A DNA stretch of 63,666 bases, counting the filler, from Candidatus Rokuibacteriota bacterium (GTDB lineage Bacteria; JAUVQV01; DATDCY01), in assembly GCA_031406795.1 (NCBI GenBank). It is 6 parts of 6 records of this genome, joined end to end, with 100 filler letters (N's around TTAATTAATTAA, not from the genome) between each part and the next. Parts side by side here need not be neighbours in the genome. Positions count along the whole stretch, not along the records: positions 22,689 to 45,197 come from JANOHV010000056.1; 5 more parts are not named here. One strand, given 5' to 3'. Under the pieces are notes generated by a model, which saw only the letters and a list, made by a program, of their open reading frames with translations, was not told where the DNA came from and did not search any database. Numbering within the stretch: the first letter of the stretch is position 1; every line of letters starts with the position of its first letter. Below, piece after piece: positions 1 to 63,666 of the stretch. A program made the position numbers and the translations under genes.

Positions 1-1798
1 CGCCGACGACCGGTATCGTCCCGGCGTAGCCGAATTGCGTCTGCCAGATCCCGGCCGTGCTTTGAGAGACGTACCAACTGCCGCTCGCGGGATGGTAATA
101 CCCGAGGTCGCTCAGGCCGTCACCGTCGAAATCGCCGGTGATCGGCAGCGTGCCGGCAAACCCGAACTGCGTCTGCCAGAACCCGTCCGTGCTCCTGAAC
201 TCGTACCAGTTGCCGCCGGCCGGGTTGTAACAGCCGATGTCGGATCGGCCGTCGCCGTTGAAATCGTTGGAAACGGCGGCGACGGTGTTCAGATTGCGGT
301 AGTAGGCTCTCACGGTCTTGGCGACGTCCATGGTGACGACGCAGATCGCCCCCGAGGCGCTCGTGCACCCGATCCAACTGCTGAAGGGATTGCCGCCGGC
401 AGTCAAGGGGGCGGTCAGCGTCACCGCGCCCCCGGTGGGGTACGAGCGGCTGAACGGCGTTGTCCCGTCGCCCTGGCCACCGTCGTCGGTCGGGGTGGCG
501 ACGATCGCCACGCCGCCTGCCGGATTGGTCGAGGCAATCGTCAGGACTTGAACCGGGGTTCCTTCGCTGAGCACGACATCGTTGAACGGGAATTTTCTGA
601 TTCCCCCCCGCTCGAGCCACGCAAAATTGCGGTCAACGTCGTAATTGGTCCGGCCGGCGTGAACGTACCACCCCGAGAGCGGCGTGCCGTTGATCGCGAC
701 ATACGCCCCGTTGAATTTGAGGGCGAAATGAACATGTGGGCCGGAGGCGCTACCGCCGCTGCACGTCGCTTCCGCGAGCGTATTCGCGAGCACACCGATC
801 CTGTCGTTCCGGTTGATCGTACCGGAATAGTTCTGGATGTTCTCGAGGTGATAGTAAGTCGTCTCCCACCCGCCCCCATGGGTGACCTTGAAGCCGCAGG
901 CGGAGAATTTCGTCGGGGTTCCCGGGGCGCTGGCGACCACCCACATCGCGCTGGTGTCCGCGCCCCAGGATACGCCGGCAGGGTAGAAATCCAGCGCGGA
1001 GGCATCCGTCAACGGGCTGCCGACGCCACCGCCGCCGCTATTGTCATGCACGCCCCCGAATCTCCAGGACAACCCCTGCAAATACGGGAGCTGGAACAAA
1101 CCGTCGGGAGCGGCCAACGCGCTGGCCATTCCCCGCGCGACGATCTGGTTCTGTTCGTCGCGCGGGTCGTCATCGGCGAACAGCCGCAGATAGGTTTGAT
1201 AGAAACCGTCGGCGCGGTTGTTGTCGATCAGCAGCGAGATGTCCGGCTCGCCGAGGGCGGCAAGCGCGGCGATTATCGCATAGGTTGCCGCGTTGGTATC
1301 CGGTCCCACCAGCACCGTGTCGCCGTCCGGAGCGACCAGCGGCGCCAAGCTGCGTGCGGAAGGCGGCAGCGAAGCGTAGGAATAACGGTGCCAGTAGTAA
1401 GCTCGCACCATCTTCTCGGACAACTCCTCGACTTGAGCATTGAAACTGCCGCCGCTCAGGCCGAAGGGGTTCTCCGCGACTGCGGCGTCGGGGCTGGAGA
1501 TCGCCCGGGAACGCAGTTCCAGCAGGGTCAGATAGATTTTCGGGTTGATGCTGTAATACTCCGCGCGACCATACAGGTCTTCGGCATGCCGCAGCAAGTG
1601 CGGCGCCCGAGCGGCGAGATACGTTGCGACGTTGAAATCGCCGACATTCGGCCCGTAGACGAACTGCCCATCCGAAATTACCGCGTCGCCCGCCGTGACG
1701 ATCACTTCCCGGGCAGCGGCGGACGAGCCGCCGCACAGGCAGCAGGCGACCAGCAGGAATGCCGGAAATACCAGCACACGCACGGCTCTCGAGTTCAT
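1..1798 (-). CDS. Secreted LasA/beta-lytic-like M23A metallopeptidase with C-terminal FG-GAP-like repeats (3' end runs off window)
   Basis: Not in the ORF track (no stop in window); translated by hand from ATG 1798. Signal peptide MNSRAVRVLVFPAFLLVACC, propeptide YSINPKIYLTLLE, catalytic motifs GGVH...SALDF, YYHLE and GPHVHF, then repeats DFNGDGRSD/DFDGDGLSD...WQTQFG. Confidence 0.85.
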   Translation of the reverse strand, partial: MNSRAVRVLVFPAFLLVACCLCGGSSAAAREVIVTAGDAVISDGQFVYGPNVGDFNVATYLAARAPHLLRHAEDLYGRAEYYSINPKIYLTLLELRSRAISSPDAAVAENPFGLSGGSFNAQVEELSEKMVRAYYWHRYSYASLPPSARSLAPLVAPDGDTVLVGPDTNAATYAIIAALAALGEPDISLLIDNNRADGFYQTYLRLFADDDPRDEQNQIVARGMASALAAPDGLFQLPYLQGLSWRFGGVHDNSGGGGVGSPLTDASALDFYPAGVSWGADTSAMWVVASAPGTPTKFSACGFKVTHGGGWETTYYHLENIQNYSGTINRNDRIGVLANTLAEATCSGGSASGPHVHFALKFNGAYVAINGTPLSGWYVHAGRTNYDVDRNFAWLERGGIRKFPFNDVVLSEGTPVQVLTIASTNPAGGVAIVATPTDDGGQGDGTTPFSRSYPTGGAVTLTAPLTAGGNPFSSWIGCTSASGAICVVTMDVAKTVRAYYRNLNTVAAVSNDFNGDGRSDIGCYNPAGGNWYEFRSTDGFWQTQFGFAGTLPITGDFDGDGLSDLGYYHPASGSWYVSQSTAGIWQTQFGYAGTIPVVG

Positions 1799-1903
1799 CA
1801 CGAGGCCGATTCTCCGGGGAGGAAATACGGAAGTCAAGCGAACGGCACCGGGCTATCAGGAGGGGGGCCGCCGCGCGGAGGCGGCGAAACCGCTGGCAAG
1901 ACG

Positions 1904-1933
1904 AAGCCCCCGCCGGGACGAGCGCGGGGGCTT
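1904..1933 (-). terminator. GC-rich hairpin, probable terminator
   Basis: AAGCCCCCGC-N10-GCGGGGGCTT just downstream of the 1970-2323 gene. Confidence 0.5.
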
Positions 1934-1969
1934 GACTGCTACGCGGTGAATGCTTTCAGCAACGCCCGA

Positions 1970-2323
1970 TCAGGGCGTTCTGCTGACCCGCTGCGCGGCC
2001 CAGCACCCACGCCTGCCGCTGCCGGCCTGGGTGAAAGATCCAACCATGCTGTCGCCGTCGACTTCACCGCTGAAAACATTCCCGGAGTCATACCGCAAGG
2101 TGATGTCCGAGTTGTCCACCGACCAGGTTCCGCCATCGCCGAAATCGTCGATATACGTTCCCCCGCTGGAGATGAACCACAGGGCGGAACCCGCGCCGCC
2201 GTCGCATTCAAAGTCGAAACTCAGCACCCAGGAGCCCACGGGGTCGGCATCCTTGTTCTTGACACACCCCACCATCGCGAAGGCCATCACGATCACGACG
2301 AGAAACAGCCCGAGCCTCTTCAT
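1970..2323 (-). CDS. Small lipoprotein of unknown function
   Basis: MKRLGLFLVVIVMAFAMVG-C lipobox; GGGGAGG RBS. Confidence 0.7.
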   Translation of the reverse strand: MKRLGLFLVVIVMAFAMVGCVKNKDADPVGSWVLSFDFECDGGAGSALWFISSGGTYIDDFGDGGTWSVDNSDITLRYDSGNVFSGEVDGDSMVGSFTQAGSGRRGCWAAQRVSRTP

Positions 2324-2458
2324 GCGCTACCCTCCCCCTTGGGTCGACAACAACGCCGCTTTCCCCAGCGGCCTGCCACACACTCGCGGGTCAGTTTAGC
2401 ACGGTTCCCGAGGAATCATCCAGCCGGGCAGACCGCGGCAGAAACCGCCGGGCCGCGG

Positions 2459-3649
2459 TTACCGCTGGTTCTTCTTCTCCAGGCCGGCCTTCAGCAAATC
2501 GCCGAAGGTGCCCATCGAGGCCGCCGGCCGGGAGACGTACCCGGCCGTGTCCGCATCCCCGGCATCCTGCGACGCCAGCGCCAGCGCCAGCCGCCGTCGC
2601 TCGGGATCGATCTCCTCGATGGTCACCGCCAGCTGCTGCCCCTCCTGCAGGACCTCGCGCGGGTGATTGATGCGCCGCCCCTGCCCGATCTTCGAGATGT
2701 GCAGCAAGCCGTCGACACCCTCCTCGAGCGTGACGAAGGCGCCAAACGGCGTCAGTCTCGCCACCGTGCCGGTGTAGGTCGAGCCCCGGGTGTAGAGCGT
2801 CCCGACCTTGCCCCAGGGATCGGTCAACTTGGCGCGCAGGCTGAAGGAGAAGCGGTTCTTCTCCCAGTCGAGACTCAGAATGGCGACTTCGACTTCCTGA
2901 CCGACCCGCAGCAATCCGGCGAGATCTCCGGTGCGCCCCCAGCCGGCCTCCGAGATGGGCAGCAGCCCTTCGAGCCCGCCAATGTCGATGAACGCGCCGA
3001 AGCTCTGGACGCTCGTCACCGTTCCCCTGACGGTCATCCCGACCTTGAGCGTCTTCCTGAGGGCTTCGCGCTGCAGGCGCTGCTGCTCCTCGAGGATCGC
3101 GCGGTGCGAGACGACGATCGTGCGGCCCTTCTCCTCAAACTTGGTGATCTTGAACGCCAGGTTCTGGCCGAGCACCTCCGCCGGGTCTTCCTCCCGACGC
3201 AAACCCAGTTGCGAGAAGGGGCAGAAGGCGCGGACGCCGCCGGCAAGCTTGACCTCGTAGCCGCCCTTGATCTCCAGCTCGAGCCGTCCGTCGACGGGGA
3301 TGCCGCTCCTCCAGGCCTGCTCGAGCTGGACGGTGCCCGAGGCGCCGCCGCCCATGCGGGTGGTGAACAGCAACTCGTCATCGTCCCGCCCCAGGAAATA
3401 GGCGTGCACGGTGTCGCCCTTGGCGACGGTCAGCACGCCGTCCGCGTCGAGCAACTCCTTGACGTCGAGGACCCCCTCGCCCTTCTGGCCGACGTCGAGG
3501 AAGACCCATTCGGCGCCGATCTGCAGCACCGTCGCTTCGACCTTGTCGCCAGGTTCGAGGCGCGGGGAGCCGGCCAGGCTCTGGGCCAGCATCTCCTCGA
3601 AACTCTGTTCCGCTGCTCCCTCGGTAGGGTCGTCCAGATGCTCTTTCAT
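2459..3649 (-). CDS. rpsA: 30S ribosomal protein S1-like protein (about four S1 domains)
   Basis: Repeated S1 motifs FGAFIDIGGLEGLLPISE and FGAFVTLEEGVDGLLHISK; 396 aa, a short form that may be a paralog. Confidence 0.8.
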   Translation of the reverse strand: MKEHLDDPTEGAAEQSFEEMLAQSLAGSPRLEPGDKVEATVLQIGAEWVFLDVGQKGEGVLDVKELLDADGVLTVAKGDTVHAYFLGRDDDELLFTTRMGGGASGTVQLEQAWRSGIPVDGRLELEIKGGYEVKLAGGVRAFCPFSQLGLRREEDPAEVLGQNLAFKITKFEEKGRTIVVSHRAILEEQQRLQREALRKTLKVGMTVRGTVTSVQSFGAFIDIGGLEGLLPISEAGWGRTGDLAGLLRVGQEVEVAILSLDWEKNRFSFSLRAKLTDPWGKVGTLYTRGSTYTGTVARLTPFGAFVTLEEGVDGLLHISKIGQGRRINHPREVLQEGQQLAVTIEEIDPERRRLALALASQDAGDADTAGYVSRPAASMGTFGDLLKAGLEKKNQR

Positions 3650-3715
3650 GAAACCTCGTGGGTGAGAGATTGTCCGCTGACGCCGCCCGCAGCCGAGTCG
3701 GGGAAACGCACCCCC

Positions 3716-4711
3716 CTACCGGGCCACTTGGAACGACCAGGAGAAGTCATTTTCCAACCCGATGCCGTCGGGGTTGACGACGCCGTCGGCGCCGACGGTC
3801 ACCGTCACCGTCTCCCCGGGGAGCAGATCGCGGGCGGGCGTGAACCGCAACAACCCGCGGTGCACGGTGGTGGCGCCGGGCACCAGGCCCGAACGCGAAC
3901 CGAGCATCCGGATCGTGTCGGGGCCGAGCCTCGTCTCGTCGAGCGGCTGTGAAAGCGTCATGGTCGGCAGGATGCGACGGGTGGAAACGACCGAACCCGG
4001 CTCGGGGAAGACCGACGTCACCCGCGGCGGCGCACTGCGCTCCCGCGGGTAGGGGCCGCCGACCGGACCGATCCAGAGTTCCGGCGCGATGACGATGTGA
4101 TGGAGCAGCCCCGGCGGTGGCGGCGGCGGCAGATGAGCCAGCACCTGACCGGGCAGCGGCGGACGGATGTCGTTCTTGGCCATGATGATGGCCAGGGCCA
4201 CCACGAGGACGATCACGGTGACACTCACGGCTACGATCAGCCCGGTGGGGGTCTTCTTCAGGATGATCTTCACTTCCGCGGTCTGGCCGGACTTCACCGA
4301 GAAGTCGGTCTCCCGGTCGCCGGAACGCGCATCGCGAATGTGGCCGCCTTCGTCCAGAACCGCCACCACCCGCAGCCGGTACTTGCCGGGAGCAAGCAGG
4401 CTGACCCCCCACTCGCCGGCGAGTGAGCGCTGCAGGAAGGTCTCGTTGCCCCGCTTGTCGACGCTGAACAACTCGACGAGCGTTCCCGACGACTCCGTCC
4501 GCCCGGCTTTCGCCGCATCCGCGTCGGCGAAGACCCGCACGAGCACCCCGGCGCCTTCGGTCGTGCCGTCCGATCGGACATTGACCTTCGTCGAGAGACA
4601 ACCGGCGAACGAGAAGAGCAGCAGTGCGGCCACCAGCGGCGGCACCACGCGGGGCGCCAGGATGGCGCGGACTCGGGGAAAAAACATTGTCGGACGTCGC
4701 ATCTGAGTCAT
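3716..4711 (-). CDS. Lipoprotein with internal TM segment and C-terminal Ig-like (Big_5-like) domain
   Basis: FSFAG-C lipobox, hydrophobic TGLIVAVSVTVIVLVVALAII, Pro-rich linker, PPRVTSVFP...FTP...DFSWSF. Confidence 0.65.
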   Translation of the reverse strand: MTQMRRPTMFFPRVRAILAPRVVPPLVAALLLFSFAGCLSTKVNVRSDGTTEGAGVLVRVFADADAAKAGRTESSGTLVELFSVDKRGNETFLQRSLAGEWGVSLLAPGKYRLRVVAVLDEGGHIRDARSGDRETDFSVKSGQTAEVKIILKKTPTGLIVAVSVTVIVLVVALAIIMAKNDIRPPLPGQVLAHLPPPPPPGLLHHIVIAPELWIGPVGGPYPRERSAPPRVTSVFPEPGSVVSTRRILPTMTLSQPLDETRLGPDTIRMLGSRSGLVPGATTVHRGLLRFTPARDLLPGETVTVTVGADGVVNPDGIGLENDFSWSFQVAR

Positions 4712-4777
4712 CGCTCCTCTCGAGTGATCGACCGGGAAGTCGCCGCGGCGCCCCGGCCCGTGTCCAACCGCCCGGGG

Positions 4778-6406
4778 TCAGCCGGCTTCGAGCCCGGCCC
4801 CCTCGCCGCTCGCGAGCGCCGCACTCTGCCACTCCAGATACTCGTCGAAGCCCATCCGCCGATCGACGAAACCGTCGGGCTTGAATTCCACGATCCGGTT
4901 GGCGAGCGTCGACATGAACTCGTGGTCGTGCGAGGCGAACAGCATGACCCCGGGAAACGCGATCAGCCCGTTGTTCAGCGCGGTGATGGTCTCCAGGTCG
5001 AGGTGATTGGTCGGCTCGTCCAGGATCAGCGCGTTGGCGTTGGCGAGCATCATCTTGGAGATCATGCAGCGGACCTTCTCCCCGCCGGAGAGGACCGAGG
5101 TCTTCTTCAGCGCTTCGTCCCCCGAGAAGAGCATCCTGCCGAGGAATCCCCGGGCGAAGCTCTCCCCCTCTGCGGGCGGACTGTACTGGCGCAGCCACTC
5201 GACGAGGTTGAGTTCGCTCTGGAAGTATGCGCTGTTCTCCTTCGGGAAATAGGCGGTCGTGATGGTCACCCCCCAGCGGAAGTAGCCGCTGTCGGGCTCG
5301 ACTTCGCCGGCCAGGATCTGGAACAGGGTCGTGCGCGCCAGGCCGTCGTCGCCGACGAAGGCGATCTTGTCGCCCTTGTTCATGGTCAGGCTGAAATCGT
5401 CGATGACCGCGACACCGTCGACCTTCTTGCAGAGGTGCTTGATCTCCAGGATGATGTCGCCGCAGGGACGCTCCGGCGTGAAATTGATGTAGGGGTATTT
5501 TCGCGAAGAAACCGGCATGTCCTCGAGGGTCAGTTTCTCCAGCAGCTTCTTCCTCGAGGTGGCCTGTTTGGACTTCGACGCGTTGGCGCTGAAGCGCTGG
5601 ATGAACGCCTTCAGGTCATTGGCCTTGGCGGTGATCTTCGCGTTCTCGTTCTGCTTCTGCCGCAGGTGCAGCTGACTCGCCTGGTACCAGAAGTCGTAGT
5701 TCCCGACATAGACTTGGATCCTTCCGAAGTCGATGTCGGCGACGTGCGTGCAGACCTGGTTGAGAAAGTGCCGGTCGTGGGAGACGATGATGACCGTGTT
5801 CTTGAACCGGGAGAGGAACTCCTCGAGCCAGGTGATCGACCTGAGGTCCAGGTGGTTCGTCGGTTCGTCCAGCAGCAGGATGTCCGGGTTGTTGAACAGG
5901 GCCTGGGCGATGAGCACCCGCACCTTGTCGCCGCCCTCGAGGGACTTCATCAGCCGCGGTCCGTACTCGGTCGGGATGCCCAGGCCGCTGAGCAGCACCA
6001 TCGCCTCGGACTCCGCCTCGTAGCCGTTGAGCTCGCCGAATTCCGCCTCCAGCTCCCCAACGCGGTTCCCGTCCGCCTCGGAGAACTCCGGGTTGGCGTA
6101 GATCGCCTCGCGCTCGGACATCAGGGTGTGCAAGCGAGGGTGGCCCATGATGACCGTGTCGAGAACCGTGTGCTCGTCGAAGGCGAAGTGGTCCTGGCTG
6201 AGCACGGCGATCCGCTCGCGGGCGCCGATGGAAATTTCACCGTGGTCGGCTTCGATTTCGCAGGCGAGGATCTTCAGGAAGGTCGACTTACCGGAGCCGT
6301 TGGCGCCGATCAGCCCGTAACAGTTCCCCGGGGTGAACTTGATGCTGACGTCTTTGAAGATGACCCTCTTCCCGTAGGAGAGGGAGATGCCCGAGGTGCT
6401 GATCAT
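4778..6406 (-). CDS. ABC-F family ATPase (YbiT/YkpA-like)
   Basis: Two ABC domains (GANGSGKST, LLDEPTNHLD twice, LSGGEK), no TM segments; start reassigned to MISTSG. Confidence 0.9.
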   Translation of the reverse strand: MISTSGISLSYGKRVIFKDVSIKFTPGNCYGLIGANGSGKSTFLKILACEIEADHGEISIGARERIAVLSQDHFAFDEHTVLDTVIMGHPRLHTLMSEREAIYANPEFSEADGNRVGELEAEFGELNGYEAESEAMVLLSGLGIPTEYGPRLMKSLEGGDKVRVLIAQALFNNPDILLLDEPTNHLDLRSITWLEEFLSRFKNTVIIVSHDRHFLNQVCTHVADIDFGRIQVYVGNYDFWYQASQLHLRQKQNENAKITAKANDLKAFIQRFSANASKSKQATSRKKLLEKLTLEDMPVSSRKYPYINFTPERPCGDIILEIKHLCKKVDGVAVIDDFSLTMNKGDKIAFVGDDGLARTTLFQILAGEVEPDSGYFRWGVTITTAYFPKENSAYFQSELNLVEWLRQYSPPAEGESFARGFLGRMLFSGDEALKKTSVLSGGEKVRCMISKMMLANANALILDEPTNHLDLETITALNNGLIAFPGVMLFASHDHEFMSTLANRIVEFKPDGFVDRRMGFDEYLEWQSAALASGEGAGLEAG

Positions 6407-6569
6407 GGCGTTGCCGATTCCTTTTCCACAGAGGCGACGCGTTACTTCCCGCGGCCCCGTTCCCGTTGTCCAAAACAACAAAAACCACAGGGACGTTCCC
6501 CGTGGTTCTACCCGCTGAAATATAGCACCATCGACGCCGGATGGCAAATCGCCCGCCGGCCTCAGCCGC

Positions 6570-7286
6570 TCAAGGCGGCCCCGGGCCGGGCGCCCCCTGC
6601 CGGCCGCTGCGCAGATGCGCCTGCAGATCCTTGAGAACGGCTTTCGTGAGCGCGAGCATGGCCTCGTGGATGGCCGGCCCGGGAGAGGGGTCGCCGGTGT
6701 GGTCCACGACCTCCTCGGCGAAGTCCCCCTTCCAGAGCACCTCGCCGGTGCGGGTGTCAGTCAACCGCAGATCTTTCACGGAAACCACGCCTTCGTTGTG
6801 ATAATAGCCCAGCGGCAGCGGGAGCAGCGCCTGGAACATCAGCCCGACGAAGCGCAGGACGAGCTGCCCCGTCAGGTCGCCTCCCGTGACGCACGTGGTG
6901 CCCAGGCAGCGAGGCACGTTGCCGGTGAAGACGGCATCGTACCCTCGCTCCGCCAGCCGCGCGAGGAATTCCGGCGCCGGCGGCGACCCCGAGGCTTCGA
7001 CCACCGACGCGGAGAGGAAGAGGTTGACGCTCTCGAAGCGCTCGACGAGGTGCCGGGCCAGGACCGTCGACATGTCCTGCGCCAGATCCTCGGCCACCGG
7101 ATACGGCCGTGACGGCGGCGTGCCGATCTCCACGACGGGGCGATCGTCCCGGAACGCCGCGACCCCCACCGTCAGGGTCTCCCGGCACCGCTCGCTCAGG
7201 CAGGGAATCGGACCCTGGATTTCGCGTGAAGCGCAGCCCAGCGACGGGAGCAGGAGGGCCGCCATCAGCAACCGCCTCATGCCCAT
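6570..7286 (-). CDS. Hypothetical lipoprotein
   Basis: MGMRRLLMAALLLPSLG-C lipobox; lies directly behind the usp gene. Confidence 0.6.
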   Translation of the reverse strand: MGMRRLLMAALLLPSLGCASREIQGPIPCLSERCRETLTVGVAAFRDDRPVVEIGTPPSRPYPVAEDLAQDMSTVLARHLVERFESVNLFLSASVVEASGSPPAPEFLARLAERGYDAVFTGNVPRCLGTTCVTGGDLTGQLVLRFVGLMFQALLPLPLGYYHNEGVVSVKDLRLTDTRTGEVLWKGDFAEEVVDHTGDPSPGPAIHEAMLALTKAVLKDLQAHLRSGRQGAPGPGPP

Positions 7287-7290
7287 GGCG

Positions 7291-7800
7291 CTACAGCCCC
7301 CCCCCGGTGTCGGCTTCGAGGGTGCGCACGAGCAGCACCGGCACGGCTGACCGCTGGGAGACCCGGTGCGCCGTCGACCCGAGCAGGATCTCGCCCATAG
7401 CCGTGTGTCCATGCGAGCCCATGACGATCACGTCTGCGGCGATGCGGGCCGACTCCCGCAGAATCACTTCGTCGGGCCTCCCCGGCAGGATGCGCATGTC
7501 CACGATCATGCCATGACCGGCGTCGTCCGCACACCCCTCCCCCTCGCACAGAGACTGCAACCGCGCCCGCAGCGAGCGCTCCAGTTCCGGCCAGCGGCTC
7601 GTCTCGGCCTCGTCGAGGTCCTGTCGGCCGGTGTACAGTTCGACCAAGTGCCGCGCCGCCGCGCCGAGCGGCTCGACGGCGTGGACGATCACGACGCTGC
7701 CGCCGTAGCTGCGGGCGAGGCTCAACGCGTAGCGCAGCACCCGGGGCGCGTGGCGCCCGAGGTCGGTGGCGTACAGGATGCTCTTCAGGCTCGGGAACAT
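7291..7800 (-). CDS. Universal stress protein (Usp family)
   Basis: ILYATD...DVIVMGSHG...LLGSTAHRV...PVLLV. Confidence 0.9.
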   Translation of the reverse strand: MFPSLKSILYATDLGRHAPRVLRYALSLARSYGGSVVIVHAVEPLGAAARHLVELYTGRQDLDEAETSRWPELERSLRARLQSLCEGEGCADDAGHGMIVDMRILPGRPDEVILRESARIAADVIVMGSHGHTAMGEILLGSTAHRVSQRSAVPVLLVRTLEADTGGGL

Positions 7801-7810
7801 GCGGCCCTCC

Positions 7811-9112
7811 TCATTGCATGAACGTGTCGGGCAGCCAGAGGGAGATGCCGGGGACCAGCAGCAGGATGATCAGGCAGACGGCCATCCCGAGGATGTGCGG
7901 GTAGATCCCCCGGTAGATCGTGCCGACGGGCGTGCCCGTGACGCCGGCGACCACGAAGGCGTTGATCGCCACCGGCGGCAGGATGATGCCGATCATCGTC
8001 ACCACCGAGACAATCACGCCGAACCACACCGGGTCGTAGCCCAGTTTGAGCACCAGCGGCAGGAAGATCGGCGTGGCCAGGATCAGGAAAGCCAGGTCTT
8101 CGATGAACGAGCCGCCGATCAGGTAGACGGCGACGATGATCAGCATGATGACGAACCGCGGCAGATCGAGCCCCCCCAGCCAGTCGGCGACGGTGGCGGG
8201 GATGCGCGTGACGACGAAGAAGTGGCCCATGATCGTCGCCCCGGCGATCAGCGTGATGACCATCGTGGCGATGCGCAGCGCGTCCAGGACGGCCTTGGCG
8301 AAGCGCCGCGGCGTCATGTCGCGCTTGGCGACCGTGAGCAGCAGCACCGCAAAGCTGCCCACGCTGCCGGCCTCCGTCGGCGTGAAGAAACCCTTCATCA
8401 GGCCGCCGACCACGAGCAGAAAGACCAGCAGCACCCAGAAGATCGGCCCGAGCGAGCGCAGCCGCGCGGGCCAGCTCGAGCGCTCGCCGGCCGGGCCGAG
8501 CGCGGGGTTGATCCGGCACCAGGTGTACAGCGTGACGACGAAGGATCCGGCGATGAGCAGGCCCGGAATGATCCCGGCCAGGAAGAGCCGGCCGATCGAC
8601 GTCTCGGTCAGGATGCCGTAGACGATCAGCGTCACGCTCGGCGGGATCAACACCCCGAGCGTGCCGACGGTCGCCACGGTCCCGCAGGAGAGCCGCTTGT
8701 CGTAGCCGTAGCGGTCCATCTCGGGCACCGCGACGGTGGCGAAGGTCGCGGCCGTCGCCGGCGAGGAGCCGCAGATCGCCTTGAAGCCCGTCGCCGCCGC
8801 CACGGTGCCGATCGCCAGCCCGCCGGGGATATGCCCGAGGAAGCGGTAGGCGCAGTCGTAGAGGCCGCGCGCCACGCCGCCGCTGGCGCCGATCTGGCCC
8901 ATCAGCACGAAGAGGGGGATGACGGTGAAGCCGTAGGAGGTCAGGACGCTGAAGACGTCCTTCGCGAGCAGATTCATCGCCGCGTGGGTGTTGACGACCG
9001 CGGCGAAGCCGATGAAGCCGGCGATCGCCATCGCGAAACCGATCTCGATGCCCAGCGAGAAGAGGCCGAAGAGCAGGCAGATGACCAGGCCGCCGATGGC
9101 CGCGTGGCTCAC
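7811..9112 (-). CDS. TRAP transporter large permease (DctM family)
   Basis: IPLFVLMG, GTLGVLIPPS, FFTPTEAG, YDPVWFG; GTG start overlaps the upstream stop (GTGA). Confidence 0.9.
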   Translation of the reverse strand: MSHAAIGGLVICLLFGLFSLGIEIGFAMAIAGFIGFAAVVNTHAAMNLLAKDVFSVLTSYGFTVIPLFVLMGQIGASGGVARGLYDCAYRFLGHIPGGLAIGTVAAATGFKAICGSSPATAATFATVAVPEMDRYGYDKRLSCGTVATVGTLGVLIPPSVTLIVYGILTETSIGRLFLAGIIPGLLIAGSFVVTLYTWCRINPALGPAGERSSWPARLRSLGPIFWVLLVFLLVVGGLMKGFFTPTEAGSVGSFAVLLLTVAKRDMTPRRFAKAVLDALRIATMVITLIAGATIMGHFFVVTRIPATVADWLGGLDLPRFVIMLIIVAVYLIGGSFIEDLAFLILATPIFLPLVLKLGYDPVWFGVIVSVVTMIGIILPPVAINAFVVAGVTGTPVGTIYRGIYPHILGMAVCLIILLLVPGISLWLPDTFMQ

Positions 9113-9594
9113 CGCGCGCCCCCGTCTCCGGCAAGCCCTTCGGCGGCGAGGACCAGGCACTCCACCGCGCAGGCGGTCGCGATCCCCCAGGCGAGCAGGA
9201 AGTGCGGCAGGTGCAATAGCGGCGTCATGTCGCCGGTGCGCCGCAGGTCGGCGCCCATCGCGAAGAGGTTCCACGCGATCAGCGCGAAGAGGCCCGCGCC
9301 GATCACCCGGGTCAGCGCGCTCAGCGCGCGGCCGGGCGCCGGGGGCAGGCGCCGCGTGAGAAAGTCCATCAGCACCTGCCCCTTGTCGAGCGAGGTCTGC
9401 GGCAGGGAGAAGCCGATCGCCACCGCACCGAGAAAGCCGACGAGTTCGTAGGTGCCCGTGATCGGGGCCTTGAACGAACGCAGCACGACGTCCGCCACCG
9501 TCACGAGCATCATGCCCACGAGCGCCGCGCCCCCGGCCCAGTGCATCCCGCGCGCGAGCGGGCGCACGGCCTCTATCGGCTTCACCCGCGGCAT
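9109..9594 (-). CDS. TRAP transporter small permease (DctQ family)
   Basis: Four TM segments, DVVLR...PITGTYELV; located between dctP-like and dctM-like genes. Confidence 0.88.
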   Translation of the reverse strand: MPRVKPIEAVRPLARGMHWAGGAALVGMMLVTVADVVLRSFKAPITGTYELVGFLGAVAIGFSLPQTSLDKGQVLMDFLTRRLPPAPGRALSALTRVIGAGLFALIAWNLFAMGADLRRTGDMTPLLHLPHFLLAWGIATACAVECLVLAAEGLAGDGGAR

Positions 9595-9598
9595 GAGC

Positions 9599-10618
9599 CT
9601 AAGGATTGGCCTTGAGCCAGTCCCTGCAGAATGCTAGCGCCTCATCGCCCGGAAGACCCTTGCCCTTGGCCGCCGTGGCGTAGTCGGCGAGGATCGGCTG
9701 AACCAGCTGGGCCCAGCGCGCGTCCTCGGCCGGCGCAAGTTCGATGATCTTCACGCCCTTGCCGATGGCGAACTCCGTGCCGGCCTTGTCGAAGTCGTCC
9801 CACGCCTTGCCGGCGCGGTCGACGAACTCGCGGTTGACCGCCTCGATCGCGGCCTGCGCCTCCTTCGGCAGCGACTCCCACTTCTGGCGGTTGATCGCGA
9901 CGAAGAAGCCGAGCGAATACGAGGAGCCGATGTTCCGGGTCGTGAACTTCACGACTTCAGCGAATTTCCACCCCTTGAGCGTCTCGATCGGCGAGACCAG
10001 TCCGTCGACGACGCCCTTCTGGAGCGCGTCGTACGCCTCGTTCTGGGGCATCGCCACCGGCGTCGCGCCGAGGGCCGCCACGATGCGCGAGCTGCCGCCG
10101 GTGCAGCGGATCTTCAGCCCCTTGAGGTCCTCGAGTTTCTCGACCGGCTTTTTCGTGTGCAGGATCCCCGGGCCGTGGGCCATCAGGTACATGACCTTGA
10201 CGTCGGCCAGCTCCTTCGGCTGGAACTTGGCGTAGTAGGCGTTGGCGAGCCGGGTCGCCTGCAGTCCGCTCGCATAGCCGAGCGGCAGATCGAGCACCTC
10301 GGTGAGCGGGAAGCGTCCCTTGGAGTAGGCAAGGACCGACATCCCGATGTCCGCGATCCCGTTGACGACCCCGTCGTAGGTCTGGTCCGCCGGGGTCAGC
10401 GTCGCCCCGGGGAAGATCGTGATCTTGACGGCGTTGTTCGAGCGCTTTTCAACCTCGCGCGCCCACTCGGTCGCGAGCAGCGTGTGCCCGTGGGTCGCGG
10501 GGAAGAAGAGCGAGTAGTTCAGCTCCACCGGCTTGCCGGCGGCGCCGGCGGCCGGGACCTGCCAGGAAAATCCAACCGCAAGTACAACTGCCAGGACGGA
10601 CAGCGCCACTTTCTTCAT
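9599..10618 (-). CDS. TRAP transporter substrate-binding protein (DctP family)
   Basis: Signal peptide, DLKGLKIR, YDALQKGVVDG; AGGAGG RBS. Confidence 0.9.
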   Translation of the reverse strand: MKKVALSVLAVVLAVGFSWQVPAAGAAGKPVELNYSLFFPATHGHTLLATEWAREVEKRSNNAVKITIFPGATLTPADQTYDGVVNGIADIGMSVLAYSKGRFPLTEVLDLPLGYASGLQATRLANAYYAKFQPKELADVKVMYLMAHGPGILHTKKPVEKLEDLKGLKIRCTGGSSRIVAALGATPVAMPQNEAYDALQKGVVDGLVSPIETLKGWKFAEVVKFTTRNIGSSYSLGFFVAINRQKWESLPKEAQAAIEAVNREFVDRAGKAWDDFDKAGTEFAIGKGVKIIELAPAEDARWAQLVQPILADYATAAKGKGLPGDEALAFCRDWLKANP

Positions 10619-10815
10619 CTCAACCCTCCTTGAGTGCATTTATCTCGTTCTGCGGGCGCTAGTATTTGCCCGGTTTGGCCGTGGTTTGTCAACGATCTGA
10701 TTTCCCTGTACCCGTTATCAGCCCGCTATTTCAAGAAAGGACTGATCTCGCCGGTCTCGTTATTTTCGCGTCCTGAGGAAGTCCTCAACCCCGCGACGCA
10801 CGTGCCCGCTCACGG

Positions 10816-10863
10816 TTGACAAGCCTCCTTTCGCCGCATTAGTATTAATGGTCATAATGACCA
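10816..10863 (+). promoter_or_regulatory. Sigma70 promoter with palindromic operator for vapBC
   Basis: TTGACA-N18-TAGTAT followed by the palindrome TGGTCAT-A-ATGACCA. Confidence 0.65.
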
Positions 10864-10892
10864 ACTGGACCATCTGAACTGGGAGAGACTCC

Positions 10893-11171
10893 ATGCCAAC
10901 GGTTTCCGTTGCCGAAGCGAAAAGCCACCTCTCCGAGTTGATCGCAAAAAATGCCCACAGCCACGAGCGCTTCATCATCACCCGCCGTGACAAGCCGGTG
11001 GCAGCCTTAGTGAGCATCGACGACCTGCGGATCATTGAACAGCACCAGCAGCGGCAGGGGTTGGCGGCAGTCGCTGGAAAATGGCGCGGGTTCGAGGAAG
11101 TTGCTGCCGCCCTGGGAAACCTGGCCTCGTTACGCCGGAAAGGCGGCGGAGGCCGCGATGTATCTCTTTGA
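10893..11171 (+). CDS. Phd/YefM family antitoxin
   Basis: VSVAEAKSHLSELI...FIITRRDKPVAALV. Confidence 0.9.
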   Translation: MPTVSVAEAKSHLSELIAKNAHSHERFIITRRDKPVAALVSIDDLRIIEQHQQRQGLAAVAGKWRGFEEVAAALGNLASLRRKGGGGRDVSL

Positions 11172-11562
11172 CACGGATGTCATCACCAATGTCTTCAAAC
11201 CGAAACCCGCCCCGAAACTCCTGAAGCGACTGGCAGCCGTTGAGCGGCGGCACCAGTATGTCGCCACCACCACGGTGGCCGAGATCGTGTATGGCGCCTG
11301 GAAAAGCGAACGCCCTCAGTATCACCTGGATAATCTGGAAAAGATTCTGCTTCCCGCCGTAAGTATCGTGAGCCTGGACGGCAAGGCCGCCTATGTCTGC
11401 GGCGCCCTTCGCGCGCGTCTCGAAAAAGCGGGCACGCCGCTCGCGTTGGCCGATCTCGAAATCGCCGCTATCGCCATCTCCAACCAATTCACTCTGGTAA
11501 CAGGCAACGTGCGGCACTTTACCAGAATCCCGGAACTATCCGTTGAAGATTGGCTCGCCTGA
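11158..11562 (+). CDS. vapC: VapC (PIN domain) toxin
   Basis: MYLFDTD...AEIVYG...DLEIAAIA...LVTGNVRHF; overlaps the antitoxin gene. Confidence 0.9.
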   Translation: MYLFDTDVITNVFKPKPAPKLLKRLAAVERRHQYVATTTVAEIVYGAWKSERPQYHLDNLEKILLPAVSIVSLDGKAAYVCGALRARLEKAGTPLALADLEIAAIAISNQFTLVTGNVRHFTRIPELSVEDWLA

Positions 11563-11730
11563 CGGAGACGATACAATGCCGGTTCAATCACTTCCCGCCC
11601 TGGGACTGCAGGTGACATCTCTGTGCTCCTACGGCCTTGCGGGTTCCGAAAATTCTGGCTCGCGGGATTCTTTTGTGGAGATCGCAATGGGGGGAGATTG
11701 CATTCAGCCTGCGGATCGAATCTGTCGGCA

Positions 11731-13569
11731 TCAGCTTCCGCGGACCGCCTCGAGCTCCTCCCAGCGACGGTACGCCTCCGCAAGCTCCTGATCGAGCTGC
11801 GCGAGCCGCGCGGTCACTTTCGCCACGGCGTCCTTCGCGGTGCGGTAGTAGTTCGGGTCCGCCAGGGTCAGGTGCAGGGTCTCGCGCTCCATCTCCAGTT
11901 CGTTGATCCTCTCCGGCAGGGCCTCGAGCTCGCGGACTTCCTTGTAGGATAACTTTTTCGGCTTCGCGGGCTTTCCCGGCGCCGCCGCGCCGGCCGGCAG
12001 GACCGCGCTCTTCGGCGGCGGCGCGCTCCTGGCCGCCTGCTGTTTCTCGCTCTCCGCCACCGCCGCGGCCTGCCGGATCCAGTCGTCGTAGCCGCCGACG
12101 TACTCCCGCACCTCGCCGTCGCCCGCGAGCACCAGCGTGCTGGTCACCACGTTGTTCAGGAACTCCCGGTCGTGGCTCACGAGCAGCAGCGTCCCGGCGT
12201 ACTCCTGCAGCAGTTCCTCGAGCAGGTCCAGCGTCTCGACATCAAGGTCGTTGGTCGGCTCGTCCATCACCAGGACGTTGGAGGGCCGGGTGAAGAGCTT
12301 GGCCAGCAGCAGGCGGTTGCGCTCACCGCCCGAGAGGATGCGCACCGGACTGCGCGCCCGCTCCGGCGTGAAGAGGAAATCCTGCAGATAGCCGATGATG
12401 TGCCGCGGCCGGCCGTTGATGGTGACCGTGTCGTTCCCCTCGCCGACGTTCTGCTGGACGGACTTGTCCAGATCCAGCTTCTCCCGCAGCTGGTCGAAGT
12501 AGAGCACCTCCAGCCGGCTGCCGAGCTTCACCGTCCCGTGCTGCGGCGCCAGCTCCCCGAGCAGCAGCCGCAGCAGCGTGGTCTTGCCCGAGCCGTTGGG
12601 GCCGATGATGCCGACCTTGTCGCCGCTGATGATCGTGGTCGTCAGGTTGGCGATCACCGGCCGGCCGCCATAGCCGAACGTCGCCCCCTGCGCTTCCACC
12701 ACCACTTTGCCGGAGCGCTCGGCGTCCTGGATCTGGATCCTCGCCGTGCCCACCCGCGTCCGCCGCGCCCGCCGCTCCTCCCGCAACGCCTGCAACGCCC
12801 GGACCCGTCCTTCATTGCGCGTGCGGCGCGCCTTGATCCCCTGGCGGACCCAGACCTCCTCCTCGGCCAGCTTCTTGTCGAAGAGCGCCTGCCGGGTGAT
12901 CTCCGCGGCCAGCAATTCCTCCCGCCGCGCAACGAAGGCGTCGTACCCGCAGTCGAAAGCGAAGAGACTCCCCCGGTCCAGTTCGGCGACCCGGTTGGAG
13001 ATCCGGCGCGCGAAGGCGCGATCGTGCGTCACGAACATCAGCGTCCGGACCTGCTTGAGCAGGAAGCCCTCGAGCCACTCGATGCTCTCGATGTCCAGGT
13101 GGTTGGTCGGTTCGTCGAGCAGCAGGATGTCCGGGGCCGACGCCAGCGCCCGCGCCAGCATCGCGCGGCGCTTGGTGCCGCCGGAGAGCGTCTCGAAGGG
13201 CGCCTCCCCTTCGAGCTTGAGTCGGGACAGGACGCGCTCAACCGCCTGGTGGTGACGCCAGCTGTCGGCGTTCTCGGAATGATCGTGGCCATCCCCAGTC
13301 CCGCCGGCCACGACCTCGAAAACCGTCCCGGTCAGTCCCTGGGGAATCTCCTGGGAGACCAGCGCCACCTTCAACCCCTGCTGGCGAAAGATCTCGCCGC
13401 CGTCGGGGTTGATCTCCCCGGTAATCAGCTTCAGCAGCGTCGATTTCCCGGTGCCGTTGCGCCCCATCAGGCAGAGCCGCTCGCCCGCCTCGAGCTGCAG
13501 GTTGATTCCATCCAACAGCGGCGGCCCGCCGAAGGCCACGCTGACGCTTCGCAAACTGATCAAGGCCAT
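11731..13569 (-). CDS. uup: ABC-F ATPase Uup
   Basis: Two ABC domains, EEVWVRQGIKARRTRNEGRVRAL linker, C-terminal KLSYKE coiled coil. Confidence 0.9.
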   Translation of the reverse strand: MALISLRSVSVAFGGPPLLDGINLQLEAGERLCLMGRNGTGKSTLLKLITGEINPDGGEIFRQQGLKVALVSQEIPQGLTGTVFEVVAGGTGDGHDHSENADSWRHHQAVERVLSRLKLEGEAPFETLSGGTKRRAMLARALASAPDILLLDEPTNHLDIESIEWLEGFLLKQVRTLMFVTHDRAFARRISNRVAELDRGSLFAFDCGYDAFVARREELLAAEITRQALFDKKLAEEEVWVRQGIKARRTRNEGRVRALQALREERRARRTRVGTARIQIQDAERSGKVVVEAQGATFGYGGRPVIANLTTTIISGDKVGIIGPNGSGKTTLLRLLLGELAPQHGTVKLGSRLEVLYFDQLREKLDLDKSVQQNVGEGNDTVTINGRPRHIIGYLQDFLFTPERARSPVRILSGGERNRLLLAKLFTRPSNVLVMDEPTNDLDVETLDLLEELLQEYAGTLLLVSHDREFLNNVVTSTLVLAGDGEVREYVGGYDDWIRQAAAVAESEKQQAARSAPPPKSAVLPAGAAAPGKPAKPKKLSYKEVRELEALPERINELEMERETLHLTLADPNYYRTAKDAVAKVTARLAQLDQELAEAYRRWEELEAVRGS

Positions 13570-13820
13570 CGAATCACCCCCGCGGGAACAATTTTTCGGT
13601 GATTGTAGCCTAGTGCGGGCTTTTTGCCCGCAAGACTATGCAGGCTTGTCAATGAGAACGTTTTTGATTCGGCATTTCGATCGGCACTGTTTGAAAAGGT
13701 TGTTTGAAATCGTCGCGCCGCGCGATGATTTCCGGGAGTAGTAGACCAGACGCCTCTGAGGCGCACGGAAATCACGTACCGGTCAGCGGGTGGCGCGGCG
13801 GGGATGTCGGACGAGTTCTG

Positions 13821-14924
13821 TTACCGTCTCACCGGAAGCTTGTCGCGCATCGTGTACTGGGGTCCCTTGAGCAGATACCGCGTGTCCGACTGGTGCGGGT
13901 CGTGGCAATCCACGCACCCCTTGCCCGGCGCATTGCAGGCCACGGCCGCAACGGTGTCGCGGGCGGCGTGACATTTCCCGCACAGCCCCCCCTGCTCCAG
14001 CCGCAGATGCGCGCTGCCGTAACCGCCGTGGGGGTCGTGGCAGGCGAGGCAATCCCCCACCGCAAGCGGGCCGTGGACATAGCGCTTTCCGCCGATCAGG
14101 TCGTGGCACCCGTAGCAAAGCGCCGTTTCGGTGCGCTTGCCCGCCGAGTTCAACTCGGTCATCTTCCCATGGCACTCGAGGCACTGCGCCCGATTGCCGG
14201 TGAGGTGGCCCGAAGAGGCGCGTTCGTAGCCGTCCATGGCGCTCTCCCCGTGAAAGACCTCGCCTTTCCAGAGGAGGAGTTCGCCCTGCGCGATTTCGAC
14301 GCGATTCACGCCCTCCTGAAGCCTGAGCCACGTGGAGAAACCGCCATCCTTGACATGGACATGGAACTCGGACCCATTGAGGCGCACCGTCAACTCCGAC
14401 CCCGGGAGCAGCGCGGACCTGCCAATGAGGGCGAGATGTTCCTCCTGGATCAACGCCCCTTCGAGCGGCGAGACGATTTCGATGCGCGGCGCGGATTCAG
14501 CGTCGTGTCGATGGCAGGCCAGGCAGAGTTCGCGTCTGAGATTCGAGATCCGCAGACGGCCGCCCGCTTCACCCCGTTGGTCGTGCCGGCCGGGATCGTG
14601 GCAAGTGGCGCAGGTGGCGCGGCCCTCTTCGTCGAGAGGCAGCCCGGCGGTGCGCCGCTCGTCGACCGGCTGGCGGCCTTCGTGGCTCCTGCCGTCTTCA
14701 CAGGCACTGTGGCATTTTCCGCAATTCGCGTGTTTCTCCGTGAGGCTTCCGCCACCATCGCCTGCAGCTACCCTCGCCGATGCCAGCGGGCGCTGAACAC
14801 CAGGCACCTCGCCGCGCGGGTCTCGTTGACCCGCTTTCGCCTGCCCGGAAAGCAAAAACAGCGCACTTGTCAAGGCCGCCACTGCCGCGGCCGCGAATTT
14901 CACTCCGCCAACTCCTGTCCGCAT
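13821..14924 (-). CDS. Periplasmic multiheme cytochrome c (8 CXXCH)
   Basis: Signal peptide; CGKCH, CATCH, CLACH, CLECH, CYGCH, CLACH, CGKCH, CVDCH; doubled-CXXCH style HGP...C..CHDPH. Confidence 0.85.
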   Translation of the reverse strand: MRTGVGGVKFAAAAVAALTSALFLLSGQAKAGQRDPRGEVPGVQRPLASARVAAGDGGGSLTEKHANCGKCHSACEDGRSHEGRQPVDERRTAGLPLDEEGRATCATCHDPGRHDQRGEAGGRLRISNLRRELCLACHRHDAESAPRIEIVSPLEGALIQEEHLALIGRSALLPGSELTVRLNGSEFHVHVKDGGFSTWLRLQEGVNRVEIAQGELLLWKGEVFHGESAMDGYERASSGHLTGNRAQCLECHGKMTELNSAGKRTETALCYGCHDLIGGKRYVHGPLAVGDCLACHDPHGGYGSAHLRLEQGGLCGKCHAARDTVAAVACNAPGKGCVDCHDPHQSDTRYLLKGPQYTMRDKLPVRR

Positions 14925-14970
14925 CGCCTTTCTCCTCACGATCGTTCGTTGTTCCACGATACGTTTCAGA

Positions 14971-14987
14971 AGCAAGTTGCGTGCCGG
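14971..14987 (-). promoter_or_regulatory. Sigma54 (-24/-12) promoter for the cytochrome gene
   Basis: Minus strand CCGGCACG-CAAC-TTGCT matches TGGCACG-N4-TTGCW. Confidence 0.7.
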
Positions 14988-15048
14988 AAGAGAGTGGCGC
15001 GGCTGATGGCCACAAAAAAAGCGGTACCGGGAAGTCTTCATACAAGCG

Positions 15049-15110
15049 CCCTTCGACCGTTCGACCGTTCGACAAGCTCACGGCTCACGGCTCAGGGCTC
15101 AGGGCGAACG
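15049..15110 (+). repeat. REP-like element with internally amplified arms
   Basis: CCC-(TTCGACCG)x2-TTCGAC-AA-(GCTCACG)x2-(GCTCAGG)x2-GCGAACG. Confidence 0.6.
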
Positions 15111-15169
15111 CTACTGATGGGGCCACCGTTCATTGAACGGTTACACAAAGCGGGGACAACCGCCGGGCG

Positions 15170-15814
15170 TCAGGGAAAGGGACGGTCGGCCGCCGCCGTC
15201 ACCGCCAGCAGTCGACGCTCGACATCGCGTCGCGACTCCTCGAAGGCGGCGGCGCCTTCGGCGAGCGGCGGGGTCACCGGCTCTCCGAAAACGAGCCGCG
15301 CCCTCGCGAAGGGCCAGGGGAGCTGGAAGGCGTCCCAGCTGGCGAAGACCTTCTTGCGCGAGAACCCGAGGCCGACCGGCATGATGAGAGCCCCGGCGAG
15401 CCTGGCCGCGAGCAGCGCCCCGGACTGCAGGACATAGCGCGGCCCACGCGGACCGTCAGGGGTGATCCCGCCGCAGAGGCCGCGGTCCTTCATCGCCCGC
15501 GCCAGCGCCCGCAGCGCCGCCGTGCCGCCGCGCGACGATGACCCGCGCACCGAGGCGATCCCCTGATCGTGGGCCACCCGTGCGATGATGTCGCCGTCCC
15601 GGCTCTGGCTCACCATCATTACGAGCCGCTCCCGGGCGAGGCGGTAACAGGCGTGGAGCAGCCGGTTGTGCCAGAAGACGAAGAGGATCGGCCGCCCGGT
15701 GGCGCGGGCGGCGGCCAGGTGCTCGCGGCCCTCCTCCTCCCACCGCAGGCTCCGGCCGATCAGCCACGCCAGCGACCACCCGGTGTCGGCGAGGATTCGG
15801 TCGCGGGTTCTCAC
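15170..15814 (-). CDS. DUF374 / lysophospholipid acyltransferase-like protein
   Basis: FWHNR, SQSRDGD, VRGSSSRGG, ITPDGPRGP, SWDAFQLPWPF. Confidence 0.85.
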   Translation of the reverse strand: MRTRDRILADTGWSLAWLIGRSLRWEEEGREHLAAARATGRPILFVFWHNRLLHACYRLARERLVMMVSQSRDGDIIARVAHDQGIASVRGSSSRGGTAALRALARAMKDRGLCGGITPDGPRGPRYVLQSGALLAARLAGALIMPVGLGFSRKKVFASWDAFQLPWPFARARLVFGEPVTPPLAEGAAAFEESRRDVERRLLAVTAAADRPFP

Positions 15815-15826
15815 GGCCCCGGCCGG

Positions 15827-17116
15827 TCAGACGAGTCGAATCAGCAGGTACTTCTTTTTCCCGGCCCGCAGCAGGATGCGGCCGTCCTTCGCGTCGGCGA
15901 CCGTGATGCGCTCGGCGCACGCGGCCACCGACCGCCCGCCGACATACGCGCCGCCGCCCTCGATCAGGCGTCGGGCCTCGCCGCGGGATTTCGCGAGGCC
16001 GACCCGGTGGAAGAGGTCGAACGCCTCGACTCCGTTCAGCAGCTCGGCGGCGGGTATCTCGAAGCAGGGGTGGTTGTCGCCGTACTCAGCCTGATTCACG
16101 GTCACCGCCGGCATCGCCGGGTCCCCCGGAGCGCCCTGGCAGCGGAAGTAGGACGCCGTTATTTCCTCCGCCCTCCGGGCCTGATCCTCGCCGTGGGCCA
16201 GCCTCGTCGCCTCGAAGGCCAGGCGCCGCTTGGTTGCCCGGATGTCGGCGCCGGTCGCCTGGGTCATCGCCCGCACCTCGTCCATCGGCAGCAGCGTGAA
16301 CAGCGCGAGAAAACGCGCAACGTCGCGATCGTCGGCATTGATCCAGAACTGGTAGTAGTCGTAGGGGCTGGTGCGCTCCGGGTCGAGCCAGACGGCGCCG
16401 GCCGCCGTCTTGCCCATCTTCGCGCCCGCAGCCGTCGTGATCAGCGGGAACGTGACGCCGAAGGCGGGCGGGCCGCCCATGCGGCGGATCAGGTCGATCC
16501 CGGCGACGATGTTCCCCCACTGGTCGCTGCCACCCATCTGGAGGCGGCAGCCCTGGTGCTGCTGCAGGTAATGGAAGTCGTAGGCCTGCAGCAGCATGTA
16601 GTTGAACTCCAGGAAGTTCAGGCCGTCGGCCGACTCGAAGCGGGTGCGATAGGCCTCGGCGGCGAGCATGCGGTTCACGGAGAACTGGCGCCCGATGTCG
16701 CGTAGAAACTCCAGGTAGTTCAGCGGCGCCAGCCAGTCGGCATTGTTCACGAGCACCGCGCGATCGCCGGTGAAGTCGACAAAGCGCGCCAGCTGCCCGC
16801 GGATCGACGCGGCGTTTGCCGCCACCTCTTCGCGCGTCATCACGCGGCGCAGTTCCGTCTTGCCCGACGGGTCGCCGACCAGCCCGGTGCCGCCGCCGAC
16901 GAGGGCCACCGGGCGATGGCCGGCGCGCTGCAGGTGCACGAGAGCCATGATCGGCACCAGACTGCCGACGTGCAGACTCGCGGCCGTCGGGTCGAAGCCG
17001 ATGTACGCGCAAGCCGGGGAACAAAGCAGCGTGCGCAGATCGGCCGCCGGCTCGGTCACCTGGTCGATGAAACCGCGCTCGCGCAGGGTGTCGAGAAGAT
17101 TCTCCGCCGTCGTCAT
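15827..17116 (-). CDS. tyrS: Tyrosine--tRNA ligase
   Basis: YIGFDPTAASLHVG, QMGGSDQWGNI, KMGKT, C-terminal S4 domain. Confidence 0.97.
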   Translation of the reverse strand: MTTAENLLDTLRERGFIDQVTEPAADLRTLLCSPACAYIGFDPTAASLHVGSLVPIMALVHLQRAGHRPVALVGGGTGLVGDPSGKTELRRVMTREEVAANAASIRGQLARFVDFTGDRAVLVNNADWLAPLNYLEFLRDIGRQFSVNRMLAAEAYRTRFESADGLNFLEFNYMLLQAYDFHYLQQHQGCRLQMGGSDQWGNIVAGIDLIRRMGGPPAFGVTFPLITTAAGAKMGKTAAGAVWLDPERTSPYDYYQFWINADDRDVARFLALFTLLPMDEVRAMTQATGADIRATKRRLAFEATRLAHGEDQARRAEEITASYFRCQGAPGDPAMPAVTVNQAEYGDNHPCFEIPAAELLNGVEAFDLFHRVGLAKSRGEARRLIEGGGAYVGGRSVAACAERITVADAKDGRILLRAGKKKYLLIRLV

Positions 17117-17164
17117 GGCCGTGATTGTATAGCCTGCGCGGGCTGCGAGGTCAATCTCCGCGGT

Positions 17165-17971
17165 TCAGCTCTTCAGCAGATCGTAGAGCAGGCGGGTGCC
17201 CATGACCAGCAGCAGCAGTGCGAACACCCGCTTGAGCTTCGCGACGGGCAGACGGTGCGCCAGCCGCGCCCCGAGCGGGGCGGTTGAGACGCTCGCCACG
17301 ACTATGCCGGCAAGCGCCGGCAAAGAGACGAACCCCAGCGTGTGCGGGGGCAGATCGGGCGCGCCGAGACCGTTGATCACGTAACCGGCGCTGCCGGCCA
17401 GCGCGATCGGCAGGCCGATCGCCGCCGAGGTGCCGATCGCGCGGTGCACCGGGACGTTGCACCAGGCCATGAACGGCACCGAGAGCGACCCCCCGCCGAT
17501 GCCGACAAGGCTCGAGATCATGCCGATCAGGCCGCCGACCGCCCCCGTTGCGGCCGGCCCGGGAATCTCGCGCGAGGGGCGCGGCTTACGGTCGAGCAGC
17601 ATCTGCACGGCGACCAGATAGAGGAAGACCACAAAGAACCACTTGAGATACGCGCTCGAGAGTCGGGCCGCCACCCAGGTCCCGATGAACGTCCCGGCCA
17701 GGATGCCGGGCGTGATCCGCCGGAGGATCCTCCAGTCGACCGCGCCGCGCCGGTTGTGCGCCCGCAGGCTGGAGATCGACGTGAAGACGATGCTCGCCAT
17801 CGACGTGCCCAGCGCCAGGTGCATCAGGCTCGCGGCCGGAAACCCCTGCCGGGTGAAGGTCAGGACCAGCAGCGGCACGATGACCAGCCCGCCGCCGACG
17901 CCGAGCAGGCCGGCCAGCACACCGGCGCCGGCGCCGATGCCGAGGTACGCCAGGGCGACGGCGAGGGAAAT
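17165..17971 (-). CDS. Sulfite exporter TauE/SafE family protein (start probably ATT at 17971)
   Basis: AGLLGVGGG...ALGTS and LVGIGGG...AIGTSAA repeats; in-frame N-terminal TM helix lies upstream of the first GTG. Confidence 0.85.
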   Translation of the reverse strand: MSLAVALAYLGIGAGAGVLAGLLGVGGGLVIVPLLVLTFTRQGFPAASLMHLALGTSMASIVFTSISSLRAHNRRGAVDWRILRRITPGILAGTFIGTWVAARLSSAYLKWFFVVFLYLVAVQMLLDRKPRPSREIPGPAATGAVGGLIGMISSLVGIGGGSLSVPFMAWCNVPVHRAIGTSAAIGLPIALAGSAGYVINGLGAPDLPPHTLGFVSLPALAGIVVASVSTAPLGARLAHRLPVAKLKRVFALLLLVMGTRLLYDLLKS

Positions 17972-17977
17972 GGCCCG

Positions 17978-18820
17978 CTACCCCTCGCGCCGCGGGTCGT
18001 CGCCGAGCGCGTAGATCTCGTCCATGATGGCGTCGACGACGAATTGCTTGCGGTCGGCCGTCGCGTCGGGCTGGCGCCGGGTCAGCTCGGCCAGCCACTC
18101 CGCGATGTTTCGCACTTTCCCGAAGGAGTAGACGACCTTGTCGCGGCGCGGGAACTCGTCGATCATGTCGACGTCGTCCCGCGGCGGCAGGATGTTCCCC
18201 CGGATGCCGCAGACGACGCAGTACTCGAACTTGCGCAGGTAGTTGTAGACTTCCCGGAGTCCGTGGTGCGTCCGCGGCACATCCTTGCGGCTCCTCGTGC
18301 CGGTCGGATAGAGCAGGAACACCTTCCCCTGGCCCTGCAGCTCGGCGATCTTCCGCTGGGCGGCCTTGTTGATCGCCATCGCCACGGAGATCTCCTGCTC
18401 GCTCATCTTCGCCGACTTGGCCGAGATCACCACCCTCGAGAACATCTCCGCCATCGACTTGATGGACTTGCAGCCCTCGGTGAGCTTGCGCCCCGCGATG
18501 AAGATGATGTCCTCGAACAGCGCCTCCTCGCCCCGGTGTTTGAGCAGCGTGTACAGCGCGGGGACGTCGAGGTTGCTCACGTGCGCGCTGAGCACCAGCG
18601 CCGGGCGGCCCTGGGCGGCCAGCGAGTGCAGGCTTCTGAGGTTCTCGACGCCCTCGACGCCCGAGCCGGGGAGCAGGAGGTCCTCGATGATTGCGGCGAA
18701 ACGTCTGCGGTTCTGGGTCTGGGCAACCTGGAAGACGATTTCCGGCGTGGTCACCGCGAACAGTTCGGGATCGGAATGGCTCAGTATCTTCGCGAGCTCC
18801 CCGCCGTAGACCGCCGTCAT
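17978..18820 (-). CDS. Glycerol-3-phosphate/1-acylglycerol-phosphate acyltransferase family protein
   Basis: HVSNLD (HX4D), FIAGRKL, YPTGTRSR. Confidence 0.8.
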   Translation of the reverse strand: MTAVYGGELAKILSHSDPELFAVTTPEIVFQVAQTQNRRRFAAIIEDLLLPGSGVEGVENLRSLHSLAAQGRPALVLSAHVSNLDVPALYTLLKHRGEEALFEDIIFIAGRKLTEGCKSIKSMAEMFSRVVISAKSAKMSEQEISVAMAINKAAQRKIAELQGQGKVFLLYPTGTRSRKDVPRTHHGLREVYNYLRKFEYCVVCGIRGNILPPRDDVDMIDEFPRRDKVVYSFGKVRNIAEWLAELTRRQPDATADRKQFVVDAIMDEIYALGDDPRREG

Positions 18821-18978
18821 GTTCGCGCCCGCTGTCAGGAGCGCGCTCCGCCTTGCCGCGTTAATCACCCGCACAATTTATCATAACTCCGGCGCCGCGC
18901 GCCATTGTGCGCGGCGGCCCGGGAGTGCTAGGATACCTCCCATCGGGTCAACACCAACAAACACAGAAGGAGAACCAC

Positions 18979-19743
18979 ATGCGGGGATTCGTCAAGTTCG
19001 CAATTGCACTCTCGCTGCTCGTCGCGCTTCCGGCCGCGGCGGCCGGGCCGGAACTCAAGACCGAGGAAGAGAAGACCGTGTACGCGCTTGGCCTGAGCAT
19101 CGCCCAGAGCCTGGTATCGTTCGCCCTGACCCCCGCGGAGATCGAGCTGGTGGCCTCGGGGCTGCGCGACGGGCTGGCCAACAAGCCGAAGGTGGACGTC
19201 GCCCAGTACAACCCCATGGTCAAGACGCTGGCCCAGGAGCGGGCCGCGGCCGCCGCCGAAATCGAGAAGAAGGAAGCCGTCAAGTTTCTCGAGAAGATCG
19301 CCAAGGAGAAGGGCGCCGAGAAGACCGCCTCCGGCCTGATCTACATCCCGGTGAGCGCCGGCACCGGCGTCGCCCCGAAGGCCACGGACACCGTCAAGGT
19401 CCACTACAAGGGGACGCTGCGCGACGGGTCGGTGTTCGACAGCTCGATCGAGCGCGGCCAGCCGGCGACCTTCCCCCTCAACCGCGTCGTCCCCTGCTGG
19501 ACCGAGGGTCTGCAGAAGATGCTCGTCGGCGGCAAGGCCAGACTGGCCTGCCCCTCGAATCTGGCCTACGGCGATCGCGGCGCCCCGCCGAAGATCAAGC
19601 CGGGCTCGGCGCTGCTCTTCGAGGTTGAGCTGCTGAGCATCGAGCCCCCGCCCACGCCGATCCCGGGCGCCCCGACCGGCCCGCCCCCCTCGCCGTTCTC
19701 CGCGCCCAAGCCCCCGTCTGGCGCGCCCGCGGGACACAAGTAA
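18979..19743 (+). CDS. FKBP-type peptidyl-prolyl isomerase (FkpA/Mip-like)
   Basis: Signal peptide, VHYKGTL.DG.VFDSS, WTEGLQ, LAYG, LLFEVELL; AAGGAG RBS. Confidence 0.93.
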   Translation: MRGFVKFAIALSLLVALPAAAAGPELKTEEEKTVYALGLSIAQSLVSFALTPAEIELVASGLRDGLANKPKVDVAQYNPMVKTLAQERAAAAAEIEKKEAVKFLEKIAKEKGAEKTASGLIYIPVSAGTGVAPKATDTVKVHYKGTLRDGSVFDSSIERGQPATFPLNRVVPCWTEGLQKMLVGGKARLACPSNLAYGDRGAPPKIKPGSALLFEVELLSIEPPPTPIPGAPTGPPPSPFSAPKPPSGAPAGHK

Positions 19744-19778
19744 TCGCTCGCGCCGCACCGGCCGCGGCGCCCTTCACG

Positions 19779-19818
19779 AAAAAGCCCCGCCTCCCCGGCA
19801 GTCACGGGGGGGCGGGGC
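19779..19818 (-). terminator. Rho-independent terminator between convergent PPIase genes
   Basis: AAAAA-GCCCCGCCTCCCC...GGGGGGGCGGGGC. Confidence 0.7.
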
Positions 19819-19859
19819 AGCAGTTTGAGCTTGATGATTTCAGCCGGGATTCCCGCCGG

Positions 19860-20432
19860 TCACCCGCAGCCGCAGCCGCCGCCGGAACCGCCGCCTGAAC
19901 CGCACCCGCCTGAACCGCGGGATTCCCCGCCCGCGCAGCCGCACGCGCTCTGTTCCTGCGGGCCGCAGCCGCACCCGGAATCCGTGGCGGGAATCTCGTG
20001 GGCCAGCGGCTCGCGAACTTCCTGAATCTTGACGTCGAAGGTCAGCCGCTTGCCGGCCAGCGGGTGGTTGAGATCGACGTTGACGACCTCCTTGTCCGCG
20101 GACAGCACCGTCAACGCAACGGGTCCGCGCGGGCCGCGGGCGTTGAACGACATGCCGGGCGCAATCTCGATATCGGCGGGGAAGCGGTCCCGGGGGATCG
20201 CCTGGAGAAGTTCCTTCTGCACCGGACCGTACCCGTCTTCCGGCTCGACGGTCACCTTGAAGCTGTCCCCCACGCTCTTGCCGGTCAGCGCCTGCTCCAG
20301 ACCGGGGATGATGCTGCCGGTCCCGGTGACGAAACCCAGCGGCGACCCTTCCGCCGAGCGGTCGAACTCCACTCCCGAATCGAGGGTCAACCGGTAGTCC
20401 ATCGCGACGAAGAGATTGTCGGCTATTTTCAC
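19860..20432 (-). CDS. slyD: SlyD-like FKBP peptidyl-prolyl isomerase
   Basis: IIPGLEQAL, PEDGYG, VDLNHPLAGKRLTFDV; Cys/Gly-rich tail. Confidence 0.9.
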   Translation of the reverse strand: MKIADNLFVAMDYRLTLDSGVEFDRSAEGSPLGFVTGTGSIIPGLEQALTGKSVGDSFKVTVEPEDGYGPVQKELLQAIPRDRFPADIEIAPGMSFNARGPRGPVALTVLSADKEVVNVDLNHPLAGKRLTFDVKIQEVREPLAHEIPATDSGCGCGPQEQSACGCAGGESRGSGGCGSGGGSGGGCGCG

Positions 20433-20594
20433 GTTCGCTCCCGTCCTGTTCCGCATTGATATTCCCCCGGCGAAGTCCGGAACATCTCCTCCCCCGGGCC
20501 GACGTTGTGGCGACAAGATAAGCAATGCGCCAGGAAAGTCAAACCTGGCGTATTGGATTGATCCGGGGCGAATTCGCTTCAGCTCTCAAACAGG

Positions 20595-21360
20595 CCTCAC
20601 ATTCCGCACATCTCGAGAGCGATATCTCCGATTATCCCTGACTCGCGCTCGGGCTCAGGGGGCAGCGCGATAGATGGTTTCCGGGATTTCCAGCAGTCTG
20701 AGCACCTCGCGTTGAAGGTCGGTCAACTGGGGTCGAACCGATGGATGCTCTGCCCGTCGATCTGGAACTGATGACGTTCCAGCAGCGAGAAGAGCCGGAA
20801 GATCTGCTCGGCGGTCGGTCGCGAGGTTGACCGTTCCTCCGGATAAAACGGCAGGTGTGAGTTCTGCTGCTGTTGCATGGCGCGGCGCAACTCTCGTTCG
20901 ATGAGCGCCTGCACGAGCAGGGCGAGGAAGTACACGAAGAAGAGCGCTTCGATGTGCCCTTCGTTCTTGAGCAGGACCGGCGCGATCTCAAAGACGGTCT
21001 TGATCTGCTCGAAGCGTTTCACGATCGTCGGCTGTCGTTTGTGCGCCTGCAGGACCTGAGCCGAGGTGAGTTGGACATCGTTGGTGAGCAACGGATACAT
21101 TCCATCGCTCTTGCGGTCGTAGGCGATCTTTTCCTCATCGATCGTCCACTGCAGTCGCCAGCGTCGGCGCGCCTGGCGCCGGTAGCGGGTTTCCGGGCCG
21201 GGCCGGCCAGGTCCGGTCGGCGTAAAGCGGTAATCGGGCTGAGAGACGGTTTTCACCCGCTGATACCGAGCGACCTTGTTGCGCCGAAGGATGCCCTCCA
21301 CCCGCTCGAGAATCTCGTGGCGGGAGCGCCGGCGAGGTCGCTGACCGGCGAGCTTGCCTC
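20595..21360 (-). mobile_element. IS1634-family transposase remnant (5'-truncated, frameshifted)
   Basis: DGMYPLLTND, KRFEQIKTVFEIAPVLLKNEGHIEALFFVYFLALLVQALIERELRRAM; frameshift near 20725; possible terminal repeat CCTCACATTCCGCAC at 20595. Confidence 0.75.
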
Positions 21361-21906
21361 TAAATGTTGGGGGCTTCGATGTAACGACCCGCCTCAAAGA
21401 AGTCCTGGATGAGATCGCCAGGAACCCCGCTCACAATCCTTCCCACTCCTGTTCCCAAGAGCCGGCCCGTGAGCAGTGCCAGACCGGTGCCCGGTACCCG
21501 AACCTGAGCGGAGCACGCCGCCGCAGTCGTCGCTCAAGGTTGACACCGCGCACTTCACTGAAGGATTACGACTTCTCGAAGAAAACGCTTGACAAACGTA
21601 TTTCCGCACTTTAGTTCTATCAAACTTAGCGTCTTCCCGAAGGGAGTTCTTCCCCGAGAGGAGAACGCGGCTCCTTCTGCTAAGTGACGGGGACGTACGC
21701 AGCGTCTCCGCAATGTCTTGAGCAGTCTTGATTCGCAGAGCAGTAGCACTGTATGGCCAAGGAGGATCTATGTCTTGCGCGTCGCATCGTCATGCGCGGG
21801 GGCATGGCGCTGAACCAGAGCGTCAGTGGCAAGATCGAGTCCTGAAGATGGTTCCTGCGGGCAGTCCAGCGAGTAAGATTTCCACCGTCGGAATGATGGA
21901 GGTTGC

Positions 21907-22588
21907 ATGAAGAGGCTGCTCGAGGTTGTTTTCTGTGCCGTATTCCTGTCAGTCGTTTCAATGGCTGGGGTGGGTGCAAGTGCGGCGACAAGTCCATCGC
22001 AACCGGCGGCGATCAATGCGGAGAATACCGGCCCGCCCGTGGTGTCCTACTCCGGCGGTCTGCTGTCGGTCACGGCAAAGAACGCCGAGATCCGCGAGGT
22101 CCTGACCAAGATCGGTGCGGCAGTCAACGCCGAGGCCCGAATCTCCGAGGAGATTTCTGGAAGGGTCACGATTTCATTTCAGAATCTCGGTCTTGAAGAA
22201 GGCCTTGCCAGGCTTGTTAGTGGGGAAGGGACCGGGATCGTGCTGGGCTACGACAAGAAAGGCACCGTGAAGCTGATCATGCTCTCCAGGAGAGCCGCGG
22301 GCCAGACGGAAAGTGTCGTCAAGGTCAGAAAGGTGAGGGACTACTTCTCGCCAGCAGATCAAGCCTCGAGCATGAGTTTGGACGAGGTCAAGGACTTGAC
22401 GAAAGTGCTTCGAGACCCAAAGAAGAAAGACAAGTGGGTGCGAGCGGCGAAAAAGATCATCAATATTAAAAAACCAGAGGCCAAGCCGTATCTCAAGGAA
22501 TTGATGCAGCACGAAGATGATTTTGTCCGGGATCAGGCGATGAACGAATATGCAATGTTGGTCGACGTCGAAGATGCCGATTTCATCC
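21907..22588 (+). CDS. Exported protein with secretin/TonB N-terminal-like domain and HEAT-like repeats (truncated at contig end)
   Basis: Signal peptide, LSVTAKNAEIREVL...VTISFQNLGLEEGL, then VRAAKKI...LKELMQHEDDFVR. Confidence 0.55.
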
Positions 22589-22688
22589 NNNNNNNNNNNN
22601 NNNNNNNNNNNNNNNNNNNNNNNNNNNNNNNNTTAATTAATTAANNNNNNNNNNNNNNNNNNNNNNNNNNNNNNNNNNNNNNNNNNNN
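22589..22688. other. Artificial contig linker
   Basis: N-run + TTAATTAATTAA + N-run, 100 bp. Confidence 0.98.
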
Positions 22689-23089
22689 CGGGCCCGGGCA
22701 TCAGCGACTACGGCGTGATCAAGGGCACGCGCATCGACGAGCGCACGTTCCTGGTGACCGATCTGGTCGAGAAGCCCCCGGCCGCCGAGGCCCCCTCGGA
22801 CCTGGCGGTGATCGGGCGCTACATCCTGACGCCGGCCGTCTTCCGCTACCTGGACCAGACCAAGCCGGGGCGCGGCGGCGAGATCCAGCTGACCGACGCG
22901 CTGCGCAAGATGGCGCAGGACTACCCGCTGTACGCCTATCTATTCGAGGGCACGCGCTACGACGCGGGCAACAAGCTCGGTTTCCTGCAGGCGACCGTGG
23001 AGTTCGCGCTGGCGAACCCCGAGCTCGGCCCCCCCTTCCGCAAGTATCTGCGCGCGCTGCTGACCAACAACCTCCGGACCAGGGTCTGA
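22689..23089 (+). CDS. galU: UTP--glucose-1-phosphate uridylyltransferase, C-terminal part
   Basis: LVEKP...PSDLAVIGRYIL, GRGGEIQLTDAL, RYDAGNKLGFLQAT. Confidence 0.92.
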
Positions 23090-23097
23090 GGAGCGCC

Positions 23098-23564
23098 ATG
23101 GGATTCCGTCGGACGTGCGATCTATTCGGAGAATTGCCGGAGGATGTCATCGAGACCTCATTGCGGCTGCTCGCGGGGGTGAGTCCGGCGTACTCGACGA
23201 TCGAGGAGACCGCGTTCCCCGCGATCGACGTCTTCGAGACTCCCGTCGACGTTGTCATCGAGGCCGAGTTGCCGGGGGTCGAGCCGGAGGCCGTCGTTGT
23301 GATCGCCGGCGAGGGGCTGATCGTGATCGAGGGGACCAAGCAGGAGGAGCCCGGCCCGGGCCGGGTGAACTTCCTCTGCATGGAGCGCAGTTTCGGCGTC
23401 TTTCGACGGGTGGTGCTTCCGGGCGCCTCGGTCGACATATCGCGCGCGACCGCGGTCTGCCGTGACGGCATTCTGCGGGTGCGGGTGCCCAAGATTGAGG
23501 AGAAACGGGGGCGGGTCCGGGTCATCCCGGTGACCGCCGCGCCGAGCAGCGAGAGGAGCGAACC

Positions 23565-23568
<4 letters not shown>
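23098..23568 (+). CDS. Hsp20/alpha-crystallin family protein
   Basis: [32 protein letters not shown]. Confidence 0.9.
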
Positions 23569-25990
<2,422 letters not shown>

Positions 25991-25994
<4 letters not shown>

Positions 25995-26016
25995 GGGCGG
26001 GGTTCGACCCCCGCCC
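25991..26016 (+). repeat. GTAG-type REP-like palindrome overlapping the lon stop codon
   Basis: GTAG-GGGCGGGG-TTCGAC-CCCCGCCC. Confidence 0.6.
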
Positions 26017-26088
26017 GGACCGAGGACGAGCGCCGGAACGACGCGCTCCCCGTTGCTCCGCATCCGCCGGGGTGCTACGCTTCCCTCC

Positions 26089-26412
26089 ATGAAGACGCAC
26101 GAGGAAGTCGACCGCAGGAGCCTCGCCCTCGCGCGTGTGGTGGTCGAGGTCATCGACCGGGATGCTTCTCTGGCAGGCCTCTCCCGGGCACGGTGTACGT
26201 GCGCGCGCTGGCTTCACGACGCCCCATCGCCGGCAATCGCGGAATGGCACGGCATTCTGCAGCGGGAGTGGCCGGAAATCCGGCCTATCCTGCTTGATCC
26301 GGGGGAGCGCGGACGGCGCCTGCGCCAGAGCAACCCCTTCTGTGGCATCCTATCTCCCCGGGAACGCTGGGAGATCTACCGGCGATTCGCGCGTGAACAT
26401 CAAGCAGCTTGA
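26089..26412 (+). CDS. Small hypothetical protein, putative antitoxin partner of the downstream NTase
   Basis: MKTHEEVDRRSLALAR...LRQSNPFCGILSPRER; overlaps the next gene; extended -10 TGCTACGCT 7 nt before ATG. Confidence 0.65.
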   Translation: MKTHEEVDRRSLALARVVVEVIDRDASLAGLSRARCTCARWLHDAPSPAIAEWHGILQREWPEIRPILLDPGERGRRLRQSNPFCGILSPRERWEIYRRFAREHQAA

Positions 26413-26917
26413 ACACGTTCTGCGCGCCAGCGGCAGCATCACCAAGTGCCGCGAGATCGTCGTCATCGGCAGCCAGTCGCTGCTCGCGTCCTTTCCCGGC
26501 GCTCCCGACGCCCTGCTCGGTTCGATGGAGGTCGACTGCTACCCGCTTGACAACCCGGCCCTGGCGGATCTGATCGACGGTTCGATCGGCGAGCTCTCGC
26601 CGTTCCACGAGACCTTCGGCTATTACGCGCACGGGATCGGGCCGGAGACCGCAGCGCTACCCTCTGGCTGGGGCACGCGGGTCGTCCGTCTCCAGAACGA
26701 GAACACCGGCGGGACGATCGGCCTGTGCCTCTCCCCCGCCGACCTCGCGGTGAGCAAGCTTCTCGCCGGCCGGGAGAAGGACATCGACTTCGTGCGCGCG
26801 ATGCTCAAGGCAGGCGCCACAGACGAGCCGGCGCTCCGATCGTTGGCGTCCGAACTGAATCCGGAACAGGCCGCACGACTCGACGTGGCGCTGACAGTCG
26901 GCCTGCGCCCAGACTGA
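26393..26917 (+). CDS. DUF6036-like nucleotidyltransferase (putative TA component)
   Basis: IVVIGSQS...SMEVD, DGSIGELSPFHETFGYYA, SKLLAGREKD. Confidence 0.75.
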   Translation: MNIKQLEHVLRASGSITKCREIVVIGSQSLLASFPGAPDALLGSMEVDCYPLDNPALADLIDGSIGELSPFHETFGYYAHGIGPETAALPSGWGTRVVRLQNENTGGTIGLCLSPADLAVSKLLAGREKDIDFVRAMLKAGATDEPALRSLASELNPEQAARLDVALTVGLRPD

Positions 26918-26934
26918 AACCTCACGTTGAAAGT

Positions 26935-27090
26935 GGAGTCGGCGCAGAACCTCGCCGACCTCGAGGAGCCGCCGCCGAAGGTCCGTCGGAGCATGACGTT
27001 CGTGCCCGTCGAGTCGATGGACGAGGTGCTGGCGACGGCGCTGGCGACGAAGGAGAATGGCGCGGGGGCGCCGTGCGGCGAGGGCGATCC
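26935..27090 (+). repeat. lon-derived fragment 1
   Basis: 26946-27090 matches lon 25801-25945 (135/145 by hand); preceded by GGAGTCGGCGCAG = lon 25490-25502. Confidence 0.95.
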
Positions 27091-27186
27091 TCCAAACCAG
27101 CCGGGCGCCGGCGAGACGATCGTCCTGGGAATCCGGAAGAATGAGACTCGACCTGGCGGTGATCAAGTCCTTTCCCCGTGACGGAG

Positions 27187-27735
27187 TTACCGGTTCGAAA
27201 GAACCTCGGTAAGTCGATCCGAAAGGAAGTGCTTTCGAGCCAAGGTCCGCAGCTTCCGCCGGTCCGCCGCCAAATAGAGTTCCCGGATGTCCAGAGCGTC
27301 CTGCGCCGCCAGGGGAAGCAACTTGAGAAGTATCAGATACTCAGGTGTCACAACCTTAACGCGCTTGCGGAAGACCCGTGCCGTGGCGGCAGCGCGGATG
27401 GCTTCCTCGGCAAGCGGGAACCCCGCCGTGCCGATGAGATCGACCTCGATCTGTCCGAACCGAAATGACAACTTTTCTTTGATGTTGGTCCGGGCGCTTC
27501 CCCTCTTGACGGCAATCCGCTTCCGGAGTCGGGAGGTCAGAAACGCGGCAACTTCCACCCACGTTTTTTCCGGGGCGAGCATGACGGCGAGATCGACGTC
27601 GCGAGTCGTGCGCGGTCGGACCCACGCCGAGAGGGCAAGGCCACCGAGGAGGGCATAGTCCGCGCAGAACTTCTCACGCCGGAGATCCTCCATCAAGTCG
27701 ATTGCCTTGACGAAGGCTTCGACTACCGGGAGCAT
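27187..27735 (-). CDS. Nucleotidyltransferase (DUF6036/AbiEii-like)
   Basis: YALLGGLAL...PRTTRDVDLAV, IEVDLI, EYLILLKL...QDALDI. Confidence 0.8.
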   Translation of the reverse strand: MLPVVEAFVKAIDLMEDLRREKFCADYALLGGLALSAWVRPRTTRDVDLAVMLAPEKTWVEVAAFLTSRLRKRIAVKRGSARTNIKEKLSFRFGQIEVDLIGTAGFPLAEEAIRAAATARVFRKRVKVVTPEYLILLKLLPLAAQDALDIRELYLAADRRKLRTLARKHFLSDRLTEVLSNR

Positions 27736-27866
27736 CACCCAGCGCGGCGTCCGGCCAGGGACTTCTTCAAGAGGAGTGAAAGCTGAAGCAATTGCAGGGC
27801 GACCTCAATATTCTTGCCGTTCGGTCGGGGTGCTGCCCGTTGAGGTGTTTCAGCCTGACGTGCCAT
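27735..27866 (-). CDS. 43-aa leaderless ORF, putative partner of the NTase
   Basis: MARQAETPQRAAPRPNGKNIEVALQLLQLSLLLKKSLAGRRAG; its TGA overlaps the NTase ATG; promoter directly upstream. Confidence 0.6.
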   Translation of the reverse strand: MARQAETPQRAAPRPNGKNIEVALQLLQLSLLLKKSLAGRRAG

Positions 27867-27871
27867 GGGGC

Positions 27872-27900
27872 ATTGTCACGCCGAAGGCTGCGGCTGTCAA
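27872..27900 (-). promoter_or_regulatory. Sigma70 promoter (leaderless)
   Basis: TTGACA-N17-GACAAT-N5-ATG on the minus strand. Confidence 0.7.
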
Positions 27901-27935
27901 CGCCCGCCGACACGCCCGCCGACACGCCCGCCGAC
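27900..27935 (+). repeat. 12-bp tandem repeat x3
   Basis: ACGCCCGCCGAC three times. Confidence 0.9.
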
Positions 27936-28116
27936 TGCCCAGCCGCCCTTGTTCTGCAGCCATCGCCTCTCCAACAACCGGGACGCCATATCCAGTCGCT
28001 GCTCGCGTTCTTTCCCACCCCGCCGCTGGAGACGGACGCGTCCCCTGTTCTATCTGAGTTTGACCTCCTTCGACCCGGGGCGTATCTCGTTCTTACCAAG
28101 TCTTACGGAGGTGGCG

Positions 28117-28386
28117 ATGGCGACGACGATCCTCTCCAGCAAAGGGCAGCTCATCATCCCCAAGGCGGTGCGGTCGAGGCATCACTGGCAAGCCGGTACG
28201 GTGTTCGTGGTCGAGGAAACGGAGGACGGTCTCCTGCTCAAACCGCAAAAACCCTTTCCGACGACCCGGGTCGAGGATGGACTGGGCTGTACCGGCTATC
28301 AGGGGCCAACCAGGACTCTCGAGGAGATTCAGGAAGGACTCGATGCCGCCGTCCGATCCGCGTGGCGCGGGGGCCGGCCGGCGTGA
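28117..28386 (+). CDS. AbrB/MazE/SpoVT family antitoxin
   Basis: TILSSKGQLIIPKAVR...DGLLLKP; GGAGGT RBS; upstream TCTTAC-N4-TCTTAC repeat (28091-28106). Confidence 0.88.
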   Translation: MATTILSSKGQLIIPKAVRSRHHWQAGTVFVVEETEDGLLLKPQKPFPTTRVEDGLGCTGYQGPTRTLEEIQEGLDAAVRSAWRGGRPA

Positions 28387-28765
28387 TCATCCTCGACACC
28401 AATGTCTGGGTGCGTTACGTCACGAACGACGACGCGGGCCAGGCTGCAAGAGCGGTGCGTCTGATTACGACGGCGACCGCGATTTTTGTTCCCAAGACGG
28501 TGCTCCTGGAGTTGGAGTGGGTCCTCCGGGCGGTCTATGGCCTGCCCGCCGAAGCCGTGGAGCGGCTATCTTGCACATCCTCGGCCTGCCAATGGTCCAG
28601 CCGGAACAGCCGGATGCCGTCGCGGCGGCTCTGGCGCACTTTCGGGGAGGACTGGATTTCGCGGATGCCCTGCACCTGGTCTCAGCCGATGGTGTCTTCT
28701 ACACCTTCGACGAACCATGCGTCAGGAAGGCAAGGGCTCGCGGCCTGAGGGTGACGCGCGTCTAG
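28383..28765 (+). pseudogene. vapC: VapC/PIN toxin with a 1-bp deletion frameshift near 28565
   Basis: IILDTNVWVRY...ELEWVL in one frame and AILHILGLP...DFADALH...YTFD in another. Confidence 0.8.
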
Positions 28766-28778
28766 CTTGGAAGACGAC

Positions 28779-28812
28779 CGCGATGACCGGCGAGATCACG
28801 CTGCGCGGGCGC
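28779..28812 (+). repeat. lon-derived fragment 2
   Basis: Matches lon 25688-25721 (32/34; both differences synonymous; [11 protein letters not shown]). Confidence 0.92.
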
Positions 28813-28869
28813 ACGACAGGTTTATTTTGATTGCAATTCGTAATATTAGTATTAATATGTGGATCAGTA

Positions 28870-30003
28870 ATGACTACTTTAATAGACAGGTCAATCAAAC
28901 TAGAATCGTCACTCGTGCCTGGCAAGGTCATGATCATCTACGGGCCGCGCAGGGCCGGCAAGACTACCCTTCTCAAATCGTACCTTGATTCCTGTGGCCT
29001 GCGCTACCGGCTTGAGACGGGAGACGATATTCGCATCCGACACCTTCTCGGATCAGGCGACCTGAGACAGATCGTCGCAATGGCCGAGGGCTTCGAGCTG
29101 ATCGCCATTGACGAGGCGCAACAGATCCCTGGGATTGGCATGGGTCTGAAGATTCTGGTCGACCATCTCCCCCACCTGAGGATCGTTGCCACCGGCTCTT
29201 CGTCCTTCGACCTCGCCGCCGCGGTCGGGGAGCCGCTCACCGGACGCAAGCAGACTCGTACCCTCTACCCCATCAGTCAGTTGGAGTTGAACCAGACCTA
29301 TAACCGCTACGACCTGCGTCAACGACTCGAAGAGTTCTTAGTCTATGGTTCCTATCCGGAAATCGTGGTAACCGCGGGCAGAAGGGAAAAGATCGAACTG
29401 TTGGAGGAACTCTCCGGCTCCTATCTGCTGAAAGACGTTCTTGCACTGGATCGGATCCGTTCTTCGCGCACCCTGGTCGATCTGTTGAAGCTAATCGCCT
29501 TTCAGGTAGGGAACGAAGTGTCGCTGCACGAACTGGCGACGCAGGTTAAACTGGACGTGAAAACGGTGGGGCGCTATCTGGACATCCTGGAAAAGGCTTT
29601 CGTCATCGTCCGCGTAGGAGGCTTCAGCCGCAACCTCCGCAGCGAGGTGACCAGCAAGGCCAAATACTATTTTCTGGACAACGGTGTGCGCAATGCCGTC
29701 ATCGGACAGTACAACCTGCTCGATTCGCGCAATGACATCGGCGCCCTGTGGGAGAACTTCGTAGTCTCCGAGCGCCTGAAAAAACGATCTTACACGGGGA
29801 TCTACGGCACCATTCATTTCTGGCGAACCTACGATGGGAAAGAGATCGACTATGTCGAGGAGCGCGACGGCGGATTGTTCGGCTTCGAGTGCAAATGGTC
29901 GCCAGACCAGCGGGTCAAGCCGCCGAAAAAATGGCTGGCGTCCTATCCGGGGGCGTCCTTCGAACTGATTACTCCGGAAAGCTACCTCGATTTCGTGGCG
30001 TAA
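28870..30003 (+). CDS. AAA_14 ATPase with DUF4143 domain
   Basis: [53 protein letters not shown]...ECKW. Confidence 0.9.
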
Positions 30004-30026
30004 ACCCGGCCGGTTGACGCACCGCT

Positions 30027-30055
30027 CCGGCGGGGGGGGGATTCCCAAGGACGGC
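30027..30055 (+). repeat. lon-derived fragment 3
   Basis: Exact 16-mer GATTCCCAAGGACGGC (30040-30055) = lon 25601-25616; upstream CCGGC-G-run resembles lon 25590-25600 (PAGAIPKDG). Confidence 0.7.
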
Positions 30056-30136
30056 GTGCGTTTCCATGGATATTCGTCCCTGCGATTGGTCGTTAAACGG
30101 ACGCTTGAGCGCGCACATGTCGAGGTATATTTTCAT
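30041..30136 (-). pseudogene. N-terminal fragment of a PIN-domain protein
   Basis: [31 protein letters not shown], then family similarity is lost. Confidence 0.75.
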
Positions 30137-30197
30137 TGTGCACGTATAATCACTCGCCAGGAATGGAGCAACAAGTGCCGAAGGTCCTCTGTCGTTC

Positions 30198-30263
30198 ACC
30201 GGCCAGCTCGGGGACGCGATGAAGGAGTCGGCGCAGGCCGCGGTGAGCTACGCTCGCTCGCGC
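30198..30263 (+). repeat. lon-derived fragment 4
   Basis: Matches lon 25464-25529 (62/66; [22 protein letters not shown]). Confidence 0.95.
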
Positions 30264-30457
30264 AGCTGAGGCCGCGGAGCCGCCCCTTCCGCCGCACCAC
30301 CGCGTCCCTCTTACTCCACGGCGTGTGGAGCAGACTCCACATCTCTTGTCGCGGACATGGCCGGATGACCCGCGCGACCCTCCCCTGATCGGCGTATAAT
30401 CCGTCGGAATGCCGCGACGGCGCCCACCGGTCGAGCGACGGGCGCCCGAACAGGCTC

Positions 30458-30473
30458 TGGCATGATTGATGCA
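30458..30473 (+). promoter_or_regulatory. Sigma54 promoter for the pilin cluster
   Basis: TGGCATG-ATTG-ATGCA, 26 nt upstream of the first pilin ATG. Confidence 0.7.
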
Positions 30474-30499
30474 AAAAGGATCAACCGGAGGTTGATGAA

Positions 30500-31006
30500 A
30501 TGACCGGATCGAGAAGACAGGCGGGATTCAGTCTGGTCGAGGTGATGATCGCCGTCTCCATACTCGGCATCGTGGCGGCCCTCGGGATTCCCTCGATGAT
30601 CAAGGCGATGCCCCGCGTCAAGCTCGCGAACAACACCGGGACCCTGGCCAACGAAATCGCGAGCCTGCGGATGCAGGCGATCGCGAAGAGCCTGGAGTTC
30701 CGGATGGTCTTCAACGTGGCCAACGACAGTTACACGCTCGAGAAGGCCAACGGCGGCGCGTGGACGCTCTATTCGACCTCGACGACCTTCGGCACGGACA
30801 TCACGAGCGTCTCCGGGTTCACCCCCGACGCCGACACGCTGATCATCAGGAGCAACGGGACGGCCAGCGTGCCGCTGAGTTCGCAGGCGATCATCGTGCT
30901 CGAGACGCCTGACGGTGGGGAAATGGCGAAGCGGATCCTCGTCCAGGCCACCGGGCGGGTTTTCGTCCAAAAGCGCAACATCGACGGTTCCTGGGTCAAC
31001 GAATAG
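30500..31006 (+). CDS. FimT/GspH-like minor pilin
   Basis: Class III signal RQAG|FSLVEVMIAVSILGIV; LRMQAI; C-terminal ILVQATGRV. Confidence 0.85.
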   Translation: MTGSRRQAGFSLVEVMIAVSILGIVAALGIPSMIKAMPRVKLANNTGTLANEIASLRMQAIAKSLEFRMVFNVANDSYTLEKANGGAWTLYSTSTTFGTDITSVSGFTPDADTLIIRSNGTASVPLSSQAIIVLETPDGGEMAKRILVQATGRVFVQKRNIDGSWVNE

Positions 31007-31018
31007 GAGCATGCGGCC

Positions 31019-31471
31019 ATGAAAACCCTTCTGCGTCGCACGGACGGCTTCACCCTCGTCGAGAGCATGATTGCGCTGTTCTTCCTCTCCTTCATGGTGG
31101 GCGAAATGGCGATGGTCGACATCGGCGCCCAACGCTCCGCCCAGCTCGCCAAGCAGTTGACGAAGGCCAACGCGTACGCCGACGAGGGGATGGAGAAGAC
31201 CCGCAACATCCTGTACGCCAAGCTCCAGCTGCCGAGCGGCAACATGAACGAGAGCTGCGCGACCGCCGGCAACGTCGTGACCTGCACCTCGCTGGCCCCG
31301 ATCGAGGGGCTCTTCACCCGCCAGCGCATCGTGACGCCCCTCGACGCCAATAACGCCGTGACCACGCTGAGTGCGAGCGGCAAGACCGATGTGGTCGTCA
31401 CCGTCACGTTCACCGACGCCCGGGGGGCCCCGCAGCGGGTTTCCGTGGCCAGCGTCATGACCAAGTACTAG
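31019..31471 (+). CDS. PilV/GspI-like minor pilin
   Basis: RTDG|FTLVESMIAL; A..YA.EGMEK.R; VVVTVTF. Confidence 0.8.
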   Translation: MKTLLRRTDGFTLVESMIALFFLSFMVGEMAMVDIGAQRSAQLAKQLTKANAYADEGMEKTRNILYAKLQLPSGNMNESCATAGNVVTCTSLAPIEGLFTRQRIVTPLDANNAVTTLSASGKTDVVVTVTFTDARGAPQRVSVASVMTKY

Positions 31472-31500
31472 CCGACCGCCGCCGGCAAGGGGGAGCGACC

Positions 31501-34500
31501 ATGAGTGCTATCGGACGGAAGCAGGGACGGTCGGGGCCGTTGCGCAATGCGCGCGGCTACACGCTGGTCGAGATGATGATCGCCCTCGGCGTTGCGGTCG
31601 TCGTCGGCATGGGGCTGTATCAGGTCTTCAGGGCGACGCAGCGCTCGTCCGTCGGGCAGCGGCTGCGCAACGACGTGCAGAGCGGCTGCACGGCCGCGAT
31701 GGAGCAGATGAAGAGCGAACTGGCGCTCGGCGGCTACCGGGCCATCGATCCGGCGTCGCCGATCACCAACGCCGCCGCCGGCAGCATCACCTTCGAGTAC
31801 TGGGACGATCAGGCGGAGCCGGTCGCCGGCCGCAACAACAACATCCGGGTGGTCTATCGCCGGGCGACCACCGTCGAGTCGGGGGGCGGTCCCCAGGGCA
31901 TCAAGCCGGGCGACCTGGTGCGGGAAATCTACCGCTACTCGACCCCGGCCGGCCCCTTCGACGCCACGCCGACCAAGCAGGTGCTGGTCGACAACGTCCT
32001 GGCGTTGGGCTTCACGTACATGCAGTCCGACAACACCACCTGGGACGGGATCAGCCTCGGCGCGATCAAGACGATCCGCCCGACGCTGACCTGCGAGTCC
32101 AGCCGGCCGGACCCGAGCACGGACAAGATGCTGAGGATCACGCTGACCGGCGAGGTCCGAGCCCGCAACGTCGGCGTTTCGGCCACCCCGAAGGACACCA
32201 CCCCCCCCGCGACACCGGGCGGCGTGGTGGCCTGGGACGAGGGCCGCTGCGGCCAACTTCAGCTGCGCTGGTACGGGAACACCGATACCGACCTCGAGGG
32301 GTACGTCATCTACTCCGGGCTGGCGGCCGGCGCGTATACAAAGCGCACCCGGATCACCCGCCCGCCCCAGTCGGCCGCCAACACGAAGGAGTTCCAGACG
32401 CTCACCGGCCTGACCTCCGCCAAGTCCACGGACCTCCCCGCCTCCCAGCCGATGCACTACATCGCCATCCAGGCCTTCGACAAGGCGGGAAACGTGAGCC
32501 CCACGTTCTCGACCCCGGTCTACGGCAACCCGACGGGCAGCCGGCGGAGCGAACCCGGGACGGCGGCGGAATCCGACACGACGATTCACCCGCTGCTTCC
32601 CGCCGCGCCGGTCCTGACGGCGGCGCCGACCCCCGGCCCCACCGACAGCAGCATCACCCTGACCTGGACCCCGCCGGCGGTGTCGGGGCTGGTCGGCTAC
32701 CGCCTCTACCGCGGCGAGACCCCCGGGTTCACCGTCAACGACGCGCCGGGCACGGGAAACCGGATCGCCAACGAGACGCAGCTGGGCGCCGACCAGCTCA
32801 GCTGGGTCGACGACGACAGCAAGCCCCTCCCCGGCGGCGGGCTCTCGGGCTGCAAGCCGTACTACTACAAGATCTGCGCGGTCATCTGCGACACGAGCCT
32901 GATCGCCTCCTACGGGACGGCGCAGTTCAGCGAGGCCACGGCCACGCCGACCGACAACGAGAAGCCGCCGGCGCCGAAGCTCACGGCCGCCCCCGGCTGG
33001 CAGCGCATCATCCTGAACCTCACCAACCCGGCGCGGACGGGCATGGACGCGACGCCCGACTTCGACTACACGCAGATCTTCTTCAGCACCATCGCCGTCC
33101 TGACGATGGACGCCGGCGGAAACGTCCTGGACGGAGGCGCCCCCGCGCGGCTCATCCCGGACCCCATCAGCACCGACAAGGGGACGTTCCGGCAGGACGG
33201 CGCCACGGGGGGCACGATCAACTTCGACGACGAAACCCTTGTCCTCCCCTCCGGCGGCCTGGCCTCGCCCACGCTGACCGCCGGGACCTACTACTTTCTC
33301 GCGGTGGCCCACGACCTGTGCGGGAACATCTCGCTGAAGGAGGCCCAGGCCGAAGCCAAGGCGGACCAGTGCAACGACTGCGACGGCGTTTCGGCGGGGC
33401 AGGACAAGTGCGTCGACGCGCCCTACCCGCCGCTCAACGTGCGCGTGGACACGTCGATCGCCGGCAACGGCTGCTTCGGCGCGACGTGGATCGCGTGGGA
33501 TTTCCCGGACAGTTACATCATCGATCACCCAGACTTCAAGGCCTTCCGCATCCTGCGCCGGGAACTCACCGGCGCTAGCACGACCTTCGACGATTCGGTC
33601 GCACCGATCAAAGTGGTCAGCGACGGCTGGACCGCCAAGACCATCCTCGACGGCGACTGCCAGGACGGTCTCGTCTACTCCTATCGGGTCGAAGCCTACG
33701 ACTGCTACTACTTCGAATGGGTCTTCTCCGGCGCATTCAGCACCGGCAACGACCCCGCGAACAACATCTCCGCGGCGAAGTTCCCGGCCGCGCCTTTCGG
33801 GACGCCGCCCTACCTGACCGTCGACCTCAATGGCGTCTCGCTCGGCGCGCCGGTGCACGACACGTCCGTGCCGGTGCTGACCGGCAGGATCTCGGGGCCG
33901 GACGGCATCCTCGGGAACCCCGACGACACCGGCGATTTCCTCCACGACAAGATCACCTTCGGGATCCGCAACACGAGCAGAGCCGCCGCCGCGAACCGCC
34001 TCAGGCTCGACGGCCTCACGGCCGCCTCGATCTGGGACAATACCAACGCCTTCCTGCAGAAGCTCGACGTCGGTGACAACGCCACCTCGCCGATCACTGC
34101 CGCGTTCGACCAACCGGACGCCACGCTGAACCACGGGTCGACCGGGAGCGTCATCACCTTCACGACCAGGCCCCCGCTGGACCCCCTGGACGACAAGATC
34201 CCGGTCCAGACCGGCTTCATGAATTCCGACCGGAGCCGGGACCGCAACAGCGACATGCGGACCAACTGGATCGACTACACCTTCGCGTACTCGAACCCGA
34301 GCACGGGCGCCGAGACGTGCACCGCGCGCAGCACGTACTACACGCCGCTCGGGCCCTACATCTACGGCGTCAGCCAGGACAAGCCCTTCTTCGGCACGCT
34401 CGCCTGGGCGGTTCACGGCGAGGAGGGCGGGAATTTCATCGACGCGGTGACCGTGCCCGGAGGGGTCGACGTGACCGTCTTCGCCGAGGTTCTCGAAGAC

Positions 34501-36681
34501 AGCGGCGCCAGCATCCTGCCCAACAACGTGCGTCTCTACAGCTACGTCGACACCGTCAAGGCCCACACCTCGGAGCCGCCGTTGTCGCTGTTCACGTCGG
34601 TGCCGATGACGCGGGGACTCGGCAACCAGTGGTTCGCGACGATCCCGGCGACCAGCGATGCCAATGTCTGGTACCACATCATCGCGCAGGACACCCAGGG
34701 GAACTTCGACCGCGACCCGGAGCCGTGGGCCGGCTCCTACCAATACTTCCAGCAGGCCCCGAACTTCTGCGAGACCATCCCCAACCCGCCGACGCTCACC
34801 AACCTGACCGTCAGCGGCGGCAGCGTGATCCTGACCTGGACCGAGCCGACCACGAACGCGACCCCCGCCGGCTCGACTTACAACGACGCCAAGGGCTACA
34901 AGCTCTACCGCAACCGCAACGACGGGACCGGCTGGGTGCTGCACTTCTTCCACGACCCGACGACGAAACTGTTCCCCGTCGGCACCACGACCTACACCGA
35001 CGGCGGGGTGTTCGCCCTCGACACCCTGAGATACGACTACCGCCTGACCGCTCTCGATCTCTGCTCGCCGACGCCGAACGAGAGCGCGCCATCCAACGTG
35101 CTGACCGAAGACGTGGAGAATAACTGCAGCAACACGCCGAGCCCGCCGGTGATCATGCTCGGAACCTCCAGCGACGTCGGCGGCAGCGTCACGCTGACCT
35201 GGTCCAAGCCGACGACGAACGCGCCGCCGTCGATTGTGCCGCTGACCGACCTCGCCGGCTACGAGGTCTGGCGCCAGAGAAATACCGAGCCCCTGGTCAT
35301 CGTGCCGGCCTCGCCGGGCACCACGTGCGGCACGATCACCAACCCGAACACCCTGACCTGCACGGACTTCGGGCCGACCTCGAGCGGCATCAGGAACAAC
35401 GTCTTCAAGTACTTCGTCAAGGCCTTCGACAGCTGCACGACGAGAAACATCAGCGCCGGGTCGGACGTCTTCACGGAGAACGAGAGCAACAACCCCTGCC
35501 TCGACACCCCGAGTGCGCCCGCGATCCTGACCGGGCCCGGCGGTTCGACCTCGTCGTCCAGCGGCGTGCTGCTGAAGTGGAGCGCGCCGACCGTGAACAA
35601 CGAGGTCTTGCCGATCGCGCCGACGACCTATGGCGACCCCGGCGGGTACCGTGTCGAACGCTGCGCCACGGGCTGCACGTCCGATGCGAACTGGACGCAG
35701 ATCGGCTCCACGGACTCCGTCACGCTGGCCTTTTCCGACGTGCCCGCGAACATCGGCGAAGTGGCCTACCAGTACCGGGTCAAGGCCTTCGACACCTGCG
35801 CCCTCCCCGGCCCGAACGTCAGCCTGCCTTCGACCCCCTTCTTCGAGAGCTTCGTCGGCGCCTGCGGGACAATCCCGCAGCCGGCCGTGATCATCACGGC
35901 GGGCGCGGGCACTTCGAGCTTCTCGAAAGACGGCGTGATCCTGAACTGGAACGCGCCGACCGCCAATGCCACGCCCGCGGGACAGCCCTTCTCCGACCCC
36001 GGCGGCTACCGCGTCTACCGCCGCCAGCAGACGTCGGCCGGTCCGCCCGCGGCCTTCACCGCCTGGACAAACATCGCCGAGCTGACGAGCCCGTCCTATC
36101 TCGGGTCCGGACCCTTCACGTACACCGACACCACGATCGCGGACACCCCCACGATCACCAACATCGGGGATCCCGCGAAGCAGTACTCCTACCACGTGGC
36201 GGCCATCGACAACTGCTCGTGCCCGCCGACACCGCCGGCGCCGTTCGCCTGCCCGAACGAGAGCGGCGTCTCCAACATCTTCACGGAGACGTATACCGAT
36301 GCCTGTGCCCTGCTCACGACGCCCGCGGCGCCGTCCGCTCTGACGGCAACCAAGGTCGGCGGGTGCACCGGCGGCAGCGCCGCGACGGCGATGGACCTGG
36401 CCTGGAGCGCGTCTGCGGGAGCCCCGAGCGGATATCGGGTCTACGGCATCAGCTGCACTAACGGCACCTCCTGCACTGGCACGCCAAACATCCGGCTCAA
36501 CACGACGGACCCGCTCACCGTGAGAACGTTGAGACACAGCATCCCGCCGACCAAGATGAACTCGGTGCAGTGGCGTTACGGAGTCAAGGCCGTGAACAAC
36601 AGCGCCGGGTGCACGGATTCCAACAAGTGGAAAGAGAGCGCCTTCAGCAACTTCGTGATCGATGAGTGCCTCCTCCCCTAG
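31501..36681 (+). CDS. Giant PilW/GspJ-like pilin fused to about nine FN3-like repeats (1726 aa)
   Basis: NARG|YTLVEMMIAL, MKSELALGGY, EVRARN; then repeats P..P...L.W..P...GY..Y...Y.V.A.D.C. Confidence 0.85.
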   Translation: MSAIGRKQGRSGPLRNARGYTLVEMMIALGVAVVVGMGLYQVFRATQRSSVGQRLRNDVQSGCTAAMEQMKSELALGGYRAIDPASPITNAAAGSITFEYWDDQAEPVAGRNNNIRVVYRRATTVESGGGPQGIKPGDLVREIYRYSTPAGPFDATPTKQVLVDNVLALGFTYMQSDNTTWDGISLGAIKTIRPTLTCESSRPDPSTDKMLRITLTGEVRARNVGVSATPKDTTPPATPGGVVAWDEGRCGQLQLRWYGNTDTDLEGYVIYSGLAAGAYTKRTRITRPPQSAANTKEFQTLTGLTSAKSTDLPASQPMHYIAIQAFDKAGNVSPTFSTPVYGNPTGSRRSEPGTAAESDTTIHPLLPAAPVLTAAPTPGPTDSSITLTWTPPAVSGLVGYRLYRGETPGFTVNDAPGTGNRIANETQLGADQLSWVDDDSKPLPGGGLSGCKPYYYKICAVICDTSLIASYGTAQFSEATATPTDNEKPPAPKLTAAPGWQRIILNLTNPARTGMDATPDFDYTQIFFSTIAVLTMDAGGNVLDGGAPARLIPDPISTDKGTFRQDGATGGTINFDDETLVLPSGGLASPTLTAGTYYFLAVAHDLCGNISLKEAQAEAKADQCNDCDGVSAGQDKCVDAPYPPLNVRVDTSIAGNGCFGATWIAWDFPDSYIIDHPDFKAFRILRRELTGASTTFDDSVAPIKVVSDGWTAKTILDGDCQDGLVYSYRVEAYDCYYFEWVFSGAFSTGNDPANNISAAKFPAAPFGTPPYLTVDLNGVSLGAPVHDTSVPVLTGRISGPDGILGNPDDTGDFLHDKITFGIRNTSRAAAANRLRLDGLTAASIWDNTNAFLQKLDVGDNATSPITAAFDQPDATLNHGSTGSVITFTTRPPLDPLDDKIPVQTGFMNSDRSRDRNSDMRTNWIDYTFAYSNPSTGAETCTARSTYYTPLGPYIYGVSQDKPFFGTLAWAVHGEEGGNFIDAVTVPGGVDVTVFAEVLEDSGASILPNNVRLYSYVDTVKAHTSEPPLSLFTSVPMTRGLGNQWFATIPATSDANVWYHIIAQDTQGNFDRDPEPWAGSYQYFQQAPNFCETIPNPPTLTNLTVSGGSVILTWTEPTTNATPAGSTYNDAKGYKLYRNRNDGTGWVLHFFHDPTTKLFPVGTTTYTDGGVFALDTLRYDYRLTALDLCSPTPNESAPSNVLTEDVENNCSNTPSPPVIMLGTSSDVGGSVTLTWSKPTTNAPPSIVPLTDLAGYEVWRQRNTEPLVIVPASPGTTCGTITNPNTLTCTDFGPTSSGIRNNVFKYFVKAFDSCTTRNISAGSDVFTENESNNPCLDTPSAPAILTGPGGSTSSSSGVLLKWSAPTVNNEVLPIAPTTYGDPGGYRVERCATGCTSDANWTQIGSTDSVTLAFSDVPANIGEVAYQYRVKAFDTCALPGPNVSLPSTPFFESFVGACGTIPQPAVIITAGAGTSSFSKDGVILNWNAPTANATPAGQPFSDPGGYRVYRRQQTSAGPPAAFTAWTNIAELTSPSYLGSGPFTYTDTTIADTPTITNIGDPAKQYSYHVAAIDNCSCPPTPPAPFACPNESGVSNIFTETYTDACALLTTPAAPSALTATKVGGCTGGSAATAMDLAWSASAGAPSGYRVYGISCTNGTSCTGTPNIRLNTTDPLTVRTLRHSIPPTKMNSVQWRYGVKAVNNSAGCTDSNKWKESAFSNFVIDECLLP

Positions 36682-36701
36682 CCGCCAAGGAGATGACGGC
36701 A

Positions 36702-38309
36702 ATGAAAGCACACGGATTGAACGCGAACCTGAAGCGGCTGCTCTTTCCTCCGCGCCTGCGCGACGAGCGGGGGATGCTCCTCGTGATGGTGATGTTGATC
36801 ATGCTCGTGGTCTCGTCGCTCGCGGCGGCCAACCTGATCAACGCAATGCTCGAGCGCAACCTCGCGAAGAACCAGAACTACGCGAGCCTGTCGCTTCAGG
36901 CCGCCGAGGCGGGGATCGCCGACGGGGTCACCTGGTTGAACGCGAACCAGGCGCTCCTCCCCCCGAATGCCCCGTGGGCCGACAACGCCAACTGGCCAAA
37001 AGAGGTCGCGAACGGCCGTGCGATTACCCGCGATCTCTCGCGCGACCTCAACGGCGACGGGGACATGCTGGACCCGGGCGAGAAGCTTGGCAGCTACACC
37101 GTGTCGATGCGCTTCAAGCGGGAGTGGCGCGATTACAACGGGGACGGCGTGTGCGACGACCCCGCCGACCCCAGCGACGGCGGCGAGGACGGCGGCAACC
37201 ACGACGGCGACGGCGCCCTGCCGGCCGAGTGCCTCGACCTGGCCAAGAACGACATCGTGCTCTTCAACAGCGCCGCAAATACGCTCCCCGGCGGGTTCGA
37301 TTTCCCCGGCGCCCTGTACACGACCGCCGGCTCGGGCTTCCCGGTGGTCGAGATCGACGCGGTCGGCCGCTACGGCAACGCCGGCTACCGCCAGGTCCTG
37401 TTCGACATCGCGCGCAACCGGATGGATGCCCAGGTGGACGGGGCGTTCACCGCGCGCTCGGGCGTGACCGCCACCGGTTCGTCGAACATCGACGGCACCA
37501 ACCGCCTGCTCTCCGGCGCGCCCGACTTGAGCGGCAGCTGCGGCGGCAACAAGCCCGGGATTCTCGTCGACGACGGTGTCTACACCAACGACACCAACAC
37601 CAACGGCGTCTGCGACGCAGGCGAGACCCACCTGCCCTGCGACCTGAACTGCGACGGGGACTGCGGCGACGCCGGCGCCCCGTGGAACGAGACCTGCGGC
37701 AACGCAGTGGGCAATCCCTGTTGGGACACACACGACCCGATGGCGACGCCGCTGCAGAAGACCCCCTGGGGTGTGCTGGGTCTGCCGCAGACGGAGTTCG
37801 AGACGATGTTCACCAAGCGCGAATTCAAGCCATCCCCCCCCGCGGCGCCGAACACCCCCGACGATGCGATGAACATGCCCTGCAGTACCGACCAGTACTA
37901 TCTCTGGTTCGCGTCGACCGACGGCGTCAAGTTCAACAACAGTTCAACGTGCAACAACTACAACGGCATTCTCGTGATCCACAATGAGGACTTCGACCCC
38001 GACCAGTGGAAAGACTGCCCCGGCACCTACTGCACCGACGATCTGAACGGCGACGGGAAGCTCGACCACGCCCCGGCGGTCTTCGACATGAACGGCAACG
38101 TTGGCTGGACCGGGGTCGTCATCGCGGACCAGGTCGTGAAGGTCAACGGCACCCCCGTCATCCGCGGCGGCATCCTGTCACTGGCCTCGGGCGGCATCAT
38201 CGACACCGCGATCAGCGGCAACATCGACATCGAATTCAGCTGCGAGGCAGTCACCGGGGCCACCAACCAGGGCTACAAGACGCGCCTGAACTGGCACCGG
38301 ATCCGCTGA
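36702..38309 (+). CDS. PilX/GspK-like minor pilin with Cys- and Asp-rich C-terminal region
   Basis: DERG|MLLVMVML (no E5), AAEAGI PilX-N motif, DLNGDGD/DYNGDG motifs. Confidence 0.8.
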   Translation: MKAHGLNANLKRLLFPPRLRDERGMLLVMVMLIMLVVSSLAAANLINAMLERNLAKNQNYASLSLQAAEAGIADGVTWLNANQALLPPNAPWADNANWPKEVANGRAITRDLSRDLNGDGDMLDPGEKLGSYTVSMRFKREWRDYNGDGVCDDPADPSDGGEDGGNHDGDGALPAECLDLAKNDIVLFNSAANTLPGGFDFPGALYTTAGSGFPVVEIDAVGRYGNAGYRQVLFDIARNRMDAQVDGAFTARSGVTATGSSNIDGTNRLLSGAPDLSGSCGGNKPGILVDDGVYTNDTNTNGVCDAGETHLPCDLNCDGDCGDAGAPWNETCGNAVGNPCWDTHDPMATPLQKTPWGVLGLPQTEFETMFTKREFKPSPPAAPNTPDDAMNMPCSTDQYYLWFASTDGVKFNNSSTCNNYNGILVIHNEDFDPDQWKDCPGTYCTDDLNGDGKLDHAPAVFDMNGNVGWTGVVIADQVVKVNGTPVIRGGILSLASGGIIDTAISGNIDIEFSCEAVTGATNQGYKTRLNWHRIR

Positions 38310-38364
38310 CCACCGGCCGATCCGTCGCGGGCGCCCGAGGTTCTCCCCTCGGGCGTCCGCCCTC

Positions 38365-39813
<1,449 letters not shown>

Positions 39814-39873
39814 GCCTCTGCCTCCTCTTCTGCCGTCACAAGCCTCATGAGTCCTGCGGGCGAAGCCCCCGCG

Positions 39874-42129
39874 CTAGGCGGCGCCCGGCAGCACGACCAC
39901 GAACGTGGCGCCGTGCCCCGCGCGGCTGGTAAACCGGATGCTTCCCCCGTGCTCGCGCACGATCTTGTCGGCGATCGGCAGGCCGAGCCCGGTCCCCGCC
40001 TCCCGCGTAGTGTAGAAGGGATCGAAGATGCGCCCCGCGACCTCCGGGGCGATCCCCAGGCCGCTGTCCGCAATGAAGATCATGACGGGGGCCGGCTCCC
40101 CGTTGCCGGACACCCGCCCGCGCGCCAGTCGGACCCGCAGCCGCCCGCCTTCCGGCATCGCCTGCATGCCGTTCATCAGCAGGTTCAGAAGCGCTTGGTG
40201 CAGCTGCGCGGCGTCGCCCATGACGCGCACCGGGGCGGCCGGCGGCCGGAACTGCGCGGTGATCCCCTGCTCCCGCAGCGAGGCTTCGAGAAAGAGCAGC
40301 AGGTGCGCGAGCAGGTCGCCGAGGTCGACCGCGGCGCGCGTCGGCGGGGTCTCGCGCGAGAGCAGCCGCAGGCGCCTGATGATGCCCTCCATGCGCCCGA
40401 TGCTCTCGGTGATGATGCGCAGCAGCTCGCGGTCCCGGCCCGCGCTCGTCGAGGTCAGGTACTGGACGCTCGAACTCATCGCGGTCAGCGGGTTGCGCAG
40501 CTCGTGCGCGACCTGGGCGGAAAACTCCCCGAGCGTGGTCAGACGGTTGAGACGCTGCTGCTCGGCCGCGAGATGCCGCTCGTCGGTCAGGTCATGGAAG
40601 AGGACGATCCCCTGCGCGCCGCGGCCCTCCGCCGCGGGGATGCGCGAGAGCACGTAGCCGAAGACCGACTCGCGGCCGTCGGCGAACACCGCGCGAATCT
40701 CCCGGCGGTTGGCCGCGGGTTCCCCGCGCCGGAACGCGCCGGCGACCTCCGCGGCGAACGCGGCCGGCAGCGCTTTCTCCAGGGGCCGTCCGGCACTCGA
40801 CGGCGCCGTGCGCAGCAGCCTCAGCGCCGCAGGGTTGATGCGGGTGATCAGCAGGTTCTCGTCGAAGGTCACCAGACCGCCGATCATGTTGTCGAGAACC
40901 GCCCGCTGCTGCTGCTCCAGCTCGCGCACCTGCGCTTCGGCCTGGCGGCGAACCGCGATCTCGCGACCGAGGGCCTCGATGGTCGCCTGCAAATCGCGGG
41001 TACGATCCGCGACGCGCACCTCCAGCGCCTGCCGCGCCTCCTCGAGTTCGCGCTTGAGGCTCTCGCGCGAGACAAAGGCGTCGCGGACCTGCTCGGTCAG
41101 TCTGCCGATTTCGTCAGGGCCGTCGGCGACGATCCCCTCCGCGGGGGCGCTGCCGGCGCCGACCCGCTGGACGAAGGCGCCCAGACGGATCACGCGGCGC
41201 AGGACCGTCCGCTCGATGAGCAGGACGTAGGCGCCGCCGGTCGCCAGGATGACGAGGCCGAACGCTACCGCGAGAATCTTCAGGCTCAGCAGCCCGTTGG
41301 CGTAGCCGGCGCGGTCCAGCGTCAGCCGCAACACGAAAGCCGGCCGGCCGGCGATGTCCCGCAGCAGGGCGTACCCGGTCATGATCTGCGCGTTCGGGCG
41401 CCTGATGGAGAACTCCTCGCCGGCCGAGAGCGCCGACAGGGCGTCGCGCATGTCGGCGGCGCGCAGCGTTCCGGCGTCGGCGCGAACGAGTTCGGGCGCA
41501 CCGCCCGAGGTGGTCAGCCGCATCATCACATCGTCCTCGAGAAACCGACCCAGCAGCAATGTCCGGCGGCCGGATCCCACGGCGTTGCCGCCGGCGATCG
41601 GGCGCGACACGAGCAGCAGCGGCGTGGCCCCGGACGGGAGGATGCCCCTGACGCCGTCGGGGTGCCCGTCCAGCGCGAACGGACCGCGGTTGTCGCGCAG
41701 GTACTCCAGCAGCAGGAGCGGCAGCGGGGCGACCGCCGCGGGCGCCTGGCCGAAGCTGACGCCGATGAGGGGTTCGCCGCGCTCATCGAGGACCGCCGCG
41801 AGTGCGATGCGTTCGCTTGCCCCCCGGGCAGCGGCGGCGAAGCGCTCGCGGAAGCCGCCCGCCGACACACCGGGCTCGAAGCGGCGGATCTCCTCCGAGG
41901 CGGCGTGGTCCGCCGTCGTCGCGGCCAGATCGTCGAGCAGCATCGCGATCCGTCCGGTGACGCCGCGGAGCGCCTGCGCCATCTCCTGGTCCTCGCTGCG
42001 CAGATACCCGTTGAGCACGAACCCGCGCAGCGTCAGCACCAGCACCGAGATGGCGAAGCCCAGCGTCAGCGCGAGCGCGAAGAGCGTCTTCGCGCGGATC
42101 CCCATCCTCCCGAAACCCGTCTGGCGCAT
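39874..42129 (-). CDS. Sensor histidine kinase (CHASE4-like, HAMP, PAS, HisKA, HATPase)
   Basis: Two TM segments, DEIGRL, VAHELRNPL, NLLMNG, DSGLGI, FDPFYTT, GTGLGL. Confidence 0.92.
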   Translation of the reverse strand: MRQTGFGRMGIRAKTLFALALTLGFAISVLVLTLRGFVLNGYLRSEDQEMAQALRGVTGRIAMLLDDLAATTADHAASEEIRRFEPGVSAGGFRERFAAAARGASERIALAAVLDERGEPLIGVSFGQAPAAVAPLPLLLLEYLRDNRGPFALDGHPDGVRGILPSGATPLLLVSRPIAGGNAVGSGRRTLLLGRFLEDDVMMRLTTSGGAPELVRADAGTLRAADMRDALSALSAGEEFSIRRPNAQIMTGYALLRDIAGRPAFVLRLTLDRAGYANGLLSLKILAVAFGLVILATGGAYVLLIERTVLRRVIRLGAFVQRVGAGSAPAEGIVADGPDEIGRLTEQVRDAFVSRESLKRELEEARQALEVRVADRTRDLQATIEALGREIAVRRQAEAQVRELEQQQRAVLDNMIGGLVTFDENLLITRINPAALRLLRTAPSSAGRPLEKALPAAFAAEVAGAFRRGEPAANRREIRAVFADGRESVFGYVLSRIPAAEGRGAQGIVLFHDLTDERHLAAEQQRLNRLTTLGEFSAQVAHELRNPLTAMSSSVQYLTSTSAGRDRELLRIITESIGRMEGIIRRLRLLSRETPPTRAAVDLGDLLAHLLLFLEASLREQGITAQFRPPAAPVRVMGDAAQLHQALLNLLMNGMQAMPEGGRLRVRLARGRVSGNGEPAPVMIFIADSGLGIAPEVAGRIFDPFYTTREAGTGLGLPIADKIVREHGGSIRFTSRAGHGATFVVVLPGAA

Positions 42130-42296
42130 GTCCCCCTCGTGGTGCCGTTGCGGTAGTCTATCACCATCGAGTGAGGCCACCGGGGAGACTCTCTTCAAGC
42201 GTGAAACGACTTTCAAGGACGCACATTTCAATCGATCGCACCAAGGAGGCAGATCCTGGAGGATATCTTCCGGCATCCGGTGTATCATCAGACGTC

Positions 42297-42527
42297 ATGG
42301 CTGAATCAGAAAAGGAAGTCCGGGAAAAGTTCGCGAGGCTCGTCGCCGACTGCCGCGACCAGTGTCTCTGGTTCCTGCGCCAGGACTATTGCCCGACCGA
42401 CCCGGACGAGATGCGGCGAGTGCTTGAATACATCCGCCGCCACGGTAACCGCGAGTCTTTCCGCGCCGCCTCCAGATTGATGCAATGGCTCTCACCGGAT
42501 TCCAGCGCGCGGTCTGCCGCCTCATAG
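42297..42527 (+). CDS. Small hypothetical protein, putative antitoxin
   Basis: 76 aa, CLWFLRQDY...VLEYIRRHG; overlaps the NTase gene; TATCAT 8 nt before ATG. Confidence 0.65.
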   Translation: MAESEKEVREKFARLVADCRDQCLWFLRQDYCPTDPDEMRRVLEYIRRHGNRESFRAASRLMQWLSPDSSARSAAS

Positions 42528-43300
42528 CCGCCAACCGCGTTGAGCACGGCGAAAGCTACGTCGCCGGCGGCACCGCGCTCAATCTGCTGGTCGGCGGGGC
42601 GCGGATTTCGCGTGACATCGATATCTTCCACGACACGACCGCGGCCCTTGAGGCTGCGTGGACAGACGACCGCGCTCTGCTTGTCGCCAACGGGTATGAA
42701 GTGCGCCCATTGCGCGAGCGGCCGGCCTATATCGAGGCCATCGTCGCGAAAGGGGGCGACAGTGTGCTCCTGGAGTGGACGCGCGACAGCGCGTACCGAT
42801 TCTTCCCGCTGGTTACCCACGAGGATCTCGGGCTCGCCCTGCACCCCTTCGACCTGGCGACGAACAAAGTGCTGGCCCTTGTGGGGAGGCTCGAAATCAG
42901 GGACTGGCTCGACGTGCTCACGTGCCACGAGCAGCTCCAGCCGCTCGGTTTTCTCGCCTGGGCGGCGTGCGGGAAGGATCCGGGATTCAGCCCCGCCGCG
43001 ATCCTCGAACAGGCCGGAAGATCCGCGCGCTACACGCAGAACGAACTGGACGGTCTCGCTTTCGCCGGGCCGCCCCCGGACCTCGCCACGGCCGCCCGTG
43101 CCTGGCACGCCATGATCGGACAGGCACGGGAGATCGTCGGGCTCTTGCCAGCGGACGAGGCGGGGAAATGCGTCCTCGACCGGCGCGGTCTGCTCTACGT
43201 CGGTGCGCCGGAGCGGCTGCGGGCGGATCTCGCCGGCGGCGCGCTCGTCTTTCACGAGGGCAGCATCCGCGGCGCATTCCCGACCCTGGCCGGAGCCTAG
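42485..43300 (+). CDS. AbiEii-like nucleotidyltransferase
   Basis: YVAGGTALN...RISRDIDIF, DLATNKVLAL.GR.E.RDWLD. Confidence 0.8.
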   Translation: MALTGFQRAVCRLIAANRVEHGESYVAGGTALNLLVGGARISRDIDIFHDTTAALEAAWTDDRALLVANGYEVRPLRERPAYIEAIVAKGGDSVLLEWTRDSAYRFFPLVTHEDLGLALHPFDLATNKVLALVGRLEIRDWLDVLTCHEQLQPLGFLAWAACGKDPGFSPAAILEQAGRSARYTQNELDGLAFAGPPPDLATAARAWHAMIGQAREIVGLLPADEAGKCVLDRRGLLYVGAPERLRADLAGGALVFHEGSIRGAFPTLAGA

Positions 43301-43307
43301 GCCGCGC

Positions 43308-44219
43308 GTGCCACTGGTAATCGAGGCGAAGGGTCTGACCAAGCGTTACGGCGACCTCGCGGCCGTCGACGGCATCTCGTTCACCGTTGAGCGCGGCACC
43401 TGTTTCGGCATCCTCGGGCCCAATGGCGCCGGCAAGACCACGACGATCCGGATGGCCTACGGCTTCTCGCCGGTCACTTCCGGCGAGCTGCGCGTGTTCG
43501 GGCTGGACGTCACCCGCGAGCTGGCCGCGATCAAGATGCGACTCGGCGTCTGCCAGCAGGGCAATACGCTCGACCCCGACCTGAGCGTCGCCGAGAACCT
43601 GCTGGTCTACTCGCGCTACTACGGCATGCCCCGCGACGTGGCGCGGCGGCGGGCCGGCGAGCTGCTGGAATTCATCGCGCTCGAGGGGCGGCGGGACGCC
43701 CCGGTGGCGGCCCTCTCCGGCGGACTGGTGCGCCGGTTGATGCTGGCGCGCGCGCTGATCAACGACCCGGAGCTGCTGATCCTCGACGAGCCGACCACGG
43801 GGCTCGACCCGCAGTCGCGCCACGCGCTCTGGGAGCGGCTCGGGGAGCTGGGGCGGCGCGGGCTGACGATCCTGCTGACGACGCACTATCTCGAGGAGGC
43901 GGCGCGGCTGTGCGCGCGCCTGGTGATCATGGACCACGGGCGTATCCTCGTCGAAGGCGCGCCGCGCGAGCTGGTCCGCGAACACGTCGGATCGGGCGTG
44001 GTCGAGGTCCCGGAGCCGACGCCGGAGCTGCGGAGCTTCGTGCGCGAGCGCGGTTTGCGCGTCGACGATCTCGGGCACCGGCTGATCGTGTACACCGACG
44101 ACGGCGAGGAGCTCTACCGCGAGATCACGAGGCGCTACAGCACCGGCGAGTGCCTGCTGCGCCCGGCGACGCTCGAGGATGTCTTCTTGCGACTGACGGG
44201 CCGGGACCTGCGGGAATGA
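43308..44219 (+). CDS. ABC transporter ATP-binding protein (NodI-like)
   Basis: GPNGAGKTT, LSGG, LDEPTTGLDPQSR, TTHYLEEA, TLEDVFL. Confidence 0.92.
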   Translation: MPLVIEAKGLTKRYGDLAAVDGISFTVERGTCFGILGPNGAGKTTTIRMAYGFSPVTSGELRVFGLDVTRELAAIKMRLGVCQQGNTLDPDLSVAENLLVYSRYYGMPRDVARRRAGELLEFIALEGRRDAPVAALSGGLVRRLMLARALINDPELLILDEPTTGLDPQSRHALWERLGELGRRGLTILLTTHYLEEAARLCARLVIMDHGRILVEGAPRELVREHVGSGVVEVPEPTPELRSFVRERGLRVDDLGHRLIVYTDDGEELYREITRRYSTGECLLRPATLEDVFLRLTGRDLRE

Positions 44220-45010
44220 GCGGCCCGATGATCCCGCGGGTCACCTCACGGTGCTGGCGCGTCTGGCAGCGCGACGCCGTGGTCTGGCGCAAGACCTGGG
44301 CGATCGGCTTTCTGCCGCCGCTGCTCGAGCCGCTGCTCTACGTGGCCGCCTTCGGGTTCGGCCTCGGGGGGCTTATCGGCGCGCTCGCCTGGCACGGCGC
44401 GAAACTCACGTACCTGGAGTTCCTGGCTCCCGGCATCGTCGCCGCCGGGGTGATGAACGCCTCTTTCTTCGAGACGACCTACGCCTCGTTCGTGCGCATG
44501 TACTACCAGAAGACCTTCGACGGGATCCTCGCGACACCGCTCTCGCTCGCGGAGATCGTGACCGGCGAGGTGCTCTGGGGCGCGACGCGCGCGCTGATCA
44601 CGGCCGGGGCCATGATGGCGGCCCTCTCCCCGTTCGGGCTGCTGCGCTGGCCCGAGAGCTTGCTGCTGCTCCCCGTCGCCGCGCTCGGCGGGCTGGCCTT
44701 CGCCGCGTTCGGCATGGTCTTCACCGGGGTGCTCCCGACGATCGAAGGCTTCAACCTGCCGGTCTTCCTGGTCATAACGCCGATGTTTCTCTTCTCCGGG
44801 ACGTTCTTCCCGCTCGAGCAGCTGCCCCTCTGGGCGCAGCGCTTCGCCTGGGCGCTGCCGCTGACGCACCTGGTGCACCTGGCGCGCTCGGCGGCGCTCG
44901 GCGTCTTCCCGGCCCAGCTCCTGCTCGCGAACATCGCCTACCTCGCACTCTTCGGCGCCGTCGCCTATCTTCTCGGCGTCCGCCTGATGGTGAAACGCCT
45001 GATCACCTAG
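44216..45010 (+). CDS. ABC-2 permease (NodJ-like)
   Basis: LEPLLY, FLAPGI, QKTFDGILATP, PMFLFSGTFFP, LPLTH. Confidence 0.9.
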   Translation: MSGPMIPRVTSRCWRVWQRDAVVWRKTWAIGFLPPLLEPLLYVAAFGFGLGGLIGALAWHGAKLTYLEFLAPGIVAAGVMNASFFETTYASFVRMYYQKTFDGILATPLSLAEIVTGEVLWGATRALITAGAMMAALSPFGLLRWPESLLLLPVAALGGLAFAAFGMVFTGVLPTIEGFNLPVFLVITPMFLFSGTFFPLEQLPLWAQRFAWALPLTHLVHLARSAALGVFPAQLLLANIAYLALFGAVAYLLGVRLMVKRLIT

Positions 45011-45197
45011 CAGGCCTCTGAAAACGGCCCCCTCCGCATGGGGACGATTTGTATGGCCGTTACGATGATCGGCGAGGCGGCTGGGGCCGGGCTGAGGGAA
45101 GATGCGCGGAGCAGCCGTTAAGCCCGGCGCGGCGCCCGGGGCGGTCCCGCAGGGACGCAGGCTCGTTGTTTGAGCCGAAGGCGAGTTACGAGACTGC

Positions 45198-45297
45198 NNN
45201 NNNNNNNNNNNNNNNNNNNNNNNNNNNNNNNNNNNNNNNNNTTAATTAATTAANNNNNNNNNNNNNNNNNNNNNNNNNNNNNNNNNNNNNNNNNNNN
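45198..45297. other. Artificial contig linker
   Basis: N-run + TTAATTAATTAA + N-run. Confidence 0.98.
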
Positions 45298-45451
45298 TAT
45301 TGCAGGAAGCACGGCGAGGCAGAGGTCAAGCAACGCTTGAAGCATGCAATGCGATCAGATATGAGCAACGACATGGATAAACCGGACCAGGTGACAAGCC
45401 TGACTTTCCTGATCCGCGCGTTACGCGCGGATTTGGGCAGGTGCACTCATG

Positions 45452-45480
45452 TTGACAAGCCCGCGCGCTGACCCGACAAT
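45452..45480 (+). promoter_or_regulatory. Sigma70 promoter for the efflux genes
   Basis: TTGACA-N17-GACAAT. Confidence 0.55.
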
Positions 45481-45557
45481 CGCCGGACAACGCACGCAAC
45501 GACCGAGGGGGAACGATCCTCACCAGCAGCGCCGCCACGGCTGCGCAGGAGAAATTC

Positions 45558-46937
45558 ATGGCCAACGACGAACTCGCACAGCTGACCATCGACCGCACGG
45601 CGACGGCGCCGGGGCGACGCAGGATGCGCCCCGGGCGCTGGGCGCTCGCCGCAGCCGTGCTGCTGGCGCTCGGTTTCGGCGGCTACCGCCTCCTGAATCC
45701 GGTGCCGCGGGTCACCGTCGCCACGGTGAGCCGCGTCTACCCCGCGCAGACCTTCACCGTCCTCAACGCCAGCGGCTACGTCGTCGCCCAGCGCAAGGCC
45801 GCCGTCGCCTCCAAGGGCACCGGGCGCCTCGTCTGGCTCGGCGTGGAGGAGGGTAGTTTCGTCAAGGTGGGGCAGGTGATCGCCCGGCTCGAGAGCGACG
45901 ACCTCAAGGCGCTGACCGAGCAGGCGCGGGCCGCGCTGGCGGCCGCCCGGGCAAACCGCGAGACCTCCCGCGCCCAGCGGGACGCGGCGGCGGCAACGCG
46001 CGACAACGCCCGCTCGCAGCTTGAGGGCGCCGGCTCCAGCCTCGAGCAGGCGAAGGCGGAACTCGACGACGCCACGGCGAACCTCGAGCGCGAGCGGGAA
46101 CTCTCCGCCGGGGGGCTGAGCCCGAAGGTCGCGCTGGAGGCCGCCGAGATCCGGCGGCGCCGGGCCGTTGCCGCGCACGCCGCGGCCGAGCACGCCGTGG
46201 CGGGCTTCCGGAGCGCCGCGCTGGCCGCCGCCGGCTCGCTGGCCGCCGCGGAGAGCGCGGTGATCTCGTCCGGACACGCCGTGGCCTCGGCCGAGGCGGT
46301 CGTTCGCAGCGCCGAGGTGAACGCCGGCTACACCGAGATCCGCGCCCCCTTCGACGGCGTCGTGCTCACCAAGAACGCCGACATCGGCGACATGGTAACG
46401 CCCGTCGGGGCCGCGGCGAATGCCCGGGCCGCCGTGGTCACCATCGCCGACCCCGCCTCGCTGCTCGTCGAAGCCGACGTCTCCGAGACGAGTCTGCCGA
46501 AGGTCCGGGTCGGCCAGCCTTGCGAAGTTCAGCTCGACTCCATCCCCGACGTGCGCTTCCCGGCCGTCGTCCACATGATCGTGCCCACCGCAGACCGGGC
46601 CAAGGGGACCGTCCTGGCCAAAGTGCGCTTCGCCGCGCTCGACCCGCGCATCCTGCCCGAGATGAGCGCAAAGGTGGCGTTCCTGGAGCGGCCCGTCGCC
46701 GCCGGGGAGGAAACCGCCCGCGTGGGCGTAAGTCCGCGGGCCGTGACCCTCCGCGGCGGAAGTCCCACCGTGTTCGTCGTCAAGGATGACCGGGCCGCGG
46801 CCGTGGCGGTCACGCGCGGCGCGACGCTCGGCGAATACGTCGAGATCAGCGCGGGACTCGCCGGCGGCGAGCGGGCGATCCTCGATCCGCCGGCGAAACT
46901 GCGCGACGGCTCCCGGGTCACGGTGGCCGAGGAGTGA
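45558..46937 (+). CDS. Efflux periplasmic adaptor (membrane fusion protein)
   Basis: LNASGYVVAQRKAAV, V.EG..VK.GQ, long helical hairpin, IRAPFDGVV, LPEMSA. Confidence 0.9.
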   Translation: MANDELAQLTIDRTATAPGRRRMRPGRWALAAAVLLALGFGGYRLLNPVPRVTVATVSRVYPAQTFTVLNASGYVVAQRKAAVASKGTGRLVWLGVEEGSFVKVGQVIARLESDDLKALTEQARAALAAARANRETSRAQRDAAAATRDNARSQLEGAGSSLEQAKAELDDATANLERERELSAGGLSPKVALEAAEIRRRRAVAAHAAAEHAVAGFRSAALAAAGSLAAAESAVISSGHAVASAEAVVRSAEVNAGYTEIRAPFDGVVLTKNADIGDMVTPVGAAANARAAVVTIADPASLLVEADVSETSLPKVRVGQPCEVQLDSIPDVRFPAVVHMIVPTADRAKGTVLAKVRFAALDPRILPEMSAKVAFLERPVAAGEETARVGVSPRAVTLRGGSPTVFVVKDDRAAAVAVTRGATLGEYVEISAGLAGGERAILDPPAKLRDGSRVTVAEE

Positions 46938-47632
46938 TGGTCGAGTCCGCGCCCGGCCCGCCTCTGATCGAGATCCGCAAGCTTTCGAAGTCCTATCGGC
47001 GCGGCGGCCAGCGGATCCCGGTGCTCGAGGGAATCGATCTGGACATCGCCGGCAAGGAATTCCTCGCGCTGATGGGCCCCTCGGGCTCGGGCATGCGCAC
47101 GCGTATGAATCTCATCGGGGGCATCCCCCGCGCCGACTCCGGCTCGATCCGGGTCGCCGGGGTCGAGATCACGACCCTGAGCGACGCCGAACTGGCGTAC
47201 TGGCGCTCCGCGCACGTCGGGTTCGTCTTCCAGTTCTACAACCTGATCCCGGTCCTCTCGGCGCTGGAGAACGTGGAGTTGCCGCTGCACCTGACCAGCC
47301 TCACGCGGCGGCAGCGGCGCGAGCACGCCGAGGCCGTGCTGCGGCTCGTCGGCCTCGCGGACCGCATGGACCACCGCCCCGGCCAGCTCTCCGGGGGGCA
47401 GCAGCAGCGGGTGGCGATCGCGCGGGCGATCGTGAGCGACCCGACGGTCATCGTGGCGGACGAGCCCACCGGGGACCTGGACCGGGTCTCGGCGGCGGAG
47501 ATCCTCGACCTGATGGACAGTCTGGTGCACAGTTTCGGCAAGACCGTGGTGATGGTCACCCACGACCCGCGGGCGGCCGAGCGCGCGCACCGCGTGCGTC
47601 ACCTGGACAAGGGCGTGATGGATGATCAATAG
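46937..47632 (+). CDS. ABC ATP-binding protein (LolD/MacB type), Walker A degenerate as sequenced
   Basis: [37 protein letters not shown]; Walker A reads GPSGSGMRT. Confidence 0.85.
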
Positions 47633-47731
47633 GGGATTAATTCCGCTCACGGGGTCTGGGTCTTGACGAAACCAAACGAAGAAACAATACTCTCCTCACT
47701 TGACCTCTCACGGGAGCGTCAGGCTTTACTC

Positions 47732-47769
47732 CCCCGGTGTCTGGCGCTACCCCACACGCCGGGGTTTTT
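47732..47769 (+). terminator. Rho-independent terminator-like hairpin
   Basis: CCCCGGTGT...ACGCCGGGG-TTTTT. Confidence 0.65.
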
Positions 47770-47828
47770 CATTTCTCATGACATTGAATCGGATAGACAC
47801 ACGGAACTTCTGGATGGAAGGTAAACCC

Positions 47829-47858
47829 TTGACAAATGAACCTATAGGTTAATATTGT
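47829..47858 (+). promoter_or_regulatory. Promoter/operator of the TAC module
   Basis: TTGACA, perfect palindrome AACCTATAGGTT (47839-47850), AT-rich -10. Confidence 0.65.
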
Positions 47859-48265
47859 ATCTGCGGGCGATCACACAGGGAGGTGGCGGTGGATGGCGGG
47901 TATTCGCTATCTGCTCAGAGCGACATGACTGCGACTTACTCGACTTTCTCCATGACTTGCCGCCAAACTTCCGCAAGTCCGGCGACCAACTCCTTGCCCT
48001 TCTCACGCATGTGGCAAGAAGCGGCCCGATGCTCCTCCCGGATGATATTTGCCACCAGTTAGCGCCGGATATCTTCCAGCTCGAGAAGGGCCGGCTTCGA
48101 GTTTCATGGTTCTACGATGAGGGAAAGATGATTATCTGCTGTCGCGTATTCATAAAGAAGACTCAGAAGACACCGAGGCCTGAATTGGATTATGCCAAGG
48201 CGCTGAGAACCAGGTATTTCGCGGAAAAGAAGCGCAGGTCTATCACGATCCTGGAGGAGTTGTAG
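47855..48265 (+). CDS. RelE/HigB (Gp49-like) toxin
   Basis: IFQLEKGRLRVSWFY...IICCRVFIKKTQKTP..E; basic; upstream of an HTH gene. Confidence 0.8.
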   Translation: MYLRAITQGGGGGWRVFAICSERHDCDLLDFLHDLPPNFRKSGDQLLALLTHVARSGPMLLPDDICHQLAPDIFQLEKGRLRVSWFYDEGKMIICCRVFIKKTQKTPRPELDYAKALRTRYFAEKKRRSITILEEL

Positions 48266-48268
48266 ACC

Positions 48269-48685
48269 ATGGTTGGAAAAACATTCAAAGCATTAATTGA
48301 AGATGCCGGCCGCAGAGACGCCTACCACGTCGAACTGGCGATACTCCAGTTCACTTCTGACCTCTATCAGCTCATGAAAAAGCGGGAGCTGAACAAGGCA
48401 GCGCTGGCGCGTATGCTCGGAACGAGCCCCGCATACATCACAAAGGTTTTCCGCGGTGACGCGAATTTCACGATTGAATCCATGGTGAAGTTGACCAGCG
48501 CACTGAACGGCCAGATCCATCTCCATGTCGCCCCACAGGAGCATGAGGTCCGCTGGCTCGATGTTCGTGTTGGGGCACCAAGAACGCACGTCTCAATAAG
48601 TACCGTCTGGGCACAGAAACAGCACATTCTTTCTCCCGCGATGAAGGGGGGCCCTGCCGATGAACTCGAGCCTGCTGCAGCTTGA
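48269..48685 (+). CDS. HigA-like Xre HTH antitoxin with C-terminal extension
   Basis: LNKAALARMLGTSPAYITKVFRGDANFTIESMVKL, plus a tail of about 50 aa. Confidence 0.85.
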   Translation: MVGKTFKALIEDAGRRDAYHVELAILQFTSDLYQLMKKRELNKAALARMLGTSPAYITKVFRGDANFTIESMVKLTSALNGQIHLHVAPQEHEVRWLDVRVGAPRTHVSISTVWAQKQHILSPAMKGGPADELEPAAA

Positions 48686-49178
48686 AGACTACGGCCTCAC
48701 TGATCTCTCGATCAAGTGGGAGCCGATGGATCAGAACACGGCCGACGCCAAATCTTCCACGGCGATCACCTACCAAGTCGCCTATCAGACCGACAACCCA
48801 CTGAAATACAAACTCACTCTCGAGTTCCGTCATCTCATCGGATCGGCGGAAGGCAAGGATCACCTCTCGGTCCAGGCCACGATTGTCGGTTATTTTCTTT
48901 TCCAGGAAACCATGACTCCCCAAAGCAGAGAACGGGCCATCCGAATCAACGGATTGACGATCCTTTACGGCGCTCTTCGCGGTCTGCTCCTGCCGATCAC
49001 CGCAGCTTTTCCCCTCGGCTTCAGATACGTTCTGCCTGCCGTTGATATGATCCAGATCATCAAGGCCGTCGAAGAAACCAAGAAGGCCGCTCCGGTCGTC
49101 GGCGAAAACTCGGCCAGGTACCGGCCGAGGATCAAGAAAGCCGTTTCAGCGCGTGGCTCCAAGACCGTGAAGCCATAG
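48660..49178 (+). CDS. SecB-like chaperone
   Basis: SLLQLEDY N-terminus, IVGYF, NGLTILYGALRGLL..IT, YVLPAVDM; third gene of the TA operon. Confidence 0.75.
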   Translation: MNSSLLQLEDYGLTDLSIKWEPMDQNTADAKSSTAITYQVAYQTDNPLKYKLTLEFRHLIGSAEGKDHLSVQATIVGYFLFQETMTPQSRERAIRINGLTILYGALRGLLLPITAAFPLGFRYVLPAVDMIQIIKAVEETKKAAPVVGENSARYRPRIKKAVSARGSKTVKP

Positions 49179-49205
49179 ATCCGGTTTGCGAGCCCTGGAT
49201 ATTCG

Positions 49206-50813
49206 ATGCCCACGCTGAGCTGGATCGGGAAGGAGGCGGTGGTCAACCACCACCGCGAGGTGCCGTTTCATCTGCTCAAGGACGTCCCGGAGCTCTCCAG
49301 CGGAGCGCCCGGCGCGGGGAACCTCATCGTGCAGGGGGACAACCTCGTCGCGCTCAAGGCGCTGCTCCCCTACTACGCCGGGCAGGTGAAGTGCATCTAC
49401 ATCGACCCGCCGTACAACACCGGGAACGAGGGGTGGGTCTACAACGACAACGTCAGCAGTCCGGTGATCCGCGAGTGGCTCGGGAAGGTCGTCGGCCACG
49501 AGGGAGAGACCCTCGACCGCCACGACCGCTGGCTCTGCATGATGTATCCACGGCTGGCGCTGCTCAAGCGCTTTCTCCGGCCAGACGGTTCGATCTGGAT
49601 CTCGATGGATGACTCGGAAATCGCCTTGCTTCGTGTCCTTATGGATGAGATTTTCGGTCACGAAAGGTTCATTGCGTGTAATGTCTGGCAGAAGCGTTAC
49701 TCGCGCGAGAACCGCGAGGCCATCGGCGACGTCCACGAATATTTGCTCCTCTACGCGATGGACCCGGAGTTGTTCAAAGCAACGAGAAATCGAGTCGGTC
49801 TCGAGCAAAAGCAACTGCTCAACTACAAGAACCCGAACAACGATCCGGGAGGTCCCTGGCAGTCTATCTCGATGACTGCTCAGGGTTGGCGGCCGAACCA
49901 AATGTATGAGATCGTCGCCCCGAACGGCAATCGCCATTCACCGCCGGAAGGCCGCTGCTGGTCTATGATCGAACCAGAATACGAGAAGCTGCGTGATGCC
50001 AAACGTCTCTGGTGGGGCAAAGATGGAAACGGCGTCCCACGTGAAATTCGCTTCCTCTCAGATGTTTCAGGGCTGGTCCCATGGACATGGTGGCCCCATG
50101 AAGAAGTCGGCCATACCGACGAATCCCGGAAGGAAATCCAGAGCATTCTCGGCACCCAGACTGCCTTTGATACGCCGAAACCCACGCGCCTCCTTGAGCG
50201 AGTCCTTCAAATTGCCACGAACCCCGGCGACCTCGTCCTCGACTCCTTCGCCGGCTCCGGCACCACCGGCCACGCTGTGTTGAAGCTCAATGCCGCAGCT
50301 CCCGACAAGAAGCCGCGTCGCTTCATCCTCATCGAGATGGAACCGAAAATCGCCCGCGAGGTGACGGCCGAACGCGTGCGCCGCGTCGCCGAAGGGTATA
50401 CCAATGCCAAGGGACAGCAGGTAGCCGGTCTTGGCAGCGGCTTTCGCTTCTGCGAGCTCGGCGAGGCGCTCTTCGACGAAGCAGGAAAGATCCGCGAGAG
50501 CGTCTCATTCGCGGACCTGGCACGGCACGTCTTCTTCACGGAGACCGGCGAACCGCTGCCGGAGACAGCCAAAATGGGCTCCCCCTTCCTCGGCGTCTGC
50601 CGCGGCGTCGGCGTCTATCTCCTCTACAACGGTATCCTCGGCGACAAGTCGCGCTCGGGCGGGAACATCCTGACCCGCGCCCTGCTCGCGACGCTGCCGC
50701 CCTTCGACAGGCAGAAGGTCATTTACTGCGCAGGGTGCCTTCTCGGCGCCGAGCGCCTCAGGGCGGAGCGGGTCATCATCCGCCAGACGCCCTACGAGAT
50801 CCGGGTCTCATGA
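49206..50813 (+). CDS. mod: Type III R-M methyltransferase (Mod)
   Basis: MPTLSWIGK, GDNL, CIYIDPPYNTG, WLCMMYPRL, TPKP, DSFAGSGTT. Confidence 0.92.
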   Translation: MPTLSWIGKEAVVNHHREVPFHLLKDVPELSSGAPGAGNLIVQGDNLVALKALLPYYAGQVKCIYIDPPYNTGNEGWVYNDNVSSPVIREWLGKVVGHEGETLDRHDRWLCMMYPRLALLKRFLRPDGSIWISMDDSEIALLRVLMDEIFGHERFIACNVWQKRYSRENREAIGDVHEYLLLYAMDPELFKATRNRVGLEQKQLLNYKNPNNDPGGPWQSISMTAQGWRPNQMYEIVAPNGNRHSPPEGRCWSMIEPEYEKLRDAKRLWWGKDGNGVPREIRFLSDVSGLVPWTWWPHEEVGHTDESRKEIQSILGTQTAFDTPKPTRLLERVLQIATNPGDLVLDSFAGSGTTGHAVLKLNAAAPDKKPRRFILIEMEPKIAREVTAERVRRVAEGYTNAKGQQVAGLGSGFRFCELGEALFDEAGKIRESVSFADLARHVFFTETGEPLPETAKMGSPFLGVCRGVGVYLLYNGILGDKSRSGGNILTRALLATLPPFDRQKVIYCAGCLLGAERLRAERVIIRQTPYEIRVS

Positions 50814-50971
50814 TCGTTCTCAAGGACTACCAGAACCGGGTGCTCGACTCGCTGCGGGAGTTCTTTCGCTCCTGCGCGAGCGACGGCAGTCCGGCCGCGG
50901 CCTTCAGGCGCGTCCAGGAGCTGACCGGGCAGAAACCGACCAACTACCTTCCGGTTGTAGGGGCCGATCTC
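50810..50971 (+). CDS. res: Type III restriction endonuclease Res, N-terminal fragment
   Basis: MIVLKDYQNRVLDSLREFF (helicase Q-motif), ATGA overlap with mod; truncated by contig end. Confidence 0.7.
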
Positions 50972-51071
50972 NNNNNNNNNNNNNNNNNNNNNNNNNNNNN
51001 NNNNNNNNNNNNNNNTTAATTAATTAANNNNNNNNNNNNNNNNNNNNNNNNNNNNNNNNNNNNNNNNNNNN
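50972..51071. other. Artificial contig linker
   Basis: N-run + TTAATTAATTAA + N-run. Confidence 0.98.
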
Positions 51072-51998
51072 CATCTCGAGCACGGTTTCCTTGGTCAGCG
51101 GGCGGCTGCCGACCATGACCTTCGGCTTGCTGCCCTCCTTCGCCGCGGCCACCGCCTTGCGGAAGCCGGCGAGGTCGAGCCGGTACCGCCCGTAGATCTG
51201 GTGGGCCTCGGCGTCGGCAACCCGAATGCGCTGCGCCGCGGTGCGCAGCTGGTTCACGAAGCGCTCGACCTGGGCGGGGTTGATCTTCAGGGCCCACATG
51301 GCCTTGAGCAGGTTCTGCCGGGTGGACTCGTGCTCGCGCGTCGCGCGCTGGCGCTCCTTGGTCGCGAGGCTCTTGTCGCGCAGCTTTTCGTTCAGGCTCT
51401 CCACCCGCCGCGCCAGCTTTTCGATCACCTTGAGCTTGACGGCGACCTTCTCCTTGTGCGTCGCCTCGAGCTGCTCGAGTTGCTCGGGCTCCTCGGTGTC
51501 CAGCGCCATCAGCTCGCGCACGCGGATCTGGTCGGCGTCGAGGCGCCCGCGCCACGCCATGACCTCGGCGAGCACGCAGGGCAGCTGGGAGATGATGTCG
51601 AGCACGGTCTTGCGACCCTCCTCGATGCGTTTGGCGATCTCGACTTCGCCCTCGCGGGTGAGCAGCGGCACGGTGCCCATCTCGCGCAGGTACATCCGCA
51701 CCGGGTCGTCGGTCTTGCCGATGGCTCCGGGAGTCAGGTCCAACTCAGGTCCCTCGTCGTCGGTCGCGGCCTCGTCCTTCTCGCCGCGCAGCCGCAGCCG
51801 CCGGAAGTGCGCAGCCTCCGAGGAGTCGATCAGCTCGATGTCCTCTTCGCCGAACATGACGACGATGTTGTCGATCTGGTCACCGTTGATCACCTCCGGC
51901 GGCAGCATGTCGTTGACCTCGTCATAGGTCAGGAAGCCCTTCTCCTTGCCGATGTCGATCAGCTGCTTGACCTGGTCCGACCCTTCCTTCTTCTGCAT
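51072..51998 (-). CDS. rpoD: RNA polymerase sigma factor RpoD, N-terminal part
   Basis: GKEKGFLTYDEVND, TDDPVRMYLREMGTVPLLTREGEVEIAKRIE; downstream of dnaG. Confidence 0.95.
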
Positions 51999-52086
51999 TC
52001 CGTCGTCCTTTCCGTGAAAGCTCGCGGCTTCGCCGCCGCCCTTCTCAGCGTCTTGTCAGACCTTGCGTTTCTCTCGGTTGTCCCGA

Positions 52087-53856
52087 TCAGACCGTGCCGG
52101 GCGTGCGCAGGCCCTGCTTGATCGTGAGCAGCCGCTTGACCAGTTCGGGGTTGGCTGCAGCCTCGGGACTGCACAACTGCTGCTGCACCAGGCGGCTCTC
52201 GCGGTCCTGGCGGCGCTTGCGGATGCACGCGAGGCACTCCCGCGCCGCGCGCCGCGCATCTTCGTCCTCGGCCATGGGGCCCGGGTCCGCCAGCAGGGCT
52301 GTGGCCAGCCGCGTCTGCCGCTCGTTGTCGAACTGCAGCCGCCCGGCGAGGCCCTCCGCGCCGCCGCGATCGAGCAGCGCGATGATCTGAGCCACAATGG
52401 CGCGGCAGTCCTCGTTCTCGATCTCCTGGAGGTCGATGCTCCCGCGAAGTTCGCTCGCCAGCGCCGGGTGCGCGAGCAGGGCCTGCACGAGCCAAGTCTC
52501 CTCGGCGCGCGGACGCTCCGCCGCCGGCCGGGGCGGCGGGGCGGCGGCACCGGCTGCCGGTCCCGCGTCGCCCTTGCCCCCGAGCCCGCGCACTTCCGAC
52601 CAGAGGACCTCTTCCTTGACGCCGAGGCGCTGTGCCGAACGGGCGAGATAGTCGGCCTGCGCCACGCGATCGCGCACCTTCGCGAGCAGGGGCACCGTTT
52701 CGCGGACGGCCGCGACCTTCCCCTCGATGGTGTCGAGGCGGTGCTCCTGGACCGTGCGCCGCAGGAAGAAATCCATCAGGTCCTCGGCCTCCGCCACCAG
52801 CCCGCGGAATGCCGCCACCCCCTGCGCGCGGATGAAACTGTCGGGGTCGGCGCCATCCGGCAGCTGCACCCCCCGGGCGAACAGCCCGTTGGTGACGAAC
52901 ACCTCGAGGCTGCGCTTGGCGGCGCGGATGCCGGCGGCGTCGCCGTCGAAGACGACCACCCAGCGCTCGGCGAACCGGCGCATCAGCGCGGCGTGCCCAT
53001 CGGTGAGCGCGGTGCCGGAGGTCGCGACCACATTCGTCACACCCGCCTGGACGGCGGTGATCAGATCGAAGTAACCCTCGACGATGAGGCCGACGCCCTC
53101 GCGGCGAATGACATCCTTGGCCCGATGCAGCCCGTAGAGGACATTGCTCTTGTGGTACAGCGGCGTCTCGGGCGAATTGAGGTATTTCGGCTCGCCCTCC
53201 GCGAGCAGGCGCCCGCCGAAGGCCACCACCCGGCCGGCGACATCGTGGATCGGGAAGACCACCCGCGCGCGGAAGCGGTCGACGGCGCCTCCCGTTTCGC
53301 GCTGGGCCGAGAGCCCGGCCTGGAGCAGCTCCTGCTGGGTAAACCCCTTCGTGATCAAGTCGCGGCCGAGGGTGTCGCGGCCGGGAACCGCCCAGCCGAT
53401 GCCGAACTCTTCGCGAGTGGCGACGGTTATCGAACGGCGTTCGAGATAGGCGAGCGCCTGGCGGCCCGGGGGGCCGAGGAGATTGACCTTGAACAGGCCG
53501 GCTGCAGCGGCGTTCGCCTCGAGCAGACGCTCCTTGAGGCCCTTTTCCTCGGGCCGGCCGGGCGCGTACTCGGGAAGGGAGATCCCCCGGCGCGCCGCGA
53601 GAAAACGCACGGCCTCGGGAAAGCTCAACCCCTCGCGCTTCATGACAAAACCAATGACATTGCCGCCCTCGCCACAGCCAAAACAGTGGAAAATCTGTCG
53701 CTCCTGATTCACCGTGAAGGACGGCGTCTTCTCGCCGTGAAAGGGACACAGACCCAGGTAGTTGCGGCCGCTCTTTTTCAGGGAGACGTAGTCGGAAACG
53801 ACGTCGTAAATGGGATTTGCACCCCTGACCTGCTCGAGTAGGTCCTCTGAAAACAC
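52087..53856 (-). CDS. dnaG: DNA primase
   Basis: CPFHGEKTPSF...FHCFGC, DRFRARVVFPI, KYLNSPET, VEGYFD, FDGDAAG. Confidence 0.97.
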   Translation of the reverse strand: MFSEDLLEQVRGANPIYDVVSDYVSLKKSGRNYLGLCPFHGEKTPSFTVNQERQIFHCFGCGEGGNVIGFVMKREGLSFPEAVRFLAARRGISLPEYAPGRPEEKGLKERLLEANAAAAGLFKVNLLGPPGRQALAYLERRSITVATREEFGIGWAVPGRDTLGRDLITKGFTQQELLQAGLSAQRETGGAVDRFRARVVFPIHDVAGRVVAFGGRLLAEGEPKYLNSPETPLYHKSNVLYGLHRAKDVIRREGVGLIVEGYFDLITAVQAGVTNVVATSGTALTDGHAALMRRFAERWVVVFDGDAAGIRAAKRSLEVFVTNGLFARGVQLPDGADPDSFIRAQGVAAFRGLVAEAEDLMDFFLRRTVQEHRLDTIEGKVAAVRETVPLLAKVRDRVAQADYLARSAQRLGVKEEVLWSEVRGLGGKGDAGPAAGAAAPPPRPAAERPRAEETWLVQALLAHPALASELRGSIDLQEIENEDCRAIVAQIIALLDRGGAEGLAGRLQFDNERQTRLATALLADPGPMAEDEDARRAARECLACIRKRRQDRESRLVQQQLCSPEAAANPELVKRLLTIKQGLRTPGTV

Positions 53857-53929
53857 CCCTGGCCTGTCCTCCCCGCTTGCCGCGCCGGGGCTAAATATAG
53901 GGATCGACAGGAAAAAAGCAAGCGAAACG

Positions 53930-54732
53930 TCAGCGGTCGCCTCCGAGAAGGCTGCCGAGTCCGCCGAGGACCGAACCCTCCTCGCGCCCGCCGCGCACAA
54001 CCCCCGGCACCGCCGCGACGATCCGGTTCGCCATCCGCGAGAGGGGTAGAGATTGCAGCCAGATCTTCCCGGGACCCGTGAGCGTCGCGAAGAAGAGCCC
54101 CTCGCCGCCGAAGATCGCCGACTTGACGCCTCTGACCATCTGGATGTCGTAGGCAACCGAGGGCTGGAAGCCGACGATGCAGCCGGTGTCGACGCGCAGA
54201 TTCTCGCCCGCGTTCAACTGGCGCTCCATCAGCATCCCCCCGGCGTGAATGAAGGCCCAGCCGTCGCCCTGAAGCCGCTGCATGATGAAGCCCTCGCCGC
54301 CGAAGAGTCCGATCCCGAGCTTCCGTTGGAAGGCGATGCCGATACTCACGCCCTTGGCGGCCGCGAGAAAGGCGTCTTTCTGCACGATCAGCTCCCCGCC
54401 GAGATCGGCGAGGTGCACCGGGACGATGCGTCCCGGGTACGGCGCGCCGAAGGCGACGCGGCGCTTGCCGGCGGCGCGGTTCTGGAAGACGGTCATGAAG
54501 AGCGACTCGCCGGTCAGCAGGCGCTTGCCGGCGCCCATCAGCGCGCCCATGAAGCCGCCGCCCTGCTGCTGCGCCGAGCCGTCGCCGAAGATGTCTCCAT
54601 CTCGACGCCGTCCTCCAGGTACATCATCCCGCCCGCCTCGGCGACGACCGCCTCCTGAGGATCGAGTTCGATCTCGACGTATTGCAGATCCTCGCCGTAA
54701 ATCTTGTAGTCGACTTCGTGCATCGCGTTCAC
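53930..54732 (-). pseudogene. TIGR00266/AIM24 family protein, frameshifted near 54597
   Basis: [22 protein letters not shown]...EAGGMMY in one frame and IFGDGS...GESLFMT...GGEGFIMQRL in another. Confidence 0.85.
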
Positions 54733-54749
54733 GAGCAACTCCTTTCCAT

Positions 54750-55571
54750 TTACCGCCAGGTGATTGCCGGCTCGCGCCGGGCCGGGAGACGATGGTACCG
54801 ATACCGTGGCTCGCCGACCAGCAGCGCGCCGTTGAAGACGTCGCCCGCGGGAAGCGCCAGCGCCTGCTGCAGCGGCGGCCAGTGCAACGCCGCGCGGTGC
54901 AGATACCCGGCCCAGCAGGCGCCCAGGCCGTGCGAGGGCGCCGCCAGTTCGAGGTACGCGAGCGCCAGCGTGCAGGCGCTCGGGGCCGTGACATCGTCCT
55001 TGGGTGCGTGAGCCACGATCAGGTGCGGCGCGGCGCGGCAGATCATGTCGCCACCGGCATCCCAGGCGTCGACGAGGCGATCGAGCGCGAGCGCGCGTCC
55101 GACCTCCGGTCGCGCGGCGCAGATCGAGCGCATCCAGTCGATCACGTGCCCGGCGAGCGCGCGCACCGGCTCGCGCCCCGAGATCACCAGCCAGCGCACC
55201 GGCTGGCTGTTGCGCCCCGAGGGCGCATAGCGCGCGGTGCGGATCAGCCGCGCGAGGCGCCCCTCCCCCACCGCGACATCCTTGAAGACACGGACGGAGC
55301 GGCGCGAGCGCAGAAAGTGTTCAACCTCTTCGGGGGACAGGCGCCACTCGGGCTGGACCGGGGGGCACTCCTCGGCCGGCATCGTGTCGAGCGAACAGGC
55401 GCCATAGGGACAGGCCGCGACGCAGTGACCGCAGCAGATGCACAGCTGCGCGAAACCCGGGATCGCCTCAGGCGGGGCATCCTCGCCGCGCGTCAAGATC
55501 CCGACCGGGCAGACGGCGACGCAGATCCCGTCCCGGCGGCACTTCTTCTCATCGACTATGAAGTGGCTCAA
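54750..55571 (-). CDS. Nitroreductase with N-terminal 4Fe-4S ferredoxin domain
   Basis: [48 protein letters not shown]. Confidence 0.92.
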
Positions 55572-55750
55572 GCATTCCTCCCCGGCAGCCGGTGGACGGC
55601 TGCCATTTCGGGCTCTGAGTGTATACCAGGATGGCAGCCGCGCGCGACAGCAGCGCCCAAAGACGAGCTGCGGCTCGCCGGCAGCGGTCGAAGCCATGAT
55701 TCCGCCGCGATTGACAGCCGCAGACCCGGCGCCGACAATCCGCGGGACTC

Positions 55751-57409
55751 ATGCACAGAAACGGGACGGACACCCCCGGCAGGTCGAGACACCTGCTGTT
55801 CGGCGCGCTGCTCGCGGCGCTGCTGCTGCTCAGAAATCCGGGGAGTCTGCTGCACCCGCGGTTCTGGGCCGAAGATGGGACCCTGTTTTTCCAGGAAGCC
55901 TTCAACCACGGCTTCCTCGCAACCATCCTGCAGCCCGCCTCCGGCTATCTCCACACGTTTCCCCGATTCGTGGCCGGTTTGTCGCTGCTGCTGCCGCTGG
56001 AGCAGGCCCCCCTGGTGTTCGCCATCGCCGCCTTTCTTCTCCAGCTCCTCCCGGCGCTTTACCTGCTCGGCCCGCGCATGGGGCGACACATCCCGTCGTT
56101 CGCCGGACGGGCCGCGGCGGCGCTGCTGTATGTCGCGGTGCCGGCGTCGTACGAGACCCACGTGAACCTGGCCAACGCCCACTGGCATCTGGCCCTGGCC
56201 TGCGTCTGCATGCTCGTCGTCTCACCGGCCGCGGGGGCCCTGACCCGATCACTCGAGACTTTGGCCCTGCTCGTGTTCTCCCTGACCGGACCGTTCTCGA
56301 TGCTCTTCCTGCCACTCGTCGCGCCCCGGCTTCTTGCTGCCGTCAAGGGCGCGCCGCGGGATCACCGTCTGACGCCGGCCTTGCTCATCGCGGGCGGCGC
56401 GGCGATTCAAGCGGGGGTCGCCCTGAGCAGCGCGAGGGTCGGCGCCGGCGCCTCCTCCTTCGGCTACCTGTCTTCCCAGGAACTGATGACCGTCGTTTCC
56501 ATGCATGCGTTCTTCAACCCCCTGCTCGGCATCGAGGGTCTTTCCCGGGTCGCCGACTTCCTGCCGCCCGCCGCATACGGACTGGGTATTCTGGGGCTCG
56601 CTTTTCTTGCCTTCGTCGCCATCCGGGATCGGGTCCGGCCGCTGCTGCTGCTGCTCTATCTGGGCGCTCTGTCCATTGCGTTGTGGTGCGTCTTCCCGCT
56701 GAATGACCCGAGAATCTGGCTCAACCCCCGGTCCGGTTCCCGCTATTTCCTGTTCGCCTGCCTGTTCGTACTGCTGACATCGTTGCACCTGGCCCGCTGC
56801 GCCCCGCCGCTGCGGGTGATCGGACTGCTGCTTCTCGGGGTTGCCGTAGTCGTCGGGATACCCGCGGATTTCAGCCATCCCCGGCAACCCGACATCCGCT
56901 GGGCGGATCAGGCGGCGGTGTTCCGGTCGCTCCCGGCAGGGTCGGATTTCTCCATACCCGTCGTGCCGCTCTTCCACCCGGGGATGGTCCTGCACAAGAG
57001 CACGTCGCTCCGCTCGCCGTCCCCGCTCTCCCGGCTGCGGCCCCTGCAATCGCAGACCCCGTCTTCCTTCAGCATCACGCGTCCGAAGCGGGTCAGTCTG
57101 AACGAGACGACGAATGCCACCCACCTCAGGGTCGACGGCTGGGCGACCGACGGCGCGGTCACGAAGCCCGCCGGAGGGGTTTTCGTGATGATCGACGGGA
57201 AGCTCTTCCCCGCCGTTTACGGACTGCCGGCGGACAGCGGGAGCGGGGCGGGTTCGTGCCCGGACTGCGTCTTTACCCGGTTGATCCCCATCGCCGAGAT
57301 CGGTCCGGGCTCGCACACGGTGTCGATCGTCGTGCTGACCCGGGACCGCGATGCCTACTACCTGCCCGCGCCGCCGCAATCCTTCGCCACCAGCCGGTTC
57401 TTCCCCTGA
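55751..57409 (+). CDS. Polytopic membrane protein (possible GT-C/GtrII-like) with C-terminal Ig-like domain
   Basis: RFWAEDG...F, GYLHTFPR, about 10 TM segments, RYF, C-terminal VDGWA...VFVMIDG. Confidence 0.55.
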   Translation: MHRNGTDTPGRSRHLLFGALLAALLLLRNPGSLLHPRFWAEDGTLFFQEAFNHGFLATILQPASGYLHTFPRFVAGLSLLLPLEQAPLVFAIAAFLLQLLPALYLLGPRMGRHIPSFAGRAAAALLYVAVPASYETHVNLANAHWHLALACVCMLVVSPAAGALTRSLETLALLVFSLTGPFSMLFLPLVAPRLLAAVKGAPRDHRLTPALLIAGGAAIQAGVALSSARVGAGASSFGYLSSQELMTVVSMHAFFNPLLGIEGLSRVADFLPPAAYGLGILGLAFLAFVAIRDRVRPLLLLLYLGALSIALWCVFPLNDPRIWLNPRSGSRYFLFACLFVLLTSLHLARCAPPLRVIGLLLLGVAVVVGIPADFSHPRQPDIRWADQAAVFRSLPAGSDFSIPVVPLFHPGMVLHKSTSLRSPSPLSRLRPLQSQTPSSFSITRPKRVSLNETTNATHLRVDGWATDGAVTKPAGGVFVMIDGKLFPAVYGLPADSGSGAGSCPDCVFTRLIPIAEIGPGSHTVSIVVLTRDRDAYYLPAPPQSFATSRFFP

Positions 57410-57414
57410 CGGAA

Positions 57415-57443
57415 TTGACATCCGGCGTCCCCCCGCAGAGAAT
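57415..57443 (+). promoter_or_regulatory. Sigma70 promoter for mpl
   Basis: TTGACA-N17-GAGAAT, 10 nt before ATG. Confidence 0.55.
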
Positions 57444-57453
57444 CCCCACCGCG

Positions 57454-58190
57454 ATGCACCAACAGCCCTTGCGCGTCCACTTCATCGGGATCGGCGGCGC
57501 CGGCATGGCGACCGCGGCCGCGCTGGCCGCCGACGCCGGCTATGCCGTCTCCGGCTCGGATGCGGGCGTCTTTCCACCGATGAGCGATTTTCTGCGCGCC
57601 AAAGGCCTCGCGGTGCTCGACGGGTACCGGCCCGAGAACCTCGAGCCGCCGCCGGACCTCGTGGTTGTCGGCAATGCCCTCTCGCGCGGCAACCCCGAAG
57701 TGGAGGCGCTTCTCGACCGGCGGCTGCGCTATTGCTCGCTTCCCGACTTTCTGCGCGAGCGCTTCTTCCCGGGACGGCGCGTGACGGCGGTTTGCGGCAC
57801 GCACGGCAAGACGACCATCACGACGCTGCTGGCCTGGCTGCTCGAGTCGGCCGGCCGCTCGCCGACGTTCCTCGCCGGGGGGATCGCGCTGAATTTCGGC
57901 GGCGGTTACCAGCTCGGGAGCGGCCAGGACTTCGTGATCGAGGGGGACGAGTACGACACGGCGTTCTTCGACAAGCGCTCGAAGTTCCTCGCGTACCGGC
58001 CGCACAACGTGGTGCTGGCGAACATCGAGTTCGATCACGCGGACATCTTCGCCTCGATGGAGGACTACACGCTGGCTTTCCGGCGGCTGGTGAACCTCGT
58101 GCCGGGCAACGGCTTTCTCGCGGTGAATGCCGCCGACGCGGTGGCCACCGAAGTCGCCACGGGCTGCCGCGGACGGATCATCCCCGTCGC
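57454..58190 (+). CDS. mpl: Murein peptide ligase Mpl (MurC-like), partial
   Basis: HFIGIGGAGM, GSD...PPMS, GNALSRGNPEVE, GTHGKTT, IEGDEYDTAFFDKRSKF, EFDHADIF. Confidence 0.9.
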
Positions 58191-58290
58191 NNNNNNNNNN
58201 NNNNNNNNNNNNNNNNNNNNNNNNNNNNNNNNNNTTAATTAATTAANNNNNNNNNNNNNNNNNNNNNNNNNNNNNNNNNNNNNNNNNNNN
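58191..58290. other. Artificial contig linker
   Basis: N-run + TTAATTAATTAA + N-run. Confidence 0.98.
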
Positions 58291-58291
58291 G

Positions 58292-60382
58292 GACGCCATC
58301 ATCGGCTATCTGCTGATCGGCACGGACAACACGGCGCGCAAGCAGGCGGAAGAGGCGCTGCTCAAGGCGGGGGCACTGCAGAGCGCGATCTTCAACAGCG
58401 CCAACTTCTCGAGCATCGCCACCGACGCAAAGGGCGTCATCCAGATCTTCAACGTCGGCGCGGAACGCATGCTCGGCTACACGGCCGCCGAGGTCATGAA
58501 CAAGATCACGCCGGCCGACATTTCCGATCCGCAGGAAGTGATCGCACGCGCCAAGGCGCTCAGCATCGAGCTCGGAACCCCGATTACGCCTGGCTTCGAG
58601 GCTCTGGTGTTCAAGGCCTCGCGCGGGATCGAGGACATCTACGAGCTGACCTATATCCGTAAAGACGGCAGCCGCTTCCCGGCGGTCGTATCGGTCACGG
58701 CGCTGCGCGACGCTCAGGACGCCATCATCGGCTACCTGCTGATCGGCACCGACAACACCGCGCGCAAGGAGATCGAGGCCGATCAGAAGCAGCTTGCTCA
58801 GCGCCTGCGCGACCAGCAGTTCTACACTCGTTCACTGTTCGAATCCAACGTCGATGCGTTGATGACCACCGATCCGTCCGGCATCATCACCGACGTCAAC
58901 AAACAGATGGAAGCGCTCACCGGGTGCACGCGCGATGAATTGATTGGCGCTCCGTTCAAGAGCTACTTCACTGATCCGGATCAAGCCGAGGCGAGTATCA
59001 AACTGGTGCTGAGCGAAAAGAAGGTCACCGACTACGAGCTCACCGCGCGCGCCCGGGACGGCAAGGAAACCGTGGTTTCCTACAACGCGACGACCTTCTA
59101 CGACCGGGACAGGAAGTTGCAGGGCGTGTTCGCCGCGGCGCGCGACGTTACGGAGCGAATGCGCCTGGATCAGGTGCTCCGCGAGAAGAATATAGAACTG
59201 GAGAGTTCCAAGTCCATAGCGGAAAAGGCCAGTCTCGCGAAATCGAATTTCCTTTCCAGCATGAGCCATGAACTGCGCAGCCCGCTCAATGCGATCCTCG
59301 GTTTCGCGCAGCTGATGGAGTCGGACTCCCCGCCGCCGACCGCGGGGCAGAAGGCCAGCATCGACCAGATTCTTCAGGCCGGCTGGTATTTGCTGGAACT
59401 CATCAACGAGGTCCTCGATCTCGCCGTCATCGAGTCCGGAATGCTGACCCTGACCCTGGAACCGGTGTCGCTGGCTGAAGTCATACTGGAATGCCAGGAC
59501 ATGATCGAACCGCAGGGACAAAAACGTGGCATCAAACCGGCCTTTCCCCAGTTCGACAGCCCGTACTTCGTCCGTGCCGATCGGACCCGGTTGAAGCAGG
59601 TTCTCATCAACCTCCTTTCCAACGCGATCAAATACAATCGCGAGCATGGCACGGTCGAGGTGACCTGCACCGCGACCACCCCGGGACGCATTCGCATCAG
59701 CATCATCGACAGCGGTGCGGGGTTGTCTCCGGAAAAGCTGACGCAGCTCTTTCAGCCGTTCAACCGTCTCGGACAAGAGGGCAGCGCCGAGGAAGGCACC
59801 GGCATCGGACTCGTGATGAGCAAACGATTGGTAGAACTGATGGGAGGCGTGATCGGCGTGGAAAGCACTGCCGGGGTGGGAAGCGAGTTCTGGTTCGAGC
59901 TGAGCTCGGCGACCGCACCGCAACTTGCAGTTGACAGAGCCGAACCCACGGCGGTGGCCCAGGCGCAGGTTCCGCAGGGCGCACCGCGGCGCACCCTGCT
60001 CTATGTCGAGGACAACCCGGCGAACCTGAAGCTGGTCGAGAAAATCATCGCGCGTCATCCCGACATCCGCCTGCTGAGTGCAGTGAACGGGAATCTCGGC
60101 ATCGAACTTGCGCGTGCCAATCAGCCGGAGGTGATCCTGATGGACATCAATCTGCCCGGCATCAGCGGTTTCCAGGCACTGAAAATCCTGCGTGAAGATC
60201 CGATAACAGCGCACATCCCGGTGCTTGCCATCAGTGCCAGTGCCATGCCGCTCGATATTAAGAAAGGCCTGGAGGCGGGATTCTTCCGCTATCTCACCAA
60301 GCCGATCAAGGTCAACGAGTTCCTGGAAGCGCTGAATCTGGCGCTGGAATCTGCAGGAAACCATTCTGACAAGAGCACCTGA
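58292..60382 (+). CDS. Multi-PAS hybrid histidine kinase with REC domain (5' truncated)
   Basis: PAS/PAC repeats, SMSHELRSPL, NLLSNAIKYN, GTGIGL, YVEDN...LMDINLP. Confidence 0.93.
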   Translation, partial: DAIIGYLLIGTDNTARKQAEEALLKAGALQSAIFNSANFSSIATDAKGVIQIFNVGAERMLGYTAAEVMNKITPADISDPQEVIARAKALSIELGTPITPGFEALVFKASRGIEDIYELTYIRKDGSRFPAVVSVTALRDAQDAIIGYLLIGTDNTARKEIEADQKQLAQRLRDQQFYTRSLFESNVDALMTTDPSGIITDVNKQMEALTGCTRDELIGAPFKSYFTDPDQAEASIKLVLSEKKVTDYELTARARDGKETVVSYNATTFYDRDRKLQGVFAAARDVTERMRLDQVLREKNIELESSKSIAEKASLAKSNFLSSMSHELRSPLNAILGFAQLMESDSPPPTAGQKASIDQILQAGWYLLELINEVLDLAVIESGMLTLTLEPVSLAEVILECQDMIEPQGQKRGIKPAFPQFDSPYFVRADRTRLKQVLINLLSNAIKYNREHGTVEVTCTATTPGRIRISIIDSGAGLSPEKLTQLFQPFNRLGQEGSAEEGTGIGLVMSKRLVELMGGVIGVESTAGVGSEFWFELSSATAPQLAVDRAEPTAVAQAQVPQGAPRRTLLYVEDNPANLKLVEKIIARHPDIRLLSAVNGNLGIELARANQPEVILMDINLPGISGFQALKILREDPITAHIPVLAISASAMPLDIKKGLEAGFFRYLTKPIKVNEFLEALNLALESAGNHSDKST

Positions 60383-60397
60383 GACGCTGCGATTCTC

Positions 60398-61417
60398 ATG
60401 ATAAGTTCAGCGGACATTCTTCACGGCAAAGTCCTGATCGTCGACGATCAGGAAGCCAATGTGCTTCTGCTGGAGCGGATGCTGCGCGGTGCTGGGTATG
60501 TTTCCATAACGTCCACGATGGATCCGGTCGCGGTCTGCGAACTGCACCGCAAGAACCGCTACGACTTGATCCTGCTCGATCTTCAGATGCCCGGGCTGGA
60601 CGGATTCCAGGTGATGGAAAGCCTGAAGGAAATTGAGGCGGATGGTTATCTGCCGGTGCTGGCCGTTACCGCCCATCCGGTCTATAAGCTACGCGCTTTG
60701 CAGGGCGGCGCGAAAGATTTCATCAGCAAACCGTTCGATCTGGCCGAGGTGTTGGTGCGTGTCCACAACATGCTGGAAGTCCGCCTGTTGCACGAGTTGG
60801 CTTGCAACCACGGCAGGATGCTGGAATCCCTGGCGCTGAATGACCCGCTGACGGGGCTCGCGAACAGACGACTTCTCGCCGACAGAATATCGGTCGCCCT
60901 CGTCCATGCGCGAAGGAACTCGAGCGCTATGGCGGTGCTCTATCTGGATCTGGACGAATTCAAAAAGATCAACGACACGTTGGGGCACGGCGCTGGAGAC
61001 CTGCTGCTGAAAATGGTCGCCGGGCGCCTGGTGACAACGGTGCGCGAAGAAGATACGGTGGCGCGCCTGGGCGGCGACGAATTCATCATAGCGCTGTGGC
61101 ACGTCAGCGGTTGCGATTATGCAGCCACGGTGGCAACACGAGTGATCGAGGCAGTATCGCAACCCTATGAAATCGACGGCCAGACCGTCAGCATAACCAT
61201 CAGCGCAGGTATCAGTATCTATCCCGCCCATGGCGAGGACGTGGACACGCTGATGAAGAGCGCGGACCTGGCCATGTACGAGGCCAAGGGCGCGGGCAAG
61301 AACAGCTATCGAATCTCCGATCGCACAGACCTGCCAGCGGTGGCGCGCACTCGACAGGGCGCCGCATGCCGCATGCCATTGCCGGATACGTTGGAGAAGG
61401 GGAAGGATCACCAATGA
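60398..61417 (+). CDS. REC-GGDEF diguanylate cyclase
   Basis: REC domain, DPLTGLANRR, REED I-site, GGDEF. Confidence 0.93.
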   Translation: MISSADILHGKVLIVDDQEANVLLLERMLRGAGYVSITSTMDPVAVCELHRKNRYDLILLDLQMPGLDGFQVMESLKEIEADGYLPVLAVTAHPVYKLRALQGGAKDFISKPFDLAEVLVRVHNMLEVRLLHELACNHGRMLESLALNDPLTGLANRRLLADRISVALVHARRNSSAMAVLYLDLDEFKKINDTLGHGAGDLLLKMVAGRLVTTVREEDTVARLGGDEFIIALWHVSGCDYAATVATRVIEAVSQPYEIDGQTVSITISAGISIYPAHGEDVDTLMKSADLAMYEAKGAGKNSYRISDRTDLPAVARTRQGAACRMPLPDTLEKGKDHQ

Positions 61418-61892
61418 ATGGTTAGTACAGCCGATATTCTCAACGCCAAAGTTCTGATCGTCGATGATCAGGATGCCAATGTGCAGCTGCTCGAGGCAGT
61501 GCTCAGCGGCGCCGGCTATGCACGCATCACGTCGACCATGGATCCGCACACCGTCTGCGCCCTGCATCGCGAAAACCACTACGACCTGATCCTGCTCGAT
61601 CTGCAGATGCCCGGCATGGATGGATTTCAGGTGCTGGAGGGCCTGAAGGCAATAGAAACGGACAGCTATGTTCCGGTCCTCGTGATCACCGCTCAACCGG
61701 GCCACAAGGTGCGGGCACTGGAAGCCGGCGCAAAGGATTTCATCAGCAAACCGTTAGATCTGGCCGAAGTAAAGACACGCATCCACAACCTGCTGGAAGT
61801 GCGGCTGTTGTACAAGCAGATCGAAAATTACAGCAAGATGCTGGAACAGACGGTGCAGGAACGGACGGGCGAACTCCTCAGGGCGAACGAGC
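61418..61892 (+). CDS. Response regulator receiver protein (3' truncated)
   Basis: VLIVDDQ, LLDLQMP, DFISKP, coiled coil LEQTVQERT. Confidence 0.9.
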
Positions 61893-61992
61893 NNNNNNNN
61901 NNNNNNNNNNNNNNNNNNNNNNNNNNNNNNNNNNNNTTAATTAATTAANNNNNNNNNNNNNNNNNNNNNNNNNNNNNNNNNNNNNNNNNNNN
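61893..61992. other. Artificial contig linker
   Basis: N-run + TTAATTAATTAA + N-run. Confidence 0.98.
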
Positions 61993-61998
61993 ACGCTC

Positions 61999-62036
61999 AA
62001 GGCTGCCCGGGATTGCTTCCGGGCAGCCTTTTTTTT
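61999..62036 (+). terminator. Rho-independent terminator
   Basis: AAGGCTGCCCGG...CCGGGCAGCC followed by T8. Confidence 0.88.
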
Positions 62037-62047
62037 ATGATGGGCTG

Positions 62048-62263
62048 ATGAACAAGCGCGCACCTCGACCGTCGGCGGCCTTCCGCGATCTTGAGGCTTC
62101 AGAGTTGTTCTGTTCCCGCTGCCAGGTATCGCGCCCGGTCCGTGAACGGTTGCTGTTGGTCCTGCCCGACGGGGAGCTGCACGAATACCGCTGTTCCGTC
62201 TGCGCGACGTCGCTCGGCACGCGCACGGTGCGCGCACAGCCGCCGGGGAAAATCGCACTCTAG
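62048..62263 (+). CDS. Small zinc-ribbon-like protein
   Basis: LFCSRC...VRERLLLVLPDGEL.EYRCSVC (two CXXC). Confidence 0.7.
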   Translation: MNKRAPRPSAAFRDLEASELFCSRCQVSRPVRERLLLVLPDGELHEYRCSVCATSLGTRTVRAQPPGKIAL

Positions 62264-62492
62264 GGAACCATCCGTTCCCGTGCGGGCTGCGGGGTCCTGC
62301 CTGCCACCCCGCCGCTGGGGTGGTCGCTGCGGACCTCAATCGTGTTTATGCCCCCCGAGCGGGCACTCACTTCGTTCCGCCGATGGAGACACGGGTGAAA
62401 CTTTCCGCAATCCATGGCATCTTGTATGAGCATTACAACCGCGATCCCTGAGCACCCGTGGGTTTCGCCCCGTTCCTCCGAGGAGGTGTGAG

Positions 62493-63666
<1,174 letters not shown>

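Follow-up and report, generated by a model that had tools for sequence, protein, structure and literature searches.

Copies of the lon 3' end interleaved with putative toxin-antitoxin and defence cassettes in a Candidatus Rokuibacteriota lineage

Phages and genomic islands integrate into the 3' ends of genes with restoration of the gene, and they may accrete in tandem at one att site. The classical footprint of such integration is an intact gene, the cargo and a 5'-truncated gene end. Homology-facilitated illegitimate recombination usually removes recipient DNA at the illegitimate joint. Mobile-element genes are absent from many horizontal-transfer hotspots, whose gene gain has been argued mostly from statistics. 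In the model outlined for hotspots without mobile genetic elements (MGE-free hotspots), the interval is swapped by double recombination and leaves no scar (2017, PMC5635113). Duplications can arise by transformation when the ends of a donor fragment pair at non-allelic repeats, as outlined for transformation-triggered merodiploidy (Johnston et al. 2013, PMC3784515).

The locus described here belongs to an uncultured sediment bacterium of a Candidatus Rokuibacteriota lineage, in which a stack of about 4.3 kb lies between lon and a pilin operon. The features are listed below by their positions in the window, that is, the whole stretch of DNA analysed (63,666 nucleotides, filler included).

23565-25994, plus strand: lon, intact, 809 amino acids; its last ~530 nt are the source of the fragments and the proposed anchor region
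25995-26016, no strand assigned: GC-rich palindrome of 22 nt directly 3' of the lon stop codon, a terminator-like hairpin without a T run
26089-26917, plus strand: cassette 4, a 107-amino acid ORF and an overlapping DUF6036 nucleotidyltransferase gene
26940-27181, plus strand: piece A, a 5'-truncated lon 3' end (lon 25795/25801-25945), continuing through its own tail as far as the stop codon at 27181
27187-27866, minus strand: cassette 3a, an AbiEii-type nucleotidyltransferase gene preceded by a 43-amino acid ORF
27992-28016, plus strand: DUF6036 relic of 25 nt in the stretch separating cassettes 3a and 3b, 24/25 identical to 26473-26497
28118-28765, plus strand: cassette 3b, an 89-amino acid ORF and a PIN-domain gene, stop and start overlapping
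28779-28812, plus strand: piece B, lon 25688-25721 (blastn, 34 nt, 94.1%, E 5e-10)
28870-30003, plus strand: cassette 2, an AAA_14/DUF4143 ATPase gene (E 7e-22 and 3e-40)
30027-30055, plus strand: piece C, lon 25590/25596-25616 (blastn)
30039-30136, minus strand: cassette 1 remnant, the first ~30 PIN codons, with its promoter region on to ~30197
30198-30263, plus strand: piece D, lon 25464-25529 (blastn, 66 nt, 93.9%, E 5e-25)
30317-31006, plus strand: native downstream border, with an inverted-repeat motif, a promoter-like sequence and the first pilin-like gene

With lon 23565-26050 as query against 26051-31500, blastn finds four fragments of the lon 3' end, all on the plus strand, 93-95% identical to lon and placed at cassette borders, which bears out the four pieces described in the first-pass annotation. 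Piece A aligns over 145 nt (26946-27090 = lon 25801-25945, 93.1%, E 2e-60) and by repeat search over 151 nt at 92% (26940-27090). Piece C has a core of 21 nt (30035-30055 = lon 25596-25616, 95.2%, E 3e-4), extending to 30027-30055 = lon 25590-25616 when a poly-G indel is allowed. Beyond pieces A-D, the best matches in the same search reach at most 17 nt with E of at least 0.066. A comparable search at 149 further lon loci, covering 870 kb downstream of them, and at 128 upstream flanks (840 kb) yielded four weak matches of 24-29 nt downstream and four of 20-27 nt upstream. Four matches within 4.3 kb are therefore far above chance, piece C by itself being marginal. The 149 loci, which are more distant, did not show the arrangement in this small screen, and it is thus not common at lon.

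The pieces tile lon without overlap (about 25465-25529, 25590-25616, 25688-25721 and 25795 to the stop) and stand in the stack in the reverse of their order in lon. Random placement gives the reverse order alone with a chance of 1 in 24, and a single colinear copy altered only by insertions and deletions could not yield the reversed order. The first-pass annotation does not mention this order. Piece A differs from lon at 12 positions, distributed 4/3/5 over the codon positions, with seven amino acid changes, a pseudogene-like drift, and has a weak Lon_C match in Pfam. Homology between lon alleles stops at about 25912-25940, and the C-terminal tail is distinct in each allele.

The sequence is derived from a metagenome, from a population with many variants of the site, and the contig might thread strain variants of the hotspot in series through shared lon k-mers. 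Piece B is identical at 34/34 positions to the lon alleles of three relatives (L083, L085 and L091) and at 32/34 to the resident lon, in line with such an assembly chimera; only one run contains nearly all the sampled words of 25400-30600 (0.97) and may be the source, and two others contain 0.58-0.59. However, pieces B, C and D run straight into non-lon sequence and not along any lon allele, and therefore every joint between lon and non-lon sequence must occur in some actual genome. Repeat lengths are 21-66 nt, with no more than 93-95% identity to the resident lon. In addition, independent contigs confirm the PIN/D junction and the adjacency of lon and DUF6036, the only two arrangements seen in such contigs. 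A chimera is highly improbable.

Most of the gene labels first assigned to the cassettes stand. The DUF6036 gene (26399-26917, Pfam E 2e-9), the AbiEii-type nucleotidyltransferase (27187-27738, E 3e-7, with the upstream 43-amino acid ORF at 27735-27866), the AAA_14/DUF4143 ATPase, the PIN gene and the PIN remnant are confirmed, whereas the AbrB label has no match in Pfam, NCBIfam, PADLOC or PDB sequences. No family match was obtained for the partner ORFs of the cassettes, among them the 107-amino acid ORF at 26089-26412 and the 89-amino acid ORF at 28118-28386. The AAA_14/DUF4143 gene is also the PADLOC candidate defence gene PDC-S01 (E 6e-140), and its cassette has a GC content of 53-58% as against 66-72% in lon. 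Recognisable toxin or defence domains are PIN, AbiEii, DUF6036 nucleotidyltransferase and PDC-S01, with HEPN-like and MNT in the relative L081, and the cassettes are regarded as putative toxin-antitoxin and defence cargo. Such genes are the usual cargo of small hotspots. The proposal that most cassettes have their own promoter-like sequence receives weak support from two sigma-70-like sites in the region against 0.7 expected; a promoter-like site of cassette 3a lies at 27900-27872. Nothing in the analysis ties the role of Lon in antitoxin turnover, which had been brought up in this context, to the arrangement.

Several cassettes show signs of erosion. The PIN gene of cassette 3b (28383-28765) is broken by a 1-nt frameshift near 28565, the domain being confirmed for 28383-28568 (E 2e-7), and that of cassette 1 is cut to about 30 codons, which match an intact PIN gene (141 amino acids) with a 69-amino acid partner in L084. 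The DUF6036 gene has left its 25-nt relic, a feature absent from the first-pass annotation. The joint between piece C and the PIN remnant falls inside a 17-nt stretch where lon and the intact L084 PIN gene agree at 13 positions, and it is a microhomology joint.

Eleven close contigs extend past lon; two of them have an empty site, and the others hold at least five different contents. The same lon and pilin flanks enclose nothing in L087 and L089, where the downstream border block follows 25-50 nt after the lon stop, a DUF6036 pair in L082, a response regulator and histidine kinase pair (two-component system, RR+HK) in L083, and the 4.3-kb stack in the window; HEPN-like and MNT genes occupy the site in L081. 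The pair in L082 adjoins lon with 84% nucleotide identity to that of the window, and the cassette is joined to another lon scrap (25503/4-25526). The downstream border consists of a conserved inverted-repeat motif (30317-30345) and a sigma-54-type promoter-like sequence (about 30458-30475) ahead of the first pilin-like gene (30500-31006, with an N_methyl motif). The adjoining pilin-like operon is no evidence of competence. The contents vary, and a fixed content from a single decayed lon duplication, which the first-pass annotation had set against its own reading, was not seen. Together with independent truncated lon copies that have different neighbours, this supports repeated cassette gain at the lon 3' end, and the lon-pilin interval appears to be a real, integrase-free acquisition hotspot.

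One of these copies is found in L084, where lon is followed by an intact PIN pair and then by a second stretch of lon sequence that starts at 25465 and reaches the contig end (at least 146 nt). It matches the resident lon of L084 at 143/146 positions and shares its left junction with piece D. Other assemblies of the lineage encode six unambiguous lon 3' copies, 5'-truncated or internally deleted. P0009 has the piece D junction and runs on to the lon stop. Two others, P0003 and P0007, are truncated and begin near lon 25808, with unrelated sequence before them; a weak tblastn match (E 0.87) suggests that P0007 continues into the motif that precedes the pilin gene. The lon 3' copies P0008 and P0068 have lost internal segments. 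Four short Lon-end proteins (P0004, P0005, P0006 and P0061) may instead come from ordinary lon genes that a frameshift has split. The piece D copies of the window and L084 have a common junction, yet each has the allele-specific bases of its own genome; this is expected if the displaced copy is mostly the recipient's lon, or if gene conversion acts on the copies.

The scraps of lon could instead be by-products of local rearrangement, either tandem duplications of the lon end or short templated 'filler' copies from microhomology-mediated repair, with no part in the arrival of the cassettes, while the cargo is swapped by ordinary double recombination in lon and on the pilin side. Hotspots of the MGE-free kind driven by recombination in flanking genes are documented, in the outline given in PMC5635113, and several features agree with a local origin: B and C measure only 34 and 21-29 nt and coincide with joints, a gene other than lon (DUF6036) has left a 25-nt scrap in like manner, the C/PIN joint has microhomology, and the deletion of 13 codons in P0068 removes the stretch between two similar short lon sequences. 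However, the PIN cassette and the lon 25465 junction travel together. Lon position 25465 stands beside the PIN promoter in the window, L084, P0009 and P0010, and because the same junction recurs in all four, lon copy and PIN cargo are linked. Full-length truncated copies exist, and all fragments lie on the lon strand, each 13-31 nt past a cassette stop codon or directly adjoining a promoter. An origin of the scraps as by-products is unlikely.

A different history would begin with site-specific integration of integrase-bearing islands or prophages at the lon 3' end, each restoring the gene and adding to a tandem row. Their decay would have spared toxin-antitoxin and defence modules, which are hard to lose, and attR-side lon scraps. 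The classical layout is present several times over, with lon intact and truncated copies in piece A, the L084 copy, P0009, P0003 and P0007; a full lon 3' copy lies behind the cassette in L084 and P0009, and toxin-antitoxin modules typically survive island decay. Yet the absence of an integrase and attC, noticed in the first-pass annotation, holds: Pfam gave no recombinase in the cassette ORFs or 10 flanking ORFs, no integrase occurs in the downstream parts read in L081, L082, L083 and L084, a repeat search gave no attC-like inverted repeat at the cassette borders (the longest arms are far apart and 70-86% complementary), and Rfam gave no match at E <=1. No shared recombination core was found among the four fragments, which do not overlap. 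The left borders fall at no fewer than eight lon positions over ~350 nt, with relatives adding ~25503, ~25549 and ~25808, and site-specific integration at one att core is therefore disfavoured. The locus also differs from known 3'-end integrations in that its units go down to one or two genes, the cargo in L084 being only ~700 nt, and a literature search found no report of lon as attB. Decayed islands are a quite improbable source of the stack.

The same results do not support the integron-like mechanism that had been suggested, with no integrase, no attC-like repeats, no common core and scattered left borders; 'integron-like' fits the layout, not the mechanism. As in integrons, a compact row of cassettes with one or two genes each, rich in toxin-antitoxin genes, grows beside a fixed point, the newest probably nearest to it. 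Unlike in integrons, no IntI, attI or attC was found here, the separators are scraps of a housekeeping gene, and the cassettes lie in both orientations, each seemingly with its own promoter.

Recombination within lon itself is suggested by the alleles. For seven lon alleles over 24990-25940 the PHI statistic was 0.372 against 0.463 in permutations, with 0/2000 permutations as low, and the nearest allele to that of the window changes between partitions. The lon alleles appear to be recombinant mosaics, PHI being significant in one of three allele sets; the 11 alleles compared across the final 520 nt (p 0.064) and the four whole-gene alleles (p 0.06) gave non-significant values.

On balance, the evidence favours by a little the view that cassettes enter beside lon through recombination anchored in lon homology together with an illegitimate joint, leaving a displaced truncated lon end downstream that later erodes. 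Incoming DNA would carry a lon 3' segment and cargo. One side would recombine with the resident lon, and the other would be closed by an illegitimate microhomology joint or by a second, shorter lon-homologous arm. The product would be a complete lon followed by the new cassette, a 5'-truncated lon 3' copy running to the old stop, and the earlier content. Repeated rounds would stack cassettes with the newest adjoining lon, and microhomology deletions would trim older lon copies and cassettes to short scraps. A unit would be added with the older ones kept only if its lon arm meets no overlapping older fragment, a rule that would give a non-overlapping, reverse-ordered tiling.

Two points count against this scheme. 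B, C and D would each have to be shortened by a later deletion of its own. The AAA cassette, whose GC content is the most foreign, stands mid-stack and not beside lon, a poor fit to 'newest next to lon'.

The proposed route resembles homology-facilitated illegitimate recombination, as far as outlined in PMC3240628, in having one homologous anchor (lon) and a microhomology-type joint (C/PIN) with no need for an element-encoded enzyme. It differs in that the joint must fall inside the recipient lon, upstream of the anchor end, so that the lon end is duplicated. The duplications of merodiploidy, as outlined in PMC3784515, span 100-900 kb between IS copies, whereas those at lon comprise a few hundred nucleotides of gene end with foreign cargo. 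With MGE-free hotspots, in the outline of PMC5635113, the locus shares variable content between two conserved core loci, the lack of recognizable mobile-element genes and, from one of three allele sets, signs of recombination in the flanking core gene. In contrast to these, the insertions at lon would be duplicative, each leaving a truncated end of the flanking gene, and the cassettes pile up with their order recorded.

What sets the locus apart from known MGE-free hotspots is the physical scars, the truncated copies of the anchor gene, probably left by insertions. Because of these scars, the number, order and borders of the events may be taken straight from the sequence and set side by side for strains of one natural population, which makes cassette accretion by recombination alone testable. 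The 3' fragments of a core gene, on the strand of that gene and alternating with small accessory genes, provide a simple genomic signature for screening. A bolder possibility, put forward tentatively and rather doubtful at present, is that toxin-antitoxin and defence cassettes circulate as integrase-free units, each bordered by a full lon end and, opposite it, by a short arm of lon, and inserted by host recombination, while the pairing rule decides between stacking and replacement. If this is true, the surviving tiling of the lon end would be a readable log of insertion order. If it is general, the ends of conserved genes might act as 'poor man's attachment sites' on which many uncultured bacteria build cassette arrays.

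The lon gene of the window lies in a housekeeping neighbourhood, with tyrS, a TauE exporter, an acyltransferase, an FKBP isomerase and Hsp20 upstream, and with a pilin-like operon followed by a sigma-54 response regulator and a histidine kinase downstream. The 4.5 kb between the lon stop codon and the pilin operon are filled by cassettes.

23565-25994, plus strand: lon
Between the lon stop codon and the pilin operon: 107-aa ORF and DUF6036 nucleotidyltransferase
Same interval, minus strand: AbiEii-type nucleotidyltransferase and 43-aa ORF
Same interval: 89-aa ORF, its stop overlapping the start of a frameshifted PIN gene
Same interval: AAA_14/DUF4143 ATPase, PADLOC candidate PDC-S01
Same interval, minus strand: second PIN gene, first ~30 codons only

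The 89-aa ORF had been labelled AbrB in the first-pass annotation, a label that found no match in Pfam, NCBIfam, PADLOC or PDB sequences. The same collections gave no match for the partner ORFs of 107, 43 and 69 aa (the last in a related contig), and Rfam gave none at E <= 1. The GC content of the AAA_14/DUF4143 cassette is clearly lower, 53-58% versus 66-72%. A relic of the DUF6036 gene, absent from the first-pass annotation, is found between two other cassettes at 27992-28016 (25 nt, 24/25 identical), and the spacer separating it from the AbiEii cassette contains three tandem copies of a 12-nt unit at 27900-27945. The PIN gene at 28383-28765 is split by a single-base frameshift at 28560-28570 and may be a genuine pseudogene, or the frameshift may have arisen in assembly. 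Genes are also interrupted by paired 44-nt stretches of N at 22589-22688 and in four further places; an ORF at 21907-22644 and the beginning of the gene after it, for example, are masked in this way.

A blastn search with lon as the query against the downstream region gave four plus-strand matches, situated at the cassette borders.

lon 25801-25945, plus strand: piece A, 145 nt, 93.1% identical
lon 25688-25721, plus strand: piece B, 34 nt, 94.1% identical
lon 25596-25616, plus strand: piece C, 21 nt, 95.2% identical
lon 25464-25529, plus strand: piece D, 66 nt, 93.9% identical

All remaining matches had E 0.066 or worse. Allowing a poly-G indel extends piece C to 29 nt against lon 25590-25616; about nine G stand in a row at its left edge (30027-30040), where the G/C stretch of lon is shorter. 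Piece A runs on through a C-terminal tail of its own to a stop codon at 27181, and it differs from lon at 12 sites (4/3/5 by codon position) with seven amino acid changes, so it has drifted in the manner of a pseudogene. The order on the chromosome, A, B, C, D, is the reverse of the order in lon, a feature missing from the first-pass annotation, and within lon the four pieces do not overlap but are separated by gaps of 60-73 nt.

A control screen took in 870 kb downstream of 149 other lon loci and 840 kb from 128 upstream flanks; it gave only background, with four weak matches of 20-29 nt in each set. The lon fragments reported behind lon are thus real and clearly non-random, and such a cluster is not general to lon loci. 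The screen did not count a second lon copy and a sub-threshold 23-nt scrap in two related contigs (L084 and L082), which come from a separate comparison. Other short direct repeats in the window pair 58717-58768 with 58291-58342 (52 nt, 94%) and 13093-13135 with 5846-5888 (43 nt, 95%); a longer pair of 387 nt, 61424-61810 and 60404-60790 at 77%, resembles neighbouring paralogues.

No close relative was found in the genome collection, where the closest Lon is 67% identical at the protein level and belongs to Nitrospirota MAGs. The metagenome collection contained 12 contigs of the same lineage; the C-terminal part of Lon is 88-97% identical in 11 of them and 76% identical in L090. Sequence downstream of lon is present in 11 of the 12.

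L087, L089: empty site, with the pilin block within 25-50 nt of the lon stop codon
L082: the 107-aa/DUF6036 pair as in the window (84% nt), a 23-nt lon scrap (lon 25504-25526) and the pilin block
L084: intact 141-aa PIN gene (Pfam PIN) and 69-aa partner, minus strand, then a lon copy
L081, L085: HEPN-like protein and minimal nucleotidyltransferase
L083, L091: sigma-54 response regulator and kinase
L088: unrelated gene
L086: downstream sequence too short to classify
L090: different gene overlapping the lon stop codon

The lon copy in L084 runs from 25465 to the contig end (146 nt), is identical to its own lon at 143 of 146 positions and has the same left junction as piece D in the window. The lon-pilin interval is a strain-variable hotspot, and at least some of the gains were duplicative, giving a complete lon, new cargo and a 5'-truncated copy of the lon end. 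Comparison with the relatives supports the proposal that the lon end has acquired cassettes repeatedly. A single decayed lon duplication, with a fixed content shared among relatives, had been named beforehand as the outcome that would speak against it; this was not seen. One duplication is ruled out because a colinear copy that only gains or loses stretches of sequence would keep its fragments in their original order, and because the content varies among the relatives with nothing fixed in common.

Homology among the lon alleles stops at about 25912-25940, after which every allele has its own tail. The tail past the protease domain (25912-25994 in the window; the lon ends of L081-L091) is completely different in each allele, even between L082 and L084, which hardly differ elsewhere in the lon end. 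The variable region thus has its left edge inside the lon reading frame. On the other side, the pilin block consists of a conserved inverted-repeat motif, a sigma-54-type promoter-like sequence and the pilin gene. The motif lies 100-200 nt upstream of the promoter-like sequence, ahead of the pilin-like operon (window 30317-30345 and ~30458-30475; L082 1840-1870 and ~1984-2000; motif at 2906-2935 in L087 and 660-690 in L089), and is probably an enhancer site of a nearby sigma-54 response regulator. Two pilin-like genes in the window are followed by a 1726-aa ORF (31501-36681), an unusual size for a pilus-operon protein, with an N-terminus resembling a prepilin-type leader. In L083 (982-4083) and L091 (522-2077) the genes for the sigma-54 response regulator and the histidine kinase occupy the lon-pilin interval, but the window has their homologues (38365-42288; 74-89% nt over short stretches) on the downstream side of the pilin operon. 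The difference in placement is a rearrangement within the lineage. Minus-strand lon matches of 25-26 nt in the response-regulator gene of L083 and L091 were taken as chance.

The protein collection was searched with the piece A ORF and one of its matches, and 15 sequences were examined. One is the window's own product and six are unambiguous pseudo-copies of the lon end.

P0009: PIN-promoter junction as in L084 (99% over the first 96 residues), then lon from 25467 to the lon stop codon
P0010: the same junction as P0009 with different upstream sequence, weakly resembling window 27854-27991 (E 8e-4)
P0003, P0007: unrelated N-terminal residues joined to lon at about 25808; past its tail P0007 has residues fitting the motif upstream of the pilin gene (weak tblastn match, E 0.87)
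P0008: lacks lon 25566-25807
P0068: starts near 25549 after unrelated residues and lacks 13 codons
P0004, P0005, P0006, P0061: short ORFs starting inside the lon end, equally possibly frameshift-split lon genes
P0011, P0012, P0013, P0015: ordinary or ambiguous partial Lon sequences

Integration into the 3' ends of genes requires an integrase and a common core. The footprint at lon is of this kind, but neither stack nor fragments supply these elements: the lon fragments have no common core, no recombinase was found in the stack, the tested flanks or the cargo of the relatives, and the left borders fall at no fewer than eight positions between 25465 and 25808 when the relatives are included. Site-specific integration into the lon 3' end is thus unlikely. 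It is also unlikely that an assembly chimera is the whole story, because B, C and D each directly abut non-lon sequence and such joints must exist in real DNA; the joint between PIN and D and the adjacency of lon and DUF6036 are present in independent contigs as well. A protein search with the ORF spanning piece C, the PIN remnant and piece D gave no match, leaving the C joint without independent support.

Recombination appears to act on the lon end. With seven alleles compared over 24990-25940, the PHI statistic was 0.372 versus 0.463 when permuted, with none of 2000 permutations as low; neither of two smaller tests reached significance (p 0.064 and 0.06). Over 25420-25600 the allele nearest to that of the window is L089 or L083, over 25761-25912 it is L081, and over 25601-25760 no allele stands out; sliding identity across the lon alleles showed no clean breakpoint. 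The junction of piece D is common to the window and L084, but the allele-specific bases of each copy are those of its own genome. Insertion by recombination of a cassette flanked by lon homology would give this result, since the displaced copy would then be mostly the recipient's own lon; gene conversion would give the same picture. The border between C and the PIN remnant falls within a 17-nt stretch in which 13 positions are shared by lon and the intact PIN gene, and is a microhomology deletion joint; the deletion took out the remainder of this lon copy together with the partner gene and the greater part of the PIN gene.

Taken together, the PHI signal, the bases of the D copies and the microhomology at the C border suggest that the stack, as assembled, most likely arose by accretion next to lon, anchored on lon homology and followed by erosion. 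On entry, the left arm of a unit would find its partner in lon, and its right lon arm could pair with whatever homologous target is present. An older overlapping lon fragment would capture the right arm, and the cassettes in between would be replaced; a unit would be added only where the older fragments end 5' of the start of the new arm. The pairing rule we infer would leave non-overlapping fragments in reverse order, an order with a probability of 1/24 by chance alone. The weak points of this mechanism are that B, C and D would each require a separate later deletion and that the most foreign-looking cassette sits mid-stack.

The finding is based on one metagenomic contig, short related contigs and isolated protein sequences. 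The suggested integron-like mechanism is not supported, and the lon stack resembles an integron in layout only. A functional link to Lon-dependent antitoxin turnover is likewise not supported, with nothing found for or against it. In the literature searched, no paper names lon as an integration target or shows such tiling. Homology-facilitated illegitimate recombination proceeds by an anchor and microhomology, mechanics that it offers for the lon site. In transformation-induced merodiploidy, a donor fragment that pairs at non-allelic sites can give rise to duplicated DNA (PMC3784515). The closest description found is that of MGE-free hotspots with recombination at flanking core genes (PMC5635113); in contrast to these, the insertions at lon appear to be duplicative and to leave a record.
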